Positions 1 through 64,000 of a stretch of 64,000 nt of DNA are shown here, one piece after another. A program made the translations under genes and the position numbers. The DNA is from Strigamia acuminata (taxonomy: Eukaryota). Within the stretch, counting starts at the first letter, position 1. Every line of letters begins with the position of its first letter. The notes below the pieces were generated by a model. That model did not search any database. It was given only the letters and a program-made list of their open reading frames with translations, and was not told where the DNA came from. The stretch spans positions 6,076,001 through 6,140,000 of the forward strand of contig OX442314.1 in NCBI GenBank assembly GCA_949358305.1. Direction: 5' to 3'.

Positions 1-2122
1 AAACTTGACTAAATTACGTAGAACAAAATCGAATTTGTGCTATTGAAAAATCCTGAACTTAGGCAATCTAATTGAGTTAAACAACTAAATTCAGAATTGG
101 AAGTCACAGCATCTCCCAAGATATATCAAGCCTGACAAAAGCATTTATATCCATTAATAGGATAGAAATAAGTGAAAGTGTAAACACTTCCAATTATTTA
201 AGGGGGATTTGTGACAAATTAATAGGGCTATAAATGCCTGATTTTCCACCAGAAGGCGCTGTTGCGCCATTTTGACGGTAATTCTACTGTATTTGTTGTA
301 GAACCAATGTAATTCCTAAATAAAGTTATTTATGGTGTTTTAATTACAAATATGTTCGTTTGATAAGAATAAACAATTCAATCTTCATGATATCGAAATA
401 TCACGGCCGAAATTACAGAGAATCGTCTGCTAAAACCGCATTTGTCAATGCGCAATGTCGCCACTAGATGGCGCTATCGCAAATCAGCGGTAAATTCGAA
501 ATACGGAATTAAATGAATAACAAGATATATATATTAAATAAGTAGTTAATATATTCACGTAGATTATTTAATTGGACAATAATATAAAGATATATTATTG
601 CATTGAATGTTTGGAAGAAGAATTGGTCACATTCTTGGAAATGTGACCTTGCGGATTAAAGGATTAATGTGTGACTTGGGAATGTGTCCTGGGTATCCAC
701 TTCCGGTCCCCGGTATCCATTTCCTGTTTCATGTCAAGGATTAGCATAATCCAAGTTTGCATCTCCGTATCCACTTCCTGCGATACGAGATTGGTGGAAC
801 TTAATCCCACCGAGTATAAAACTCCCTGACAACAGGAAGTTAAGTCAGTTCTTGATTTCTGGTTATTTGGTATGTTCCGCATGTCAAATAACTGTTTCTT
901 ACTCAGGGCATGGGCCTACCGGTCCATGCATAGCATGGCTCTGCTGAGCCATGCAACCCCCGTCAACTGAAGGCGAAGTTCGGACTGTTCATGTTTCCGT
1001 CAAACGGTCTTGCCGAGGAGAAAGCCTCCCGCATAAGTATCCTCGTGGTCGGACAATAGAATCACGTGTGATACCAAAGTATTTAGTAACCGTCAGTAGC
1101 ACTGTTACTGCAAGAGATTGACTCCATCACCTGATGGTGCCAAAGCAGTCTGCATGCAAAACATGCAGTTACCGCCAGTAGCACTATGTGTTTGGGAAAG
1201 TTATATCTCTTCGGTGATGGTGCCAAAGCAGTCTACTTATGAGTAGTATCTCGGGTGATTAATTCTGTTGTGCAGAACTGCGGGCTATATCCCCCTGAAT
1301 ACCAGTGCCGTCTCTCACCGCACTGTTATTTAGGGCACGCGCGATACTGTTCTGCTCAGCAAGGCGAACTTTGACGGCAATTGTGTGTTGCGACGTTTAA
1401 CCTTTATTATATTTTGACAGTCGATAATAGATATTAATTGTTTGAACTTGACAACAAGTAAACAACCGAAGTAAGTCACGAGACTTATTTCACTGTATGA
1501 CGAATCAAATTCGTAACAATAAATTGAATACAATTTATTGAGTTAATTTATTAAACTCACAACATCGCGAATTAAATATAATTCGCAAGCGGAACCTTGG
1601 CGAATAAATAACTTCATTTATTCATTGCCAATTTCCAACCCTAGTTGTGGCGGTGCAGTTAAAAGTCAACCGCACCTCTCGGATCGAACCACGAAGCATT
1701 ACACGGACCATTACACCAGATACGAACCAGGAACGCGATGGAACGCGAAGGAACCAGTTCCACGATTACGACGCGCCGACGGAAGCCGCGAGGACACAGC
1801 CAGCCCGGCTACGTATAGACGACATCTTTAACTCGGTCGAGCGGGCGTTTTGCCGTTCCCGAACCCCGGATCACCAATAACCGTAATCATATTATTTTAG
1901 GGCCATTCGGCCATTTTATTTGTATAGTTTAATTTACTATTAACTTGCCTAATGTCGGCATTAGTCATTTGTATAACTTAGATTTGTTTATATTGTTTGA
2001 TAACAATAAATGTCTTGTTTTGATAACTCTGTTGTATTTATTTTATCTCGTATTATTCACTATTTCACGCGACTTATACCCGGTACTATCATGCGATAGG
2101 AGTTGTGGTCGTCACCGTCACA
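1..2122 (+). mobile_element. 3' end (PPT + 1913-bp 3' LTR at 210-2122) of an LTR element related to the pol-less element at 43405-55807; rest lies left of the window
   Basis: PPT AAGGGGGA at ~200-207, then TGTGAC(210)...GTCACA(2122); LTR and 1-209 are homologous to the reverse complement of 43405-45500; length matches the 1911-bp LTRs there. Predicted TSD AGTA (2123-2126). Confidence 0.88.
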
Positions 2123-4057
2123 AGTAATCCATCACAAATGTCAAATTTCTCCCAAAGCACTTTTAAACATGTCAGGTTGGTTATCAAAATGGTCATCTCC
2201 AGTTTAATTTAGTTGAAACAAATCCAATTGTGCTGGTTGATTTATTGAAGTGCTACATGCTGAGGATGTTTTGCTTTGGCTATTCAAGCAGAATTTGGCA
2301 CAACAAGAATTGTTGATTAACCAATTTGAGGTGAAAAGATGTGTCGTAAAGTCAAATCAAAATAAACCAGATGCAAACTCTAATTTTTTTTTAAATTAAT
2401 TTTTAATTTCTTTCTGTTGGTAATTCTAGTTAAAAAAAACTTTTCTGGGGCAGACAGTCCGTATAAAATGAGAATAGTGTCAAAAGAGCAACCCAGAACC
2501 TGTTCGTCACAATCGGGAGCCCACGCGATCATTTCAGCCAATCACAGTGCCCGGTGCCCAAAACTGCCTTAAAATACATCGGAAAAAAGACCAATTTAAT
2601 TATAAACTTCAAATATAAAAATTGTAAAATATTATTTAAAAAAAACGAGGCAATATTTCATTACCATTTAAACAAATATTTATTGATTTCTAATTACAGA
2701 AATGACATAATCCAACTGCAGAAACACAAATGGCCGCCAAACTAAAAACAAACACATCATCTTAGCGGATGAAACATCGCTCACAACTAGCTAGGATGAC
2801 TTTAGATCGTCTTAATACTGGAGCCAATCGATTACTTGGTATAAAAGTAAACTATTCGATTTTTTTTACCTCATCGAATTCAACAGACGAGAAGCGGAAA
2901 GCAGTCGTTCACAAGCGACGCGATTCGGCAAACGGGACAGAATCACGACGAGGAGACATCTGACCTTCGAACCAACAACGGTAAGCAATTTCTTGGCACA
3001 GAATGAACTTATTGATGTTTATAAATGAATTAAATGATTAATGATTAAATGAATTAATTTTTATTTTGCCGTATGAAAGTACAGTGCACTTTTTAATTTT
3101 ATTCTAACAACAAACCGTTGCTCAATAATTACAATGGATCAAACACCAATTTCAGTTTTTGTGCATTCAAAACAATGTAAGACGTCTGTTACAAAACACG
3201 TGGCTTTAATCCACATATAAATACGATTTATAAACTACTTAGGGAGCTGGATGGGGTGCGCACAAAAAATCGCACTGGGCGCCAATAGACATGGAACCAG
3301 CCCTGAATTTTACAATAATGATTCTTGCTCGTGCATGTTAAACTAACAATGCGTGTTGATTAAAAATTGTGACAAGAATTAAGGTAGAGATAACGTCGAG
3401 AAAAAAATTCGAAAGCAAAAATAGATGAAAATAAATGTGGATTAATGGGCCTGGATATAAATTTATAAGTTTTTTTTTTTAATTTTCTATTATGTGAGTA
3501 CATTATAAATTGTCTTATTGGTGTGAAATATGATAGATACACCAGTAGGTTACAACACTAAAATATTTTAGAAACTGCACTAGGAAAGTGAGTTGCCACA
3601 TGTGAAAAGTGTGTTTCGATTAGTACTTACCGGTAACCTGCTTTTATTGTCTATATTTTCTGCTGTGTACATTCTAATTTAGTCATAACAACAATTTTTG
3701 CTCAATAATTTGAAATGAGTTACATCGATAGGTAAAAGTACAAACTTACACAAGTTACCCAACTAAATATCAAATTGAGAACACAAATGGTTTGATTTTT
3801 GTGCAATCAAACAAATATATGACATGTGTTTTAATTCATTTATAAATACGATGTATAAAGTTCGTATGGAGTTAGAAGGGCACACAAAATCGCACTGGGT
3901 GACAGACTGGAGACAGACAGACTCTGACTTTGAGAATAATCATTTTTGCTGGTGCATGATGAACTAACAATTCGTGATGATAGATTTAGTTTTTGATCTT
4001 ATTTTAATTCTTATATGTGCTTAGCTAATATTAGTAATATTTTATTTACACTTATTA

Positions 4058-7000
4058 TTAGAGTGTAAAACAACAGATCCTATCTTGATTCCGATACCAA
4101 TTGTAAGTTTTTAAAATCCAATCGTACAAAGAGAGAAGTGACATTCCCAAACCCAGTCCTACAATGCTACCGAAATCGCTTAAGAATTGAGATATTGGAT
4201 ATGCTTGTTTCTCTTCTACAATCTCTACAGAGCTATCAGCAAATTGGAACGTTAGTTCTGAGACGTAATCTTGTGGCAATTTAATCTCCCGAAAAAGAAT
4301 TTTGTAAAAAATATGTTTGCAAGGTTGTTTACATTTGCATTGTTTTTGATTCGAGCCATGGTTGCTTAAATACGTGAAATGAGCGGTAGTTACGGCACTT
4401 GTAGTGTTACAAACTGGCAAATTAGGTTTTCCCATGTATGGTAATCTGAAACAAAAAGGAGATTGGTCAAAGATTCCAATGGTTGCAGTTTGTCTGCTGA
4501 AACGGGTTAGGTGTCTTTTGAACAGATTCAATCTGGTGATGCAGCAAATGAATCTGCTTGCAAGTTTGTGTGTGGTTAATGCTAGTGCAAAGACCCATTG
4601 CCAACCGATAACTGACCGCGGATTAGTTGATCAGTCGATGTTTAGAACAGCGAAAATGAAAATAGATGTGATAAAATGGGAGCTGATGTATGAAAAGAAA
4701 TGTGAACTATACCTGCACTTAACATCTCGAAATACATTGTTCTGCCAGCAAGCACTTTTACACTTGAGATAAGCACTTTTGTTCTCTTCACATGGATCGC
4801 GCTTTGTATTTCTTCGTAGGATCTATTTCGTAAAAGGAATCTTAGTATCAGCATTTATTTTATTTATTTCATTTTCTACCTGAATGTCTCGAAGTACTAC
4901 GTCGTTGAACCACCCATAGTTTATGGTCAATGGTGCCAAAATGTTAACTTCCTCTTCCCGATTATTTATGATTAGCTGCGTGTTATTATAATCGAAAATA
5001 TTTATATTAATAATTAAAACTGTAAGTTATGTACACAAAAACTATTTTTTCTATTTTTCTATTCACAATTAGCAATGTGTGTCCGGACCAAACACGAACC
5101 ATTTTTATAACTTTTTTCAGCTTTGGATTATCCTGAGAATTTTTTTGGGTCTTTGTGCTCGAATAAATAGACTTTCTCGTTATCTTATTTAAGAATGCTG
5201 CTTAAAAAGACACCGAGACTGTCAATTTAACACATTTCAGTTTGGTTGCAAAATTACAGGTGATTTTGAGTAAAAATGTTTTTTGACACACCTTTAGCTG
5301 CGGATCACAAGCTTCTATAGGAGGTTGATTTGTAATTAAAGCAATGAAAAGCTTAGTGGTTTTTGTGCTTGTTTTATCTGTAAGACAGCGGAAAGGTCAG
5401 AATTAATTTTCAAATTGGTCTGCAGGAAAGCAATTTTTACGATTAGACAATTCCGGAAAAAAAAGGAACATTGAAAAATCGCAGAATTCAAAATTAGACT
5501 TTGAATACAACCATTAATTAACTAAAATCAGAAATTAATTTTATAATTACCATTTCTTATTTGTGAACAATTACCAAATGGAAGTGAAATAAGACTAGTT
5601 GATGGTTTCTGTAAACATAAAACTTTTATTGTTTGGTTTTTGTTTCAGGAATATAACTTATTATATTACATCATTCTCATTATGGGTTAAAGTAACAAAC
5701 GTCTGGTCGATATTAAGCGATTCCCAGATGTTTTGCAATGACAATCTGCTGTTGAACAATTGCCAGGGTGATATGTTGCCACAAGTTTTATTGGGTTGTT
5801 TAAGTAAGTGTAATCGGGCTTTGTTCATTTCTTCATCCCATTTTTCACCACAAACTGTGACAGAAGGATATTCGGTGTAGCGTCGTTGACTTAATCGAAC
5901 GATTGTTGTGCTCGGTTCATCAAGGTAGTAATTGACACGAATGTGCAGGCAATACAAAGTAAATCCTGCAACAACTAATGCGAATATTAGCTTCAACTTT
6001 TCTATGGCTGCATGTATTTCGGCTTGCTCCTCAGTTTCATCGACTTTTCTTTTGCACATTTCGTACAGACGCTTAATCTTATTGACAGATCTTTTTTGAT
6101 GAATGTTTGATGCAACATAATATAAATACCAAATCATGTCAGGTAATGAGATTACGGATAGTCCAAGAAACAGGCCCAGATTGCCTCCCAAATCTGATAG
6201 TAAGGCAATAACGTCATAAGTGTAGCGTTCTTCATAAACAGTGACTTTCTCATTAGTTATTGCTAATGATAAACTTATCGTTTTATCATTATTAGCTATG
6301 CCTAAATCAGTATATGGTGTAAAAGTTAAATGTTGACAAGGACGTCGACATTGGCAATCGGCAATTGGTTCTTTAAATATAACCACGAACCTAAAATCAT
6401 TATATATATTTTTTGCATCTATTCCTAATTTGCAAAGTGGCAAATCTAACTTCATGAACGGCAATCTTGTATAGAATATATTTAATTAGCTGTTTAATTG
6501 TGATATCAAACAAGAAGCATTTTCTCCACATGTTCTTACCTGCATTTTAGCTTTTTAAATTCGTTATGTAAGCAATTCTGATAGCATTCTCTGTATTCGT
6601 CTTCGTTAGAGCATGAACTGATCGGTGAATTTTGCAATATAAACTATAATTGAAAACATTAAAAGGTGTTGCCCAGTAATATCAAGTCATTAGGTAGATC
6701 TTTACTTTGTTATAACTAAAATTTATTGTATATGTTGAACCAGGATACATGATTAATAAATAAATTTGATATCCAACATTATTGAATGTCAGGTAAACCT
6801 AAGCGCAAAGAGGAAATAATTAATGTAGCAAACGCTATTGTAATTCAATTAAGTTACCTTATAAAAAGGCTCATTGCATATTGAGTCGTAATTTTTGTTT
6901 AAATTCACTGTCAGTAACTTTCCGACAAATGATTTGCTAGAAGCTTCAGCTATGTCAATGAATAATATTAGTGTAACATTAACGGTAGTGATAATGCTTT

Positions 7001-7676
7001 GTAGTTACCAAATCGAAATGTTGAGCATATTCCTAATACACTGTCAGTTTCCGTCTGGACAACAGTATTATTTGAATATCCCTATGCAAAAATAGTTTAA
7101 ATTGTGATTTTTAATTGAATTTCTCTATTGTTTTTTTTTAATTTTAATTTTTACTTTCATTTTTACACTGTTGATGTCATCAGTATTGTTAGTTGCTTTC
7201 CAAAGTGTATCCATATCGTAAGTTGGGTTTTTAATTGTCATTAGTTTTTCAAGCATAATGGCGCATGGAATGGATTCTGATGTTTGTTTATTTGCTATAC
7301 GAATTTCTTCCCAAAGCCTATTCATTTTCTTTGTATTTGTACTTTCGATCACTAAGTCTGGTAAAGTAAAATTTTCTGATCTACTCGTTACGTCGACAGC
7401 TGTAGGATAACTGAAGTAATGCATTATTCTGTCGTATGTCTGATATGTGAGCATGCACATGCAAAATGTGAATAAAAACAGCCAAAGGATGTGATGTTTG
7501 CTCCTCCACCGTTTCCTACTGTTTACGAAATCTTCCAACCCTATTATATCGCAGTTGGGGTTGTTGGCATCATCCTTCATTATTCGGTGAATTGTCAGAC
7601 GGAGTTGTCTTCTCCCTCTTCTGTATCTCCACATCAAATTATTATTTTCCATTATTTTGGTACCTTCCAAGCTCAT
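4058..7676 (-). CDS. Double-repeat DEG/ENaC (pickpocket/ASIC-family) channel, copy 1; 11 exons, ~805 aa
   Basis: Manual GT-AG model: 7676-7155, 7081-7009, 6949-6858, 6798-6706, 6643-6540, 6465-5670, 5608-5551, 5377-5292, 4975-4880, 4822-4713, 4445-4058 = 2418 nt, open throughout. Motifs: TM1 + YFSYPTAVDV, GICSTF, CRLPFM, CQCRRPC, TM2 LLSDLGGNLGLFLGLS; then second TM1 + YPSVTVC, CRLPYM, CKCKQPC, TM2 FLSDFGSIVGLGLGMS. Confidence 0.9.
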
Positions 7677-7905
7677 AGAGTTACTGAATGAGTTTGATCA
7701 AAGTATTTGTTTGCTCCAGCAAACATGCAGAGGGACAGCCAAACTGAAAAACAAAACAACATCAGTATTTTTTTAACATTGGTTGTTGCATACTCCAGTA
7801 AAATCCATTTATTGACTTTTATGCTGTGACCACTTGGCCACCCTCGGTGACCTGCGTCACTCCACACACCGCCTAGTGGCCTCAAGGCCATCCCCCTTGC
7901 GGAGC

Positions 7906-8133
7906 GGTTATGAGCTACAGGACGTTCAACTGCGTGAGTTTCTAGTCTTTCACAAGACATTTCCGTGCATTTTTAGACATTTTGACTACTGATTCGTACC
8001 ACGTGGCACCAGGCCTATTTAAAAATCTCGTGGCAGTAAAAGTTAGTAATTTGAACAATTGAATAATGGCGGATTGAGATTCAATGCGAATTGAAAAGTT
8101 GGAAGACGAAAATTATGCCACTTGGGTATTTAA
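7906..8133 (+). mobile_element. Ty1/copia 5' internal remnant (PBS-like start and gag N-terminus), no LTR visible
   Basis: Starts GGTTATGAGC (copia-type GGTTATGGGCCC start); ATG at 8066 reads MAD*DSMRIEKLEDENYATWVF, resembling the copia gag IEKLxxxNYxxW motif; cut off at TTAA|CCCTT. Confidence 0.6.
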
Positions 8134-8787
8134 CCCTTCCAACCCTAAGATGGGTCTTTTTGTTACATCACTTTAAAAAAAATCATTATTTTTATATGAA
8201 AGAAATTTTTTTTTTATCTGATTTTTGCTGACTTTTCCTTTAAAACATCACTATTTTCACTATATTTCATTTGTTATTCGATGTTCCAAGAGTGAATAAT
8301 TAACCAAATTTACTGTATATTTTTTAATTTCAAAGAATCTCAACTTAATGAAGTTGCAGTTTGTTGTTTGAGTTTAATTTAAATGCAAAACATTTAATGT
8401 GGTATTCTAAGTTACTTTCCAATAATGAATAATTCTCCAGATCTGTAGCTACTGTATAATTTAGAATTTCAAAGAAAATCTAATCTACAAAATTGCAGGT
8501 TCTTGAACAAGTTTAATCTAATGACTGTTAAATGTAAACATTGGCGAGTTTGGCGTGCTGACACGACAGTATCGTGCACACCAAATCATTGACTTTTAGA
8601 TGAAACAGCCTTGTCAACAAAATCGGTGATTGATGATTAGAGTAGAATTCAAAATTCGAAAGTACAATTGTGACATAAATCGTCAAAATCATACACGGGT
8701 TTAAATCCGCTCATATCCACTCATCAACATAATCCAATAAGAACCACCACTTTCCCTTTTTGTCTTTTCATGTCGATTCATATCGTT

Positions 8788-9965
8788 TGTTACGATCTCA
8801 AATGTTCACTTCATTTGTGGAGAAGTTTTTCTACCACGTTTTTAAAATATTATTTATATTTTAACCATAATCATTAGAATTGTGTTTTTTGCCGTGCACC
8901 TGTTGCGCTTTTGGGCAATTGGCCCAGAAGCTGTAACGGCTGCCCTGGCATTTTGAGCCCTGGATTGGGGCGTTGCTAAGTCAATCCCCAAATTTTGCAC
9001 CGTTGCTAGGGCTGAAGCGTGCCTTGGCACACGCCACGCCTGCGCACTGGCCGTTTTCCGGCCATATTCCGAGCAATAATTCGAATTATTACTCACTCTT
9101 TGCATCACACTCATACCGTTCACACCGACACAGCTTTGTTCAACCCAAAAACACTGTTTTGTCCGTGACTCGTGAGTTTTGCCAAGTTTCAACCCGATTT
9201 GTTTGGACCAACGTTCAAACGAATCACTTTCCGAGCCGCGAAGACGACGCACGACGGCTCAAACCACCGTCGTTCCCGCCGCCGCCCGAAGACCAACGCG
9301 CCCACGCCGTTGAAGATCGACGCCAGCCAGCCGCCGAGGATTGCAGAGCCATCGTCGCCGCTCCTCGACCTGTTGACGACGATTCCGATTCAGATTGTAG
9401 CGGATCTCCAGTCAGGTTTTAACGATCGGCGGTACCCGCCGTTTGACTACTTGTCTCCAACGGAAATCTCCCGTTGCAATCTAGGGTTTAACCCAAGATT
9501 TCCCGTCTTGTCAGGCTTACCAGCCGACACTTTTTGTGAAGTCTTTCGGCTTCACGCTTCCTTTCTCACTTCGCAGAATTTGCGCGGCGACGTGTCGCCA
9601 TTTCTGCACTGCTTTTTCCCGCCCGAAGGAGTCCCGCGCTGCTTCGAGCACGTCGCCTTCTACGCCGACGATCTTATCCTCATAGAACCCATTTTATTAA
9701 CATTCACTTCAATTGAACCTGTAATTAACGCTCAATAAATTGATTAACTGTTTGATTTAAAATAACTAAACTAGCCTTTATTCGAGATCAAATCCCTAGA
9801 CACCGACTTAACGGCTAACCCACCCGATAGAAGACCTATAAACGGCATTCAACTGCTTCCACAGGTGAACGCCGGGATCTCTTGCAATTGGAAAAATCCC
9901 ATAGTGACTAAATATAAATTTAGTGTTGTTGTGAAAAGTCAATTGGAACCATCAGGAACGCAACA
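8788..9965 (+). mobile_element. Solo LTR (1178 bp)
   Basis: TGTTACG...CGCAACA termini, 4-bp TSD CGTT (8784-8787, 9966-9969), AATAAA near 9735; absent from the homologous repeat copy at ~27480. Strand inferred from the polyA signal only. Confidence 0.8.
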
Positions 9966-11565
9966 CGTTTCAATGTCTTTTCATGTCATTTTTATGTCTT
10001 TTATGTCTGTTCATGTCATTTTTATGTCTTTTATGTCTGTTCATGTCATTTTACGTCTATTTATGTCTTTTCATGTTATTTTTATGTCTTTTATGTCTGT
10101 TCATGTAATTTTACGTATTTTTATGGCTTTTCATGTCATTTTTACGTCTTTTTATGTCTTTTATATCATTTTATGTCTTTTATATCTTTTTCATATCTTT
10201 TCATGTCATCTTTATGACTCTTCATGTTCTATTTATGTCCTTTTTGTTTTTTATGTCTCTGGGAAGCAGGCCGAGCTATCATCCTTACCCGAAAACAACA
10301 AGACGATGCTGTACCTTCAATTTTTTAAAAATGCAATTTTATAAACATTGTGGAAAAATTGGAATACAATACCATTTCAGCTGGAATGCTGTGCCATTAT
10401 TTTTCCATGCAAATATGAACACGATTATAGTATTCACTTGGCTGCGATGTGTTGCTTCAAATTGACGCCTGGTCCATGCAGAGGCCGGGGTCCGTTTAAA
10501 CGGCGGGGGTCACGAGCAATAAAAGCAATAACTGTATAAACTGGCGTTTAAGAGAGTGTGGGGATGTATGAGATCGAGGGGGACAACAAAAGCCAACATT
10601 CAGCAGGAGTTTTGGGCGATATTGGATGACGCTGAATCGGAAGTGTCGAATTTTTGTCATAAATTATCAGAAGTAACCCTTTGTTCCTTTGATTTTGTAT
10701 TTGAAAACCTCAAAAAACACAATAAAATTGTTCTCGACCCAAACAGACATGAAATCGACCAGAAAATCGATAAATTAGTTAATACAACTACCGTCGTTTT
10801 TCAACATAAATACGATACTTGAGAAAATTCAAAATAAGCACTGTTGCGTCTCAGTGAAAAGCTAAACATGTACAGTGCAAATTATTCCTCAAGAAGATTA
10901 ACAAATTAAAAAAAGGTACTCACACACTATTGGCTGTTCAGTTGCAAAAATCCACTCATTTAGTAATTTCATATAAACACATTTCTGATTTCTTCTGTGA
11001 ATTTTGTCCGCATGGTCGTGGCACTACGGTATCGTGTAGAAATTGCGTCGGGTTGTTTTATGGCTGGCTTCTCTGCTTGGCACCCATTCAATCTGTTTGC
11101 GACATTGGTCGTAAGATCTCGGATTTTGGGCTCATGACTTGAGCTTGGAATAAGACTTCAGTCTATTAAATTCTAAACTTGTTTGCTACTACAGCTTGGC
11201 TCGGCTAACTAGCATCTGAAATGCTATTGCTTTCTTTGCAATAAAAGTTTAAACAAGTTAGTGAATTTTACGATGTTTTTTATTCGTACTTGAAAAGGAC
11301 ATTAATCATTCGTGAATTATTTTTCTGGTGTTTTAATAATCAATACTGTAGAGTTTTGCAAAAGAAACATTAATAATATTTTCAAAGAAATACGATTACA
11401 TCTTCCATGCAATTGACACAAATGCCAGGAGCGAGTGAGCAATATTTCTTCCGTGCATATTAAAGGAGTTATAACATGAAAAATACAACAGGACTTAAAA
11501 TTATGTATTTTTATACGTAGTTATCACATTTCCAGTCAAATTTTCCATCAAAAATTTGAAAACTG
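9966..11565. repeat. Unclassified dispersed repeat, copy A (pieces ~8700-8787, 9966-11565, 16135-16275), with TTTTATGTC low-complexity array
   Basis: Colinear with 27421-29345 once the two solo LTRs and the Harbinger are removed. Confidence 0.8.
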
Positions 11566-12536
11566 TGCTGCGATCCGGGTTTTATCACACTTAATTTCTA
11601 ATAAATCAAGTGGAAACCGCAGGTGAATGCTTAAAAAGTCTTATATTGCGGCCTTAAAATTATCTAGGGTTAATTTTGGAGAGAGAAATAAAAAGACAGT
11701 TTATTTTAATATAAAAATCACACAAAGCTTTTATTCGTTAAAATACAATAAGATATATTATTAAAATGCGAGAAATATCACAAATGCGACAAGTCGCGAG
11801 ATAAATGAGCGGGAAACAAAGGATAGGCTTGCAACGACTGTTGCAAGCTAAAAGCGTCAGAAATGGCGCTTTACAACACACAGTTGTCGGGAAAATATCC
11901 TTGTTCTTTTCCTCTCGACACTCACGTACGATGGTCCAAATTGACGATGGTTCACGTGAGTCTACTGCTCGGCGTGCGACGGCTCGTGGGCGGTGATTGA
12001 CGGCGGGCAGGCTTCCGATTCCTCGTTCGATGGCGGTGGCTGACGTTCGCGTGACAGCGACAGCGATGGTACACGGGATACGGGAACTTCTCGTTCCGAT
12101 TGCTGGAATTAGCTACGGCTAATTCAAGCAGAATTGCTGGCTTTGTACGTTGTTACAAAGCAAGCTGGTGAAACTTGGAATACACGGTCCACTATCAATA
12201 CTTTTTGTCAGGAGCAGAAAAGCAGTAGGCGCATTCGAAAAGTCATTTAAACGAGTGTAAATGTGTTTACACTCGTTTATCCACGACATTTACACGAATT
12301 AATTCGTGTAAATGTCGTTTACACTGGTTAAACGGAAACGGACCGCACGCCACGTGTAAATTTCTTTTACACGAACATTTGGCGTGTAAACCAACAATTT
12401 TGGCGGCCATCTTGGATTGTCGCTTCGAAACTAAGTACAACCATCTACAACCATCGTGAGTATTCTTATATATATATATATATATATATATATACCGGTA
12501 TAACAATAATCTGATAGATTTATATTGTTAAAGGAA

Positions 12537-14154
12537 ATGCCACCTCGTAAACGCAGAACAACTGCGTTGGTTTCCATAGCAAAGAAGCGTGCCAAAAATG
12601 ACGAACTCGACTTAAACATGCGTTTGGCCGCATGGATTATTGAAAATCCCTATCGTGAAAATAAGGTATATTATTGTATTATTGTATTATTGTGTATTAA
12701 AAATGGCCCGTATCATTTTCTCATTTTCTCACATATCGATGGAAATAGCTTTTCCGTTCATCAAAAACAATTATTTTTGCATATAAAATACGCATTTATT
12801 TGCTAAACAAATGCATTTATTTGCTAAACAAATGCATTTTTTTGTTAAACAACTACATTTTTGAATTAAAATTTTAGTTTTGGAATTAAAATTCGAGTTT
12901 TGGAATTAAAATTCGAGTTTTGGAATTAAAATTTGAGTTTTGGAATTATATTTGGAATTTTGTTTTTTTCAGGGAGCACTGACAGGTGGAGAAAAAAAAA
13001 AGGAGTGGTTACGACGCATGCATGAAGACAACGGAGTATTTGGTCGGACAACTGATGCCATGAGTTCAAAGGAGCGCTTTTTGAAGGAAAAATACATGAA
13101 AGCCAAAAAATGGTCAGAAGAAACTGGCCAAGGTGTTTTGGAGGCTAATGGTCAGGAGTCATTTAAAGGTATAATATTTTTAGTAGTAATGTTAAAAGTA
13201 AATAACATATTTTAAAATTATTTTTTAGATGCACTTCTAAAAATCTGCCCGTGGTTCGACATCTTACATGAAGAACTGAGGGAGTCTCAGCAGCACAATC
13301 CGTCATATTCTAATGACAGTGGGAATACTATTCAAACTTCAGCAGTTAGTATTCTGGATGGAATTTTTAGTGGTAAGCAAATTAAGTTTGGTACGGTAAT
13401 TAATTAATTTGTTATTAATTTTGTCAATTATTGTTTAAAAGGTGATCCACCAGCATATGAAGAGAATGATTTAAATCATTCTTCTTCAGCACGTGAGAAT
13501 GATTTAAATCATTCTTCTTCAGCACGTGAGAATGATTTAAATCATTCTTCTTCAGCACATGAGAATGATTTATATCAGCCAATCCCAGGTAATATAATTT
13601 TTATACTTGTCTTTCATGCGACCAAACCTTTAATTTTTTTAATTTATTATAATATTATTATTATTATTGTTATTATTTTATTATTTTATTACTTTTATTT
13701 TATTTTAGTGTCACCAGAACAAGAGGATAACCAACTATTGGACAATGATGATATTACTCCAGTTGAGATCAATTCTCAACGTTCACGAAAGACTTTTATA
13801 GAGTCACTTCCACAGCCAAATAGAAAAGCAAAATCTCTAACCAAAGCTCATGGAATGAATCAGGTGTTCTTAGAACTTCAAGAAAAGAAGAATGAAGAAA
13901 AAAAACAATTGCTGTCGGAAAATAAAGCCATAGAATTAATGAAAATTAATTTGGAAAAAGAAAAATGGAGCTTTGATTGCAATTTGAAAACCGAAACATT
14001 TACATGGGAAAAAGAAAAATGGCTATTAGAAAAAAATGCAAAGGAAGATGCCATTAAATTAGAACAAAAACATGAAAAAGAAATGTCTGCTCTAAGAATT
14101 CAGGAGTTAGAACTCCAATTAAAAATCAAAGAGGCGGAATTAAAATTGAAATAA
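12537..14154 (+). CDS. Harbinger Myb/SANT-like DNA-binding partner protein, 5 exons
   Basis: Exons 12537-12665, 12973-13168, 13229-13372, 13442-13588, 13709-14154 join in frame; basic N-terminus PPRKRR, KICPWFDILHE motif, 3x ENDLNHSSSA repeat, C-terminal coiled coil. Confidence 0.8.
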
Positions 14155-14256
14155 AATAAATTATGTGATATTTTAAAAATTTTTTTATTTATTTAAATCA
14201 AATACAAATCATTTATAAAATTTATTAAACTGGTTCTTCTGAGAACACCTTCTTTT

Positions 14257-15656
14257 TTAAGCTTGTCTTTCATTTGTTTCAACAAAAACAGGAATTTCAT
14301 CCAAACATTCATTTTCATCAAGACTCTCAAAATTTGTTTCATTTTCAAACCAATTGTCATTAATTAAAAGGTTGTGTAAAATTAAACAAGCCCAAACCCA
14401 TTCCCAGGCATACGTGACTCCATTATTTGCTTGGGAAATTTTCATACTTAAACCATTTAAGCTATTAAACCTACATTTTAAGTAACCAAACACGTGTTCT
14501 ACAATAATTCGATTCTTACAAATAACATTGTTATATTTCTTTTGTCTAGATGTATGCAAGAGAGATTGACGAAATGGAGTAATCATGTGTTTGCTAAGGG
14601 CATAAGCAGGATCACCAATTATGTATTCATTTTCTCCAAAATACAAATGTGGTTTTTTGTAAATATTCATGGATTTAAAGACTGTCATATCATGCACCTA
14701 TATTATAAAAATTAAAATCATAAAAACAATTTATCATTCATATATTTTTACTGACTTTGCCAGGAAATCCTAATTGGAATCCAATTATTTCTTTTCTAAA
14801 ATTAACTATTGCAGCCAAATTTAATGAGTAAAATGATTTCCTGTTGTAGTAGCTAATTCCATTTTCAACAGGCTCAGATACTAGCCGAATGTGTGACCCG
14901 TCTATGAATCCAACGCAATTAGGAACACCTAATCATAAATTTATTTGTTAGCATTAAACATATATACAATTTTATAAACAACCTTTTCTCCCCATTTCTG
15001 AAGTTATTTCTGATCGTTCAGATGCAGTTGGCCACTTTATAAATCGACTACTGAGTGAAGTGATAGCCATAATAACCCTTTTAGTACAATCTGTTACGGC
15101 ACCGCCATCAGATATACCAAATCGACTAGCTACCTCAACTATTGATGAGCTGTTTCCACAGTGACCAAACCTATAGTATAAGAAATGGAAACATCTAATA
15201 TAAATAACATTTCAAAATTATATGCAGACTAACCTGTAGAGGGCAATTAATAATTGCATATAGACTTCAATTTGTGGTCTTCCTTTCTTTGCTTTAAATA
15301 CTTCATGGTCTTGTACAAGAAGTAATAAATGCGCGAAAGATTCAGGTGTTGTTCTTGCGTATCGACGAAATCGTTGATCCCCTAGATGACCAATTATGCT
15401 AACAAACCCATGATTTTTAGGCACAGGTTTTAGTGCATTGATATATCTCTTTGAATATAACATTGCAAAAAGCTGAAAATACATAAATATTTAATGTTTA
15501 TGTTGATCACTTCTGTAATTACAAATAACTAACCTCATAATGTTCATTTAAAACTTCATCTTCCTCATCTGAATTATCTGACAGCAAATATTTTATGGCT
15601 AAACATTTGCTCCATTGCTCTAGTACAGCTTCTTTACATATTACTGTAGACGCCAT
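14257..15656 (-). CDS. Harbinger/HARBI1-like DDE transposase (multi-exon)
   Basis: ATG 15656; motifs GVPNCVGFIDGSHI, YYNRKSFYSLN, HDMTVF, IIGDPAY, RIIVEHVFGYLKCRF. The C-terminus may carry a late frameshift. Confidence 0.9.
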
Positions 15657-16717
15657 TTTAATAAGACTCATGGGAAATTCCTGTGTAAATTCAAGTGCAA
15701 ATTTATTTACACTTGAATTTACACTTGAAATTTATTTTAAACTCAAAAAGTGGGTCGTTTAACTTGAAATTTACACTACCAGTTGCACTGGTCGTTTAGT
15801 GCAAATTAGTTTTCGAATGCGCCTAGTGATGTTTGTGGTTTGTGTATTTAGTCAAGAGTCTCGATTGAAGCTTGGGCGCGAGCCCGGCACGCTTCAATAT
15901 TGCGCAGAAAATCTGCCCAATTAGCTGGAACTGGTGCAACAGGGGATTATTACACCATATTGCACCATAACGATTAATAACCGTTTTCACCCTGGACAAC
16001 CTGAGGTGATATGTGCCTAGAGAGGATTTCTCCCCTCGGTCACATGATCTGACTTGGCGTGTGCCACAGTCAAATTAATTAGAAGACAATTAATTTTATC
16101 TTCTAATTTGGTGAAATATTTTGAGATCACCACAACTGTGAAAATTTCGTCAATATTGTCCTTTGCGCTTCACTGCCTTGCTTCAAAATCACAATTCTGT
16201 ATTGGTGAGTACTCTGTTCATGTGCAGCTCTGACACAAAATTCTACAAACAATGATTGGTTCACAGACTTTGAACAATGAGTGGTGCACAGTGATTTCAG
16301 TAATGAATGTTGTGTACATGTTTTATGTTGTAGGAACTAAACATGTACTGTACGGCCACCAATTGAAGGTGAAGCTGCCACTGTTAATGTGCGCTACTAC
16401 GATTTCGTATTATGAGGAATTTCCACTCGGATGAGTCACCAGTACTCATGTGTGGTTATGCCATCATATCTGGTGCCAAAGCAGGTTAGCAACTGCGAGT
16501 AGCACTGTGTTGTGTATAAAGACAGGAATCCCAGCGCGTATGCTGCCAAAATAGTCTAATTTCGTGAGTAGCACCATTTGTGATGAGGCTGATGTGTGTG
16601 ATGAGGGGAAGCCATTTTCGTCCTGCATGGTGTATGTTTTGTTGCATGACATGTTACAATGGCCAGGATGCGATGGTTAAAGTGATCGAGTGAAATTGAC
16701 ATGACCAGTGGAATGAG

Positions 16718-17505
16718 TAAAGATGCTATTTTTGTGGAAAATAAATTTTGTTGAAAATGTTTTTAAAAGTGTGGATAGTGCAAATGGATCATTTTAACAA
16801 CAAAATTTTTGAAATTGGAGGTGGTTTTTTGTCCGCAATTGCCGCAATTGGACCGTAATGCCGCAATTTTGCGGAAAATCCGCAATTTTGGGGAAAATCC
16901 GCAATTGGTCAATATTTGGGCGTCTTTTAGAAAAATTTAGATTACGTACGTATTACGTATACGTAATATGGCCGTATCGGATACGTCAACACGACTTTTT
17001 CGTATATAAACACTCGGTATGCATTGGTATTGCCACAACAATCCTCGTAACCAGCCAACACAACGCGTCAAAACTTCAAATTTTGTTTAAAAACTTTAAA
17101 TTTTGTTTGAAAACTTCAACTTTTGTTTAAAAACTTCAAATTTCGTTTAAAAACTTCAAATTTCGTTTGAAAACTTCAAATTTTGTTTAAAAACTGCAAA
17201 TTTTGTTTAAAAACTTCAAATTTCATTTAAAAACTTCAAATTTCGTTTGAAAACTTCAAATTTCGTTTGAAAACTTTAAATTTCGTTTAAAAACTTTAAA
17301 CTGCCTTTAAAAACTTCAAATTTTCTTTAAAAACTTCAAATTCCCTTTAAAAACTTCAAATTTTGTATAAAACCTTGAAATTTTGGTCAAAAACTTCCCG
17401 GATGAGCCCGCAATAGGTCCGCAATAAGTCCGCAAAATGCCGTTTTTTAATGCCGCTTTCCACCCGCAATTTCACTGTTTTAAGTCCGCAAAAATAGCAT
17501 CTTTA
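16718..17505. mobile_element. hAT-type MITE (788 bp) with internal 20-bp minisatellite
   Basis: TIR TAAAGATGCTATTTTTG; 8-bp TSD GGAATGAG (16710-16717, 17506-17513); subterminal CCGCAA repeats. Confidence 0.9.
17070..17395. repeat. 20-bp tandem repeat AAAACTTCAAATTTYGTTTR, ~16 copies
   Basis: Directly visible 20-nt periodicity. Confidence 0.95.
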
Positions 17506-18689
17506 GGAATGAGTAAATAATGCAGATTATGTTAGCCTCACCAAAAAATTATAATCAGATCTTTTTTATTCATACTGTGACGATTCTACTTTTGGCTGAA
17601 TTATTAGCCATTTTAAGAGATAAACTAGGTCGGAACAAGACGTTGTTAAATCTAACATCAACCTGACCGAATTACGGAATTATGTGCAATGTAAATAAAT
17701 AATCGAATACAAATAACTTACGGTTTTGTGTGATACAAGACATGTTTATTAACAATATATGGGTTCTGGGTTCTGGGCACGTGTAAACGGGCGGCATCAA
17801 CTGGTTGAGGATCCGGGCGGGCCAGAGGGATAGGGATGACTTCGCGGCATCGTCAGAAAGATTGCTACGGAGACGTATTCGGTTCCGCGGCACGAACAGC
17901 TATTAATGTGAAGAATCCTTCGCATTTGATTGGAATATTCTTTAGAATATTCCAAGATCTAATTAATATAAAGTTATTAGTGAAATATAACAATTAATTG
18001 TTATATGTTTATTATTTGGGCGGGGACAGTCACGATGGTTGAGAGAACCATCACGGGAAGTTTTGACACTGCCATCCGCCAGCATGCCTTACGATAACAT
18101 GATCTCGTGATCATGAACCGGGTAATTAATTCGTGGATTTACCATTATCCAAGTAGTTTATTTAGCACGGTATTTTGTATACCGTTCTCTAAGTATCAAC
18201 TAACCAATCGCTTTAGCACGCCAGAAGCGATAAAAACCACCACACTTAGTGAGTTACGAGGAGAAACGGTCCCGTAAGCCTAACTGTGGTAACCACAACG
18301 AGCTTCCCGCCGCTGTGTGTATCGCTGGGAAGAAGAAGAGTCCGCCGCTGTGTGAAACGCCAGACAACCACAAAAAACCTAAACAACACCGCCGATATAA
18401 GTCTCGCAAGAGCATTCACTCGCGCAACCGCGTGAGCCCGAAAAGACTAAACGAAAGAAGGATGTAGCCGCCATTATCACGCCATACCAGGACGTTGCCA
18501 TTCCCCTAATCTGTGGTCTCGTACTCACTTTGCCGGCGACGTTGTCTCGATGAAGATCAACTGCAGTTATTGGTGTCAGTCCTGAGTCAAGTCTTTGAAA
18601 TGGTTAAACAGCAAGTGAGTTTTATTCTTTGAGTTACAGCTTTTAAGTGAAATGAAATAAGGTCAAGAAGTTCAATGCACTGTAACATG

Positions 18690-21600
18690 ATTGGTTCCTC
18701 CAATACCCAGAAATAGTCGTCATACCCCCATGTCCATTGTTTCGAGTGGAAGTCCGGGTCTTCTAAATTTTAATCCCCAATTAACCAACTTTAGCCAGGT
18801 ACATTGGCGCCTCCGTAAGCCTCAAGAACCCCAACAAATTCCCCTCACGGAAAGTCAATGTCCTGTAATGTTAATTCGTAATTATTCGTCTCCTTTGCCC
18901 TTCCCCTCAGCAATTCCCAATTTGATGAGGTTAGTGAGCAGTCCTGGTCCAGGCAGTGGTTTGGTGAGGAAGTCGGCCAACATGTCACTACCTGGGATGT
19001 GTTGCACTTTGATCCCATTATGTGTAATTTCATCTTTGATGTGGTGCAGCCTTCGGTTGAAATGCTTAGTGCGGGATTTTTGCGGTCCCCGCTGTAGCAG
19101 TTGCGTAGCATTTAAGCTGTCGCAGTATACCACACATTGATCCTCTTCTTTGGAGTGTCCAAAATTTTCGGCTAAGTCCCTTGTCCATGCGAGCTCTCTA
19201 ATTCCCTCAGATAGTGCGTGTAGCTCGCTCTCGGTGCTGGACATGGCTACCAGTTTTTGTTTATTACATTTCCAGTTTATTAACGCAGTCCCATCTCTGG
19301 TTACGTAGCCTGAGAACGATTTGGAATCAGCTGTGTTCGATCCCAGCTTGCATCCGTGAAGGCGTGTAAATTTCGTTTCTCGCGCGTATTTTTTTAATTT
19401 GTAGTCAATCGTCCCTTTTAGGTATTTTAATATTCGTTTGAGCGCGCTGTAGTGCAGTTGCCTCGGATCCATGTTGTACTGCGACAACGCACTCATGGCA
19501 AAGCTGATGTCCGGTCTCGTGTTAATTGCTAGGTACATTAGTTTGCCAATCAACTCCTGATATTGTTTTGATTCTATTTCTGCGCTGTCGTTATATTCAT
19601 CCAGTTTTTGATTCGGGTCTAGTGGTGTGGTTTTCATGTTGCAATCCTCCATCCCGTACATCATTAATGTTTCTTCGATGTAAGTTGATTGATGTAATTG
19701 TATTCCGCCATCATTTTGTTCCACTTGGATCCCGAGAATTGAGGTTAGTCTCCCCATGGGTATTAGCTCGATGTTGTTGCGGATTTTTGTGATCACTCCA
19801 TGCTCGAACTCGTTAGATGACGCGGCCACTATTGCGTCATCGACGTACACGCCCAAAAACAGGAACTCTTCATTTTTTCGTGCGATGGACAGGCACGAGT
19901 CGTCGGGAGTCTTCTCAAATTTGACGTCGGTCAGCACTTGGTCCAATTTCTCATACCAGCATCTACCAGACTGTTTTAATCCGTAGATGCTCTTTAGCAG
20001 CCTGCATACTCGGTTAGTTCCGTCACTCGCCCCATCCGGTTGTACCATATAAATTTCCTCCTCTAATTCCCCGTGTAGATATGCACATTTGACGTCATAC
20101 AGGTTTAGGTTGATTCCCCTCTTGGCCGCCTCATTTACTATCATTCGCATTGTTTCGATTCGCATGACAGGCGCGAATGTCTCGTCGTAATTGCTGCCCC
20201 ATTGTTGTGAGTAACCCGCTGCAACCAGTCGCGCTTTAAATCTTTTCTCCCCGGTGCTTGGGTTGATTTTAATTTTAAAAATCCACTTTGACTTAACGGG
20301 CTTCTTGCCCGGTGGCAATTTTGTGATGACCCAAACCCTGTGCTTTTTCATCGATTTGATTTCATCATCTATGGCTTCTTTCCATTTGTCACGGTTGGTT
20401 GAGTTCATTGCTTCTTCATAATTTTTGGGTGGGTGGGTCTCCTCGCATCTGTAAGCTCTATGTGTTGTTTTAATTCGTTCTGACCGTCTGACCCCTCGTT
20501 GTTGTAATTCATCTTCGCGAATACGACGTTTCTCTTCTTCTCGTAGTCTGCACTCGGCCGCCGTACCATCTCGGTGTTCGTCTCGGTGGGTCGGGTGGCG
20601 ATTCGATTACGTCTTCAATGTCCTCATTTGATTCCAAGTTTTCGGCAGTTATTTCGGCGTTAATTTCGATGTCTACGTCGGTGGCTCGTTCGTGTGCTTC
20701 CCGCCCCTCGTGCTCGTTGTGTGTCTCGGTTGGTGCGTCGTCTGCATTCCTTTCGCGTGGGGTAGTGCATCTCAAATCCAAAATTTCAATTTCGGGGATT
20801 CCTTCAATTTCGTCGCTGGTCGGTGTCTCGGTCAGCAATGGCGCCCCCAATTCGTGTTCAATAAATTTTAGATTCCTCTCTTCGCTCACCCTTCCCGTTC
20901 TGATGTTATAAACCCGATACGCTTTTCGTCTCTGCGAATACCCAACAAAAATTGCCTTTTCCGCCTTTGCGTCAAGTTTATTTCTCCCCACGCTCTTGGT
21001 TAATATAAAAACTGTGCACCCAAATCGTTTTAGGAATGTTACTGTGGGTTTCCGATTTTCCCACACTTCCATTGCTGTTCGCCCGTGTACTCTTGAATAA
21101 CACGAATTTCGGATGTGAGCCGCAGCGCATGCGCACTCGGCCCAAAATCTCAATGGCAGTTTCGCGTCGCACAACATTGTTCTCATCATCCCAAGAATGG
21201 TGCGGTTATGGCGCTCCGCCACGCCGTTGCTTTGGGGTGCAAATGGGGTCGTGAGTTGGTGGTTTGTGCCTCGTTCCTCAAACCATTGTGTTAATCTGTT
21301 TGACACAAATTCCCCCCGTTGTCACTTCGAATCGTTTTTAATCGCCTTACAGTTTGCGTCTCGTATCGTGTAATTGTGTTTTTCAGTTCGTATTCAGTGT
21401 CACTTTTCGCCCCCAATATGCGCACCATAGTTCGTCTGCTCCAGTCATCCACGATGGTCAGTATGTATCTTGACCCCCCTAGCGATTTCGGGTTCAGTGG
21501 CCCCATCAAATCCACGTGCCATAAGTCCATAATTGCTTTGGATTGGCGCTCGGCGATCGTCTTGTGTGGTTTTCGGTTCAGTTTCCCCTTAATGCATGGC

Positions 21601-22352
21601 TTGCAAATAGTTGTGCTCGAATTTTTAAAATCTAGGCCCGTACTAATTCTTCATTCTTCATTAATTGCATTGATTGTTGCCCCAGATGCCCGAGTCGTTA
21701 GTGCCATATGTCGTTCGTTTCTCTCGCAATTTGCGCCCTTTCCCCATGAATAATACGTGATGTGATAAAAAAGTTATTACCTTCCTTGCGTGCTTCCATC
21801 AGTGTTTGTCCTTCTTCAATTATTGTGGCTCCCTTTTTCTTGAATAACACATCCTTTTCATTTTGCACAATTTTTGCCACTGACATCAAACTCATCACGA
21901 TTTTTGGCACGTGCAATACATTGTGTAATACAATTGTTCTCGTACTTGCTTCTGTTGTGATGCGCACGCTGCCAATTCCGATCGCTTCCATTTTCGCGTC
22001 TTCATCTGCTATTTTGATCCAGCTGTGATGTGTTCGATACGTCTCAAATGCGTGACGTGATTTGACCATGTGACTGGTCGCTCCCGAGTCGAGTACCCAT
22101 GTTAATGCGTGTTCGTCACTAATCCGCGCCTCCTCGTCCGCCGTCTCGTTCGTCTCGTCGTCGTCTATTTCGAATGCGCACAGGTTGCTCTGCTCTTCGG
22201 TTGATTGCGGTTTCTTTCCTCGTTTGTCATATTTTTTATTTTTTCTCTCTCGTTTTGGTTTCTTGCAGTCGGCTGCTTTGTACCCGGATCTCTCACAATT
22301 AAAGCAAAACATGGCGCCGGGCTTGTTGCAGTTGAAGCAGTTGAAGCACTTT
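18690..22352 (-). mobile_element. Degenerate, 5'-truncated Ty1/copia retrotransposon
   Basis: Order Zn-knuckle, PR (WVLDSGATSHM), IN (WH*RLGH, HVDLMGP, RSDNGG, NGVAER), RT (YVDD), RH (SSTESE); PPT GAGGGGAA then 3' LTR TGTTGGGG starting at 18836. Left boundary approximate. Confidence 0.9.
18882..22350 (-). pseudogene. copia gag-pol polyprotein broken by stops and frameshifts
   Basis: Fragments 21698-22312, 21291-21530, 20509-21306, 18882-20408; premature stop in WH*RLGH; frameshift at DNGG. Confidence 0.9.
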
Positions 22353-22871
22353 CATTTTTATACTGTCGATGTCATCAGTATTGTTAGTTGCTTTCCAAAG
22401 CGTATCCATATCGTAAGTTGCGTTTTCAATTTTCATTAGTGCATCAAGCATGTGATCGCATGAAATGGATCCTGATGTTTGTTTATTTGCTATACGAATT
22501 TCTTCCCAAAGCCTATTCATTTTCTTTGTGTCTGTACTCCAGACCATTAAGTCTGGTAAAGTAACATTTTCTGATCTACTCGTTAGGTCGACAGCTGTAG
22601 GATAACTGAAGTAATGCATTATTCTGTCGTATGTTTGATATGAGAACATGCACGTGCAAAATGAGAATAAAAGCAGCCAAAAGATGTGATGTTTGCTCCT
22701 CCAACGTTTCCTATTGTTGACGAATTCTTCCAACCCAATTATATCGCAGTTGGGTTTGTTGGCATCATCCTTCATTAATCGGTGAATTGTCAGACGGAGT
22801 TGTCTTTTCCCTCTTTTGTATCTCCACATCAAATTATTATTTTCCATTATTTTGGTATCTTCCAAGCTCAT
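22350..22871 (-). pseudogene. DEG/ENaC copy 2: exon 1 only, fused to copia gag
   Basis: Close paralog of 7155-7676; upstream flank 22872-23090 matches 7677-7905; homology ends at the exon-1 donor position. Confidence 0.88.
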
Positions 22872-23148
22872 AGAGTTACTGAATGAGTTTGATCAAAGTG
22901 TTTGTTTGCTTGAGCAAACATGCAGAGGGACGGCCAACTGACAAACAAAAGATCATTTTTTTTTAACATTGGTTGGTTCATACGCCAGTAAAATCCATTT
23001 ATTGAGCTTTATGCTGTGATCGCTTGGCTACCCTCGGTGACCTGCACCACTACACACACCGCCTAGCGGCCCCAAGGCCGTCCCTCTTGCAGAGTTGACT
23101 GGCTTAGCTGGGGAGGAGGGAGCTGAGTGATGTAGTGAGAGAGAGACG

Positions 23149-23358
23149 CAGGGCCGTTCCTTGTAAATACGTATGGTGAGGCGAGCATTAAAAATGCCCC
23201 CCTCCCTCTCCCCCCAAAAAAAATTTAAAATAACCTTATTTCCGAATATGTCAGAAAATATTTTTGGAAAAAAAAAGTTCTGGGCTAAAATTGCCGCCCC
23301 TGTCAGTTTGCCGCCCTGAGGTGGCCGCCTCTTTGCCTCATAGGTTGGCACGGCCCTG
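23149..23358. mobile_element. hAT-type MITE (210 bp)
   Basis: TIR CAGGGCCGT / ACGGCCCTG; 8-bp TSD GAGAGACG (23141-23148, 23359-23366). Confidence 0.9.
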
Positions 23359-23384
23359 GAGAGACGTCGTTGAGAGAGCAGAGA

Positions 23385-23790
23385 GGAAGGACTTGCCAAG
23401 GTCCCAACGTCAGCAGAGGCAACTCTGCCTGCTGCTGACTCTGCTCATCTCACCATTCACCACTGTGGCGCTTAGTAACATGGCTTGGAGCCTGTTGCAA
23501 CGTCCATGAGCGGCTACATGTATCGTATGAGGTGAGTACGTCAGAATGTTCATCCAGAGTAACCGACCACGTAACCCATAGGGTTCAGGCCCTGTGCGTG
23601 ACGGGACGGTTGCTGCAGTAGCGTGCTTAATAGCACTGCCACACATGGGTAGATGGGAGACTCCAACACCGAGACAACGATTAAAGGCCAAACCCAACAA
23701 TCTGGGGTCCCTGTTTCATTCTTACTGAGTATGCGTCCCTCCCGATGTAGTCAATCCCCAGACTGCAGTGGGTAAGACAATATCCAGTCA
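23385..23790. repeat. Unclassified diverged dispersed repeat (second copy ~30200-30590)
   Basis: Shared blocks TCCATGAGCGGCTACATG, AGACAACGA...TTAAAGGCCAAA, TCAATCCCCAGA. Confidence 0.65.
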
Positions 23791-24010
23791 CAATGCATGT
23801 CTTTGGAATGAAGATCCAAATTGGAACAAACAATATTGATTAATTCACTACCAAAGACTACATAATTGTATTGCCTTAAATATAGAAGAGAGAAGTAGCC
23901 AAACGTCTGAAGCTTTGCTCTTTTTCCAATTCATGACATGGGTCTCCAAAATAGTGCCAATTTTCAAATATGTCAAGAAAATCAACTAACGTCTGCATAA
24001 ATTGACATAC

Positions 24011-25731
24011 TGTTACGTGGCCAAATGGCCAATAGTGACCACGTAACTTATTACTTATTTACTAAGACTCCTTTAGCTTCACTAATACTAGCTGAGCCAA
24101 AGAGTGACTTAATTAGCTAAGAGTGAAATAAAACACAGCCAGAGTTTAAGATTGAAAACAATACAGTGTCTTTATTCTTCAAATCAAAACACTTAAATCA
24201 TAAATACAAAATGTAAACTAAATCTAAACTTAAACCTAATAAATACTCTAAGATATGATTAACACTTTGATTCAATTTGGAGGGAAACAATCACACCACG
24301 CCATTTGCTGGCTGGTGCTAACTGTTTAGAAGCCCGGGATGGACTGAGTTCTAAGAGCCAAAGTGGCTCTTTTATACTAGAGTCACCCCCTGAGTTAATC
24401 CAGATTGACCAGCCCGTGATGTCACCATCACGTACGCTGGCTAGTGATAGATTTTGACAACTTCTTTAATTCTATCGCTGGTTTGAGCTGGTCGGCAGAT
24501 GACGCAACTCAACCGCGTGACAGCCCCCTCTTTAAATTTTTTGGTCTCCAAAAACCACAGTACTTTAGAATTTAAGCCAATTATTTTATATGCTAATCAT
24601 ACCTTAAAAATAATCAAATATATGAGTCCCACCCCAGTGTTAATCATATCTTGTACAGAAAACAATTTTCAATATTTCTTTATGCATTATAACAATTCAA
24701 CACTATTTTATCATACAAAACAACACTTTTTGGATTTTCTTTACATTTATATTACTTTTTTTCGTTTTTTAACATTTTTTATAACACTATAAAATTTATA
24801 TCTTAATTAAAATACAAAAAAAACAAAATATTTAAAATTAAAAGTTCATAGAAGAGGAGTTTTTAGCTTCTCTTTTTCTTCTTCGAATGGTTCCAAAGCC
24901 TTCTGATGCAACTCGTAAAGAATCCGGTGACGTAGATGAATCGGATGCGCATGGCGCATGTAGTCCCGGTCCACCAGATAGCGAAATAAATTAGAATTTG
25001 GTTGACCAATATCAATTGTAATTCAATGTATTTCTTATTGATTTCGTCTATTGCAACTACAATTTTGATTTACTATGTAAAATTCAAATTATTCTCTATG
25101 AACTAATTAATTATTCAATGTGAAAAATGTCCAAGTTAATAATTTCAATGCAGCTTCTTGAAAATCATTCGCATTAATTTCGTTTTCAAACTCTCCAAAT
25201 TTCCGCATCTCCACCACTTTGTTACGTGGCCAAATGGCCAATAGTGACCACGTAACTTATTACTTATTTACTAAGACTCCTTTAGCTTCACTAATACTAG
25301 CTGAGCCAAAGAGTGACTTAATTAGCTAAGAGTGAAATAAAACACAGCCAGAGTTTAAGATTGAAAACAATACAGTGTCTTTATTCTTCAAATCAAAACA
25401 CTTAAATCATAAATACAAAATGTAAACTAAATCTAAACTTAAACCTAATAAATACTCTAAGATATGATTAACACTTTGATTCAATTTGGAGGGAAACAAT
25501 CACACCACGCCATTTGCTGGCTGGTGCTAACTGTTTAGAAGCCCGGGATGGACTGAGTTCTAAGAGCCAAAGTGGCTCTTTTATACTAGAGTCACCCCCT
25601 GAGTTAATCCAGATTGACCAGCCCGTGATGTCACCATCACGTACGCTGGCTAGTGATAGATTTTGACAACTTCTTTAATTCTATCGCTGGTTTGAGCTGG
25701 TCGGCAGATGACGCAACTCAACCACGTGACA
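24011..25731 (-). mobile_element. Small non-coding LTR element (TRIM-like), 512-bp LTRs
   Basis: LTRs 24011-24522 and 25220-25731 (one difference seen); TG...CA; TSD ATAC; PBS TGGTGGAGATGCGG (tRNA-Ala-like, 25216-25203); PPT AAAGAGGGGG; ~700-bp internal region without a recognisable ORF. Confidence 0.93.
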
Positions 25732-27420
25732 ATACACAGAGTTCAATCTTCCAGTTTAAATATACAGCTTGAACAAAAAGTGGTTCCTAATGGCTAATCA
25801 TGACTTCAAGACATTTTTTTATTCTGGTTATGGACATGTTGGAGTGTTGGTGTGGCGAAAGAGTGGAACCGAGTAACTGTTATCGACTTGGTGCTAAATT
25901 TAATAATGATATGTTTGACGCGGCCAACTCCACTATCAGGCGTACAGTATCAGGCAGGGGCCGGGAGCGGCCGGCCCACAAGCCTTACAATGACTGCGAA
26001 ATTATTTGGTCTGGCTCTGCCAAGGCTCTGGCAGGCGGAACTCGAAATTCAACACTGACCGACCCAAACCTGGAAAAGCAATTGCAAGTATCAACATCAT
26101 CAATACTGGCCTACATCACATGTCTCAACAAAAGGAAGCAGTTCCAGCTATCGATAGTGGGTGAGTTAATTAAATGTTTGACCAAATATAAGCGGCTAAT
26201 TTTTAAGTTGAAAAATTTTTGTGGCCTGCGAATGATGTTGTAAATATCCAAATGGTCCTTGGCAGAAGAAAGATTCCCCACCTTTGATAAAAGGAGAACA
26301 ATAGTTTAGCTTTGGATTAGATTGGTAGTTGACACTCATCAGATGTAATAACCTGAATGCTTTAAGGTCTGACAAAGACAACAACAGTGCTTTCGACATG
26401 CACAAGTTGTCGCGATGTGAATTATAAATTTAACTTTTTCTTAATTTTGATGTAAATTTTAAATGTCATTTAACTTTAATATAAATTTACAAATATTGTA
26501 AACAGACACTTTAAAACATAAATTTACAAGACTAAAATTTTGTAAATTTATAATTCTTGCAGTGGCTGCGGCCCCGAAAGTGGTCTTGGACAAAGATTAT
26601 GGGCAACAGACTCCTCAGCTTTATCACTGTTTAGACTGCTATCACTGTCAGTTTAATACATTGAGAAGTGATTTTCATGTTTGTAAAATTTAACAAACAT
26701 GCCTAATGTTAAAAAGCCAACAAATGACTCAAAATCACTGATAGTTATACTTTTAAATCTAAAATATGTCAAATAGAGATTAAAAATACATTGGATGTGC
26801 CCAGAGCATTATTTTATACAACTGGGACAAATATAAATGATTAGAAACTGCTGCTAATGTCTGCAGACCTAGTAGATCGTGAAAAATCACTCCAAGTTAA
26901 GATACAAGTTTCAAGAGTATTTGCAAAAAAAATCGAAAATATACATGTTGGCATATGAACATTAAGTGGAAACTGCATCATGTTCATGCGTGTGTGATAC
27001 CACATTGCATAATTGTCTAAATGAAATGGGATTCAACAAAAGAAAAGCATTATGTAAATCTCCAGTTTTAAAATTGCACAGGCGAAATTGTCTGGAGTGG
27101 TGTAATAAGGGCCATAGAAATAAGCTTGTTGGTTCTTGAAAAAAAAGATATTCGGTTATGAATCATATGTGGGTGTGTTGGTGTGGGTGTGTCAGGTGTG
27201 TCGAATACTTTTTTCCTCAAAGATGTCAACAAAAAAATCTGTAACTTTTTTAAATTTTGGTCATTTTTTTTCATATTGCCACTAAATTGTAGCATTTGGC
27301 TTGGGCTTTTTAGTGAATAAAATGTTTTGTTTATAAATTATTTCTTACACTGCACAAAAAAATGATTTTGAGTTTGAATCAGCTCATGTGGTGGCTGATC
27401 GAATACTTTTTGCTGTGTAG

Positions 27421-29345
27421 ATGGGTTCAAATCCGCTCATAATCCAATAAGACCCACCACCTTCCCATTTGTCTTTTCTTGTCGTTTCATTTTGTTTTAA
27501 CGTCTTTTCATATCATTTTTACGTCTTTTTATGTCTTTTCATGTCTTTTATATCTTTTTATGTCTTTTATGTCTTTTATATTTTTTTATATCTTTTATAT
27601 CTTTTCATGTCTTTTATATCTTTTTATGTCTTTTATGTCTTTTATATTTTTTTATATCTTTTATATCTTTTCATGTCTTTTATATCTTTTTATGTCTTTT
27701 CATGTCATCTTTATGACTCTTCATGTTCTGTTTATGTCTTTCTATTTTTTTTTTTTTTTTTTATGTTTCTGGGAAGCAGGCCCAGCTGGCTTCCTTACCC
27801 AAAAACAACACCACGGTGTTGTATCTTCAGTTTTTTAAAGATACAATTTTAGAAACAATGTGGAAAAATTTGAATAGAATACTATTTCAGCTGGAATGGC
27901 TAGGCGTGTGCGATTATTTTCCAAGCAAATATGAATACGATTACAGTATTCACTTGGCAGCGCTAAGTCACAGAAGAAATTTATCGCATCGAAAAAGTGA
28001 TCTCGTAAAGCTTCAAATTCACGCCTGGTTCATGTAGGGGCCGGGGTCAGTTTAAACGGCGGAGGTCATAGGCAATAGAGGCAAAGACTGTAAAAATTGG
28101 CGTTTAAGAGAGAGTGGGAATGTGTGAGATCGAGGCGGACAAGGCGGTGGCGAAAACGTAAACCAACATTCAGCGGGAGTTTTGGGCGATATTGGATGAC
28201 GCTGAATCAGAAGTGTAGAATTTTTGTTATAAATTATCAGAAATTAGCCTTTGTTCCATTGATTTTGTATTTGGACACCTCAAAAGACTCAATAAAATTG
28301 TTCTCGACCCAAACAGACGTGGTTTATTTTCGGGAGAAAATCGATAAATCAGTAAATACAACTACAGTCTTTTTTCAACATAAATACGATTATAACGACT
28401 TACAAAAATTCAAAATTAGCACTGTAGCAGTTCAGTGAAAAGCTAAACATGTACAGTACAAATTATTCCTCAAGAAGATTGGCAAATTTAAAAAGGTACT
28501 CACACTTTATTGCCTGTTCAGTTGCAAAACCCACTCATTTAGTAAGCACTGCATATTTCATTCTGTAGAAATTGCGCGAGAGAGCTTTACGGCTGGCTTC
28601 TCTGCTTGACATCCATTCGATCTGATTGCGACATTGGTCGAAAGATCTCGGATTTTGGGCTGTTGACTCGAGCTTGGAATAAGACTGCTGTCTATCAAAT
28701 TCTAAACTTGTTTGCTCGTAACACAGTACAGTTTGGTGTGGCACTATAGTTTGGCTCGACTGACTAGCACCTGAATGCTATTGCTTTCTTTGAAATGAAA
28801 GTTTAAACAAGTTAGTGAATTTTACGATGTTTTTTATTCGTACTTAAAAAGGAGATTAATCATTCGAGAATTATATTTCCGGTGTTTTATTAATCAATAC
28901 TTTCGAGTTTTGCACAAGAAATATTAATAATATTTTGCAAAGAAATAAGATTACTTCTTCCATGCAATTGACACAAACGCCAGGAGCAAGTGAGCAATAT
29001 TTGTTCTATGCACATTAAAGGAGTTGTGACATAAAAATTTACGACAGGAATTAACGTTAACGTTATGTATTTTTATACGTAGTTATCAAATTTTCAGTCA
29101 AAAATTTGAAAACTGTGACAATTTTGTCAATATTAAGGGATTGCTCTTTGCGCTTCACTGCCTTGCTTCAAAATCACAATTCTGTGTTGGTGAGTACTGA
29201 CAAGTGAGCTGATGTGCAGCTCTGAATGAATGGTTCACAGACTTGGAACAATGATTGATCACAGACTTGGAACAATGATTGATTCACAGACATGGAACAA
29301 TGATTGGTTCACAGACTTGGAACAATGATTGGTTCACAGACTTAA
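27421..29345. repeat. Unclassified dispersed repeat, copy B (uninterrupted), ending in a ~25-bp tandem array
   Basis: Homologous to ~8700-16275 minus insertions; TTCACAGACTTGGAACAATGATTG ~5x at 29232-29343. Confidence 0.8.
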
Positions 29346-29599
29346 TGTAAATGTTTAATTTACACATGAAATTTACAAAGTGATTAAATTCAATGTTAAA
29401 TGTCTAATTTTTCTTCGATTTTACACCAACTTTACAAAAACTGTAAAGCTCACATTTCCACATTAACTTTTGGAACATTTACAATTTGTAAAGCCATATT
29501 TTTTTCCAGTGTTCAATTCAAAATTTGACTTACCGTTTTATCTAGTTGACGACTTCACGATGTTCACTGAAGTGATCGGATACCACATGAGTTTAATCA

Positions 29600-30197
29600 A
29601 AATGCAATTTTTTTTATTTGTTATTCATGTTTTCCAACAGTGAATTATTCACCAGATGTACTGTATAATTTCTAATTTCAAAGAAAATGAACTTTAGACG
29701 TTGAAGTTTCTTGCGTGAGTTTAATCTAAATGCAAAACATTTTATTTCTCTTTCTATGTCACGTTCCAAGAATGAATAATTAACCAAGTGTACGGTATAA
29801 TTTCTAATGTCAAAGAAAATCAACTTTAGACGTTGAAGTTTCTTGCGTGAGCTTAATCTAAATGCAAAACACTTTATTTCTCTTTCTGTCACGTTCCAAG
29901 GATGAATAATTAATCAAGTGTATGGTATAATGTCTAATGTCAAATAAAATCAACTTTAGACGTTGAAGTTTCTTGCGTGAGTTTAATCTAAATGCAAAAC
30001 ACTTTATTTCTCTTTCTGTCACGTTCCAAGGATGAATAATTAATCAAGTGTATGGTATAATGTCTAATGTCAAAGAAAATCAACTTTAGACGTTGAAGTT
30101 TCTTGCGTGAGTTTAATCTAAATGCAAAACATTTTATTTCTCTTTCTATGTCACGTTCCAAGAATGAATAATTAACCAAGTGTACGGTATAATTTCT
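29600..30197. repeat. ~130-bp tandem repeat, ~4.5 copies; diverged copies at ~8280-8520
   Basis: ACGTTCCAAG recurs at 29761, 29891, 30021, 30153. Confidence 0.92.
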
Positions 30198-32194
30198 GGT
30201 GAGGACATGTGCTCTTGAGGTCCCTCAGCCAGCCTGGGCAGTGCAGCAGTGCCCCAGTTGACTCTGCTCTTCTCCCATTCACCACTGTGATGCTCAGTGA
30301 CAGGGGAGATGTCCCTTTGCAGCCTCCATGAGCGGCTACATGGGCTGTTAGGTAAGTAACCACAGCAGAATGTCATATGCCAACCGACTACGTCACTCAC
30401 AGGACGGTTGTAGGTGTGGTGTGCCCTTTGGCACCAACACGGGTGATGGGTACTCCGACGCCTAGACAACGAATTAAAGGCCAAAACCAACAATCCGGAG
30501 TCCCTGTCTCCATTATTACTTGAAGGTCCAGTTCCACTAACGGTGATCAATCCCCAGATTACTGTGGGAGAGACGGCCCAACATCACAATAGCTTTGTAT
30601 TATTAGAATTCAAAATAATTGTAACTGTAGCAAAGTATCAGATGATTTGGTGTGAAAAAGTTTTACCACACCTTTAACTGCTGGGCACATACTGTCGAAG
30701 GATTTAAATCCTGAAAAGCTTGAAGTATGTTAGAGGCTAAAGTATTTTGTTTTCCTGGAAAGGTCAGAATCAAGTTTCGAGAAAATGTTTCATTTATCTT
30801 TTTTTTTGCAGCCACTGCCACGATCATGACCGCAACAGCCCGATAGTTGCGCACTTTGTTGGCGATTTTAAAGTATGCAGTGGATCTTTTTCAAACATTC
30901 ACGTGGATGCCCCTTTTGGATTAGTTCCTGAAAAAGCGAAGTTTTTTTTTTTTAAATTTTTATCAAAAATTTGAATTTCTTTTGTAAACATTGAACCGAA
31001 AGCATTAATTTTTAAATACTCGTAAATGAGGTGCAAAACAATATACACACATAAAAAACTTTTCTGGGGCAGACGATCCGTATAAAATGAAAATAGTGTC
31101 AAAAGAGCAACCCAGAACCTGTTCGTCACAATCGGGAGCCCACTCGATCATTTCGGCCAATCACAGTGCCCGGTCCCCAGAACTGCTTTAAAATACATCA
31201 GAAAAAAAACCAATTTAATTCAAATATAAAAATTGTAAAATATTATTTTAAAAAACAAGGCAATATTTTATTACCATTTAAACAAACATTTATTGATTTC
31301 AAATTACAGAAATGACATAATCCAACTGCAGAAACACAAATGGCCGCCAAACTAAAAACAAACGCATCATCTTGTCGTGATTCGACTTTGTGGTTAAAGA
31401 TAATAAATAATATACTCGGGAATACAATATACTTCAAATACTGCTTTATTAAAACACGCTTACTAATACAAATATGAGTTAAGATGTTTCCTGTGGTGGT
31501 CCTCGGATTCGGCTGCGAATACGAGTTGCCGCTAAACAATGGCGGATCCAATTGTTTAGTCCTACGCGTGGTCTGTGTTTGTTGTCTAGGGTATTTCCAC
31601 GTGTTATTATGAACACGCGAGAATTCGCTTTCTCGTGCGAATTAAACGAATATCGTTCGGATATTTATTCTAGCGTAGTTTGGCTACGCTAAATAAATGT
31701 GGCTGTTGTACAGTTGAATGGTCAGCGGGCACCGGTCCTCGATCAATCCGTGAAACGGCCTGAAAGGTGAGGTAAATGGTGCTCTTGCTGAAATGTGGTA
31801 ACTGTAGTGTCGTTTCCGGTCAGGCATTGGTGTTATATATTAACCGGAAATGACGTCATATGCAAATCCTTCTGATTATGCAGGTTCGCAGAAACACGAG
31901 ACTAGTCAGTCTAATCGGTATTTCTAGCGCGCTCTAGTGGCGAGTATTAATAACATGATAATCGTCACTAATTACTTCTTCAGGTGATGCCGAATCACCA
32001 CACGTCCCTCCCCGAGAATAAATCATCGGGGCCCCCCTTAAATAAAGGTGGAACAGTATCTTTAATCATAAATAATCTTTTTATTAAATGATGGTGAATG
32101 ATGAACAAAATATTTTACATTCTTGAGACTGATACATAAATAATTCCAGGGTTTTTTAGAGAAGACAGTCTTCTCGTTACGAATTTGTAATTAA

Positions 32195-34333
32195 TTATTT
32201 CTTCAAGTTATCGGCGTAACTTGGCTTATCTTCCGAACTTGGTTCGTCCAGGTTGGGAGATGTGGTCAATTTTGAAGAGTAGTCCGAGGGGTCTTCGCTC
32301 TCGTTCAAGTAGAACCGTAAGTGACCTGGCGCTTCCAGCGGATTCCCCGTTCGTTCGTGGGCCCAAATCGGCGGCAAAAAGGGCGACATCCCCTGATTGG
32401 TGTGATGAATTCTTTGGGCTTCGGCAATGCTGGTTGGCGCGCGATGAGCTCGGAGCAGTCGTTGATGTTGGATGAAGCGATCGCCTCCGGCTCCGGCTTC
32501 GATAGCGTTCTTCATCCAGACATAAAGAGAATAGCCACGGTCTGGGGTTTGGAGTAATTTTGTTTCAGTGTCCTTCGTCAAGGACAACCCCGGGAAGTAC
32601 ATCCGGAGTCTGGCGGCGATCTGAGGTTCTGCCGTCTTTGAAACCTTCATGCTCGATTTTGGGCGGAGCATTTTTCTTTTTGGTTCCTTCTTTTTGAGCG
32701 AGACTGGTTCGGCCAGTGGCTCGGAAGGTCTATTTTCCTTCGGCGGAGGCGGAGGAGGAGGCGTAGGATCCCTGGGAGCCGGAGTTCCCACGACTGGTGT
32801 GGTCACCGAAGATGACGGGAGCGGATGTTGAATGATCGCTCGAACGTTCTGGTACGAGGCCTCTGGATCCGGGTCCTGGGCCACCATTTGAGCTCGAATT
32901 ACTGCCGCGGAGGGCACCAGGCGTGCCCAGCTGTCTACGAGAGCCGGCGGGACTTGGAAACCCTCGTGGGCCACTACGATCCAGGCTGCTACAGCAACAC
33001 GTGCGTTTCGGAAGGTGGCGGCGGCCAGCAAAATCGACATCAAGTCGGTAATGGCAACCACGATCCTCGTATTCCAATTTGGATGATCCCGATTCTTGTT
33101 CTGCGTATATTCAATCGAGATCCGCTGAAGATTTGTGATGACGTTCTGGATCATGTTTTGTTGGTACGAATCCATTTCGCACAAAAGTGCTCTGGCCTGC
33201 TCCACGGTTGTGACATCCAGGAATTGTTGCAACGTTACTTCCGAAGGGTTGATTGGAGTCGAGGCTTGGACGACTGCTGGGGCTGGCAACATCGGATTGG
33301 GTCCCGTGGATGTCGTTGGCTGAGGCACAGATCTGACCAGACGTCTTGATTTTTCCGGTTCGGGCTTGTCCCAAACAATTGGAGTTCTCGTTGAAGTTGA
33401 AGCTTCGGGGATAGTTGGGAGAGGTTCGACTTTGGCTGGTCCAAAGCGAGCCTCTCGATGTTTGAGTTGTTCTTCAGAACTCAGTGTCGGTGCGCCGATT
33501 ATCACTTTCTTGCGAAAGGCGCTTGGGAGGCTGACGCTGGAGGTTACGCTTCCCGTCTTCGAGAGTTCTGGCTTGATGAAAGCGCTTGGCGCCGTTTCTA
33601 GACTCGAGGCGGTAGAGGGAGTCGGGCGGTAGATTGGTTTCGGCTGCATTTGTTGGTATTTCATAACCACCGCGAGGAGATCCGCCTGAGTATACATCTT
33701 CTTCTGCTCGGGGACCTCGTCGATAATTACCTCGTCGTCGATCTTCATTGGTTCGGGACTGTCCCGAATTGATCGTGTGTCTTCGTAGCGTTTCCTGTCT
33801 CGCTGTCGTATTTCCTCTTCACGATACGCTTTCCATGAACGTGTGCGACTCTCCGATCCTCTCCTTCTTCGATCGTCTTGTAGACGGAGGTTCTCTCGTT
33901 CACGTCGGGCTTTCTCATCACGTTCGCGTAGGAACTCCTCTCGGTGTCTGTTCCACGATTCTCTGTTTTCCTCCCGCCGTCTGAAGTAATTTCTACGATA
34001 ATCGTCCCAACTTTCTTGGTTCTTATCGCGTCGGCGCTGATCTTCTCGGCAGTCGGGGCGTTCGCGTACATTCTCTCTTCTTCGGCTGTATGACGGGGCG
34101 TCCCTGGATTGAAATCGTGATGTTTTTGGGATCTCAGTCTTCCCTAGGCGAGAGAAAGCGCTTGGTTTGGCCAGGCGTTTCTTTGTCGCGGGTTTCTTGT
34201 TCTGCGCGCTGCTGGAAGTGCTTGGCTTGTCCAGGCATTGTTTCTTTGCTGAGCAGCCTCCTTCGTCGTGCTCGTTGGAAAGACGTTTCTCGGCCTTCTG
34301 GCGTTTGCGACCAAAGAAACCTAAAAAGTGCAA
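32195..34333 (-). CDS. Gypsy accessory ORF (~710 codons) of unknown function; Arg/Glu-rich N-half, Pro-rich segments, likely entered by splicing
   Basis: Long open frame inside the element 3' of pol; no AUG for ~195 codons, but CACTAAT branch point and TTTTTAG acceptor at 34322-34321; AATAAA at ~32080; no signal peptide, furin/fusion peptide or TM anchor evident. Confidence 0.75.
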   Translation of the reverse strand: MHFLGFFGRKRQKAEKRLSNEHDEGGCSAKKQCLDKPSTSSSAQNKKPATKKRLAKPSAFSRLGKTEIPKTSRFQSRDAPSYSRRRENVRERPDCREDQRRRDKNQESWDDYRRNYFRRREENRESWNRHREEFLRERDEKARRERENLRLQDDRRRRGSESRTRSWKAYREEEIRQRDRKRYEDTRSIRDSPEPMKIDDEVIIDEVPEQKKMYTQADLLAVVMKYQQMQPKPIYRPTPSTASSLETAPSAFIKPELSKTGSVTSSVSLPSAFRKKVIIGAPTLSSEEQLKHREARFGPAKVEPLPTIPEASTSTRTPIVWDKPEPEKSRRLVRSVPQPTTSTGPNPMLPAPAVVQASTPINPSEVTLQQFLDVTTVEQARALLCEMDSYQQNMIQNVITNLQRISIEYTQNKNRDHPNWNTRIVVAITDLMSILLAAATFRNARVAVAAWIVVAHEGFQVPPALVDSWARLVPSAAVIRAQMVAQDPDPEASYQNVRAIIQHPLPSSSVTTPVVGTPAPRDPTPPPPPPPKENRPSEPLAEPVSLKKKEPKRKMLRPKSSMKVSKTAEPQIAARLRMYFPGLSLTKDTETKLLQTPDRGYSLYVWMKNAIEAGAGGDRFIQHQRLLRAHRAPTSIAEAQRIHHTNQGMSPFLPPIWAHERTGNPLEAPGHLRFYLNESEDPSDYSSKLTTSPNLDEPSSEDKPSYADNLKK

Positions 34334-34378
34334 TTAGTGCATTGCTCGTTGCGAGGAAATAAAACCATGTCTTGGCCT

Positions 34379-35310
34379 CTAATCTGGGCGGTCGGGTCGA
34401 TCGTCTCGGATTTGCTGGAGCCAAATCTTAATTTCCTCGGTCGAGTAACCGTCCGGCTGCAGATAATCGAAAACTTCGTCATGAGCGGTCCGCCTCACCT
34501 CCTCGTAATACGCCATATGGATTTCGTGTTTTTCTTCTTCCGTTTCGGCGTCGCGCCATTGCTCGTACACTTCCCATCCCCGTTGGTCGTCTGGAAAGGC
34601 GGCTCGTATTAGTGGATTCGGGATTGGCGCCGGCGGATCCATATTTCTCGAAATTACCGCCCGTAAAGCTGCTTGGTATTGGCGCGGCATGTAGTGGATC
34701 AACGTTTGCTGGCTCGACCAGTAGCGGCTGATCGCACGAGATAATAAAAGGCGAATTTTCCATGGTTCAAAGTCGACCGATTCTTCGAGCGCCTGTCGGA
34801 ACAGTATGGGGATGACTTCACGCCATAAGCTGCCTGCGGAAACTCTTTTCGGGTCGATTTGCCCCCACGTAGTGCGATATCCGTCCTAAATATTAGAATA
34901 TTAATAAATATATTAGGATCGTTGGTTAATTTGTCATATTTTTTTAGAGATTCTTTCGTCTAACGCAAGATGGCGTCATGGTCGGCCATGTGCTTTTCGA
35001 CCACGTGTCTTGAAGTTACTTTTTCTTTCGGCATTTGATTAATTTTGACAATTTGTCACTTAAAGTTAAATTCTTTCTTCGTTCGTGGTCAGTCCACGAA
35101 CTTATTTCGCATTTTTAATTATCGATAATTGAATTTTCCCTATTTTTTTTTTTTACTTACGTCGGGTTGGGCATCGGGTTCATTGGGTTCGTCCCAATTT
35201 CCCTCTTCGTTGTTTACGACTATTTGTAACAAATCTACTTGATCTTCATCGTCATCCTCGGAAACGTTGTTTAGGGCCCGTTCAATTTCTTTCTTCCAAT
35301 CGTTTCTCAT
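34379..35310 (-). CDS. Gypsy accessory spliced ORF, 2 exons, 218 aa, unknown function
   Basis: Exon 1 35310-35161 (ATG, 50 codons, acidic MRNDWKKEIE...), donor GTAAGT; acceptor TTTAG, exon 2 34885-34379 in frame (DGYRTTWGQIDP...IHYMPRQY...). Confidence 0.65.
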
Positions 35311-35531
35311 TTTTTCGGAAATTAATTTGATAATTTGATTTCACGGCTGCCTCGAGGTGATCGTCGCTTAGCCGGAGATGACAGTGATAAGTGTGGGTCG
35401 GGTTAGAGGTTAACTATTAGTCTCATGTCATCTTTGATTGGTTTGGCCAATTAAGACGCATTGTGGGACGTAACAGGTGTCCCCCCTGTGGTTGTTTTTA
35501 TCGATTGTTCGAGACAATGGCTGGAGTTGCT

Positions 35532-38500
35532 TTATTGTTTTCCGACGAGTTTTCCGTCTTTTATGAACGGGTTTGGCTTGTGTCGGCGCATACCGTATAT
35601 TTTATCAGGTTTGGGGATTCCTGTAGTCTTTTTTTTGTTTGATTGCTTTCCTTTTTTAGGAGATTCTTCGACTATTTCCTCCCTCTCCGAAATCTCATCC
35701 GGGGCGTCGGCCGTTTCGTGTAACTCATCTTGAACTAAATTGGTCGGGCCAGTTTGTTCATCTAAAAACATGTCGCGAATAATTGGATTTTGCGCTGGTT
35801 TCGTCTGATATTCCGTCCAAGCCTCTTGAGGAAACTCAGGTAAGTATGGAGTTAATTCTCGGGCGTGGATCGATCTAAAATTAACGTTGTCTGCCAATCT
35901 TTTTAGTTTGAAAGCGTTTCCGCCGTGGGCTTCGAGTATGACGTACGGGCCGTCGCGTTTGTCTGCTAGGCCTGCGTGGATCCCCTTATCGGCGCTGGAC
36001 TGAATATGTGTGTCTTTCCAGACGAGGTCATTGACTTTAAAATTGCAGAAGGGCCGATCCTTTCCAGCAATGCTAATACGATCTCTCATGTCGAATATGT
36101 GTGACATCATGTGCTGATACGTGGCCGAAATTATTTGCTCCAGTCTGTCGACATAAATATGAGGCTTCTCAGGATCAATTTCCAGTATTTCCTCCGGTAT
36201 TCGCGGGTCCCAGGGTACTCTGAGTTCCCGAGCGAAGTTTAGAAACGCGGGAGAAAATTTGCGGTTCCTTGAGATCGTTGTGCGGATGCTGAAGGCAATT
36301 TCACGAAGATATTCGTCCCAGCTGGAGTGAACATCGGTGAAAATTGCCAGTGCATATTTTATGTCGCGATTTAACCTTTCGACGGGATTGGCCCGTGGAT
36401 TATAGGTTGATGTGTATGATGTCTCGATGTCGAATTTTTTACAGAAGTCTTTATATAAATTTGACGCGAATTGTGGTCCATTATCGGAGATTAATTTTCG
36501 AGGGAATCCAAAATGAAGCGCCACTTCGTACAAACATCGAATGATTTTTTGCTTAGTTGGTCTCTCCATTGGAAATAGTTCGGGCCATCCAGTCGCGACA
36601 TCCATGATTACTAAAATATATTTGTTTTTATTGGATGACGTGGGTTTTGGGCCCATTAAATCCACGCTCCAGCAATCGAAGGGTGCGAAGGGGCCGAGTG
36701 AGATTCTTTCGTAATTCTTGGGCGTCCTAGGTTTGCACGCTTGGCATCTGGGGCAGTGGTGAATGAAACGAACAATATCTCGGGTCATTTTGGGCCAGAA
36801 ATAAAGTTGGTTCGCTCGGTAGATTGTTCTGGCCACTCCAGAATGTCCGGCGAGCGGGTGTCCGTGGACCATCCACAGAAACCTTGTCAGCAGACTCCTG
36901 GGTATAACGACTTTCATCGAAGTTCCCGTCTCCGTCAGATCATCGCGGAAATTCGGGTGGTGTTTTAGTAGAAGTCCATCCTCGATTAAGTACGTGGAGG
37001 CTTCTCTTTCGAATTCTTCGCGTTGGATTTCGTCGAAATTCTTGTCGGGAAATTTTTTATCTGTGATGAAGTCTCGATAAGTTTTACAGAAGTCGTCTGT
37101 CATTTGGGCGGCTATTAATTCGTCCCTGGTGGGCGGCTTGCTGTTCGTCCCCTTGCTTACGTGGGCGACGAATGCTCGAACGTACTTGTCGGAGATTCGA
37201 GGTTCTATCGTTAGCTCGTACTCTGGGTGAGCGTCCTTGACAGACTGGTACGCTCGGAGCCAATAATTGTAATAATTTTGGTCTCCTGACTCGAGTTTCT
37301 CCTTGGGTAATTCGTTTAGCTTCTTAAATTCCCATTTTCGAACGGGGTTCGGACAGTAGAAGAGGCGTGAGTCGTCCTCTCCGCAGTCGGTCTCGTCTTC
37401 GGGGTCTGAAGCTGGGGCTCGTGAGAGGGCGTCTGCCACGACGTTGAATTTTCCGGGTCGGTATTCAATGATTAAGTCACAAGCCATTAATTCTAGCTGC
37501 CAGCGAGCCATTCTTCCGGACGGTTCCTTCAACGCCATTAACCATTTTAGGGCTTCGTGGTCGGTTTGTACGTTGAACTTGGTAAATTCCAGGTATGGTC
37601 TGAATTTTCGGATTGCCCAGACAACGGCTAGACATTCTAACTCTGTCGCATTATAATTCTTTTCGGCTGCTTGTAATTTCCGGCTGATGAACATCGTCGG
37701 GACCTCTAATTCTACTCCGTCGATGTCATGCCTTTGAAGCAACGCAGCACCTAGGCCAATTCGACTGGCGTCGGTGTGAAGAGTGAATTCTCGATTAAGG
37801 TCTGGTAGGGGAATCCGTTTTACATCGATCAACATTTGTTTTATTTTGTTAAACGATGTTTCGCAGTGGTCAGTCCACTCGAAATCTTTATCATTGCGTA
37901 ACAGATCTGTGATGGGCGCCGCGACGTCTGCCAAATTTGGGAGCATCCGATTGAAGAAATTCACCATGCCCATGAAACGTTGGACTCCTTTTACATCTTC
38001 CGGGGCGGGGAACTGGCTAATGGCCTGGGTCTTTTTCGGGTCGATGGATAGGCCACCTGTTCCGACTGTGTAACCCAGGAATGCCAATTCTTTGCGGCAA
38101 AATTTACTTTTCCCTGGATGGATGTTTAGTCCGGCCTTTGTGAGTCGCTCCATGACGTCATTCACATGCATCAAGTGGTCTGTAAAGGTCTGAGAGACTA
38201 TTACTATGTCGTCAAGATAAGCCCATGCGTATTTGTGTAAGGCATCGCCGAGAACTTTTTCTATTAATTTTTGAAAGGTGGCGGGTGCGTTTACTAACCC
38301 GAAGGGCATTACATTAAACATCAGTCGACCCTGTGGTGCCCAAAAAGCTGTTTTCTCCTTATCCTCTTCCCGCAATTCAACCTGCCAGTAACCCTTGGAC
38401 AAGTCCATGGTCGTGACCCAGTTAAATGGGGCGAGTTCTCGTAAAATTGCTTCTATTGATGGCATTTGGATGGGGTCAATGACGGTTATGGCGTTTAAAG

Positions 38501-39611
38501 GTCTATAATCGATGCAGAGGCGCGGTTCGGAGCCTGGTCGCATGACGAGGACAATCCTCATTCCATACTCTCCGATGGCGTGCGACACGATGCCTTTTTC
38601 GAGCAACTCATTGCACATTGTTCTTACGATGTGTCTCTTCTGGGGATTCATAGTCTTAAAAGGCACTCGTACCGGTTTGCCCGTAACCAATTCGATCTCG
38701 TGCATTACGTAACTTGTCTTCCCTGGATCCTTATTTAAGTTCTTCGAGTGCTTCTTGAGCATTTCCTCGAGGAGTTTCGTTTGTTCTTCTCCAAGATTGG
38801 CGTCTACTGCCAGATTATGTATTAAATTCTCCTCCTGGAGGATAGTATTAAATGATTTAAAATTATAGTCTTGGATGAACTTTTTAATTTCGCCTCCTCC
38901 CCATTCCTCGTCGTCCTTAGCTTTGTCTAGGAGTTCCGAAGGTATTATGGGTAGTCGTGGGTCCTCGTGGTTGTCGATGTAATTCCACGAACGTGTGACT
39001 GGGTTGGGCTGGATGTTCATCCGTTCCATCAAATCCATTCCTATCAGCAGGATTGTGTCTCGGGTTGGTAACACGATGAAGAAATGCTTAATCGTGCCTC
39101 CTTCCCATACGAAATCGGTTGATAACGTCCCCACTGCTCTAACTTCTCCCGCTGCCGTAAGAACTCGAATATTCTCGTTCATTCCCCGTAATTTTTTCTG
39201 TATTTTTTCTTCGAGTGATTCGAATAAGTCGGTGGAGATAAACGACTGATCCGCTCCCGAGTCGAGTAGTCCCATTAACACCTTTTTGCCGAAAGAGACC
39301 GGTATTTTAGCCAGTACGCTCTTCGCTTCTGTTGATAGGTTGCAACGAAGTATTCGCTTTTTAAGAGGATTGGCCCCTTGGTCAAGCGGTAAAGTCATGA
39401 AAGCGTTGGCTATGCCGTCTTCGTCTCTAATTTCGAATTTCCGTTTTTTGGTTGGAGTTGTGACTTCCTCGTTGGCAGCTTCCTCGAAAAATTCCAACAA
39501 TTTTTTCATTTCTTTAATTTGTTTTTCCACTAGTGTAAGGTCCATCATTTTTGAAGTTATCGCGAGCGGATGTGGAATTATTTTTGTTCCGCCCGCGAGT
39601 TCCAGTTTTTT
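35532..39611 (-). CDS. pol: Gypsy Pol (PR-RT-RH-IN), -1 frame relative to gag
   Basis: LLDSGA, YLDD, LHTDAS/ELECLAVVW, HHCC zinc finger, VDLMGP/SDNGPQF/NPVERLNR, GPY; frame open back to the slippery site at 39611. Confidence 0.97.
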   Translation of the reverse strand, partial: KKLELAGGTKIIPHPLAITSKMMDLTLVEKQIKEMKKLLEFFEEAANEEVTTPTKKRKFEIRDEDGIANAFMTLPLDQGANPLKKRILRCNLSTEAKSVLAKIPVSFGKKVLMGLLDSGADQSFISTDLFESLEEKIQKKLRGMNENIRVLTAAGEVRAVGTLSTDFVWEGGTIKHFFIVLPTRDTILLIGMDLMERMNIQPNPVTRSWNYIDNHEDPRLPIIPSELLDKAKDDEEWGGGEIKKFIQDYNFKSFNTILQEENLIHNLAVDANLGEEQTKLLEEMLKKHSKNLNKDPGKTSYVMHEIELVTGKPVRVPFKTMNPQKRHIVRTMCNELLEKGIVSHAIGEYGMRIVLVMRPGSEPRLCIDYRPLNAITVIDPIQMPSIEAILRELAPFNWVTTMDLSKGYWQVELREEDKEKTAFWAPQGRLMFNVMPFGLVNAPATFQKLIEKVLGDALHKYAWAYLDDIVIVSQTFTDHLMHVNDVMERLTKAGLNIHPGKSKFCRKELAFLGYTVGTGGLSIDPKKTQAISQFPAPEDVKGVQRFMGMVNFFNRMLPNLADVAAPITDLLRNDKDFEWTDHCETSFNKIKQMLIDVKRIPLPDLNREFTLHTDASRIGLGAALLQRHDIDGVELEVPTMFISRKLQAAEKNYNATELECLAVVWAIRKFRPYLEFTKFNVQTDHEALKWLMALKEPSGRMARWQLELMACDLIIEYRPGKFNVVADALSRAPASDPEDETDCGEDDSRLFYCPNPVRKWEFKKLNELPKEKLESGDQNYYNYWLRAYQSVKDAHPEYELTIEPRISDKYVRAFVAHVSKGTNSKPPTRDELIAAQMTDDFCKTYRDFITDKKFPDKNFDEIQREEFEREASTYLIEDGLLLKHHPNFRDDLTETGTSMKVVIPRSLLTRFLWMVHGHPLAGHSGVARTIYRANQLYFWPKMTRDIVRFIHHCPRCQACKPRTPKNYERISLGPFAPFDCWSVDLMGPKPTSSNKNKYILVIMDVATGWPELFPMERPTKQKIIRCLYEVALHFGFPRKLISDNGPQFASNLYKDFCKKFDIETSYTSTYNPRANPVERLNRDIKYALAIFTDVHSSWDEYLREIAFSIRTTISRNRKFSPAFLNFARELRVPWDPRIPEEILEIDPEKPHIYVDRLEQIISATYQHMMSHIFDMRDRISIAGKDRPFCNFKVNDLVWKDTHIQSSADKGIHAGLADKRDGPYVILEAHGGNAFKLKRLADNVNFRSIHARELTPYLPEFPQEAWTEYQTKPAQNPIIRDMFLDEQTGPTNLVQDELHETADAPDEISEREEIVEESPKKGKQSNKKKTTGIPKPDKIYGMRRHKPNPFIKDGKLVGKQ
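39560..39611 (-). promoter_or_regulatory. -1 ribosomal frameshift signal (A AAA AAC plus downstream stem/pseudoknot)
   Basis: AAAAAAC at 39611-39605 in gag frame; TCGCGGGCGGA/TCCGCTCGCGA stem plus TGGAA/TTCCA complementarity. Confidence 0.8.
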
Positions 39612-42457
39612 GACATACTGTCGAATTTGGCGGTGAGTTCCTTCAAGACTTTTTCTTGCTCCTTAGCGAGCAATCTCACTAGCTCTTCTCTCTCTGCGGC
39701 CTTGTCGTCGGCTTTTTTCTTTGCTAATTTCGGGCAGGTCTGACGCCAGTGGCCGTCCTCGTTGCAGAAATTACAAGGGCTTTTCTTCTTTCCCTCCCGC
39801 ACAAAAGGTTTTTTGGGGTAGTCTTTCTTCTCAGAAGTCGCCTCTGTTTTCGGGTTGTGATGCTCCGATTTTCTGGACTTCATCTGAGGTCGGTAGCTGG
39901 GTGCCAGTTCCTTCCCCATGTTTGCATGTACAACCTCGTTGATACCTTCGTCGACCTCATCGCTTTCCGAGAATTGCTCAGAATCTTCGCTTATTTCGTC
40001 TTCCGACTTTTCCTCGGCGGCGTTAGTTTGCGTGCGATAGGCCTTATTTGGAGGTGGTAACGGGTTGGAAGCTTGTTGGTTTTTCTTTGAGGGGAGTGGC
40101 TCTATACTTCCGTTTAGATAATTTCGCGATTGGAGCAGCTTAGTGGAGTCTATGCTGCGTTCCTGTATTCGTTGCTGTCGAGCCACTCCTAGAGCTCGTT
40201 CTTCTTTTGTCAGATTTTCGTTATACCGAGCATTTACTTCGGTGTGTTTTTTCTCGACGAAAGCGAGGATGGCTTTGAAATTATCCCCTTTAGGAGCGTT
40301 CATTTCTCGTAGGACTTTGGTTGCGGTTTCGTTTAGTCCTTGTTCGAAGAGAGCTTTCTGAGCGTGTTGGTCAAATGGTTTGTCCATTTCACGGAACAGG
40401 CTGTCGGCTCGTTGTACGTACTCCCTCAGAGTTTCCCCGGGAGCTTGCTTCATAGAGCTTACTCTTTTCTGGATTTCTTGGCTCGTCTCGCCATATTGAT
40501 TGTGGAACTTTATGACGAAGTCTTCCCAGTTTCGGGGTTGGACATCAGCGTACCAGTTTCGGGCCCGGTTTATCAGCATTTCTGGTATTCCGCGTGCAAC
40601 CATTTCGTCGGGTTCCGCTCCTAGACGATTAATCGTCAGGGCGACTTCGTCCAAAAACAAGTTGCCAGCGTTCCAGGATCCGTCGAACTTAATTAGTCTC
40701 AGGGTCGTCCACTTGATGTTGTTATCCTTGCGAGAATACAGCCATCGGTCCGCGGAGTAACGTTTCAACAATCCTTCGCTTCGATCGTCTTCCTCGGTCT
40801 CTTGGCCACGGCTCTGTTGAAGTTTTTGGTCCATGGCTTGAAGGAGTTCGTCTTTCATCGTCCGTAGTTGGTTGCTTAGCGAGTCAGTCTCACTAGGCAG
40901 CGGTGATGATCGTGGATTGTCGGAAGGGAGGCTTGGGTAATGCGTACCGTTGCCTGTCAGTCCGAATTGATTGTGTTGGAACGACGTTTGTCCTGATGAT
41001 CCCACGGCGTTCGGATTATTCGTGAGGTCTTGCGCTACCGTTGAGTTATCGGGGTTCGATTTTTCCGGAGCGGAGGTTCGGCTCAACTTTGTTCCGGGCG
41101 GTATCAGATCGTCCAGTCGGGTCCCCGTGAGGCCTTCGTTCGTTTTTTTGATAAAAACATAGGAGTCTCTTCCAGCATATGCTTCGGCGGCGTGCTTCTT
41201 TTCGAGGTGATTTTTAACTGCGTTAATCTCCTCGAGCGTCGGCATGGCCAGTTTATTTCGACCTGCTTCGTTGCGTATCTGGTTCTTCTGATTTATACAT
41301 CTGATTAGTTCGGCGTTAGGGTCGCCTGAGTTGGTATTACTGGTTTGGCCAGTTTTCATTGCAAATGAGTTTTTTATTGCCCATGATTGCGCGCCCTGAT
41401 TATTCCTCCTATCCTGTATAAACGCCTCGTATAGTTCTCCTTTGACTTCGTCCGATTCGTTCAAGATGCTATCTAGTCCGTTGACTCGGATACTGCCGTG
41501 AGATGCTTGAGAGTCGATACTTTCACTGTCTGACGTTGCTTCGCCGCCGGTCTCGGACTGCTGTCGATCCGCTCCGACCCGACGTCGTTTCTCCCCGCGT
41601 CTGGCCGTGTTTTCTGCCGATCTTTTTTCAGTCCTCTGATTTACCAGGTCGATTACCCGGCTTAGTTCTGCGTAAGGATCCTTGTCCTGATCGATCTCGA
41701 TGCCGTGTGCGCAGGCCACTCGAGTTACTTCTATTGCTTTGGCTACCAGCTCCTTAGCTGTGTGAGACCGTTCTGGGGAGCTCTGTACGGAGTTTGGCTC
41801 CGAATGCTGGCTTAACCCGTTGCTTGGTGGCCGGATCTGGTAGTCCTTTGCCATTTCTCGTTCGATTATTCTTTGCTTCGCGAGCAATTCTCGAGCCAGC
41901 TCGCGCTCCATTGCCATTTGCTTTTCTTGGCTTTCACGGGCGGCCGCCATCTGCTTAGCTTGACGTTCTTGTGCCAAGTTCTGTTCCATGGCAGCTAATT
42001 TCTCGCGATGCTCTCTGGCTAAATCTTCCATCAATTCGTTTTTCTTCTTTTCCAATGCGGCTGTTCTCGCTTGGTCGGCTCGGGTAGCCTCGTTGATAAT
42101 TGCGGCGCCTGTGCTTGCCGCTTTATTTAGAAGAGTCATTAGATCCATTTCACTGGGATCCTTTTCGACTGGTCTGGGGCTTTTCAATCCGAATCGAGGG
42201 TTTTCGAACGATTTATTTAGTCTGTTTTCTTCGTGAGAGCTTCCTGATCCTTCGAATTCGCCTCCCGTGAACGGAAGTTGTCTTGCAAGGGGAAGGCCTT
42301 CACTTGATGATTCCGTTGAAACTTCAGTCGAGTTAGTCTCGACTTCTGGTTCCACGTGGTTCGCTTCTTCCGCTTTTTGGCGTTCGATTTCTTCGGCTTC
42401 CTTTCTCTCTTTTTCGTCGTTACGCCTTTTTCTGTCTTCCGCGGTAGTTTTCGTCAT
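39578..42457 (-). CDS. gag: Gypsy Gag, 959 aa, CCHC zinc knuckle
   Basis: Follows the PBS; capsid-like region (KFDGS...MKQAPGETLREYV); CNFCNEDGHWRQTC; long N-terminal coiled-coil/disordered part. Confidence 0.93.
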   Translation of the reverse strand: MTKTTAEDRKRRNDEKERKEAEEIERQKAEEANHVEPEVETNSTEVSTESSSEGLPLARQLPFTGGEFEGSGSSHEENRLNKSFENPRFGLKSPRPVEKDPSEMDLMTLLNKAASTGAAIINEATRADQARTAALEKKKNELMEDLAREHREKLAAMEQNLAQERQAKQMAAARESQEKQMAMERELARELLAKQRIIEREMAKDYQIRPPSNGLSQHSEPNSVQSSPERSHTAKELVAKAIEVTRVACAHGIEIDQDKDPYAELSRVIDLVNQRTEKRSAENTARRGEKRRRVGADRQQSETGGEATSDSESIDSQASHGSIRVNGLDSILNESDEVKGELYEAFIQDRRNNQGAQSWAIKNSFAMKTGQTSNTNSGDPNAELIRCINQKNQIRNEAGRNKLAMPTLEEINAVKNHLEKKHAAEAYAGRDSYVFIKKTNEGLTGTRLDDLIPPGTKLSRTSAPEKSNPDNSTVAQDLTNNPNAVGSSGQTSFQHNQFGLTGNGTHYPSLPSDNPRSSPLPSETDSLSNQLRTMKDELLQAMDQKLQQSRGQETEEDDRSEGLLKRYSADRWLYSRKDNNIKWTTLRLIKFDGSWNAGNLFLDEVALTINRLGAEPDEMVARGIPEMLINRARNWYADVQPRNWEDFVIKFHNQYGETSQEIQKRVSSMKQAPGETLREYVQRADSLFREMDKPFDQHAQKALFEQGLNETATKVLREMNAPKGDNFKAILAFVEKKHTEVNARYNENLTKEERALGVARQQRIQERSIDSTKLLQSRNYLNGSIEPLPSKKNQQASNPLPPPNKAYRTQTNAAEEKSEDEISEDSEQFSESDEVDEGINEVVHANMGKELAPSYRPQMKSRKSEHHNPKTEATSEKKDYPKKPFVREGKKKSPCNFCNEDGHWRQTCPKLAKKKADDKAAEREELVRLLAKEQEKVLKELTAKFDSMSKNWNSRAEQK

Positions 42458-42531
42458 TTTCTTGCGATATAATGATCGGTCGAAAGATCCCGGTTATTAT
42501 TTAAAGTTTTGTCGTAAGGTTAGCAAATTCT

Positions 42532-42549
42532 ATCCCGGACGGGCCCCCA
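42532..42549 (-). promoter_or_regulatory. Primer-binding site, tRNA-Pro
   Basis: TGGGGGCCCGTCCGGGAT, one mismatch to the canonical tRNA-Pro PBS TGGGGGCTCGTCCGGGAT, 2 nt from the 5' LTR. Confidence 0.9.
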
Positions 42550-45500
42550 CGTGTCGTGATTCGACTTTGTGGTTAAAGATAATAAATAATACACTCGGGA
42601 ATACAATATACTTCAAATACTGCTTTATTAAAACACGCTTACTAATACAAATATAAGTTAAGATGTTTCCTGTGGTGGTCCTCGGATTCGGCTGCGAATA
42701 CGAGTTGCCGCTAAACAATGGCGGATCCAATTGTTTAGTCCTACGCGTGGTCTGTGTTTGTTGTCTAGGGTATTTCCACGTGTTATTATGAACACGCGAG
42801 AATTCGCTTTCTCGTGCGAATTAAACGAATATCGTTCGGATATTTATTCTAGCGTAGTTTGGCTACGCTAAATAAATGTGGCTGTTGTACAGTTGAATGG
42901 TCAGCGGGCACCGGTCCTCGATCAATCCGTGAAACGGCCTGAAAGGTGAGGTAAATGGTGCTCTTGCTGAAATGTGGTAACTGTAGTGTCGTTTCCGGTC
43001 AGGCATTGGTGTTATATATTAACCGGAAATGACGTCATATGCAAATCCTTCTGATTATGCAGGTTCGCAGAAACACGAGACTAGTCAGTCTAATCGGTAT
43101 TTCTAGCGCGCTCTAGTGGCGAGTATTAATAACATGATAATCGTCACTAATTACTTCTTCAGGTGATGCCGAATCACCACAATCTTAGCGGATGAAACAT
43201 CGCTCACAACTAGCTAGGATGACTTTAGATCGTCTTAATACTGGAGCCAATCGATTCCCCGGCATAAAAGTAAACTATTCGATTTTTTTTATCTCTTCGA
43301 ATTCGACAGACGAGAATCGGAAAGCAGTCGCTCAAAGCGACGCGATTTGGCAAACAGGGACAGAAACACGACGAGGAGGCATCAGACCTTCGAACCAACA
43401 ACGGTGTGACGGTGACGACCACAACTCCCATTTAACAATGGTACCGGGAAGAGATCGCAATAAATAAACAGTGAATACAATACGAGATAAATACAAGACA
43501 GTTTATTGTTGGTAAACAATAATATCAAGGCTAAATTATACATAGGACTAATGCCGACATTTGGCAAGTTAAATCAGCTATTAAACTATACAAAGAATTG
43601 GCCAACTGGCCCTAGAATAATATCACTACGGGTCTGGAATATGGGAGCGGTTTCCCCATCGCTCGACCTGATTATAGATGTCATCTTAAGCCGGATGGCT
43701 GTGTCCTGGAGTCCGATACGGCTTCGCTGGTTTCCTTGGTTCGCTGTGTAAACTATCGCACGTCGATAAATCGAATGATCTGAGCATTGCGGTTGACTTT
43801 GTCTGCACCGCCACAACTTTGGGAGGATATTGGTGTAAGTAAATGTATTCATTTACTTATCAATATTCCACTTATGAATTATATTTAATTCATATCGTTG
43901 TGAATTCTTATTTAGATATTTTTGTGGATAAGTTGTCATCAACTTATCAGTTACATTTGCGTCTTTGATGTAATCGTGATCGTAATTAAGTCTTCTGACT
44001 TGGTTAATCAACTTGTCGCCAAGTTAATATTTAGCTGTTATAATAAAATGAAGATTAGGCTTCCCGTCGCAACACACAATTGCCGTCGAAAGAATATACG
44101 CCTTGCCATGCAGAACGGTATCAAGCGTCCCCGGCGTCGCAGCACGGTCGTCCATCGAGTGGTTGACGGTACCACGTACACAGGGGTCGATAGCTCGCGG
44201 CTCCGCACAGCAGTTTTATCTCTCGCGGTACTAATAATAGACCGACTGCTTTGGCATCGAATACCATGAGAATCAGCTTGCCAAACACTTGGTGCTACTC
44301 GTGGTTACTGTAAAACAGACTGCTTTGGCACCATCAGGTGAAGGAACCGATTCTCAACAATACCGATGCTACTCGTGGTAACGGAATACGTTCATACCGA
44401 AAAAGACAACTTGGTCCTGTCCGGAGGATACTGAATTGCACAACGGCGGGTTCTCCTTCGGCGTCGCAACCGTAGACTGTAACATTTATGCAACATAATA
44501 ATCCCAGCACTTCGACTTCAATTGCCGGCGGTGGCATGATTCTGTAGAATCATGCAACGGTTCTTTGCGAATAAATCAACAAAGAACCAAAAGGTTTTTT
44601 TACGTGAACAACGAATCATACTTCTTAAGTAACAATACCAAACAGAAATAATCAAACAGAGCTCCAGAATGGCCGGTTGTTTGGGTTTATATAACCTGAC
44701 TGGATTAAGGATTAATCCAGTTATCCAATTGGAACATGGGTTCCACGAATCCCTCCAATCCCGTATCACCGGAAGTGGATACGGAGGAACAATGTGCTAA
44801 TTCTCACCACAACCGGAACTGGATACCCAGGACCGGAAATGGATCCACCAATCAGATCTATTGGTTGATCGATTGATCACCAAATGTCCTGTCCCGCAGA
44901 AAATGGAAGTTACATTGTATTTAACATCACAAGACATTAATATATCTTTATATTAATGTTCACAAAGCTTCGTTTCATTCTAGTAAATATAGTTTTATAT
45001 TTATTTACATGTTTTATATTCATATCTTGAATTTGCCGCTAAATCGTAATCGCGCCATCTTGTGGCAACATTGCGCATTGACAAATGCGGTTTTAGCAGA
45101 CGACTCTTCGTGATTCGGCCGGAATCCTTTGATATCAAGTAGGAATGAGTGTTTATTCTTAATAAACGAACATCTTTGTATTTGAAACATCATAAATAAC
45201 TTTATTCCAGACATTTATCAGTTTTACACAGAATATCTTCGAGATATCATGATAATGGCGCAACAGCGCTTCTTTCTAAGAAAATAGGCATTTATAGCCA
45301 TTGTAAACCGTCACACATCCCCCTTAATAACACAATTATATAAAATTTTATAGAGTTTTCGTTATTCTCCTAATTAGCATAAATGCTATTTTCGGACTTG
45401 ATGTATCTTGGAGATACCGTGACTTCCAATTTCGAATTTGAGCTTACATAAACTAACTTGAATTATCTAAGTTCTGATTTTCTGCCGAAATAATCTTTTC

Positions 45501-45909
45501 TAATAGCCTAAATTCAAGTCCAGAATTTATTTCCAAGTCTTCTTTTTGAAGAAACTTTCGTCATACATAAAATCATCATTTGTGTTATCACAAAATATTT
45601 ATTTCATATGCCTAGTCAGATGTATCGCTATAAATATACAATAAATAGCTTTTAGATGATAAGAGTTGACAATTAAGAAATCATAATTGTCCCCCTTAAT
45701 TGTCATGACCGGAGTCACTTGGTATTCTTTGTACAATTGACTAATTTAATTAAACTAGTTGTCTTAATAATGTAGCATTACTTTTCAAAATTTTGTTAAT
45801 TCTAACTTTTATATTTTGTCCCCCTTTTCTTTAGAAGAGAGGTCATGATTTTTAGAAGAGGATTTTCTGTTTACACTATAATCGGGGAATCTTTGTGTAT
45901 CATATCATG

Positions 45910-47391
45910 TTAATCAACATGATTCTTTGCTAAATATTGAGCTCGCATATTTGCAAATTTCCGAGATCTCTCAGCCTGCTGTACTGATTTCTTTCGACGT
46001 TTTTTCTTTGGGCAGTTACACACAGTGTACTCACTTGGCAGTGTAAATGACCGTGACGACCCAACTTTTTGTTTTAGGTCATCTCTGGAAAACCATACAT
46101 GAATGGGACCCTCATTGGAAAACCATACGTGGAAAGGACCCATATTTGGAATTGTGAAATCCCGCAACAAACGAGGGGATCTATATTTGACTCTAAGTCG
46201 TGGAACTGATGATTGGAAACCTGGGTTTTCAGTCAGTTTTTGAACATGTTGGTTTGTACTTGAAGTTTCTTCATCACCAGCTGGACTTGGTGACCGAAAA
46301 CGCTTTTTTGAAGTTCTTTATTCCTCTCGTTGAGATGAATTATTCTGGATATTGCAGGGTTGCTTTCCAGACGCAAATTGTTGTATCTCCGTCAGATTGA
46401 CGACTGGGACGGGTTTTAGTCGTTGGTTACGGTATTGATTTCGAAATACGAATTGTTGCGCTTCGTTTATATTTTTAAATTCAGCTGAATTTAACTGGTA
46501 TTGTTTACAATACTGTTCGAATTGATACCGGATCTCCCGTGGGTTAGTCAAAAAACTTTCTTTTTTAGGTTTAAAATCATTCTCATTATCGTGTTGGTAA
46601 TACTTTTTCAAGGGAAAAGTTTGCTTGACCTTTTTTCGATTTGAAATGGGCGTTAGGTAGAATTGTCTTGGCTGGGGACTCTTCTTGGTAGACAAATCAT
46701 ACGTCCGCAAACATGAGTTTGTGATCGGCGATCGGGCACGTTGTTGTACGTTATTTGACTGTAAATGTTTGTTTGGAGTCCGAATATCTTTCCTTTGCGT
46801 TGATATTGGTGGCCCAAAACTTTTGTTTACGGTTCCCAATTCTTTTGATAGCGGTAGGTTAATCGACAGATTAAGGCTAGCCACATATTGTTGTGCTTCA
46901 GCTGGATTAGCATATCGAACTGAAATTAGCTGATCTCGATTGTAAACGAGTTTTAATTTGTTCTGAACAACCGACTGGTTAGTTAACGAACTCTCTGGAC
47001 GAGAATTATTAGGTTTATAATTCTCTTCCCCCTTATCTACCGAATTAGGTGGTTTAAACTTTTCTAACTTAGATCCCCTACTGGATGTTTGAAACATAGT
47101 ATGAGAATCTTGATTCACTAAGTTTCGGCTGTATGTTTGTGGATTCCGTACTGGATCTTGATGTGAAGATTGAGATTGGGTACGATCTCGCCAGTTCCTA
47201 GCTTTTACATAGTCTGAAGCTTCGATTATATTTTTAAACTTGGTTTTATCCAGTCCATGACGATTACAATACAGAGTAAAATGATCGGGAATCTTTTCTG
47301 TTTGATCGCCAAGTGGTATAGAACTTAAATTTAAGTTTGTCTGCTTATTATTTCCTTTTGGATCGATCATATTCAATGGTTTTTGAGCCAT
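45910..47391 (-). CDS. Orphan ORF of the LARD-like element (~490 codons with one frameshift near 46330)
   Basis: ATG 47391; 46318-47403 ORF plus an overlapping -1 frame open to 45910; internal repeat FTLYCNRHGLDKTKFKNIIEA / FEQYCKQYQLNSAEFKNINEA; basic C-terminus. Confidence 0.55.
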
Positions 47392-50300
47392 AAAAAAATT
47401 CAAAATCTGACGATTTTAATTCTTTAATTTATAAAGAAGACGAATATAATACACTTTTCAACAAGAAACACTTCTAAACTTTACTTTTGACAAAATAAAA
47501 TTAAACTTCGCGTTTGTTTGACACGTGTTAGCTTTTGCAGGTTACACGGCACACAAAATTCGAATCGTGACTGAAATCGGGACGGCGTGGTCAAGATGAC
47601 TCTGGAACACGTCTTCTGGTCTGGTCTGGATGCGAATGATCAGTATCTGATCTGGTCCTCCTTTAATAGCAGGGGGCTGGGGATCCCTAGATCTCCCAAC
47701 TTCTGATTGGCGGATGTTAGTGTCGGCCAATGGTATAAAGGACGTTACATCTATTTAGTAGTTCTCTACTAAGTCCGTTCCCTTCGAGATTCAATTTTAC
47801 CGATAAAATAAAATTCCTTCGGGAAGACATTCGTAAAATATTGTATTTTTCAAATGAAAATAAAATAAACTTACTTCAATCTTCTTGAACTTTGGGATTT
47901 TTACCAATCCAAATAATTAAATAACTTTTCTTCAAAAAATATTTTTTTTCTTTTAATTATTCCGTTAGTGTGTGATATCGTTACAACCACAACTTTAATA
48001 AAGTTTTCTCAAACTCTCAATTTTTCTTATTCTTATTCAATTATCGTTCAAATAATCATTCCTTTGTAATTGAAATCTATTTTCGATTCCCAACATTGTG
48101 TATTCATTTCCAATAGGAAGAATAATTTGACCAAGTCTTTACTTTTTCGGGTTTAAATTCCATTTTTCGAGTGTGAAAAAATAAATTTTCACCATCCATC
48201 TCCCCCTTTTTTAACAAATTTTTTTTAACAAATAAAAATTCGTTAAAATTCTTTAAATTTGTTTTGCGAGAAAAATTATCTAATTCTCTAATCTTCCAAA
48301 AGAAAATATTCGAAATTTTACTTTAAACGATAAAGTTATTGGTACAAATGTGTACTTGTTTTTCGGGAGAAAACTATTCGACAATCCTTTAGACTTTTGG
48401 GTAAAAATTATTCATCAAATCTTTCTTTTTTGATGACAATTGCTTTGATTTTTCGAAAGAAAATATCTAGCTAAATTCCACTTTTCCTGAGCGGACAATT
48501 GTTTTCACAATTAGTTATTCCTTTGCGATATTTACGAAGGACGTGTCTTTGATTATTCGTTTTAATAATTTTCGTCCCCCTTATCTCTAATAACGAGATG
48601 TTTTTGCAGAGATCTTTTATCTTTTGAATGAAAGAATATTTAAATCTCAATTGTCGTAAATACCTTCATCTGCTGCAGCATTTCCTCAATTTGAACTTTT
48701 CAAATGAAAAGACAAATCTGGAGAACTTTCACTGTCAAACTTCTATTCCTATCGCGCCAAAATTCGTAATTCACTGTTTTGGAATTCCGTATAACACGTG
48801 ACACAATAACAGTATCGATGTCACAATTAAGCAGTTTACTACTCGGTCCGCGCGAGGACATGTAAATTACTTTTTTCCGATAAAAATAATTTTTCTTTGA
48901 AAAATATTTGAAATTGATTTTTCACAACTACTTTTGAATGAAATAAAATGAAGTTATTCCAACTTTTCGTTAATTGCTCACACATAACATTCCCTTTACT
49001 GTGGGATTTGCATCGAAATTCCATTTTTAAAGAACCTTTCTTTTACTTATCGCAAATAAAACATATTCAATCGTTTTTCTGATTAAACTTTAACACGTAA
49101 ATTACGAACGAAATATATGATGACATTCCATTAACCTTTAGGAAAAATTGACTAAATTCTTAATTTTTAGAGAAAAATAATGTATCTAGAATCTTTCCTT
49201 TTCCGAATAAAATCTATGTTCAAAATAGAAGATAAATCTTGTGCAATTCTTAGTTTTTTCGAATGGAAAAATACAACTTTTCATCAGCGGTGATTTATTT
49301 GATTTTTCCGAAAGAAAAATAATTACTTTGAAACTTATTTTCTTCGTTTAAATCAGCTATCTGATTTTAAAGCTTCAATCCAATTAAAAAATATTCGCTC
49401 CGTAAATATTTCATGTGGCAAAGTTCATAGCCACAAATGGATTTGTTATTCCGGTTTTAAGAAATCATGTGGGAAAATGTCCGATTAGATTACTAAAAAT
49501 ATTCGTTGTTTTTCAAACAGCTAAATTTCATTTAGAAATTCTCAAAATTTGGGAGACCCAAATATCGTTGGAAACTTAAAACACTGTTAAATTTCCGAAA
49601 GGAAAGATTGAATGAAATCCTTTTACTTTTCCGAGGGAAAGCGTTTATCGTGATTCGTAACTTTCAATGTAAAAAATACTATTCTACGTGGTCGGCAACT
49701 TCATTCGCCGCCATTTTATATTTTCTTAATTTCCATTGTCCCGAAGGAAAAAATGTACTTTTTGTGAAAATAGTTAATTCCTTCAAATAAAGGTAATATT
49801 CATTTCGATTTGCAAATTTTTTCTGCGAAATGGAGTGTGTTGTTTTTCTCCAACAACTAAATTATCTTTGGTACCGATGGCAGTGGAAAAATTAGTTCGC
49901 GACACTTAAATAAATCTCTACGAACCTTCTGTAACATTTCTCCGCTGTCTTTTATCTGTTGTCCGCCATAATTTCCAAGCATTCGTTCGCACCTTGCGTT
50001 GAAGGTTTGAGTAGCTTCCCTGCTGCGTTTGATACGGAGATCGACGCGTATTGCTATGGCGCGTGGTCGCTGGCTATCGGTGTCGACGTACAGTTACAAG
50101 AAACTTAATTTCTTGTAAATATTTCCAAATAGTTGCGGTGTTTTCTTCGTTTTAACTTTTCAGGTGGAAAGATAAATTCGTAAGAAGTCCGCCTTCTAAA
50201 CTTGTATGTTTTTAGCTTTTCGAAATAAAACAAACTTCGAAAAAAATATCTGTATTCTTATTTCACTCGAAACTTTTTTTTGATTTCTTATTTAAAATAC

Positions 50301-50745
50301 TTCGTATTCCTTAAATTGTCGAACGAAAATAGTAAAGAGAGTTCACTAAACGTTTCCATTTCGTCAGTTTAACTTTTCACATGAAAATATAAACTGAAAA
50401 TCTATTTGTCTGTTTTAACTAAAATTTTTTTTGTTAATATCGGATTCAAGATTCGCTTTTGCAATTCGATCGAATTAATTTGCAACCTATTTCAGTGATC
50501 GTGTGATAGGTCTATAACTTCCGAAATTCCTAGTTAACACTAGAACGGCCGGAATTTCGGCCTACCTAGAAAGGCCAAAACCGGTCATAATGACCGGTTA
50601 TGTTCAAATGATGTTTTCATCAATTTTTAGCCAATGAAACAATTCCAAATTGTTTCCTCGGTCCTGCTACATTGTTTCCTCTGCCCTGCCACGTGTTTAT
50701 TCGTTCATTATTCGCTTTTTCTCCGTTGTAAACCAGCACTAGAAG

Positions 50746-51286
50746 ATGGATTGCGCTGCAGTAGCCGAATTAAAGGCTGAATTTGAAACAAATAGGTAAG
50801 GGATTCCTATTTTTTATCATATAATATATTTCTAGCATAGAATAAAAACATTAATAATGCTTTTTGTTGTAGCTATTCATTGCCACAAGGGTTGATTCAC
50901 CTTGTTATGCACCGACCAAACAAAACCGATGGGGATGAAAAAATGCGCTCTAAAATATATAGAGAAATCTTTTTCATTCTGAAGGTAATTTAATAATGAC
51001 TCAATAAATATTATTATATTTTGTTACATTACATTTTTTATACTACTTTTACAGAACCAAAGGCTAATTCCAGTGAAAGGAGGTGTCCAGTATCCCCCAG
51101 CTCTGACAAAATTTATTCGGAAAATTTACCCCAGAAACATAAAGCAGCATGATGAGAAATATAATAAGGTAAGATTATAATTTGTTTGAAAATATGATTT
51201 ATTTATTTCAATTTTTTTAGGCAACACTAGTTTCATTTGCTGCATTGGAAAAGGCAAAATGGCCTACCTGCAAGTGTGATAAATGA
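50746..51286 (+). CDS. Second gene inside piggyBac: 4 exons, 113 aa, unknown function
   Basis: Exons 50746-50795, 50873-50984, 51055-51168, 51221-51286 with consensus donors (GTAAGG, GTAATT, GTAAGA) and pyrimidine-rich YAG acceptors; 342 nt open ATG to TGA; AATAAA at 51303. Confidence 0.78.
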
Positions 51287-51319
51287 ATTGTATACTAGAA
51301 TGAATAAATTTTTGTCTTA

Positions 51320-52934
51320 CTAAATGCAGTTTTTACATATTATGTTTACTGATGATGTGCACACACCACACACAAATTTGTTACATGAATGGCAGGTGCT
51401 TTTCGTTTTGTTTTCACATTTACCGGCCTGGCACGTATGTCTTTTACCACTTTTTTCTCTAGGTGTACTGGCCGCTCTAGTCAAAGTGGTTGGGTTAGGT
51501 GATTCCCATTTACATAATTCTTTGACTAATTTCAAAATAAAATCCCGACGTGAAATTTTATCTTTAGTTACTGACTTGAAAACAATATAAGCATTTATGC
51601 CTGCTAAGTCTAATATATTATAAAACACGTGAACAGGCCATCTGCGGGAAGCAGCCTTTACACTATAGAGCCGTGCCATCTGATCGAGAGTATCTACACC
51701 ACATTTTGTCGAATTGTAGTATAGAATTGTTTCAGGTTTTTTCTTTTCACCGTCATCAAAACTGATTGTCGGGTGCATTGTGCTCAAAATACATACATTT
51801 TTAGAACGTTTGGCTCTGTAAATCGTAAGAGTGCAAGCAGAATCAGGATTTTGAAAGAAGCAAGTAGAAAAAACTGGACCACTAAAATCATTTGCCGCAT
51901 CTGGAACTTCTCGCCGAATTCGATTCATGGTCCCGACTAAGCTCGTATTTTCCTTTTGCAACGCATTTGCTAAAGAAACTGACGTAAAAAAATTGTCCGT
52001 AGTTATATTTCGTCCTTTTTTCAAATATGGTTTCACCAGTGTCATAACAACATGTTCTCCCAACGATTTATCAGCAGGTCGGGAATCGTCTTTCCCCAAG
52101 TACGGGAAACCATTCACTAAATATTTAGTTTCTAAATCCGCAGCTAGCCAAAACTTCAAGCCAAATTTATCCGGTTTGTTGCTCATGTATTGTGTGAATC
52201 CACACCTAGCTTTAGTCGGAAATAACTGCTCGTCAACGGTTATATTTACCCCTGGGTTATAATGGCTTTGACAATTTTCTATAAATGGCTTCCAAATTTG
52301 TGATGCAAGTGCAAACTTATCGTCCTTCAAACGGGCACTTCGATGAGACTTTTCATCAAAACGCAAATATTTCGAAATTTCTTTGAATCGGTGTCGTGCC
52401 ATAGTGTCTCGAAAAATTGGCAATCCCCAATCACTAGACCAATAACTGTCGACAGATAAATTTGAATTATAAGCACCACGTGCATAAAGTAAACCGATAA
52501 ATTTCTCCAATTCTTCCAACGGCAAATCCCACGTATTGTTATTCAACCGTCGTCGAGCCTCAACAATTGTACAGTTCCGAATAAGGCGCAGCATTTTTTC
52601 GTCGATGAATAATGAAAATGCAGTATTTGCACTTTCGTTCGAAATCTTCCGCATGGCAGCTGGGCTTGGACCCACTCTACTATCTGTGAAGACATTGTGT
52701 CGAGCCCTTCTACCAACACCAGACAAAGATGGATCTACAATTTCCCAAACAGTGCCATCTCTAGCGATAATACGGTTTGGATCTGGATCCTCGGGGAGTA
52801 ATTCAGTGTCGTCGTCACTTTCATTTGGCTGCTCTTGCCCTCGTCCAAGTCCACGCCCTCGTCCACCCCCTCGTCCACGCTTTCGTCTAGCCCCTCGTTC
52901 CTCCCCTCGTCCTCGACCTCGTTCTTGCCCGCGC

Positions 52935-52965
<31 letters not shown>

Positions 52966-53215
52966 CAGACGCTGGCTCCGCTGTTTCAGAAATTTCACTG
53001 CAATCACTGCATGAATCTGAAGAACTATCTTCACTCAGGTTATCATTTACAATATCGAAATCGGAATCGGAATCGGAATCGGAATTGGAATCGGAATCAG
53101 TCTCGGAATTTTCAAACAAAGTTTGCTTTGACAGCCGCGATCGTTTTGAAGCAGCCATGATAAGAAATGGCTTCAACTTACTAAATTTGTGCATATATAC
53201 CCGTGTATAATACAA
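51320..53215 (-). CDS. piggyBac transposase (PGBD-like), 631 aa
   Basis: Catalytic D-D-D in TVDEQL, TTDNFFTS, GVDTLDQ; KPDKFGLK; RRWP; C-terminal Cys-rich domain. Confidence 0.97.
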
Positions 53216-53876
53216 TCGTTATATACACGTATTGGTTTGCGCATTGTGCGTGATTGGTGCACATTTTGTGAACGTATGGTTCACGTTATTTCCACCGGTC
53301 ATTTTGAACGGTTTTGGCCGTTCTAGGTCAATTGTCATTTTTTTCATTTTTTTTTTTGTAAAATACAATGTTTGATGATTTATGATGTAAAGCATCATAA
53401 ATCAGCTAAAGTGAAGAAACAACACAGTTGTAAACCCATTGGGTTTACTGCTACAGCTGTTGTAAACAGCTGAACCGGTCAAAATGACCGGTTTGGCCGT
53501 TCTAGTGTTAAAGGACAGTTTTGGTGTTTCTCAAGAAAATAAACATGGTTTGAAACTGGTCTGTTTTTTAACTAAATCTTTTAGTTAAATATTTATCTCA
53601 AAATTCACTTTTACAATTCTATCGAATTTAATTGCAACCTAATCTCGGTGGGACCTCCACGTGTGAGATTAGGTGGTAGTCTTTGAAATCCCTAAAATCT
53701 TCAAACGAAAATAATGAAGGAAAATCTACTACGTATTTCTATTTCATCAGTTTAACTTCTTCACATGGAAATATAAACTGAGAATTTAATCTGTCTATTT
53801 TTAACTTAAATCTTTTAGTTAAATATTTATCTCCAATATTCACTGTTGCAATTCAATCGAATTTAATTGCAACCTA

Positions 53877-53894
53877 ATCTCGGTGGGACCTCCA
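53877..53894 (-). promoter_or_regulatory. Primer-binding site, tRNA-Gln (second perfect copy at 53642-53659)
   Basis: TGGAGGTCCCACCGAGAT, 2 nt from the 5' LTR. Confidence 0.9.
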
Positions 53895-56871
53895 CGTGTG
53901 ACGGTGACGACCACAACTCCCATTTAACAATGGTACCGGGAAGAGATCGCAATAAATAAACAGTGAATACAATACGAGATAAATACAAGACAGTTTATTG
54001 TTGGTAAACAATAATATCAAGGCTAAATTATACATAGGACTAATGCCGACATTTGGCAAGTTAAATCAGCTATTAAACTATACAAAGAATTGGCCAACTG
54101 GCCCTAGAATAATATCACTACGGGTCTGGAATATGGGAGCGGTTTCCCCATCGCTCGACCTGATTATAGATGTCATCTTAAGCCGGATGGCTGTGTCCTG
54201 GAGTCCGATACGGCTTCGCTGGTTTCCTTGGTTCGCTGTGTAAACTATCGCACGTCGATAAATCGAATGATCTGAGCATTGCGGTTGACTTTGTCTGCAC
54301 CGCCACAACTTTGGGAGGATATTGGTGTAAGTAAATGTATTCATTTACTTATCAATATTCCACTTATGAATTATATTTAATTCATATCGTTGTGAATTCT
54401 TATTTAGATATTTTTGTGGATAAGTTGTCATCAACTTATCAGTTACATTTGCGTCTTTGATGTAATCGTGATCGTAATTAAGTCTTCTGACTTGGTTAAT
54501 CAACTTGTCGCCAAGTTAATATTTAGCTGTTATAATAAAATGAAGATTAGGCTTCCCGTCGCAACACACAATTGCCGTCGAAAGAATATACGCCTTGCCA
54601 TGCAGAACGGTATCAAGCGTCCCCGGCGTCGCAGCACGGTCGTCCATCGAGTGGTTGACGGTACCACGTACACAGGGGTCGATAGCTCGCGGCTCCGCAC
54701 AGCAGTTTTATCTCTCGCGGTACTAATAATAGACCGACTGCTTTGGCATCGAATACCATGAGAATCAGCTTGCCAAACACTTGGTGCTACTCGTGGTTAC
54801 TGTAAAACAGACTGCTTTGGCACCATCAGGTGAAGGAACCGATTCTCAACAATACCGATGCTACTCGTGGTAACGGAATACGTTCATACCGAAAAAGACA
54901 ACTTGGTCCTGTCCGGAGGATACTGAATTGCACAACGGCGGGTTCTCCTTCGGCGTCGCAACCGTAGACTGTAACATTTATGCAACATAATAATCCCAGC
55001 ACTTCGACTTCAATTGCCGGCGGTGGCATGATTCTGTAGAATCATGCAACGGTTCTTTGCGAATAAATCAACAAAGAACCAAAAGGTTTTTTTACGTGAA
55101 CAACGAATCATACTTCTTAAGTAACAATACCAAACAGAAATAATCAAACAGAGCTCCAGAATGGCCGGTTGTTTGGGTTTATATAACCTGACTGGATTAA
55201 GGATTAATCCAGTTATCCAATTGGAACATGGGTTCCACGAATCCCTCCAATCCCGTATCACCGGAAGTGGATACGGAGGAACAATGTGCTAATTCTCACC
55301 ACAACCGGAACTGGATACCCAGGACCGGAAATGGATCCACCAATCAGATCTATTGGTTGATCGATTGATCACCAAATGTCCTGTCCCGCAGAAAATGGAA
55401 GTTACATTGTATTTAACATCACAAGACATTAATATATCTTTATATTAATGTTCACAAAGCTTCGTTTCATTCTAGTAAATATAGTTTTATATTTATTTAC
55501 ATGTTTTATATTCATATCTTGAATTTGCCGCTAAATCGTAATCGCGCCATCTTGTGGCAACATTGCGCATTGACAAATGCGGTTTTAGCAGACGACTCTT
55601 CGTGATTCGGCCGGAATCCTTTGATATCAAGTAGGAATGAGTGTTTATTCTTAATAAACGAACATCTTTGTATTTGAAACATCATAAATAACTTTATTCC
55701 AGACATTTATCAGTTTTACACAGAATATCTTCGAGATATCATGATAATGGCGCAACAGCGCTTCTTTCTAAGAAAATAGGCATTTATAGCCATTGTAAAC
55801 CGTCACAACGGTAAGCGATTTCTTGGCACAGAATGAACTTATTGATGTTCATATAATGTTATGAATTAATTTTTATTTTGCCGTATGAAACTACATTGCA
55901 CTTTTTAATTTTCTTCTAACAACAAACCATTGCTTAATAATTAGAATGGATCAAACACCAATTTCAGTTTTTGTGCATTCAAAACAATGTAAGACGTCTG
56001 TTACAAAACACGTGGCTTTAACCCACTTATAAATACGATTTATAAACTACTTGGGGAGCTGGATGGGGTGCACACAAAAATAGCACTGGGCGCTGATAGA
56101 CATGGAACCAGCCCTGAATTTTACAATAATGATTCTTGCTCGTGCATGTTAAACTGACAATGCGTGTTGATTAAAAATCGTGACAAGAAATAAGGTAGGG
56201 ATGACGTCGAGAAAAAAATTCGAAAGCAAAAATAGATGAAAATAAATGAGGATTAATGGGCCTGGATATAAATTTATAAGTTTTATTTTATTTTTCTATT
56301 ATGTGAGTACATTATAAATTGTCTTATTAATGTGAAATATGGTAGATAAGCTTACACCAGTAGGTAATAACACTAAAACATTTTAGAAACTGCACTAGGA
56401 AAGTGATTTGCCACATGTGAAAAGTGTGTTTTGATTAGTACTTAACTTGCTTTTATTGTGTAAATTTTCTGCAGTGTACATTCTAATTTCGTCATAACAA
56501 CAATTTTTGCTCAATAATTTGAAATGAGTTACATCAATAGGTAAAAGTACAAACTTACACAAGTTACCCAACTAAATGTAAAATTGGGAACAGAAATAGT
56601 TTTTGTTTTTTGTGCATTCATACAAATATATGACGTCTGAAACATGTGTTTTTAATTCATTTTTAAATACGATGTATATAGTTCGTAGGGCACTGGGCGC
56701 TGATAGACCTGGAGACAGACTCTGACTTTGCCAATAATCATTTTTGCTGGTGCATGTTCAACTAACAATTCGTCATGATTAAATATACATTTAGTTTTTA
56801 ATCTTATTTTCTTTCTTATATGTGCTTAGCTAATATTAGTAATATTTTATTTACACTCATTAAAGTGTAAA

Positions 56872-59800
56872 TCAACAGCCCACATTTTGTTTCTGATACC
56901 AATTATAAGTTTTTAAAATCCAATCGTACAAAGAGAGAAGTGACATTCCCAAGCCCAGTCCTAGAATGCTACCGAAATCGCTTAAGAATTGAGATATTGG
57001 ATATGCCCGTTTCTCTTCTACAATCTCAACAGAGCTATCAGCAAATTGGAATATTATTATTAGGCCTATATTTTTTGGCAATTTATTCTCCCGAAAAATA
57101 AATTTGTAAAAAATATTTTTGCAAGGTTGTTTACATTTGCATTGTTTTTGATTCGAGTCAAGGTTGCTTAAATACGTGAAATGAGCGGTAGTTACGGCAC
57201 TTGTAGTGTTGCAAACTGGCAAATTAGCTTTTCCCATGTATGGTAATCTGAAACAAAGAAGAGATTGGTTAAAGATGCAAATAGTTGCAGTTTATCTGCT
57301 GAAAAGGGTTCGGTGTTTTTCGAACAGATTCAATCTGGTGATGCCGCAAATGAATCTGTAATTGCTAACATGTCAAAATAAGCTTGCAAGTTTGTGTGTG
57401 GTTAATGCTAGTGCAATGATCCATTGCCAACCGAAAACTGACCGCGGATTAGCTGATCAGTCGACGTTTAAAACGGCGAAAATAAAAATAGATGTGATAA
57501 AATTGGAGCTGATGCATGAAAAGAAATGTGAACTATACCTGCACTTAACACCTCGAAATAGATTGTTATGCCAGCAAGCACTTTTACACTTGAGATAAGC
57601 ACTTTTGTTCTCTTCACATGGATCGCGCTTTGTATTTCTTCGTACGATCTATTTCGTAAAAGGAATCTTAGTATCAGCATTTATAAATTTATTTCATTTT
57701 CTACCTGAACGTCTTGAAGTACTACATCGTTGACACATGCATAGTTTACGGTCAATGGTGTTAAAATGTTAACTTCCTCTTTCTGACTATTTATGATTAG
57801 CTGCGTGTTATTATAATCCAAAGTATTTATATTAATAATTAATACTGTATGTGCACAGAAAATATTTTTTATATTTTTATATTGACAATTAGGAATACGT
57901 GTGTATCCGAACCAAACACGAACTATTTTTATGACTTTGTTTGCTTCTTTGTGCTTGTATAAATAGACTTTCTCGTTATCTTATTAAAGGTCAAGTGCAC
58001 TGAGTGGGTTTTATTTTTTTCTGATAGAGCCTAATATAAAAATATTTTTCATGTTAAAAAAAATAAAATTTGGGTCTTTATCACTGTTTAACACTAGAAC
58101 TGCCAGAGGGGTCATTTTGACCCGTCTGGCAGTTTCAAACAGCTGTAGCAATAAACCCAATGGCTTTACAATGCTGTTAATTTTTGACTTTTACTAATTT
58201 ATGATGGTTTACATCATAAATCAGAGAACTGCCGGAACGGGTCAAAATGACCCGTTTTAATAACTTGAACAATGCGTACACAAAACTTGCACAAAACGTG
58301 CTTAAATCGTGCAAAATACATAAACAATACGTGTATACAACGTTTTGGCATCAAATTGATTCAATAACAGGCGAAACATGTGAAGAAAATCGCAAAACAA
58401 AAATTGATAGTTTTTATAAAACCTGATAAAATTTAATTTTCGTTTTTTATCTTACCAGGTTTTATAAAAACCATCAATTTTTGTTTTGCTATTTTCTTCA
58501 CATGTTTCGCCTGTTATTGAATCATTTTGATGGCAAAACGTTGTATACACGTATTGTTTATGTATTTTGCACGATTCGTGCACATTTTGTGCACGTTATG
58601 TGTACGCATTGTTCAAGTTATTAAAACGGGTCATTTTGACCCGTTTCGGCAGTTCTAGGTAGTGGGATATTCCGGCAGTTCTAGTGTTAATAACAATTGA
58701 AAAAGTTGACTTTTTCAATGTGATGCATCATGGTTGTTGGCTGGATGTCCGACGTCATCAGTTCTGTGGTGGTTGGTGGTGGTGTTGTTGCGCATGCGCA
58801 TCAAACTGCGCATGCGCAAAAGACAGTTTTAAACTCCCACACTCAAGGTCAGCCATTATGAATCCACCCTAGGCTCGGAACTAGTTCCAGGTCAACTGAA
58901 CTAGAGAACTGACAACGTCATACTCCCATGATTCTTTGCCTTGTCAACACCCGATATTGCGATTGTTATTAAACAATGATAAAGGCCCAAATTTTATTTT
59001 TTTTTAACATAAAAACTAATTTTTTATTAGGCTCTATCAGAAAAAAAATAAAACCCACTCAGTGCACTTGACCTTTAAAGAATGCTGCTTAAAAAGACAC
59101 CGACACTGTCAATTTAACGCATTCCATTTTGGTTGCAAAATTTTAGGTGATTTTGAGTAAAAATATTTTTTTTACACACCTTTAGCTGCGGATCACAAGC
59201 TTCTGCAGGAGTTAAATATCTACTAAAATCAATGAAAAGCTTAGTGGTTTTTGTGCCTGTTTTATCTGTAAGACAGCGAAAAGGTCAGAATTAATTTTCA
59301 AATTCGTCTGCCGGAAAACAATTTTTAGTTAAATAATTCCGAAAAAAAGAAACATTGAAAAACCCCAGAATTCAAAAGTAGACTTTGAATACAACCATTA
59401 ATTAACTAAAATCAGAAATTAATTTTGTAAATTACCATTCCTTATTTGTGAACAATTGCCAAATGGAAGTGAAATAAAATTAGTTGATATTACCTGTAAA
59501 CATAAAACTTTTATTGTTTGGGTTTGGTTTGAGAAATGTGACTTAAGTTACATCATTCCCAATATGGCTAAAAGTTAACGCTTGGTCGATACTAAGTGAT
59601 TCCCAGATGTTTAGTAATGACAAATTGCTGTTGAACAATTGCCAGGGTGATATATTGCTACAGGTTTTATTGGGTTGTTTCAGTAAGTGTAATCGGGCTT
59701 TGAGCATTTCTTCATTTCTTTTTTCACCACAAACTGTGACAGAAGGAAATTCGGTGTAGCGTCGTTGACTCATTCGAATGATTCTCATGCCAGGTTCATC

Positions 59801-61533
59801 CAGATAGTAATTGACACGAATGTGCAGGCAATACAAAGTAAATCCTGCAACAACTAACACGAATATTAACTTCCACTTTTCTAAGACTGTGTGTATTTTG
59901 GTTTGCTCTTCAGATTCATCGACTTTTTTTTTGCACATTTCATACAGACGTCTCATCTTATTGACGGATCTTTTTCTGTGAGTGTATGAAGCAACGTAAT
60001 ATAAATACCAAATGATGTCAGGTAATGAGATTACGGATAGTCCAAGAAACAGGCCCAGATTGCCTCCTAAATCCGATAGTAAGGCAATAACGTCATATGA
60101 GTACCGTTCTTCATAAACAGTGACTTTTTCATCAGTTATTGCTAATGATACAGTCATCGTTTTATTATCATTAGCTATGCCTAAATCAGTATATGGTGTA
60201 AAAGTTATGTGTTGACAAGGAAGTTGACATCCGCAATGAGCAATTGGTTCTGCAAATCTAACTAAGTTCTGAATATGAGAATACATCTGATATGTTTCAT
60301 TTCCTAATTTGCAAAGTGGCAAATCTGACTTCATGAACTGAAATCTTGTAATCAGTATATTTAATTAGCTGATTAATTGTGATACCAAACAAGAAGCATT
60401 TTCACCACATGAGTTTACCTGCAAGTTAGCTTTTTAATTTGGTTAAGTAAGCAATTCCGATAGCATTCTCTGTATTCGTCTTCGTTAGAGCATGAACTGA
60501 TCGGTGAATTTTGCAATATGAACTACAATTGAATAAATTAAAAGCTGTTGCCCAGGAATTTAAGTCTGGGCAAAACTTTACTTTGTTACACCTAAAATTT
60601 ATTTTAATTGTTGAATCAGGATACATCACAGATAAAAGATAGGGATTTCCAACATTATTGAATGTCAGATAAAACTAAGGGCAAAGAAGAAAATTAATGC
60701 AGCAATTGCTATTGTAATTTAATTAAGTTACCCAATAATTAGTCCTATTGCATATCAAGTCGTAATTTTTTTTAAAATTTACTGTCAGTACCTTTCCAAC
60801 AAATGATTTGGTTGAAGCTTCAGCTGTGTCAATGAATAATATTAGTGTAACAATGTAGGTAGTGATAAATTTTTGTTTGTAGTTACCAAATCGAAATGTT
60901 GAGCATATTCCGAATGCACTGTTAGTTTCCGTCTGAACAACAGTAGTATTTGAATATCCCTATGCAAATATAGTTTAAATTGTGATTTTTAACTGAATTT
61001 CTCTATTGTTTTTTTTTAATTTGAATTTTTACTTTCATTTTTACATTGTCAATGTCATCAGTATTGTTAGTTGCTTTCCAAAGTGTATCCATATCGTAAG
61101 TTGGGTTTTCAATTCTCATTAGTGCATCAAGCATGTAACGGCATGAAATGGTTTCTGATTTTCGTTTATTTGCTGTAGGAGTTTCTTCCCAAAGCCTATT
61201 CATTTTCTTTGTATTTGAACTACACACCATTAAGTCTGGTAAAGTAACATTTTCTGATCTACTCATTACGTCGACAGCTGTAGGATAACTGAAGTAATGC
61301 ATTATTCTGTCGTATGTCTGATATGTGAGCATGCACATGCAAAATGTGAATAAAAGTAGCCAAAGGATGTGTTGTTTGCTTCTCCAACGTTTCCTACTGT
61401 TTACGAAATCTTCCAACCCAATTATATCGCAGTTGGGTTTGTTGGCATCATCCTTCATTAATCGGTGAATTGTCAGACGCAGTTTTTTTTTCATCAGTCC
61501 ATTTTTCCTTATCAAATAATTATTCTTCATCAT
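56872..61533 (-). CDS. Double-repeat DEG/ENaC channel, copy 3; same 11-exon structure
   Basis: Exons homologous to copy 1 are open with conserved GT-AG sites; the 59543-60334 exon again links TM2 (GLFLGLS) to a second TM1 + FPSVTVC; MITEs sit in intron 8. Confidence 0.88.
57988..59074. mobile_element. Kolobok-like MITE in ENaC intron
   Basis: TTAA TSD with AGG...CCT termini; ~90-bp TIR AGGTCAAGTGCACTGAGTGGG...; empty site at ~5185-5197 in copy 1. Confidence 0.85.
58092..58686. mobile_element. piggyBac-family MITE (595 bp) with internal ~200-bp foldback
   Basis: TTAA TSD; CACTAGAACTGCC termini and GGTCAAAATGACC palindromes related to the element at 50538-53507; inverted arms span 58225-58656. 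Confidence 0.9.
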
Positions 61534-61755
61534 TTTGGTTCTTTCCAAATACAAGCTCGCAGCTACCGAATGAGTTAGATCAAAAATGTTTGTTTGCTTG
61601 AGGGAAAGTGCAGAAGGACGACCAAACTGAAAAAAAAACATCTTGATTTATTTTTATATTTTTTGTTTTCATGTAAAGGTAAAGTAGAATTTCCAATGTC
61701 AGAGATGCTACGTTTGTATGTTTTCTGGAAGTTCTTGGATAACATGAAATAACTA

Positions 61756-62904
61756 CCGTCTTCGCCCGAATATAACACCATGGTGTTGTATTCGTGAAAT
61801 AACATAAGTTTGGAAAAAAAAGAAAATTGTTAATATACAGAGTGTTCTAAAAGTATTGTTCCCTCCAAATATTTCCTGAGCAATTGCATCTAGGCCAACT
61901 TTGATGAAGCGATCGTATAGGAAGTTGGGTGAGAGCAATCCAATGACGTCATCAAATTTGACCTTAAAGGTCATTTTCAAGGTCATTCACTTGCTAACTT
62001 CTAAACCAATCAGGTTAGAGCAAAAAAGTCAATTACAAAGTTGTAGAGCACCATCAAATTAGTACTATCCAACTTAATTTAGTCATCTTAAGTTAAATGT
62101 TTTCTTTTTAAAAAGGAGACAAATCAGAAAAAAAATCACCAAAGTAAAATTTTTTATTCTTGTGATAAAATAATTATTGAGGCATTAAAAAAAGGCAGTG
62201 GTTTTTCTTGTTTACTTGCATAATAATGCACGGTTGAATACGTTTATTTCAGTAATTCAGTATTTTTGGAGTAGAATTTTACGTTTTGTCACATGGCTGG
62301 CTTTATTTTAGCTGATTTGTCTCCTTTTTAAAAAGAAAACATTTAACTTAAGATGACTAAGATAAGTTGGATAGTACTAATTTGATGGTGCTCTACAACT
62401 TTCTAATTGGAAATTTTGCTGTATCTTGAACGGTTTAAAAGTTAGCTAGTGAATGACCTTGAAAATGACCTTCAAGGTCAAATTTGATGACATCATTGGA
62501 TTGCTCTCACCCAACTTTCTATACGGTCACTTCATCAAAGTTGGCCTAGATGCAATTGCTCAGGAAATATTTGGAGGGAACAATACTTTTAGAACACCCT
62601 GTATATTTAAAACTGTGATTAAAAAAACAAACAATATCTTGTATGTTTTTATTTTTTGAGTTTTATTTAAAGTAACAAAAACAACAATAAAAATAAACTG
62701 AATGAAAAAATATGTGTGCTGTTTCGGTATCGTTTTGGAAGTGTACACTGTACGTCTTTCATAGTTTTCAAAAATTCGAATATAACACCATGGTGTTATA
62801 GCTGAAGTGGTGTTATATTCGAATTTTTGCTCAATGTTTACAAACTTGCCATTTTCAGCAAAACTCGATAACAACACCATGGTGTTATATTCGGGGGAAG
62901 ACGG
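61756..62904. mobile_element. pogo-like MITE (TA TSD) hosting a Tc1/mariner MITE
   Basis: TA|CCGTCTTCsCCCGAATATAACACCATGGTGTT ... ACGG|TA. Confidence 0.82.
61838..62601. mobile_element. Tc1/mariner-type MITE (764 bp) with ~290-bp inverted repeats
   Basis: TA|CAGrGTGTTCTAAAAGTA...CTG|TA; mirror ORFs 61753-61986(-) and 62453-62659(+) arise from the IR. Confidence 0.9.
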
Positions 62905-63059
62905 TAGGTGGACATATTGGGGACTCTATAATACGCGCGATATTCATATGCGCGACGTCGCGGTTAAGAATAAAAAAGGTATTCTTAACCGCGACGTCGC
63001 ATGTATGAATACTTATTATATTCATACGCGCGACATTCTGGGACGACATTATTCACATT

Positions 63060-63502
63060 CGCGACTTCTCGCTCAGACTGTAGTGTCTGTCAGCCAGCGA
63101 CACGTCGCTCAGCTGCCGCCGGGGACTCGGCCTCGGCTCGTCGTCCACCGCCAGCGAGCACATGCCGTTGCTGTCCACAGACCGGAAGTCCATGTCTTCA
63201 GCCGTCGAATCCCTGCGCTGCGTTGTTACCCGCCGCAGCGCAAGGAACCGTCCGCCGCCGTTCTTGCCCTCGTTGCTCGTGCTTTTCCTGCGCTTGCCCT
63301 TCTTCTCGTCCGAGCCGGACACCGAGCCCAAGTCCGGCTCGCCGAGCCTCTGTCTGCTCACGGTGGGCGTCGACGTGCACGTGACCTTATCGTAGGCCTG
63401 CGCGTAGCTGGGCACCATGGCCGACTCGGCGCCGAGCCCCTCGTCGTGCACCGCCACGATCTCAATCCTCGGCTTGTTCTGCTCGTTCTTGTCCGACTCA
63501 GT
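63060..63502 (-). other. GC-rich, coding-like fragment (exon or captured piece of an unidentified gene)
   Basis: Open frame TESDKNEQNKPRIEIVAVHDEG...RHYSLSEK with strong G/C third positions, unlike the AT-rich surroundings; no family motif recognised. Confidence 0.4.
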
Positions 63503-63568
63503 AGTGGGTTAGTGGCAGTCTTGAAACAGGCGGTTCACGGTTCGGGGGTGGGGGGTGGTGAGGGTTAA

Positions 63569-63712
63569 GTGGGGGGAGATAAGGGGAGGGGGAGAAAAGG
63601 GGAGGGGGAAGATAAGGGGAGGGGGAGATAAGGGGAGGGAAAGATAAGTGGAGGGGGAGATAAGGGGAGGGGAGATAAGGAGAGGGGGAGATAAGGGGAG
63701 AGCTAAGTGGGG
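63569..63712. repeat. G-rich ~18-bp tandem repeat (GGGGAGATAAGGGGAGG)
   Basis: About 8 visible copies; G-quadruplex-prone. Confidence 0.9.
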
Positions 63713-64000
63713 ATGACTAATTGCCTCAATCAATCAATCTTATCATTCGATCAATGTGCCCTAGGCTATTATTTGTTATTGTTTTTCTTTACTTAAGTAC
63801 CTTGTTGTTGTTTTTCCCAAATTTTCAAAGGCCCCTTGTTTTTCTTTCCTTAAGCACCTTGTTGTTGTTTTTCCCAAATTTTCAAAGGACCCTTAGGCTA
63901 CTTTTAACCAAAGGAGAGATATTATTGGGTACTCATCAATGTCAGTGATGGAAAGGAATGGTAAAACAGGAAGTGAGCGGTTCAAAGGGGAGGAGTTATC

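Follow-up and report, generated by a model that had tools for sequence, protein, structure and literature searches.

Two intact paralogous genes, A and B, in the 64-kb window analyzed here (the whole stretch of Strigamia acuminata DNA) each encode a single chain of two DEG/ENaC repeats and four transmembrane segments (TMs), and so depart from the canonical one repeat and two TMs per polypeptide. DEG/ENaC subunits usually have two TMs each and assemble as trimers. As judged from sequence, such double genes are old; at least one centipede lineage has expanded them, and forms with three repeats have evolved convergently in other lineages. The two-repeat architecture is new; already known are the family and unnamed models in UniProt.

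Gene A and its fused junction

Gene A comprises 11 exons on the minus strand (7676-4058) that encode 805 aa with no internal stop, in a model built from window coordinates. All 10 of its introns are GT-AG, and an AATAAA occurs at 4046, past the stop codon. Its exons are:

7155..7676, minus strand: exon 1, N-terminus, repeat-1 TM1, and beginning of the first extracellular domain (ECD1)
7009..7081, minus strand: exon 2, repeat-1 GxC motif
6858..6949, minus strand: exon 3
6706..6798, minus strand: exon 4
6540..6643, minus strand: exon 5, repeat-1 Cys-rich thumb
5670..6465, minus strand: exon 6, the junction exon, with the end of ECD1, repeat-1 TM2 (GLS), a ~45-aa linker, repeat-2 TM1, and the beginning of ECD2
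5551..5608, minus strand: exon 7, repeat-2 GxC motif
5292..5377, minus strand: exon 8
4880..4975, minus strand: exon 9
4713..4822, minus strand: exon 10, repeat-2 thumb
4058..4445, minus strand: exon 11, end of ECD2, repeat-2 TM2 (GMS), and stop codon at 4060-4058

The first-pass annotation held that exon 6 runs without a stop from repeat-1 TM2 through the linker into repeat-2 TM1. We confirmed this: the exon is one open frame with two ASC stretches, the C-terminal end of one repeat followed by the N-terminal start of the next. An annotation artifact was ruled out as the source of the fusion in genes A and B, as the junction is read directly within a single exon. A six-frame HMM scan found no additional (third) repeat upstream or downstream of either gene. 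Since introns were covered in the two listed sequencing runs and exon-boundary joints were absent among the joints listed, these runs behave as DNA and have no bearing on expression. We infer that the junction is carried on one mRNA and into one uncleaved protein.

Hydropathy and Cys positions showed that the layout of TM1, a large Cys-rich extracellular domain, and TM2 occurs twice per chain. At a threshold of 1.25, four hydropathy peaks were found in A (19-residue windows from 63, 391, 452, and 770) and four in B; at 1.5, repeat-1 TM1 of A and repeat-2 TM2 of B were narrowly missed. Each of the six large exon frames in the two genes scored above the curated cut-off of Pfam ASC (PF00858; 37-66 bits vs. 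23.6), and our own HMM placed non-overlapping ASC-type domains at 39-434 and 452-797. The four TMs and two ASC domains predicted by the first-pass annotation were thus recovered. Its description of the repeats as very divergent also holds, with 25% identity between repeats 1 and 2 over 275 columns. Each repeat has five introns in phases 0-1-0-0-2, in genes A and B alike, as had been claimed; their supposedly equivalent positions, measured against conserved cysteines, proved identical for only three of the five pairs (C+5, C-11, and directly after CR), the other two being shifted by one residue and by five across a variable loop.

Both genes carry the TM2 G-x-S motif in each repeat; it reads GLS in the first and GMS in the second. 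By eye, neither repeat has the pre-TM1 His-Gly re-entrant motif: IG occupies its likely place in repeat 1, and most of the pre-TM1 segment is gone from repeat 2. This motif is common, not universal, being carried by 43% of 578 insect PPKs (PMC8438182; this and the other articles cited by number were covered in part).

Gene B, copy C, and their surroundings

The paralog reported at 56872-61533 has the same fused junction, and its 11 exons contain no internal stop; all of its introns begin with GT when the end of exon 1 is set at 61033. A third copy, copy C, was absent from the first-pass annotation; its remaining exons are absent within the 64-kb window. The features are:

56872..61533, minus strand: gene B, intact paralog, 793 aa, 78% identical to A
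61533-61033, 60959-60887, 60823-60732, 60674-60582, and 60522-60419, minus strand: gene B exons 1-5
60344-59552, minus strand: gene B exon 6, the junction exon
59493-59436, 59265-59180, 57800-57705, 57648-57539, and 57247-56872, minus strand: gene B exons 7-11
22350..22865, minus strand: copy C, exon 1 alone, ending at the first-intron point against a copia-type gag-pol region
2434..7904, minus strand: duplicated genomic unit carrying gene A, at least 5.3 kb

The copia-type gag-pol region (18882-22351) begins directly where exon 1 of copy C ends, a geometry pointing to a deletion that took the rest of the gene and the start of the element. The counterpart of the duplicated unit around gene B (31053-61658) is split by two nested LTR elements and a 1.09-kb intron insertion. 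The latter (57986-59078) lies in intron 8 of gene B and has inverted ends; contigs of both runs join across it, indicating other copies or alleles without the insertion. A Gypsy-type LTR element (31373-43181) has 630-bp LTRs that are 99.7% identical, a 4-bp target duplication, gag and pol, and a third frame of 712 aa (32195-34333) without a Pfam match. The element at 43405-55807, whose summed depth in the DNA runs is very high, has 1.9-kb TG...CA terminal repeats that are identical to each other; inside are a frame of 365 aa that fits no clear Pfam family and a nested transposase of the piggyBac type (51320-53218). A short element (24011-25731) consists of 512-bp TG...CA direct repeats, 99.8% identical, with ~700 bp in between, and a long palindromic element, also of very high summed depth, lies just upstream of gene B (61832-62607).

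The summed depth of the two runs over gene A was 207-18,525 per bin vs. 13-63 in the last bin outside the unit, and up to 24 contigs of the two runs were found at one site in the gene A region. Depth and contig number, which do not amount to a copy number, hint at many close copies in the organism.

Two-repeat relatives in Strigamia maritima

Exon 6 matched Strigamia maritima T1JEH2 best, at 48% over 98% of its length, a match that by itself points to a geophilomorph centipede as the source of the window; T1JEH2 is 44% identical to gene A over residues 22-705. A phmmer search gave 292 matches, 150 of them listed, and 30 of these 150, picked for junction-spanning matches or length, were identified by record: S. 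maritima 'Uncharacterized' models account for 21, and decapod, midge, spider, and leech sequences are among the remaining nine. Among the matches listed, 17 S. maritima double models share the junction (e.g., UniProt T1JEH2, T1JD34, and T1ITL7). In 20 of the 20 double-class relatives measured (the 17 named S. maritima models, one ENA record, and two others), the first GxS and the wrist motif that follows it were 74-101 aa apart, and in A and B they are 79 apart. Merged gene models would not be expected to vary so little in this distance. The second TM2 is kept in five relatives, of which four end 18-25 aa past it and one (P0014) 154 aa past it, compared with 26 in A and 22 in B; chains ending shortly after the second TM2, as A and B do, argue that the class is truly two-repeat. 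The doubles thus appear, on their sequences, to be a large, radiated centipede gene family, beyond what the first-pass annotation saw.

Nearly all repeat-1 TM2s share a D-x-G-G-x-L-G consensus; repeat 2 is variable there, and its TM2 is degenerate across the family. Single-repeat relatives occur in the same clade as the doubles, as database sequences of unspecified species. Word-based homologue searches (P0001; alignment A1) returned the query alone and have no bearing on other myriapods, and the Atlas rows shown for the S. maritima relative P0010 were ASC clusters of single-repeat size.

Age and origin of the fusion

In a 62-row tree, all 13 first repeats fell in one clade (SH-aLRT 94), while the 12 second repeats were unresolved, with one long branch outside. 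Of the repeat-1 vs. repeat-2 separation sought in the first-pass annotation, the repeat-1 clade was recovered and repeat-2 monophyly is allowed. Repeat 1 of A and B grouped with repeat 1 of P0001/4/5, and their repeat 2 with that of P0001/6 (SH-aLRT 100 each). We then compared topologies by an AU test on 36 rows, from which two gappy repeat-1 rows, P0009, most three-repeat rows, and the decapods were left out; with 5000 replicates, under the recommended 10,000, forcing separate repeat-1 and repeat-2 clades cost 1.5 log-likelihood units (p-AU 0.49), and forcing the two repeats of the A subfamily to pair cost 32.6 (p-AU 0.017). Recent internal duplication was rejected on the latter value. These sequence comparisons fit one old fusion followed by whole-gene duplications, and would support the view that the fused genes were already divergent DEG/ENaC genes when joined. 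The old head-to-tail fusion of two genes proposed earlier is thus backed by the intron pattern, the junction shared by 17 models, and the AU test.

Selection on the pore, the junction, and the outer domains

Nei-Gojobori dN/dS between A and B over 776 codons was 0.91 for the whole gene (95% CI 0.71-1.24) and 0.19 for the four TMs jointly, a deficit by Fisher's test (p = 9e-5). For TM2 the values were low in both repeats, at 0.11 (repeat 1) and 0.18 (repeat 2), which shows that neither one is a passenger. The linker had a dN/dS of 0.39, and the TM2-linker-TM1 core showed a dN deficit indicative of purifying selection (Fisher p = 0.001). In simulations at the observed A/B divergence, the entire CDS stayed stop-free in 0 of 5000 replicates, and exon 6 by itself in 37 of 5000. 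Extracellular dN/dS was 1.61 in domain 1 and 1.08 in domain 2, a non-significant excess (p = 0.09 for domain 1 and 0.12 for both). The open frame through the junction is therefore being maintained, and the pore is fixed while the outer domains change fast. Given the gene-wide value and the non-significant extracellular excess, relaxed selection fits the outer domains as well as tuning does.

Predicted fold

Structure was modeled for P0010, a relative 23-25% identical to the window protein; most double-class relatives measured are 19-26% identical to P0010. AlphaFold2, run on a 21-row alignment, folded both repeats (pLDDT 69, pTM 0.66) and predicted a mostly helical linker at pLDDT <50. In Foldseek this model matched two centipede channels best, BRTNaC1 (TM by target 0.69) and PDPNaC1 (0.73), and the hand-shaped DEG/ENaC fold was recognized in it with an E of 6.6e-19 to BRTNaC1. 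The same two proteins were the best PDB sequence matches of exon 6 (BRTNaC1, 8YMR, E 2e-10; PDPNaC1, 9JF7, E 1e-8). Their PDB entries have three chains each, and the BRTNaC1-like P0077 falls inside or adjoining the clade of doubles. Complex folding of P0010 72-783 with a second copy of its own first extracellular domain scored 0.01 in a run that did not use the alignment, and speaks neither for nor against any assembly.

Three-repeat chains

Two S. maritima sequences (P0007 and P0008) contain two junctions each; their repeats resemble one another and those of P0009 and P0016, and together they make up a clade of their own. These four sequences represent a second, younger S. maritima concatemer lineage, with at least three similar repeats and common linkers. 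An annotation artifact keeps some probability for the Strigamia three-repeat models, which were examined as protein models.

Decapod chains of 1000-1240 aa also have three repeats (Penaeus XP_069977668, Petrolisthes, and Halocaridina); six-TM chains include P0050/P0154 (the Penaeus cluster), P0035, P0061, P0102, P0159, and P0101. P0050 has six hydrophobic peaks, and in most members the middle repeat has a shrunken extracellular domain. A 1001-aa chain is encoded by each of five Logan contigs (3.4-4.0 kb) and aligns gap-free to residues 93-1093 of the Penaeus protein at 98.9-99.7%. Since these contigs, which may be RNA or DNA, carry it, the Penaeus chain is a continuous frame independent of eukaryotic gene modeling. 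The separate clades suggest independent origins for the three-repeat chains of Strigamia and those of decapods, and the decapod chain is possibly a natural single-chain trimer. AlphaFold2 on it gave a pLDDT of 46 and a pTM of 0.30, too poor to use.

The Oedothorax (P0033), Helobdella (P0068), and Polypedilum (P0032) models may be merged tandem genes, since their own repeats are each other's closest relatives. P0032, from Polypedilum vanderplanki, is a 1460-aa model of three full repeats with very short links, either a real chain or merged tandem genes.

Assembly of the double chains

We tentatively favor, at a little short of an even chance, a 2+1 assembly in which the chain contributes two neighboring subunits to a trimeric pore and a single-repeat protein is the third; the whole would probably be a variable sensory receptor. 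Both repeats would line one cation pore as neighbors, and the separate subunit would fill the third slot, with many variable doubles drawing on a shared partner. The fusion would fix the order and pairing of two different subunits, and the fast-changing extracellular domains would tune the stimulus while the pore stays the same. Speaking for this arrangement are the G-x-S found in either TM2, the purifying selection that acts on TMs and junction alike, and single-repeat relatives within the clade, as well as three-repeat chains, which fit the trimer exactly and seem to have two separate origins, one in Strigamia and one in decapods. Engineered ASIC chains of 2, 3, or 4 linked subunits pass current (PMC4529235), and heterotrimers linked in a 2:1 ratio function (PMC4899722). 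Weighing against it are the lack of any single-repeat DEG/ENaC partner gene within the 64-kb window, the gene-wide dN/dS of 0.91, the missing His-Gly motif, the degenerate repeat-2 TM2, and the lower-mass bands seen along with the currents of the engineered dimer, which cleavage could explain (PMC4529235). A chemical-sensing role of the doubles is probable by analogy, in view of how the family has expanded, of the pattern of selection, and of the part that BRTNaC1 and PDPNaC1, the two characterized centipede relatives, play in the antenna (PMC9974506, PMC12714832).

The main rival, which we rank above cleavage, a non-conducting protein, and a tetramer, is that double chains self-assemble, either as three chains forming two linked pores (R1-R2-R1 and R2-R1-R2) or as two chains forming one pore with a spare repeat left outside. 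We consider this rather unlikely: the ~45-aa, mostly helical linker may be short for bridging two pores, and, going by the independent three-repeat chains, the usual effect of fusion would be to order subunits inside a single pore. However, no partner gene would be needed, and none is present in the window; the family grew as doubles (17 S. maritima models, with the hint of many close copies here); and an engineered 2x ASIC1a chain yields currents alone (PMC4529235). Cleavage of the natural linker, or a translation restart within it, would make the gene a polyprotein or bicistronic unit giving two ordinary subunits in equal amounts, and the linker is indeed the least conserved part of the core (68% A/B identity) and contains three KR pairs. 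This is nevertheless improbable, since the linker is predicted to be cytosolic and, by established topology, out of reach of furin-type proteases; a linker Met is absent as a conserved residue in relatives; neither A nor B has a poly(A) signal or GT(A/G)A splice donor there; and repeat 2 is without most of its pre-TM1 segment, as expected if it was never free. The stoichiometry problem raised in the first-pass annotation stands, and among its options cleavage or internal re-initiation looks the least likely. We give still less weight to a non-conducting receptor or scaffold, or to young duplicates drifting to loss. The gene-wide dN/dS, the broken copy C, the heavy transposon context, and the absent His-Gly motif would suit such a fate, but not the TM dN/dS of 0.19, coding sequences that stayed stop-free where 0 of 5000 simulations did, or the G-x-S kept in both TM2s. 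Least probable of all is a pseudo-four-fold pore of two chains (R1-R2-R1-R2). Two repeats would tile four slots exactly and one biochemical study argued for ASIC1a tetramers (PMC4529235), but the nearest solved relatives have three chains per entry, PDPNaC1 being described as a homotrimer, and a review gives trimers for ASIC1 and ENaC (PMC10148893).

A broader reading, held more loosely than the 2+1 assembly, is that arthropod concatemers had at least three origins. The decapod chains and one Strigamia lineage would be single-chain pseudo-trimers, and the soil-centipede doubles a sensory radiation with an assembly unseen in the superfamily, in which either variable pairs of subunits draw on a common third one or three chains tie two pores together as a double-barreled channel. 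The assembly would be new because two-repeat chains cannot tile a trimer.

Significance and comparison with known systems

We found no description of natural DEG/ENaC concatemers in the literature searched, largely open-access main texts that also took in parts of PMC5203786, PMC7067487, and 10.1101/2022.06.28.497943, nor any paper on the S. maritima double models, although supplementary tables of gene families might list them; within that literature, DEG/ENaC concatemers have so far been laboratory tools only. Of 578 insect PPKs, 46 have 3-5 predicted TMs, and the portion of that survey covered holds no passage on fusion (PMC8438182); the covered portion of the main text of PMC4244043 mentions neither amiloride, sodium channel, ppk, nor PF00858. 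Since such models are easily dismissed as merged annotations, family surveys may have missed the doubles. That a two-repeat chain has persisted intact in nature during a long radiation puts the strictness of the DEG/ENaC trimer to the test, and the doubles show which pore residues may differ at fixed positions, with a canonical TM2 in repeat 1 and a relaxed one in repeat 2. They also point to an unrecognized, expanded receptor family in soil centipedes.

The S. maritima doubles have the architecture and junction of A and B, but they are automated models, many of them truncated or mis-spliced and named only 'Uncharacterized protein'. The Scolopendra antennal channels BRTNaC1 and PDPNaC1 have a similarly compact extracellular domain; however, they are single-repeat proteins of 431 and 421 aa with two TMs, whereas A and B combine two different repeats and four TMs. 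The three-repeat chains of decapods and S. maritima (T1IU28, T1IZL2, and T1IL99) are, like A and B, natural head-to-tail chains with short TM2-to-TM1 links, and in the decapod chains the degenerate TM2 sits in the last repeat, as in the doubles; they differ in that three repeats could fill a trimer unaided. Engineered ASIC concatemers resemble the natural doubles in layout, being joined head to tail via cytosolic termini, and they conduct, but they are artificial and include full termini and a synthetic linker. In other channel superfamilies (four repeats in Nav/Cav, two in TPC and K2P), gene fusion fixes subunit order and pore segments diverge asymmetrically. The repeat number of those channels divides their four-fold symmetry, whereas the two repeats of A and B do not divide a trimer.

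Follow-up and report, generated by a model that had tools for sequence, protein, structure and literature searches.

A selected, non-Env third gene downstream of pol in a Ty3/gypsy retrotransposon, broken in the copy studied

The window analysed here, a 64-kb stretch of DNA, carries on its (-) strand an 11.8-kb Ty3/gypsy element in which the ~3 kb lying 3' of pol are real coding DNA. Our reading of this region as a whole, to which we give a little under an even chance, is that it holds a single third gene that is maintained by selection and is not an env, that is likely divided into two exons, whose product likely acts within the nucleus on RNA of the element itself, and which is broken in the present copy. 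Third genes other than env are as such an already known kind.

Structure and affinity of the element

The element is real, and is made up of the following parts, in addition to the third gene described below:

42552..43181, (-) strand: 5' LTR, 630 bp, TG...CA, with a TATA-like motif at 43018, an initiator-like motif at 42984, AATAAA at 42848 and 42629, and a donor-like GTAAG at 42642
31373..32002, (-) strand: 3' LTR, 630 bp
31369-31372 and 43182-43185: target duplication ATCT, 4 bp, bounding the element on both sides
42532..42549, (-) strand: primer-binding site (PBS), an 18-mer starting 2 nt past the 5' LTR
39578..42457, (-) strand: gag, ~959 codons from the first ATG, in an open frame 42493-39578
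35532..39662, (-) strand: pol frame, open, with the order PR-RT-RNaseH-IN by Pfam, in the -1 frame relative to gag
32013-32005, (-) strand: polypurine tract (PPT), ending 2 nt ahead of the 3' LTR

The sequence-only reading had described near-identical LTRs and clean gag and pol genes, and both descriptions hold: the LTRs agree at 628 of 630 positions, the duplication is present, and gag and pol are open. The element is a young Gypsy retrotransposon that inserted recently. Its assignment to Ty3/gypsy follows from the direct TG...CA LTRs, the target duplication, the order of domains in pol, a reverse transcriptase (RT) nearest to that of Ty3, the PBS and the PPT; the best match of pol in the PDB is Ty3 Gag-Pol (E=2e-101). 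The gag product has one CCHC knuckle and a Pfam match under the cut-off of that family, and near 39611-39605 there is a heptamer that we take to be slippery-like. A search of Rfam gave no matches, and no tRNA gene was found in the 64-kb window.

An Osvaldo/Ulysses-like position had been expected earlier from integrase motifs. This label fails on the length of the LTRs and on the primer tRNA, as we take the PBS (42532..42549) to be tRNA-Pro-like. According to the accessible part of PMC3286476, elements of the Osvaldo/Ulysses type in Culex have LTRs of ~1-2 kb (997-2055 bp, against 630 bp here), woot-related ones can be shorter, and the tRNA to which the PBS is complementary is invariably tRNA-Lys. 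The integrase motif N-P-V-E-R is present, and is common to many of the matches. In a FastTree phylogeny of 118 RT-RNaseH sequences, which contained no labelled references, the element forms a long branch (0.91) whose neighbours are 12 pols (support 0.98), with a tick protein in one cluster. Viral contigs searched with the RT gave no matches, while metagenome contigs yielded a single distant relative, 37% identical in its RT, whose sequence downstream of pol contains no long open reading frame (ORF). The family is not described in the literature that we searched, which included few subscription papers and lay outside the sequences of Repbase, Dfam and GyDB.

A single coding frame interrupted in the studied copy

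The region between pol and the 3' LTR comprises:

35395..35499, (-) strand: non-coding block after pol, retained in diverged copies, with a loose contig end at 35499
35161..35310, (-) strand: predicted exon 1, ATG at 35310 plus 50 codons, acidic
34886..35160, (-) strand: predicted intron, 275 nt, phase 0, GTAAGT...TTTAG
32195..34885, (-) strand: predicted exon 2, a single frame of 896 codons plus stop
34379..34381, (-) strand: first in-frame stop, absent from the other family copies compared
34334..34336, (-) strand: second in-frame stop, from which other copies depart at 99.9% or more of the summed contig depth
32003..32194, (-) strand: 3' spacer, 192 nt, with AATAAA at 32085-32080 and a purine tract at 32039-32032

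The sequence-only reading had proposed two ORFs with separate products, preserved in this copy. The coding pieces indeed lie in one frame, a 168-codon frame (34885-34382) being in the same phase as a 712-codon frame (34333-32198), but two products are not indicated, because both intervening stops are lacking in the other copies. This was found in all three public runs that cover the region (X1, X2 and X3), with 6-25 contigs per run and site and with all or 99.9% of the summed depth unstopped; the second stop is shared by at most one low-depth record and the first by none. From a further run, X6, there were just 6 pieces, all short and distant, and none of them fell in 34240-34540. It is thus the other copies in which the frame is continuous, and the ORFs called preserved belong to the broken one: the third gene of the studied copy is disrupted by two nonsense codons. 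As the two frames share a phase, the stops are missing elsewhere, the changes are mostly synonymous and indels are absent (see below), the family very probably encodes one protein of ~946 aa from two predicted exons. A non-standard genetic code was considered and rejected, since gag, pol and the third frame all finish at ordinary stops and the other copies are unstopped.

The two nonsense codons lie 45 nt apart, which is an odd cluster. Either the studied copy decayed once inserted, or its mobilisation drew on protein provided in trans, and its recent insertion despite the broken gene means that the third gene may be dispensable in cis.

Purifying selection on the third gene

The differences between copies were examined as the best-supported 40 of 834 for the whole comparison and the best-supported 40 of 106 for positions 34240-34540. 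In the 712-codon part, 19 of the 27 differences among the best-supported 40 of 834 are synonymous, against an expected fraction of 0.30 (p=2e-5). Among the best-supported 40 of 106, 33 of 38 differences in 34240-34540 are synonymous (p=5e-13). Within 34321-34381 this applies to 10 of the 11 differences outside the stops, and within 34382-34450 to 7 of 8, neither of these two segments having indels. The compared contigs show no indels anywhere in 34240-34540, and contigs of up to ~18% divergence span 34245-34537 ungapped. Ten of the 12 indels listed for the whole comparison fall outside the frame, though the frame makes up 77% of the compared stretch, and the remaining two lie within one contig and cancel each other. 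Exon 1 contributes only two of the best-supported 40 of 834 differences, one synonymous and one nonsynonymous. At the level of sequence, this pattern demonstrates purifying selection on the third gene in the family.

Changes private to the studied copy (5 synonymous, 5 nonsynonymous and 2 stops, against 15 and 4 among shared changes; Fisher p=0.056) look near neutral, and these 12 coding changes compare with 0.5-16 expected since insertion.

In diverged copies the alignment stops at or near the stop codon at 32195 and resumes near the PPT, the spacer between them being unaligned. The AATAAA ahead of the PPT, reported earlier as belonging to the accessory gene, is present at 32085-32080; we do not accept it as a proven signal, since 20% of 20,000 shuffles of the 192-nt spacer contain such a hexamer, which is chance level, and the spacer does not align. 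The block 35395..35499, on the other side of the gene, contains a purine tract (35487-35480) and CCAAT-box-like motifs (35451 and 35441), and is a candidate internal promoter or second PPT.

The predicted intron

An intron in the coding sequence that occupies the env position, suggested by the sequence-only reading, is supported by a GTAAGT donor at 35160, an AG at 34886 and a drop in GC content to 30% (0.30 against 0.44 and 0.53), together with stops in three frames. Contigs that cross it align at the two splice ends but are diverged and gapped in between; the first 27 nt of exon 1 align in diverged contigs as well. Because of these splice signals and this pattern of divergence we regard 35160-34886 as a probable intron of the third gene, with good confidence. 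One joint from X3 has aligned sides that reach 12 nt and 5 nt into the predicted intron, and no exact intron-less joint was seen among the 15 listed of 22 joints, a sample of contigs that cannot prove absence.

The acceptor at 34321, called strong before, proved variable: the A of its AG, a synonymous position, differs in 56%, 36% and 65% of the summed depth in X1, X2 and X3, respectively. A second intron ending there was rejected, as the AG varies in the family and the stretch supposed to be intron or spacer changes in the manner of coding DNA. The sole consensus-like donor in the scanned interval 34885-34321, at 34498, was discarded too, for it is in phase 0 and leads to a stop 58 codons past 34320.

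The predicted protein

The protein encoded by exon 2 begins with a helical block (~1-168), followed by basic clusters (193-240), an Arg-rich mixed-charge region (~256-385), a S/T/P linker, a helical segment (~550-690), a poly-Pro/basic stretch, another helical segment (~755-830) and an acidic tail, and contains several NLS-like clusters. The composition described earlier, Arg/Glu-rich and then Pro-rich with basic clusters, was confirmed. Of the 130 residues of the mixed-charge region, 38 are Arg, 5 are Lys and 34 are acidic. Arg-enriched mixed-charge domains have been defined by a charged fraction of 0.7 or more over 60 aa and a positive:negative ratio of 1:1 +/- 0.3 (accessible part of 10.1101/771592); here the peak is 0.65 per 60 aa, below that cut-off, with a ratio of 22:17 and phosphoserines uncounted, compared with peaks of 0.52 in gag and 0.45 in pol.

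Searches for relatives were negative throughout. For the 712-aa part no homologue turned up in a set of 7,988 candidates with lengths of 391-1246 aa, nor in a full HMMER scan of 1.84 billion cluster representatives, and the 168-aa part has none among 35 candidates of 92-294 aa, a size range outside which full-length relatives fall. An Atlas search with both parts gave no usable match, Pfam, PDB and NCBIfam gave none for the exon 2 frame with stops read as X, and the 168-aa part had none in viral contigs; two matches in PHROGs, with E about 0.05, were judged to be noise. A tblastn comparison detected no resemblance to the gag or pol of the element itself. Single-sequence AlphaFold models are weak (pLDDT 57 and 43), and fold searches with these low-confidence models, in the case of the PDB with the first of them, returned generic helical bundles at best (VIA, best Z 6.0) and nothing at E<=0.001 in Foldseek. 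As no relative of the 712-aa part was found among the 1.84 billion representatives, the helical blocks may be new domains.

Comparison with known systems

The closest parallel is CERV of Cer1 in C. elegans (PMC10309623): both are large orphan accessory proteins of LTR retrotransposons with a spliced mRNA (predicted here) and three structured domains predicted, CERV is nuclear (inferred here), and working splice sites persist in the genomic RNA (again predicted here). A G-like domain and a Cys-rich loop are present in CERV, however, whereas the present protein has 4 Cys, an Arg-rich mixed-charge region and no sequence match to it, and the export role demonstrated for CERV is conjectural for the third gene. 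The ORF3s of Vesta and Juno in bdelloid rotifers, in what is available of PMC5408684, likewise follow pol in an animal LTR retrotransposon, are not Env and are family-specific; but they encode GDSL esterases, DEDDy exonucleases or 210-230-aa transmembrane (TM)/coiled-coil proteins, unlike a ~946-aa product with no enzyme motif found and a predicted intron within its coding sequence. In plant Retand and Ogre (PMC11963269, PMC12786077, PMC6431247) pol and the 3' LTR are separated by 3-6 kb, where there are ORFs that are possibly regulatory, and Ogre retains a functional intron (PMC12786077); the antisense TRP28 genes of Retand (PMC11963269) contrast with a sense gene without a Pfam match, likely in an animal host. 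Errantiviruses with env and the mdg1 group with sORF2 (PMC13524379, PMC13486581) also have an extra gene in an animal Ty3/gypsy element, but the third gene lacks the signal peptide, TM anchor and Cys pattern of the former and is far larger than the FAST-like sORF2. The tas and bet genes of foamy viruses, in the accessible text of PMC13220597, adjoin the 3' LTR, are spliced and use an internal promoter (no more than a candidate in the present element), but belong to a retrovirus with env and have no sequence match to the third gene.

Alternative explanations

The same single gene might encode a transcriptional regulator, expressed from an internal promoter after pol, which trans-activates the LTR or counters silencing; we consider this unlikely, yet the main rival. 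Diverged copies keep the block 35499-35395 with its CCAAT-like motifs and purine tract, the scans for acceptors between pol and the ATG revealed no strong pyrimidine-tract acceptor, the N- and C-termini are acidic and NLS-like clusters are present; moreover, the accessible parts of two sources report Tas and Bet of foamy viruses from an internal promoter via spliced pre-mRNA (PMC13220597), and antisense ORFs of Retand proposed as DNA-binding regulators (PMC11963269). On the other hand, Pfam, PDB and NCBIfam revealed no DNA-binding domain, the CCAAT motifs are short and common, and a long Arg/Glu/Asp region would suit RNA bodies better than DNA. A cytoplasmic helper of the RNP or particle (an RNA chaperone, granule former, or transport or integration-targeting adaptor), or a cargo acting on the host, is improbable as well. 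Basic and low-complexity regions could bind RNA non-specifically, poly-Pro could bind adaptors, and the functions of non-env ORF3s are very mixed (PMC5408684, in its accessible part), but neither tblastn similarity to the element's gag and pol nor a zinc knuckle or capsid match was found, and the several NLS-like clusters point elsewhere.

A genuine split of the gene between a 218-aa product and another that is spliced onto 34320, limited to the sub-lineage of the studied copy, seems very improbable. Two stops so close together are hardly expected by independent chance, 34320 is preceded in the studied copy by a motif resembling a branch point, by a pyrimidine tract and by an AG, and the LTRs differ at only two sites; these points are set against the absence of the first stop and near-absence of the second from the other copies compared, the polymorphic AG at a synonymous site, the out-of-phase donor, and a number of private changes within that expected after insertion. 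Least credible of all is a divergent Env or other fusogen. The location after pol, the likely spliced expression and a single 19-mer of borderline hydrophobicity (residues 607-625 in the frame of exon 2, with a hydropathy of 1.84) would suit it, but exon 1 has no signal-peptide-like stretch (maximum 19-residue hydropathy -0.55, judged by hydropathy only), the polar acidic tail contains no C-terminal anchor, there are only 4 Cys and 1 N-glycosylation sequon in 946 aa, and an R-x-K/R-R motif occurs only within the Arg run. A profile search for an ordinary Env found no Pfam and no PDB sequence matches, nor was there a viral-fold match with the low-confidence models. The earlier statement that Env hallmarks are lacking stands.

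Proposed role and implications

The Arg-rich mixed-charge region, NLS-like clusters and three helical blocks suggest that the third-gene product is a nuclear protein, which we hold to be fairly probable; a nuclear or RNA-binding role, as guessed before, is the natural one from composition. Our best guess at its function, offered by analogy and with rather less than even confidence, is a CERV/Rev-like regulator of splicing or export of the genomic RNA. The 275-nt intron would be spliced out of a subgenomic message, whose transcription would start in the LTR, with 42642 as the candidate donor, or at a promoter just 3' of pol; the protein would enter the nucleus via its basic clusters, be taken by the Arg-rich mixed-charge region to sites of splicing or export, and let unspliced genomic RNA leave the nucleus, which would explain why the intron survives reverse transcription. 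CERV is needed for export of unspliced RNA (PMC10309623), and mixed-charge domains enriched in Arg are reported to localise to nuclear speckles and to influence the export of mRNA (10.1101/771592). Ogre and EVADE, however, also retain introns (PMC12786077, in its accessible part), so that intron retention needs no regulator encoded by the element.

In its broadest and more doubtful form, the proposal is that an undescribed animal Ty3/gypsy lineage has independently evolved a regulatory gene like those of complex retroviruses. Its product, a nuclear orphan of ~950 aa that bears an SR-like mixed-charge domain and is encoded in its own intron-containing transcription unit, would block splicing or license export of the genomic RNA and so keep the non-coding intron through each cycle of reverse transcription. 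The case also illustrates that a single young copy can mislead, as its private stops resembled a two-gene design with regulated splicing. How unspliced RNA with working splice sites is exported is a question across most families of LTR retrotransposons, of which CERV is one solved case, and a high-diversity family in which a 2.8-kb orphan gene and a predicted 275-nt non-coding intron are maintained under selection offers a natural test of whether such regulators have arisen repeatedly.

Structure of the element and its relatives

The Gypsy element is a minus-strand Ty3/gypsy LTR retrotransposon, 11,809 bp in length, whose LTRs, described as near-identical from the sequence alone, indeed differ by only 2 mismatches:

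43181-42552, minus strand, 5' LTR (630 bp)
32002-31373, minus strand, 3' LTR (630 bp)

It is bordered on either side by a 4-bp duplication (ATCT) and was inserted within a repeat, whose uninterrupted version at 2434-2982 fixes its boundaries. The 5' LTR is followed by an 18-mer resembling a primer-binding site, which we take to be tRNA-Pro-like. In the LTR, GTAAG resembling a splice donor is placed 13 nt ahead of AATAAA (42642-42624, minus strand), a layout that could suppress polyadenylation in the 5' LTR.

The best relatives of its pol exhibit 40-45% identity in RT-RNaseH. In a tree of this region, built from the 117 of 120 matches that passed a length filter, the element sits on a long branch next to 12 unnamed pols, with a tick protein belonging to one cluster of these. 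An Osvaldo-like affiliation had been anticipated; however, neither the LTR length (630 bp) nor the presumed tRNA-Pro-like primer agrees with the features given in the accessible part of PMC3286476 (clade names: PMC5408442, in part).

Other repeats in the window

A 1,912-bp direct repeat (43404-45315 and 53896-55807; 100% identical, 10.5 kb apart) starts about 220 bp from the 5' LTR of the Gypsy element and encloses a 365-codon orphan frame (47415-46318) without a Pfam match at cut-off, as well as a transposase of piggyBac type (53218-51320, PF13843); the pair may belong to an LTR-like or composite element of very recent origin, or may have arisen by duplication. A block duplicated at 2975-7775 and 55805-61658 (about 87% identical) contains amiloride-sensitive-channel-like frames (5661-6485 and 59543-60364). 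By eye, a C-terminal-like channel segment comes ahead of an N-terminal-like TM one within a single frame, which gives the appearance of a gene piece that is permuted or carried by a repeat. These channel-like frames and the piggyBac-type transposase point to a host that is likely an animal. Spread over several frames, a copia-type element (18882-22892, minus strand; RVT_2, SH3 and beta-barrel matches) adjoins a copy of the repeat found at 7153-7904, and a 512-bp direct repeat (24011-24522 and 25220-25731; 99.8% identical, 1.2 kb apart) possibly stems from a small non-autonomous element, as its LTRs. Tandem arrays are present at 17010-17449, 29588-30218, 9943-10272 and 27500-27743, with units of 20 nt, of about 130 nt, and, in two T-rich arrays inside a duplicated block, of 9/10 nt.

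The third gene is one frame in the family

The sequence-only reading divided the gene located after pol into a two-exon 218-aa ORF and an ORF of about 710 codons behind a second acceptor at 34321. Its pieces were all recovered (ATG at 35310, 50 codons, GTAAGT donor at 35160, AG at 34886, then frames of 168 and 712 codons in the same phase), as were two stops:

34381-34379, minus strand, first in-frame stop, between the 168- and 712-codon frames
34336-34334, minus strand, second in-frame stop, 14 codons from the first

Other copies were sought in contigs of three public sequencing runs (X1-X3; one species label, two studies), of which 2,103, 847 and 265 records, respectively, were aligned to the region; depth is summed across contigs and is not a copy number. 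The region was present at 0.51, 0.44 and 0.29 of sampled words, hence they probably do not include the exact copy in the window. None of the records that cover the first stop has the window codon, and at the second other letters occupy all depth of X2 and X3 and 99.9% of X1; both positions are sense codons in the differing records. Among the best-supported 40 of 106 differences in 34240-34540, two of which are the stops, 34 occupy third codon positions, and 33 of the 38 others leave the amino acid unchanged when read in the continuous frame, random change being expected to do so at a rate of 0.30 (p=5e-13). This holds in the stretch that the two-ORF model made non-coding (10/11 listed differences synonymous in 34321-34381, 7/8 in 34382-34450). 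The listed differences in 34240-34540 include no indel, and contigs diverged up to about 18% cross it gap-free. The A of the proposed 34321 acceptor, a synonymous site, is replaced in 56%, 36% and 65% of depth (X1, X2, X3). The sole consensus-like upstream donor found by a scan, at 34498, is in phase 0 and leads to a stop after 58 codons.

Since third-position and synonymous changes are in excess, no indel is listed, the stops are sense codons elsewhere and the acceptor A is not conserved, the third gene of the family reads as a single frame of 896 codons (34885 to 32195), giving about 946 aa once exon 1 is added, and the two ORFs with their second acceptor are an artefact of one damaged copy. 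Across 31950-35650, 27 of the best-supported 40 of 834 differences fall in the 712-codon part, 19 of them synonymous (p=2e-5); as the lists are ranked by support and are not random samples, these fractions should not be read as a formal dN/dS. Ten of the 12 listed indels (of 48) lie outside the frame and the remaining two cancel out in one contig. Three joints in diverged contigs connect the region of the polypurine tract, PPT (32022-32034), to 32195-32213; alignment thus stops at about the stop codon, with the 3' spacer unconserved, and the AATAAA in this spacer has a counterpart in 20% of shuffles.

The ORFs had been regarded as preserved in the window copy, whose frame is in fact broken by two private stops; a difference counts as private when other letters make up at least 98% in each of the three runs. 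Private coding differences comprise 5 synonymous, 5 nonsynonymous and 2 stops, versus 15 synonymous and 4 nonsynonymous among shared ones (Fisher p=0.056), and do not differ from neutral expectation (p=0.36). These 12 changes fall within, and near the top of, the 0.5-16 expected post-insertion from 2 LTR mismatches; the pattern is compatible with decay after insertion as well as with mobilisation in trans. A lineage-specific split of the gene into two products retains a single argument, namely that the stops are just 14 codons apart.

Predicted intron and exon 1

The 275-nt interval 35160-34886 is likely an intron within the coding region, judging from its canonical ends, phase 0, AT-richness (GC 0.30 vs 0.44 and 0.53 in the flanking exons) and stops in all three frames. 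Contigs crossing it carry 4-17 gaps, and in one X3 joint alignment runs to 34890 and resumes from 35149, 5 and 12 nt inside the intron, with the interior unaligned. Exon 1 (35161-35310) is probably coding, on thinner support than the rest of the gene: its start (35285-35311) is kept in diverged contigs, and one of its two listed differences is synonymous.

Another stretch kept in diverged contigs, at about 35395-35499, is non-coding; it contains a purine tract and two CCAAT-like motifs and may be an internal promoter or second PPT. Inside it, just past the pol stop, lies a PPT-like purine tract with TG 4 nt further on (35487-35466, minus strand). This arrangement matches that at the real PPT/LTR junction and may represent a second plus-strand primer or what is left of an older LTR boundary.

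The protein and its possible role

The protein, searched as a read-through with X in place of the two stops, has no match in Pfam, NCBIfam or PDB, and it lacks Env hallmarks, as had been proposed: its N-terminus is not hydrophobic, its tail is polar, and it has 4 Cys, 1 sequon and one internal 19-mer of borderline hydrophobicity. No relatives emerged from the searches, in which the N-terminal 168-aa block was compared to short proteins only. Weak single-sequence models suggest all-helical blocks in N-terminal and central positions and close to the C-terminus, and fold searches with them gave no meaningful match. Residues 256-385 of the exon 2 frame contain 38 Arg, 5 Lys and 34 Asp/Glu, with 20 RE/ER/RD/DR pairs. 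They resemble the Arg-enriched mixed-charge domains which, according to the part of 10.1101/771592 available, target nuclear speckles and affect mRNA export, but their peak charge of 0.65 is below the 0.7 charge-fraction cut-off used there.

Our best, reasoned guess is that the protein regulates splicing or export of the element's own RNA: a spliced subgenomic message would encode a nuclear protein that would act on the element's transcripts, either keeping them from being spliced or enabling genomic RNA to be exported. The closest functional parallel is CERV of Cer1 (PMC10309623, in part). Because Ogre and EVADE keep introns (PMC12786077, in part), the retained intron is in itself no proof that the element encodes a regulator. 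The main rival, a trans-activator or anti-silencer made from an internal promoter, would find its analogy in foamy-virus Tas, which uses one (PMC13220597, in part).

Extra non-env ORFs after pol are known, as far as the accessible parts of the sources go, from rotifers (PMC5408684) and plant Retand (PMC11963269), and are covered in a review (PMC6431247; for Env and sORF2 context, PMC13524379 and PMC13486581). PMC7998251 (in part) contributed nothing further, and the literature searched, with partial coverage, yielded neither this family nor any animal gypsy element whose ORF3 is large, in sense orientation and interrupted by an intron. The third gene is a real, selected, orphan accessory gene of a known kind, unusually large and likely carrying an intron in its coding region.

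Follow-up and report, generated by a model that had tools for sequence, protein, structure and literature searches.

The piggyBac element and its transposase

The window, by which we mean the whole 64,000-nt stretch of DNA analyzed here, carries on its minus strand a 2,970-bp piggyBac element with TTAA on both flanks, and within the 3′ arm of this element lies a second, predicted gene that is convergent with the transposase gene (Table 1). The TTAA duplication, the short terminal repeats that start with C, and the DDD transposase of family PF13843 with its Cys-rich tail place the element in the piggyBac superfamily. Its termini begin with CAC, and the first six letters recur in many related loci. 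A start of CAC in place of the 5′-RR..YY-3′ termini of Kolobok, together with a PF13843 transposase, sets the element outside the Kolobok superfamily. The transposase frame has a second ATG 12 codons in, and its product retains the catalytic residues D321, D400, and D501 as well as the C-terminal cysteine-rich domain; near the N-terminus (52840-52975), an acidic Asp-Ser run is followed by a long Arg-Gly repeat. The element agrees with canonical piggyBacs as they are described in the portion of Bouallegue et al. 2017 (PMC5381638) available to us, in that it shares the TTAA target, the short terminal repeats of the form C[C/A/T][C/A/T], the subterminal repeats, and the DDD transposase with a cysteine-rich tail, and its size is near the 2.8-kb mean given there. 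It differs from them in having a 782-nt 3′ arm that contains a second gene.

Relatives of the transposase are plentiful (E <= 1e-50 for 912 of 7993 candidates), and the named ones, which belong to fish, insects, and a spider, are about 50% identical to it. A FastTree phylogeny of 51 transposases, which drew on 30 rows left by a length filter from 31 of 32 chosen loci and on 20 of 120 database proteins, set the enzyme from the window on its own long branch without a close sister, and the tree therefore gives no date for the capture of the second gene. Viral contigs contained neither a transposase relative nor a copy of the element termini, and the three distant piggyBac loci found in prokaryote genomes all lack the second gene. 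Contigs filed under bacterial metagenome-assembled genomes (L086-L088) encode a piggyBac transposase with 33-34% identity beside frames whose products, judged by eye, resemble two kinases (one for nucleosides, one for proteins) and a protein with a signal peptide; these are likely mis-binned Teratorn-like elements of fish.

Table 1. Coordinates of the piggyBac element and of its predicted second gene, numbered from the first letter of the window
Feature	Position	Strand	Basis or remark
Left TTAA target-site duplication	50534..50537		contigs diverge into differing flanks before 50534
Right TTAA target-site duplication	53508..53511		sequence
piggyBac element, 2,970 bp	50538..53507	-	13-bp perfect terminal inverted repeats
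Internal inverted repeat, element 3′ end	50564..50598		partner 53294-53328, 35 nt, 91%
piggyBac transposase, 624-aa uninterrupted frame	51320..53194	-	PF13843, E 9e-71
Second gene exon 1 (predicted)	50746..50795	+	ATG; codons 1-17
Predicted intron 1	50796..50872	+	77 nt, GC 0.22
Second gene exon 2 (predicted)	50873..50984	+	to codon 54; R42, Y46 (= P2X7 R546, Y550)
Predicted intron 2	50985..51054	+	70 nt, GC 0.16; splits KolX-like motif
Second gene exon 3 (predicted)	51055..51168	+	codons 55-92; P68, I75, R76, Y79, P80 (= P2X7 P570, I577, R578, F/Y581, P582)
Predicted intron 3	51169..51220	+	52 nt, GC 0.13; minus-strand AATAAA 51207-51202 inside
Second gene exon 4 with TGA (predicted)	51221..51286	+	sequence
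AATAAA, predicted polyadenylation signal of second gene	51303..51308	+	sequence

Other mobile and duplicated sequences share the window with this element. A related piggyBac family is represented by a 595-bp nonautonomous element at 58092-58686, which is flanked by TTAA, has ends 75-82% like those of the 2,970-bp piggyBac, and contains neither a transposase nor the second gene. It is enclosed in an insertion at 57984-59078 with 110-bp inverted ends (93%), and a paralogous segment near 5190 lacks this whole insertion. Pieces of an amiloride-sensitive channel gene (PF00858) lie in a segmental duplicate (2975-7775 and 55805-61658, about 87% identity), part of which recurs near 22348-23094. Such channels are typical of animals, and their genes suggest that the host is an animal. 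Two 1,912-bp copies at 43404-45315 and 53896-55807 are 100% identical, likely another very young mobile element, and an inverted relative of them (about 65%) is found at 87-2125. At 31373-43181, a Ty3/gypsy-type retrotransposon has 630-bp terminal repeats that are 99.7% alike and frames of 959 and 1338 aa, to which are added frames of 108 and 517 aa, the latter without a Pfam match. Pieces of a Ty1/copia-type pol (RVT_2 and SH3_retrovirus) are spread over several frames at 18882-22871.

A predicted spliced gene in the 3′ arm

By prediction, splicing joins four plus-strand exons of the second gene into 342 nt, which encode 113 amino acids followed by TGA. When these exons were joined, the frame reproduced letter for letter the peptide of a preliminary description of this DNA, which had claimed a four-exon gene running from ATG(50746) to TGA(51286). 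Its further claims about the layout were borne out as well: an AATAAA follows the gene, 33 nt separate the TGA from the transposase stop at 51320, and most of the 3′ arm (541 nt out of 782) is taken up by the gene. All three predicted introns have GT..AG boundaries and T-rich acceptors, and their GC content of 13-22% compares with 38-41% for the exons. None of their lengths is divisible by three, and unspliced read-through would stop after 17 codons. Two candidate host introns in the channel gene of the window are similar, with lengths of 73 and 63 nt and GC contents of 0.18 and 0.27. On the minus strand, the first AATAAA past the transposase stop comes 113 nt on, inside intron 3.

The exon-intron structure exceeds what chance produces. 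A splice-aware search of the 782-nt arm, with a splice filter written after the gene had been seen, found only four donors and four acceptors, and the second gene was the longest product; a looser filter, applied to the real arm only, gave the same top structures. In dinucleotide shuffles of the arm, a product of 113 aa with at least three introns appeared in 0 of 1000 cases and a product of 113 aa of any kind in 1 of 1000. Native tiles of 782 nt from the window gave 113 aa with at least three introns in 0 of 316 cases and 113 aa with fewer introns in 19 of 316.

Copies in sequencing contigs and selection

Assembled contigs from two runs of one study (X1 and X2), one of which may have supplied the window itself, include sequences identical to the copy in the window along the element, and in both runs such contigs span the whole second gene. 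The left TTAA is joined to 21 different contig flanks in X1 and 25 in X2, and an element-free junction was also seen. We take the element to be likely recently mobile, with the provision that contig depth is no copy number. Diverged subfamilies and deletion derivatives are present in the same runs, and the derivatives remove most of the second gene. Two features of depth concern the surroundings and the 5′ end: the piggyBac sits in a very abundant host repeat (50200-50533 and 53512-53900), where summed contig depth is tens of times that of the element interior, and depth is likewise much higher over the 5′ end region (53300-53507), which is what a large number of miniature derivatives would produce.

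In one diverged lineage, exon 2 lacks the nucleotide at 50938, a 1-nt deletion with a depth of 442 of 1597 in X1 and 152 of 558 in X2. Substitutions were counted from 40 of 372 rows and were judged against a synonymous baseline share of 0.21, or 0.34 if transitions are taken. Among these 40 of 372 rows, the second-gene exons account for seven rows in six codons, three of which changed synonymously (p 0.11); in exon 2 of the major diverged subfamily, the synonymous share is three of four changed codons, again among 40 of 372 rows. The transposase, over the same 40 of 372 rows, shows synonymous change in six of nine codons, with a p of 0.005 that weakens under the 0.34 transition baseline. No substitution touched a splice dinucleotide among the 40 of 372 rows.

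Distribution among related piggyBacs

The preliminary description had proposed searching for the peptide by tBLASTn beside other piggyBac transposases. Such neighbors did not appear: in the best 80 of 532 related metagenome loci, whose transposase segments are 41-60% identical, tblastn with the second peptide returned no match (best E 0.21). A splice-aware search of 30 related 3′ arms, several of which are copies belonging to a single family and two of which lack a located end, yielded a spliced frame over 83 aa in none, and 20 of the 30 arms measure 436 nt or less versus 782 nt in the window's element. The comparison is with loci that include no close sister, the nearest transposase relatives being only about 50-58% identical, and with many copies that have decayed or are truncated where a contig ends. 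These data show that the second gene is not general to the piggyBac clade and do not make it unique. Since it is absent from the 80 related loci, it is likely family-specific and dispensable. Accessory genes of transposons such as Harbinger and Kol0 are recognized by conservation throughout a lineage; the window's gene differs from them in being absent from all 80 related loci and all 30 related arms that were compared. For the earlier proposal of an accessory factor, if understood as one under selection, three findings call for caution, namely the absence from the best 80 of 532 related loci, the frameshift of exon 2 in one lineage, and a synonymous excess that is not significant.

Likeness to KolX and the P2X7 ballast

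The predicted second protein is basic, with a mass of 13.1 kDa, a pI of 9.6, and 21 Lys and Arg residues. Its by-eye likeness to the P2X7 C-terminus and to the second ORF of Kolobok, proposed after the sequence of the gene had been seen, was put in numbers with 12 positions of the ballast C-terminal part (R546, A549, Y550, F/Y553, W559, I/V568, P570, C572, I577, R578, F/Y581, and P582). These positions were taken from the part of Rump et al. 2020 (PMC7016195) available to us, where I577 was read off the WRIR consensus, and in the count the two blocks of the motif could move by as many as three residues relative to each other. The second protein matches 7 of the 12 with a 2-residue insertion (residues in Table 1), and the five matches of the second block hold exact spacing. 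A score of 7 was reached by 12 of 20,000 shuffles and by 0 of 583 real 113-aa protein pieces, and no 7/12 match occurs in the 631,644 six-frame residues of 88 loci. A stricter seven-residue regular expression was found in 2 of 200,000 shuffles, but it was built on the matching positions only, and the 12-position count is for this reason the figure that we use. The by-eye likeness thus stood as far as the count is concerned and fell short at the cysteines: the unmatched positions are C572, W559, A549, F/Y553, and I/V568, and the zinc-coordinating set of seven Cys is absent from the second protein, which has Cys only at 3, 109, and 111. In the available text of Rump et al. 2020 (PMC7016195), the zinc cysteines are the fundamental feature of the ballast. 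The second protein looks like the C-terminal core of KolX, yet it is not assignable to the KolX or ballast family. Judged from the motif, it is probably kin to them. A possible BEN-domain reading was set aside because it is the ballast numbering that the Pro-to-Ile and Ile-to-aromatic-Pro spacings fit.

Searches with single exons added little to this picture. Exons 2, 3, and 4, scanned singly, had no Pfam match, the P2RX7_C family included, although these blanks are weak given that intron 2 splits the motif. PDB sequence searches with single exons gave 0 and 1 chance matches, and a search of 1.84 billion representatives with single exons gave five matches, all to low-complexity repeat peptides and none to a true homologue. 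Word searches with single exons, which are weak for such short queries, produced no candidates, and the Atlas search with single exons produced no usable match or scores under 0.85. Rfam had 0 matches. A scan of viral contigs with a degenerate KolX motif turned up five matches, and all five were rejected as frames with stops or without the upstream motif.

The preliminary description had also held that canonical piggyBacs lack a partner gene. This pairing is in fact already in print, since the available part of Kojima and Bao 2022 (PMC9587614) notes piggyBac families with KolX-C-like proteins, and its Data S6 gives two, piggyBac-2_GrCh_2p and piggyBac-14_PI_2p. By eye, about 9 of the 12 ballast positions are present in one of these two proteins and about 5 in the other, compared with 7 here. 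The one with 9 shares a V-Q-x-P run with the second protein, and the P-x6-I-R-x3-P layout is common to the second protein of piggyBac-2_GrCh and that of the window. Both published proteins have an upstream CxxC...PCxW run, which is our own reading and follows no published criterion, and a Cys two residues after the Pro; the window's protein has neither. From the Repbase suffixes, we take the host of GrCh to be a red alga and that of PI to be an oomycete. The window's piggyBac is unlike both cases in residing in an animal-type genome and in having transposase relatives in fish, insects, and a spider; its second gene has three predicted introns. The KolX of the Kol0 Kolobok is, like the window's gene, a second gene in a TTAA-targeting DNA transposon. 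The carriers differ, the one here being a piggyBac with C-starting termini and a PF13843 transposase and the carrier of KolX being a Kolobok with 5′-RR..YY-3′ termini according to the available part of PMC9587614. KolX, the P2X7 ballast, and Nanor have a zinc-coordinating cysteine domain, as described in the parts of PMC9587614 and PMC7016195 available to us, and the window's protein is without it. In the open-access literature, we came across no animal piggyBac described as having a second gene that is spliced, and no function for KolX was found in that literature.

Interpretation

The reading that we prefer, with confidence only a little better than even, is that of an intact, likely recently mobile piggyBac with a convergent gene, predicted to be spliced, for a likely cysteine-free KolX/ballast remnant that serves as a dispensable helper or regulator. 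The gene may have been picked up late by this piggyBac family, most likely from a Kolobok, with which it has the TTAA target in common. Its transcription would proceed from the 3′ end of the element toward the interior, and the host would presumably splice the transcript, with polyadenylation after 51308, right at the transposase stop. If each strand uses its nearest AATAAA, the 3′ ends of the two mRNAs would be antisense to each other over roughly 130 nt, and such an overlap could add self-damping. At the least secure step of this proposal, the basic protein might bind the DNA ends of the element or the transposase and tune how frequently the element moves. That an animal piggyBac lineage independently recruited the bare cysteine-free KolX/ballast core as a working spliced accessory gene is a more tentative proposal, which we consider possible and would rather doubt than assert.

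The same gene could instead be an idle passenger, captured once with its introns as a gene or a piece of one, whether from a Kolobok KolX, a domesticated ballast, or another host gene. Host-like introns, the restriction to one family among the related loci compared, the frameshifted lineage, and the nonsignificant synonymous excess are all consistent with this explanation, and the missing zinc-binding half would fit truncation on capture. Against it, the piece is whole, from ATG through stop to AATAAA, and sits snugly in the space that the terminal repeats and the transposase stop leave; exon 2 shows three of four codon changes to be synonymous in the main diverged subfamily (among 40 of 372 rows); and a similar cysteine-poor domain in two other piggyBac families suggests a use. 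We regard an idle passenger as unlikely, though it is the strongest of the rival accounts. A real element gene that has nothing to do with KolX, such as an orphan encoding a small helical DNA-binding or anti-silencing factor, would make the motif a coincidence. This would be in keeping with the blank profile, PDB, and homologue searches with single exons, with the failure of 5 of 12 ballast positions, the conserved Cys among them, and with a shuffle rate (6e-4) that is modest given that the motif was chosen with the sequence already in view. We nevertheless hold it to be improbable in view of the five second-block matches at exact spacing and of the earlier report of piggyBac second proteins from the very family matched here. 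That the arm encodes no protein, being a chance path through AT-rich sequence or a source of antisense RNA against the transposase message only, would agree with the failure to find a homologue and with the overlap of the predicted 3′ ends, but it is very improbable when three frame-shifting introns restore a single frame with three of the four donors and three of the four acceptors in the arm, the GC content follows the exons, and 0 of 1000 shuffles match.

What the preferred reading of a helper or regulator would add must be weighed against earlier work, since a KolX-like second protein has been published for piggyBac before, and the case is to that extent less surprising. The features new to this case are its animal-type host, its predicted introns, a convergent layout with overlap, and a motif that has lost its cysteines. 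The piggyBac transposon is in standard use for gene transfer and is regarded as carrying a single gene. If the recruitment is true, then this element, together with the Kol0 Kolobok and the two published piggyBacs, would mean that unrelated TTAA-targeting transposases repeatedly take the same small domain, and the shared domain would regulate or aim transposition. This piggyBac, intact and 3 kb long, lends itself to a transposition assay with and without its removable KolX-like gene, and such an assay would bear on the role of the domain and hence on that of the ancestor of the P2X7 ballast. If the recruitment is true, the element would offer a compact, active system in which to test what the P2X7 ballast fold originally did.
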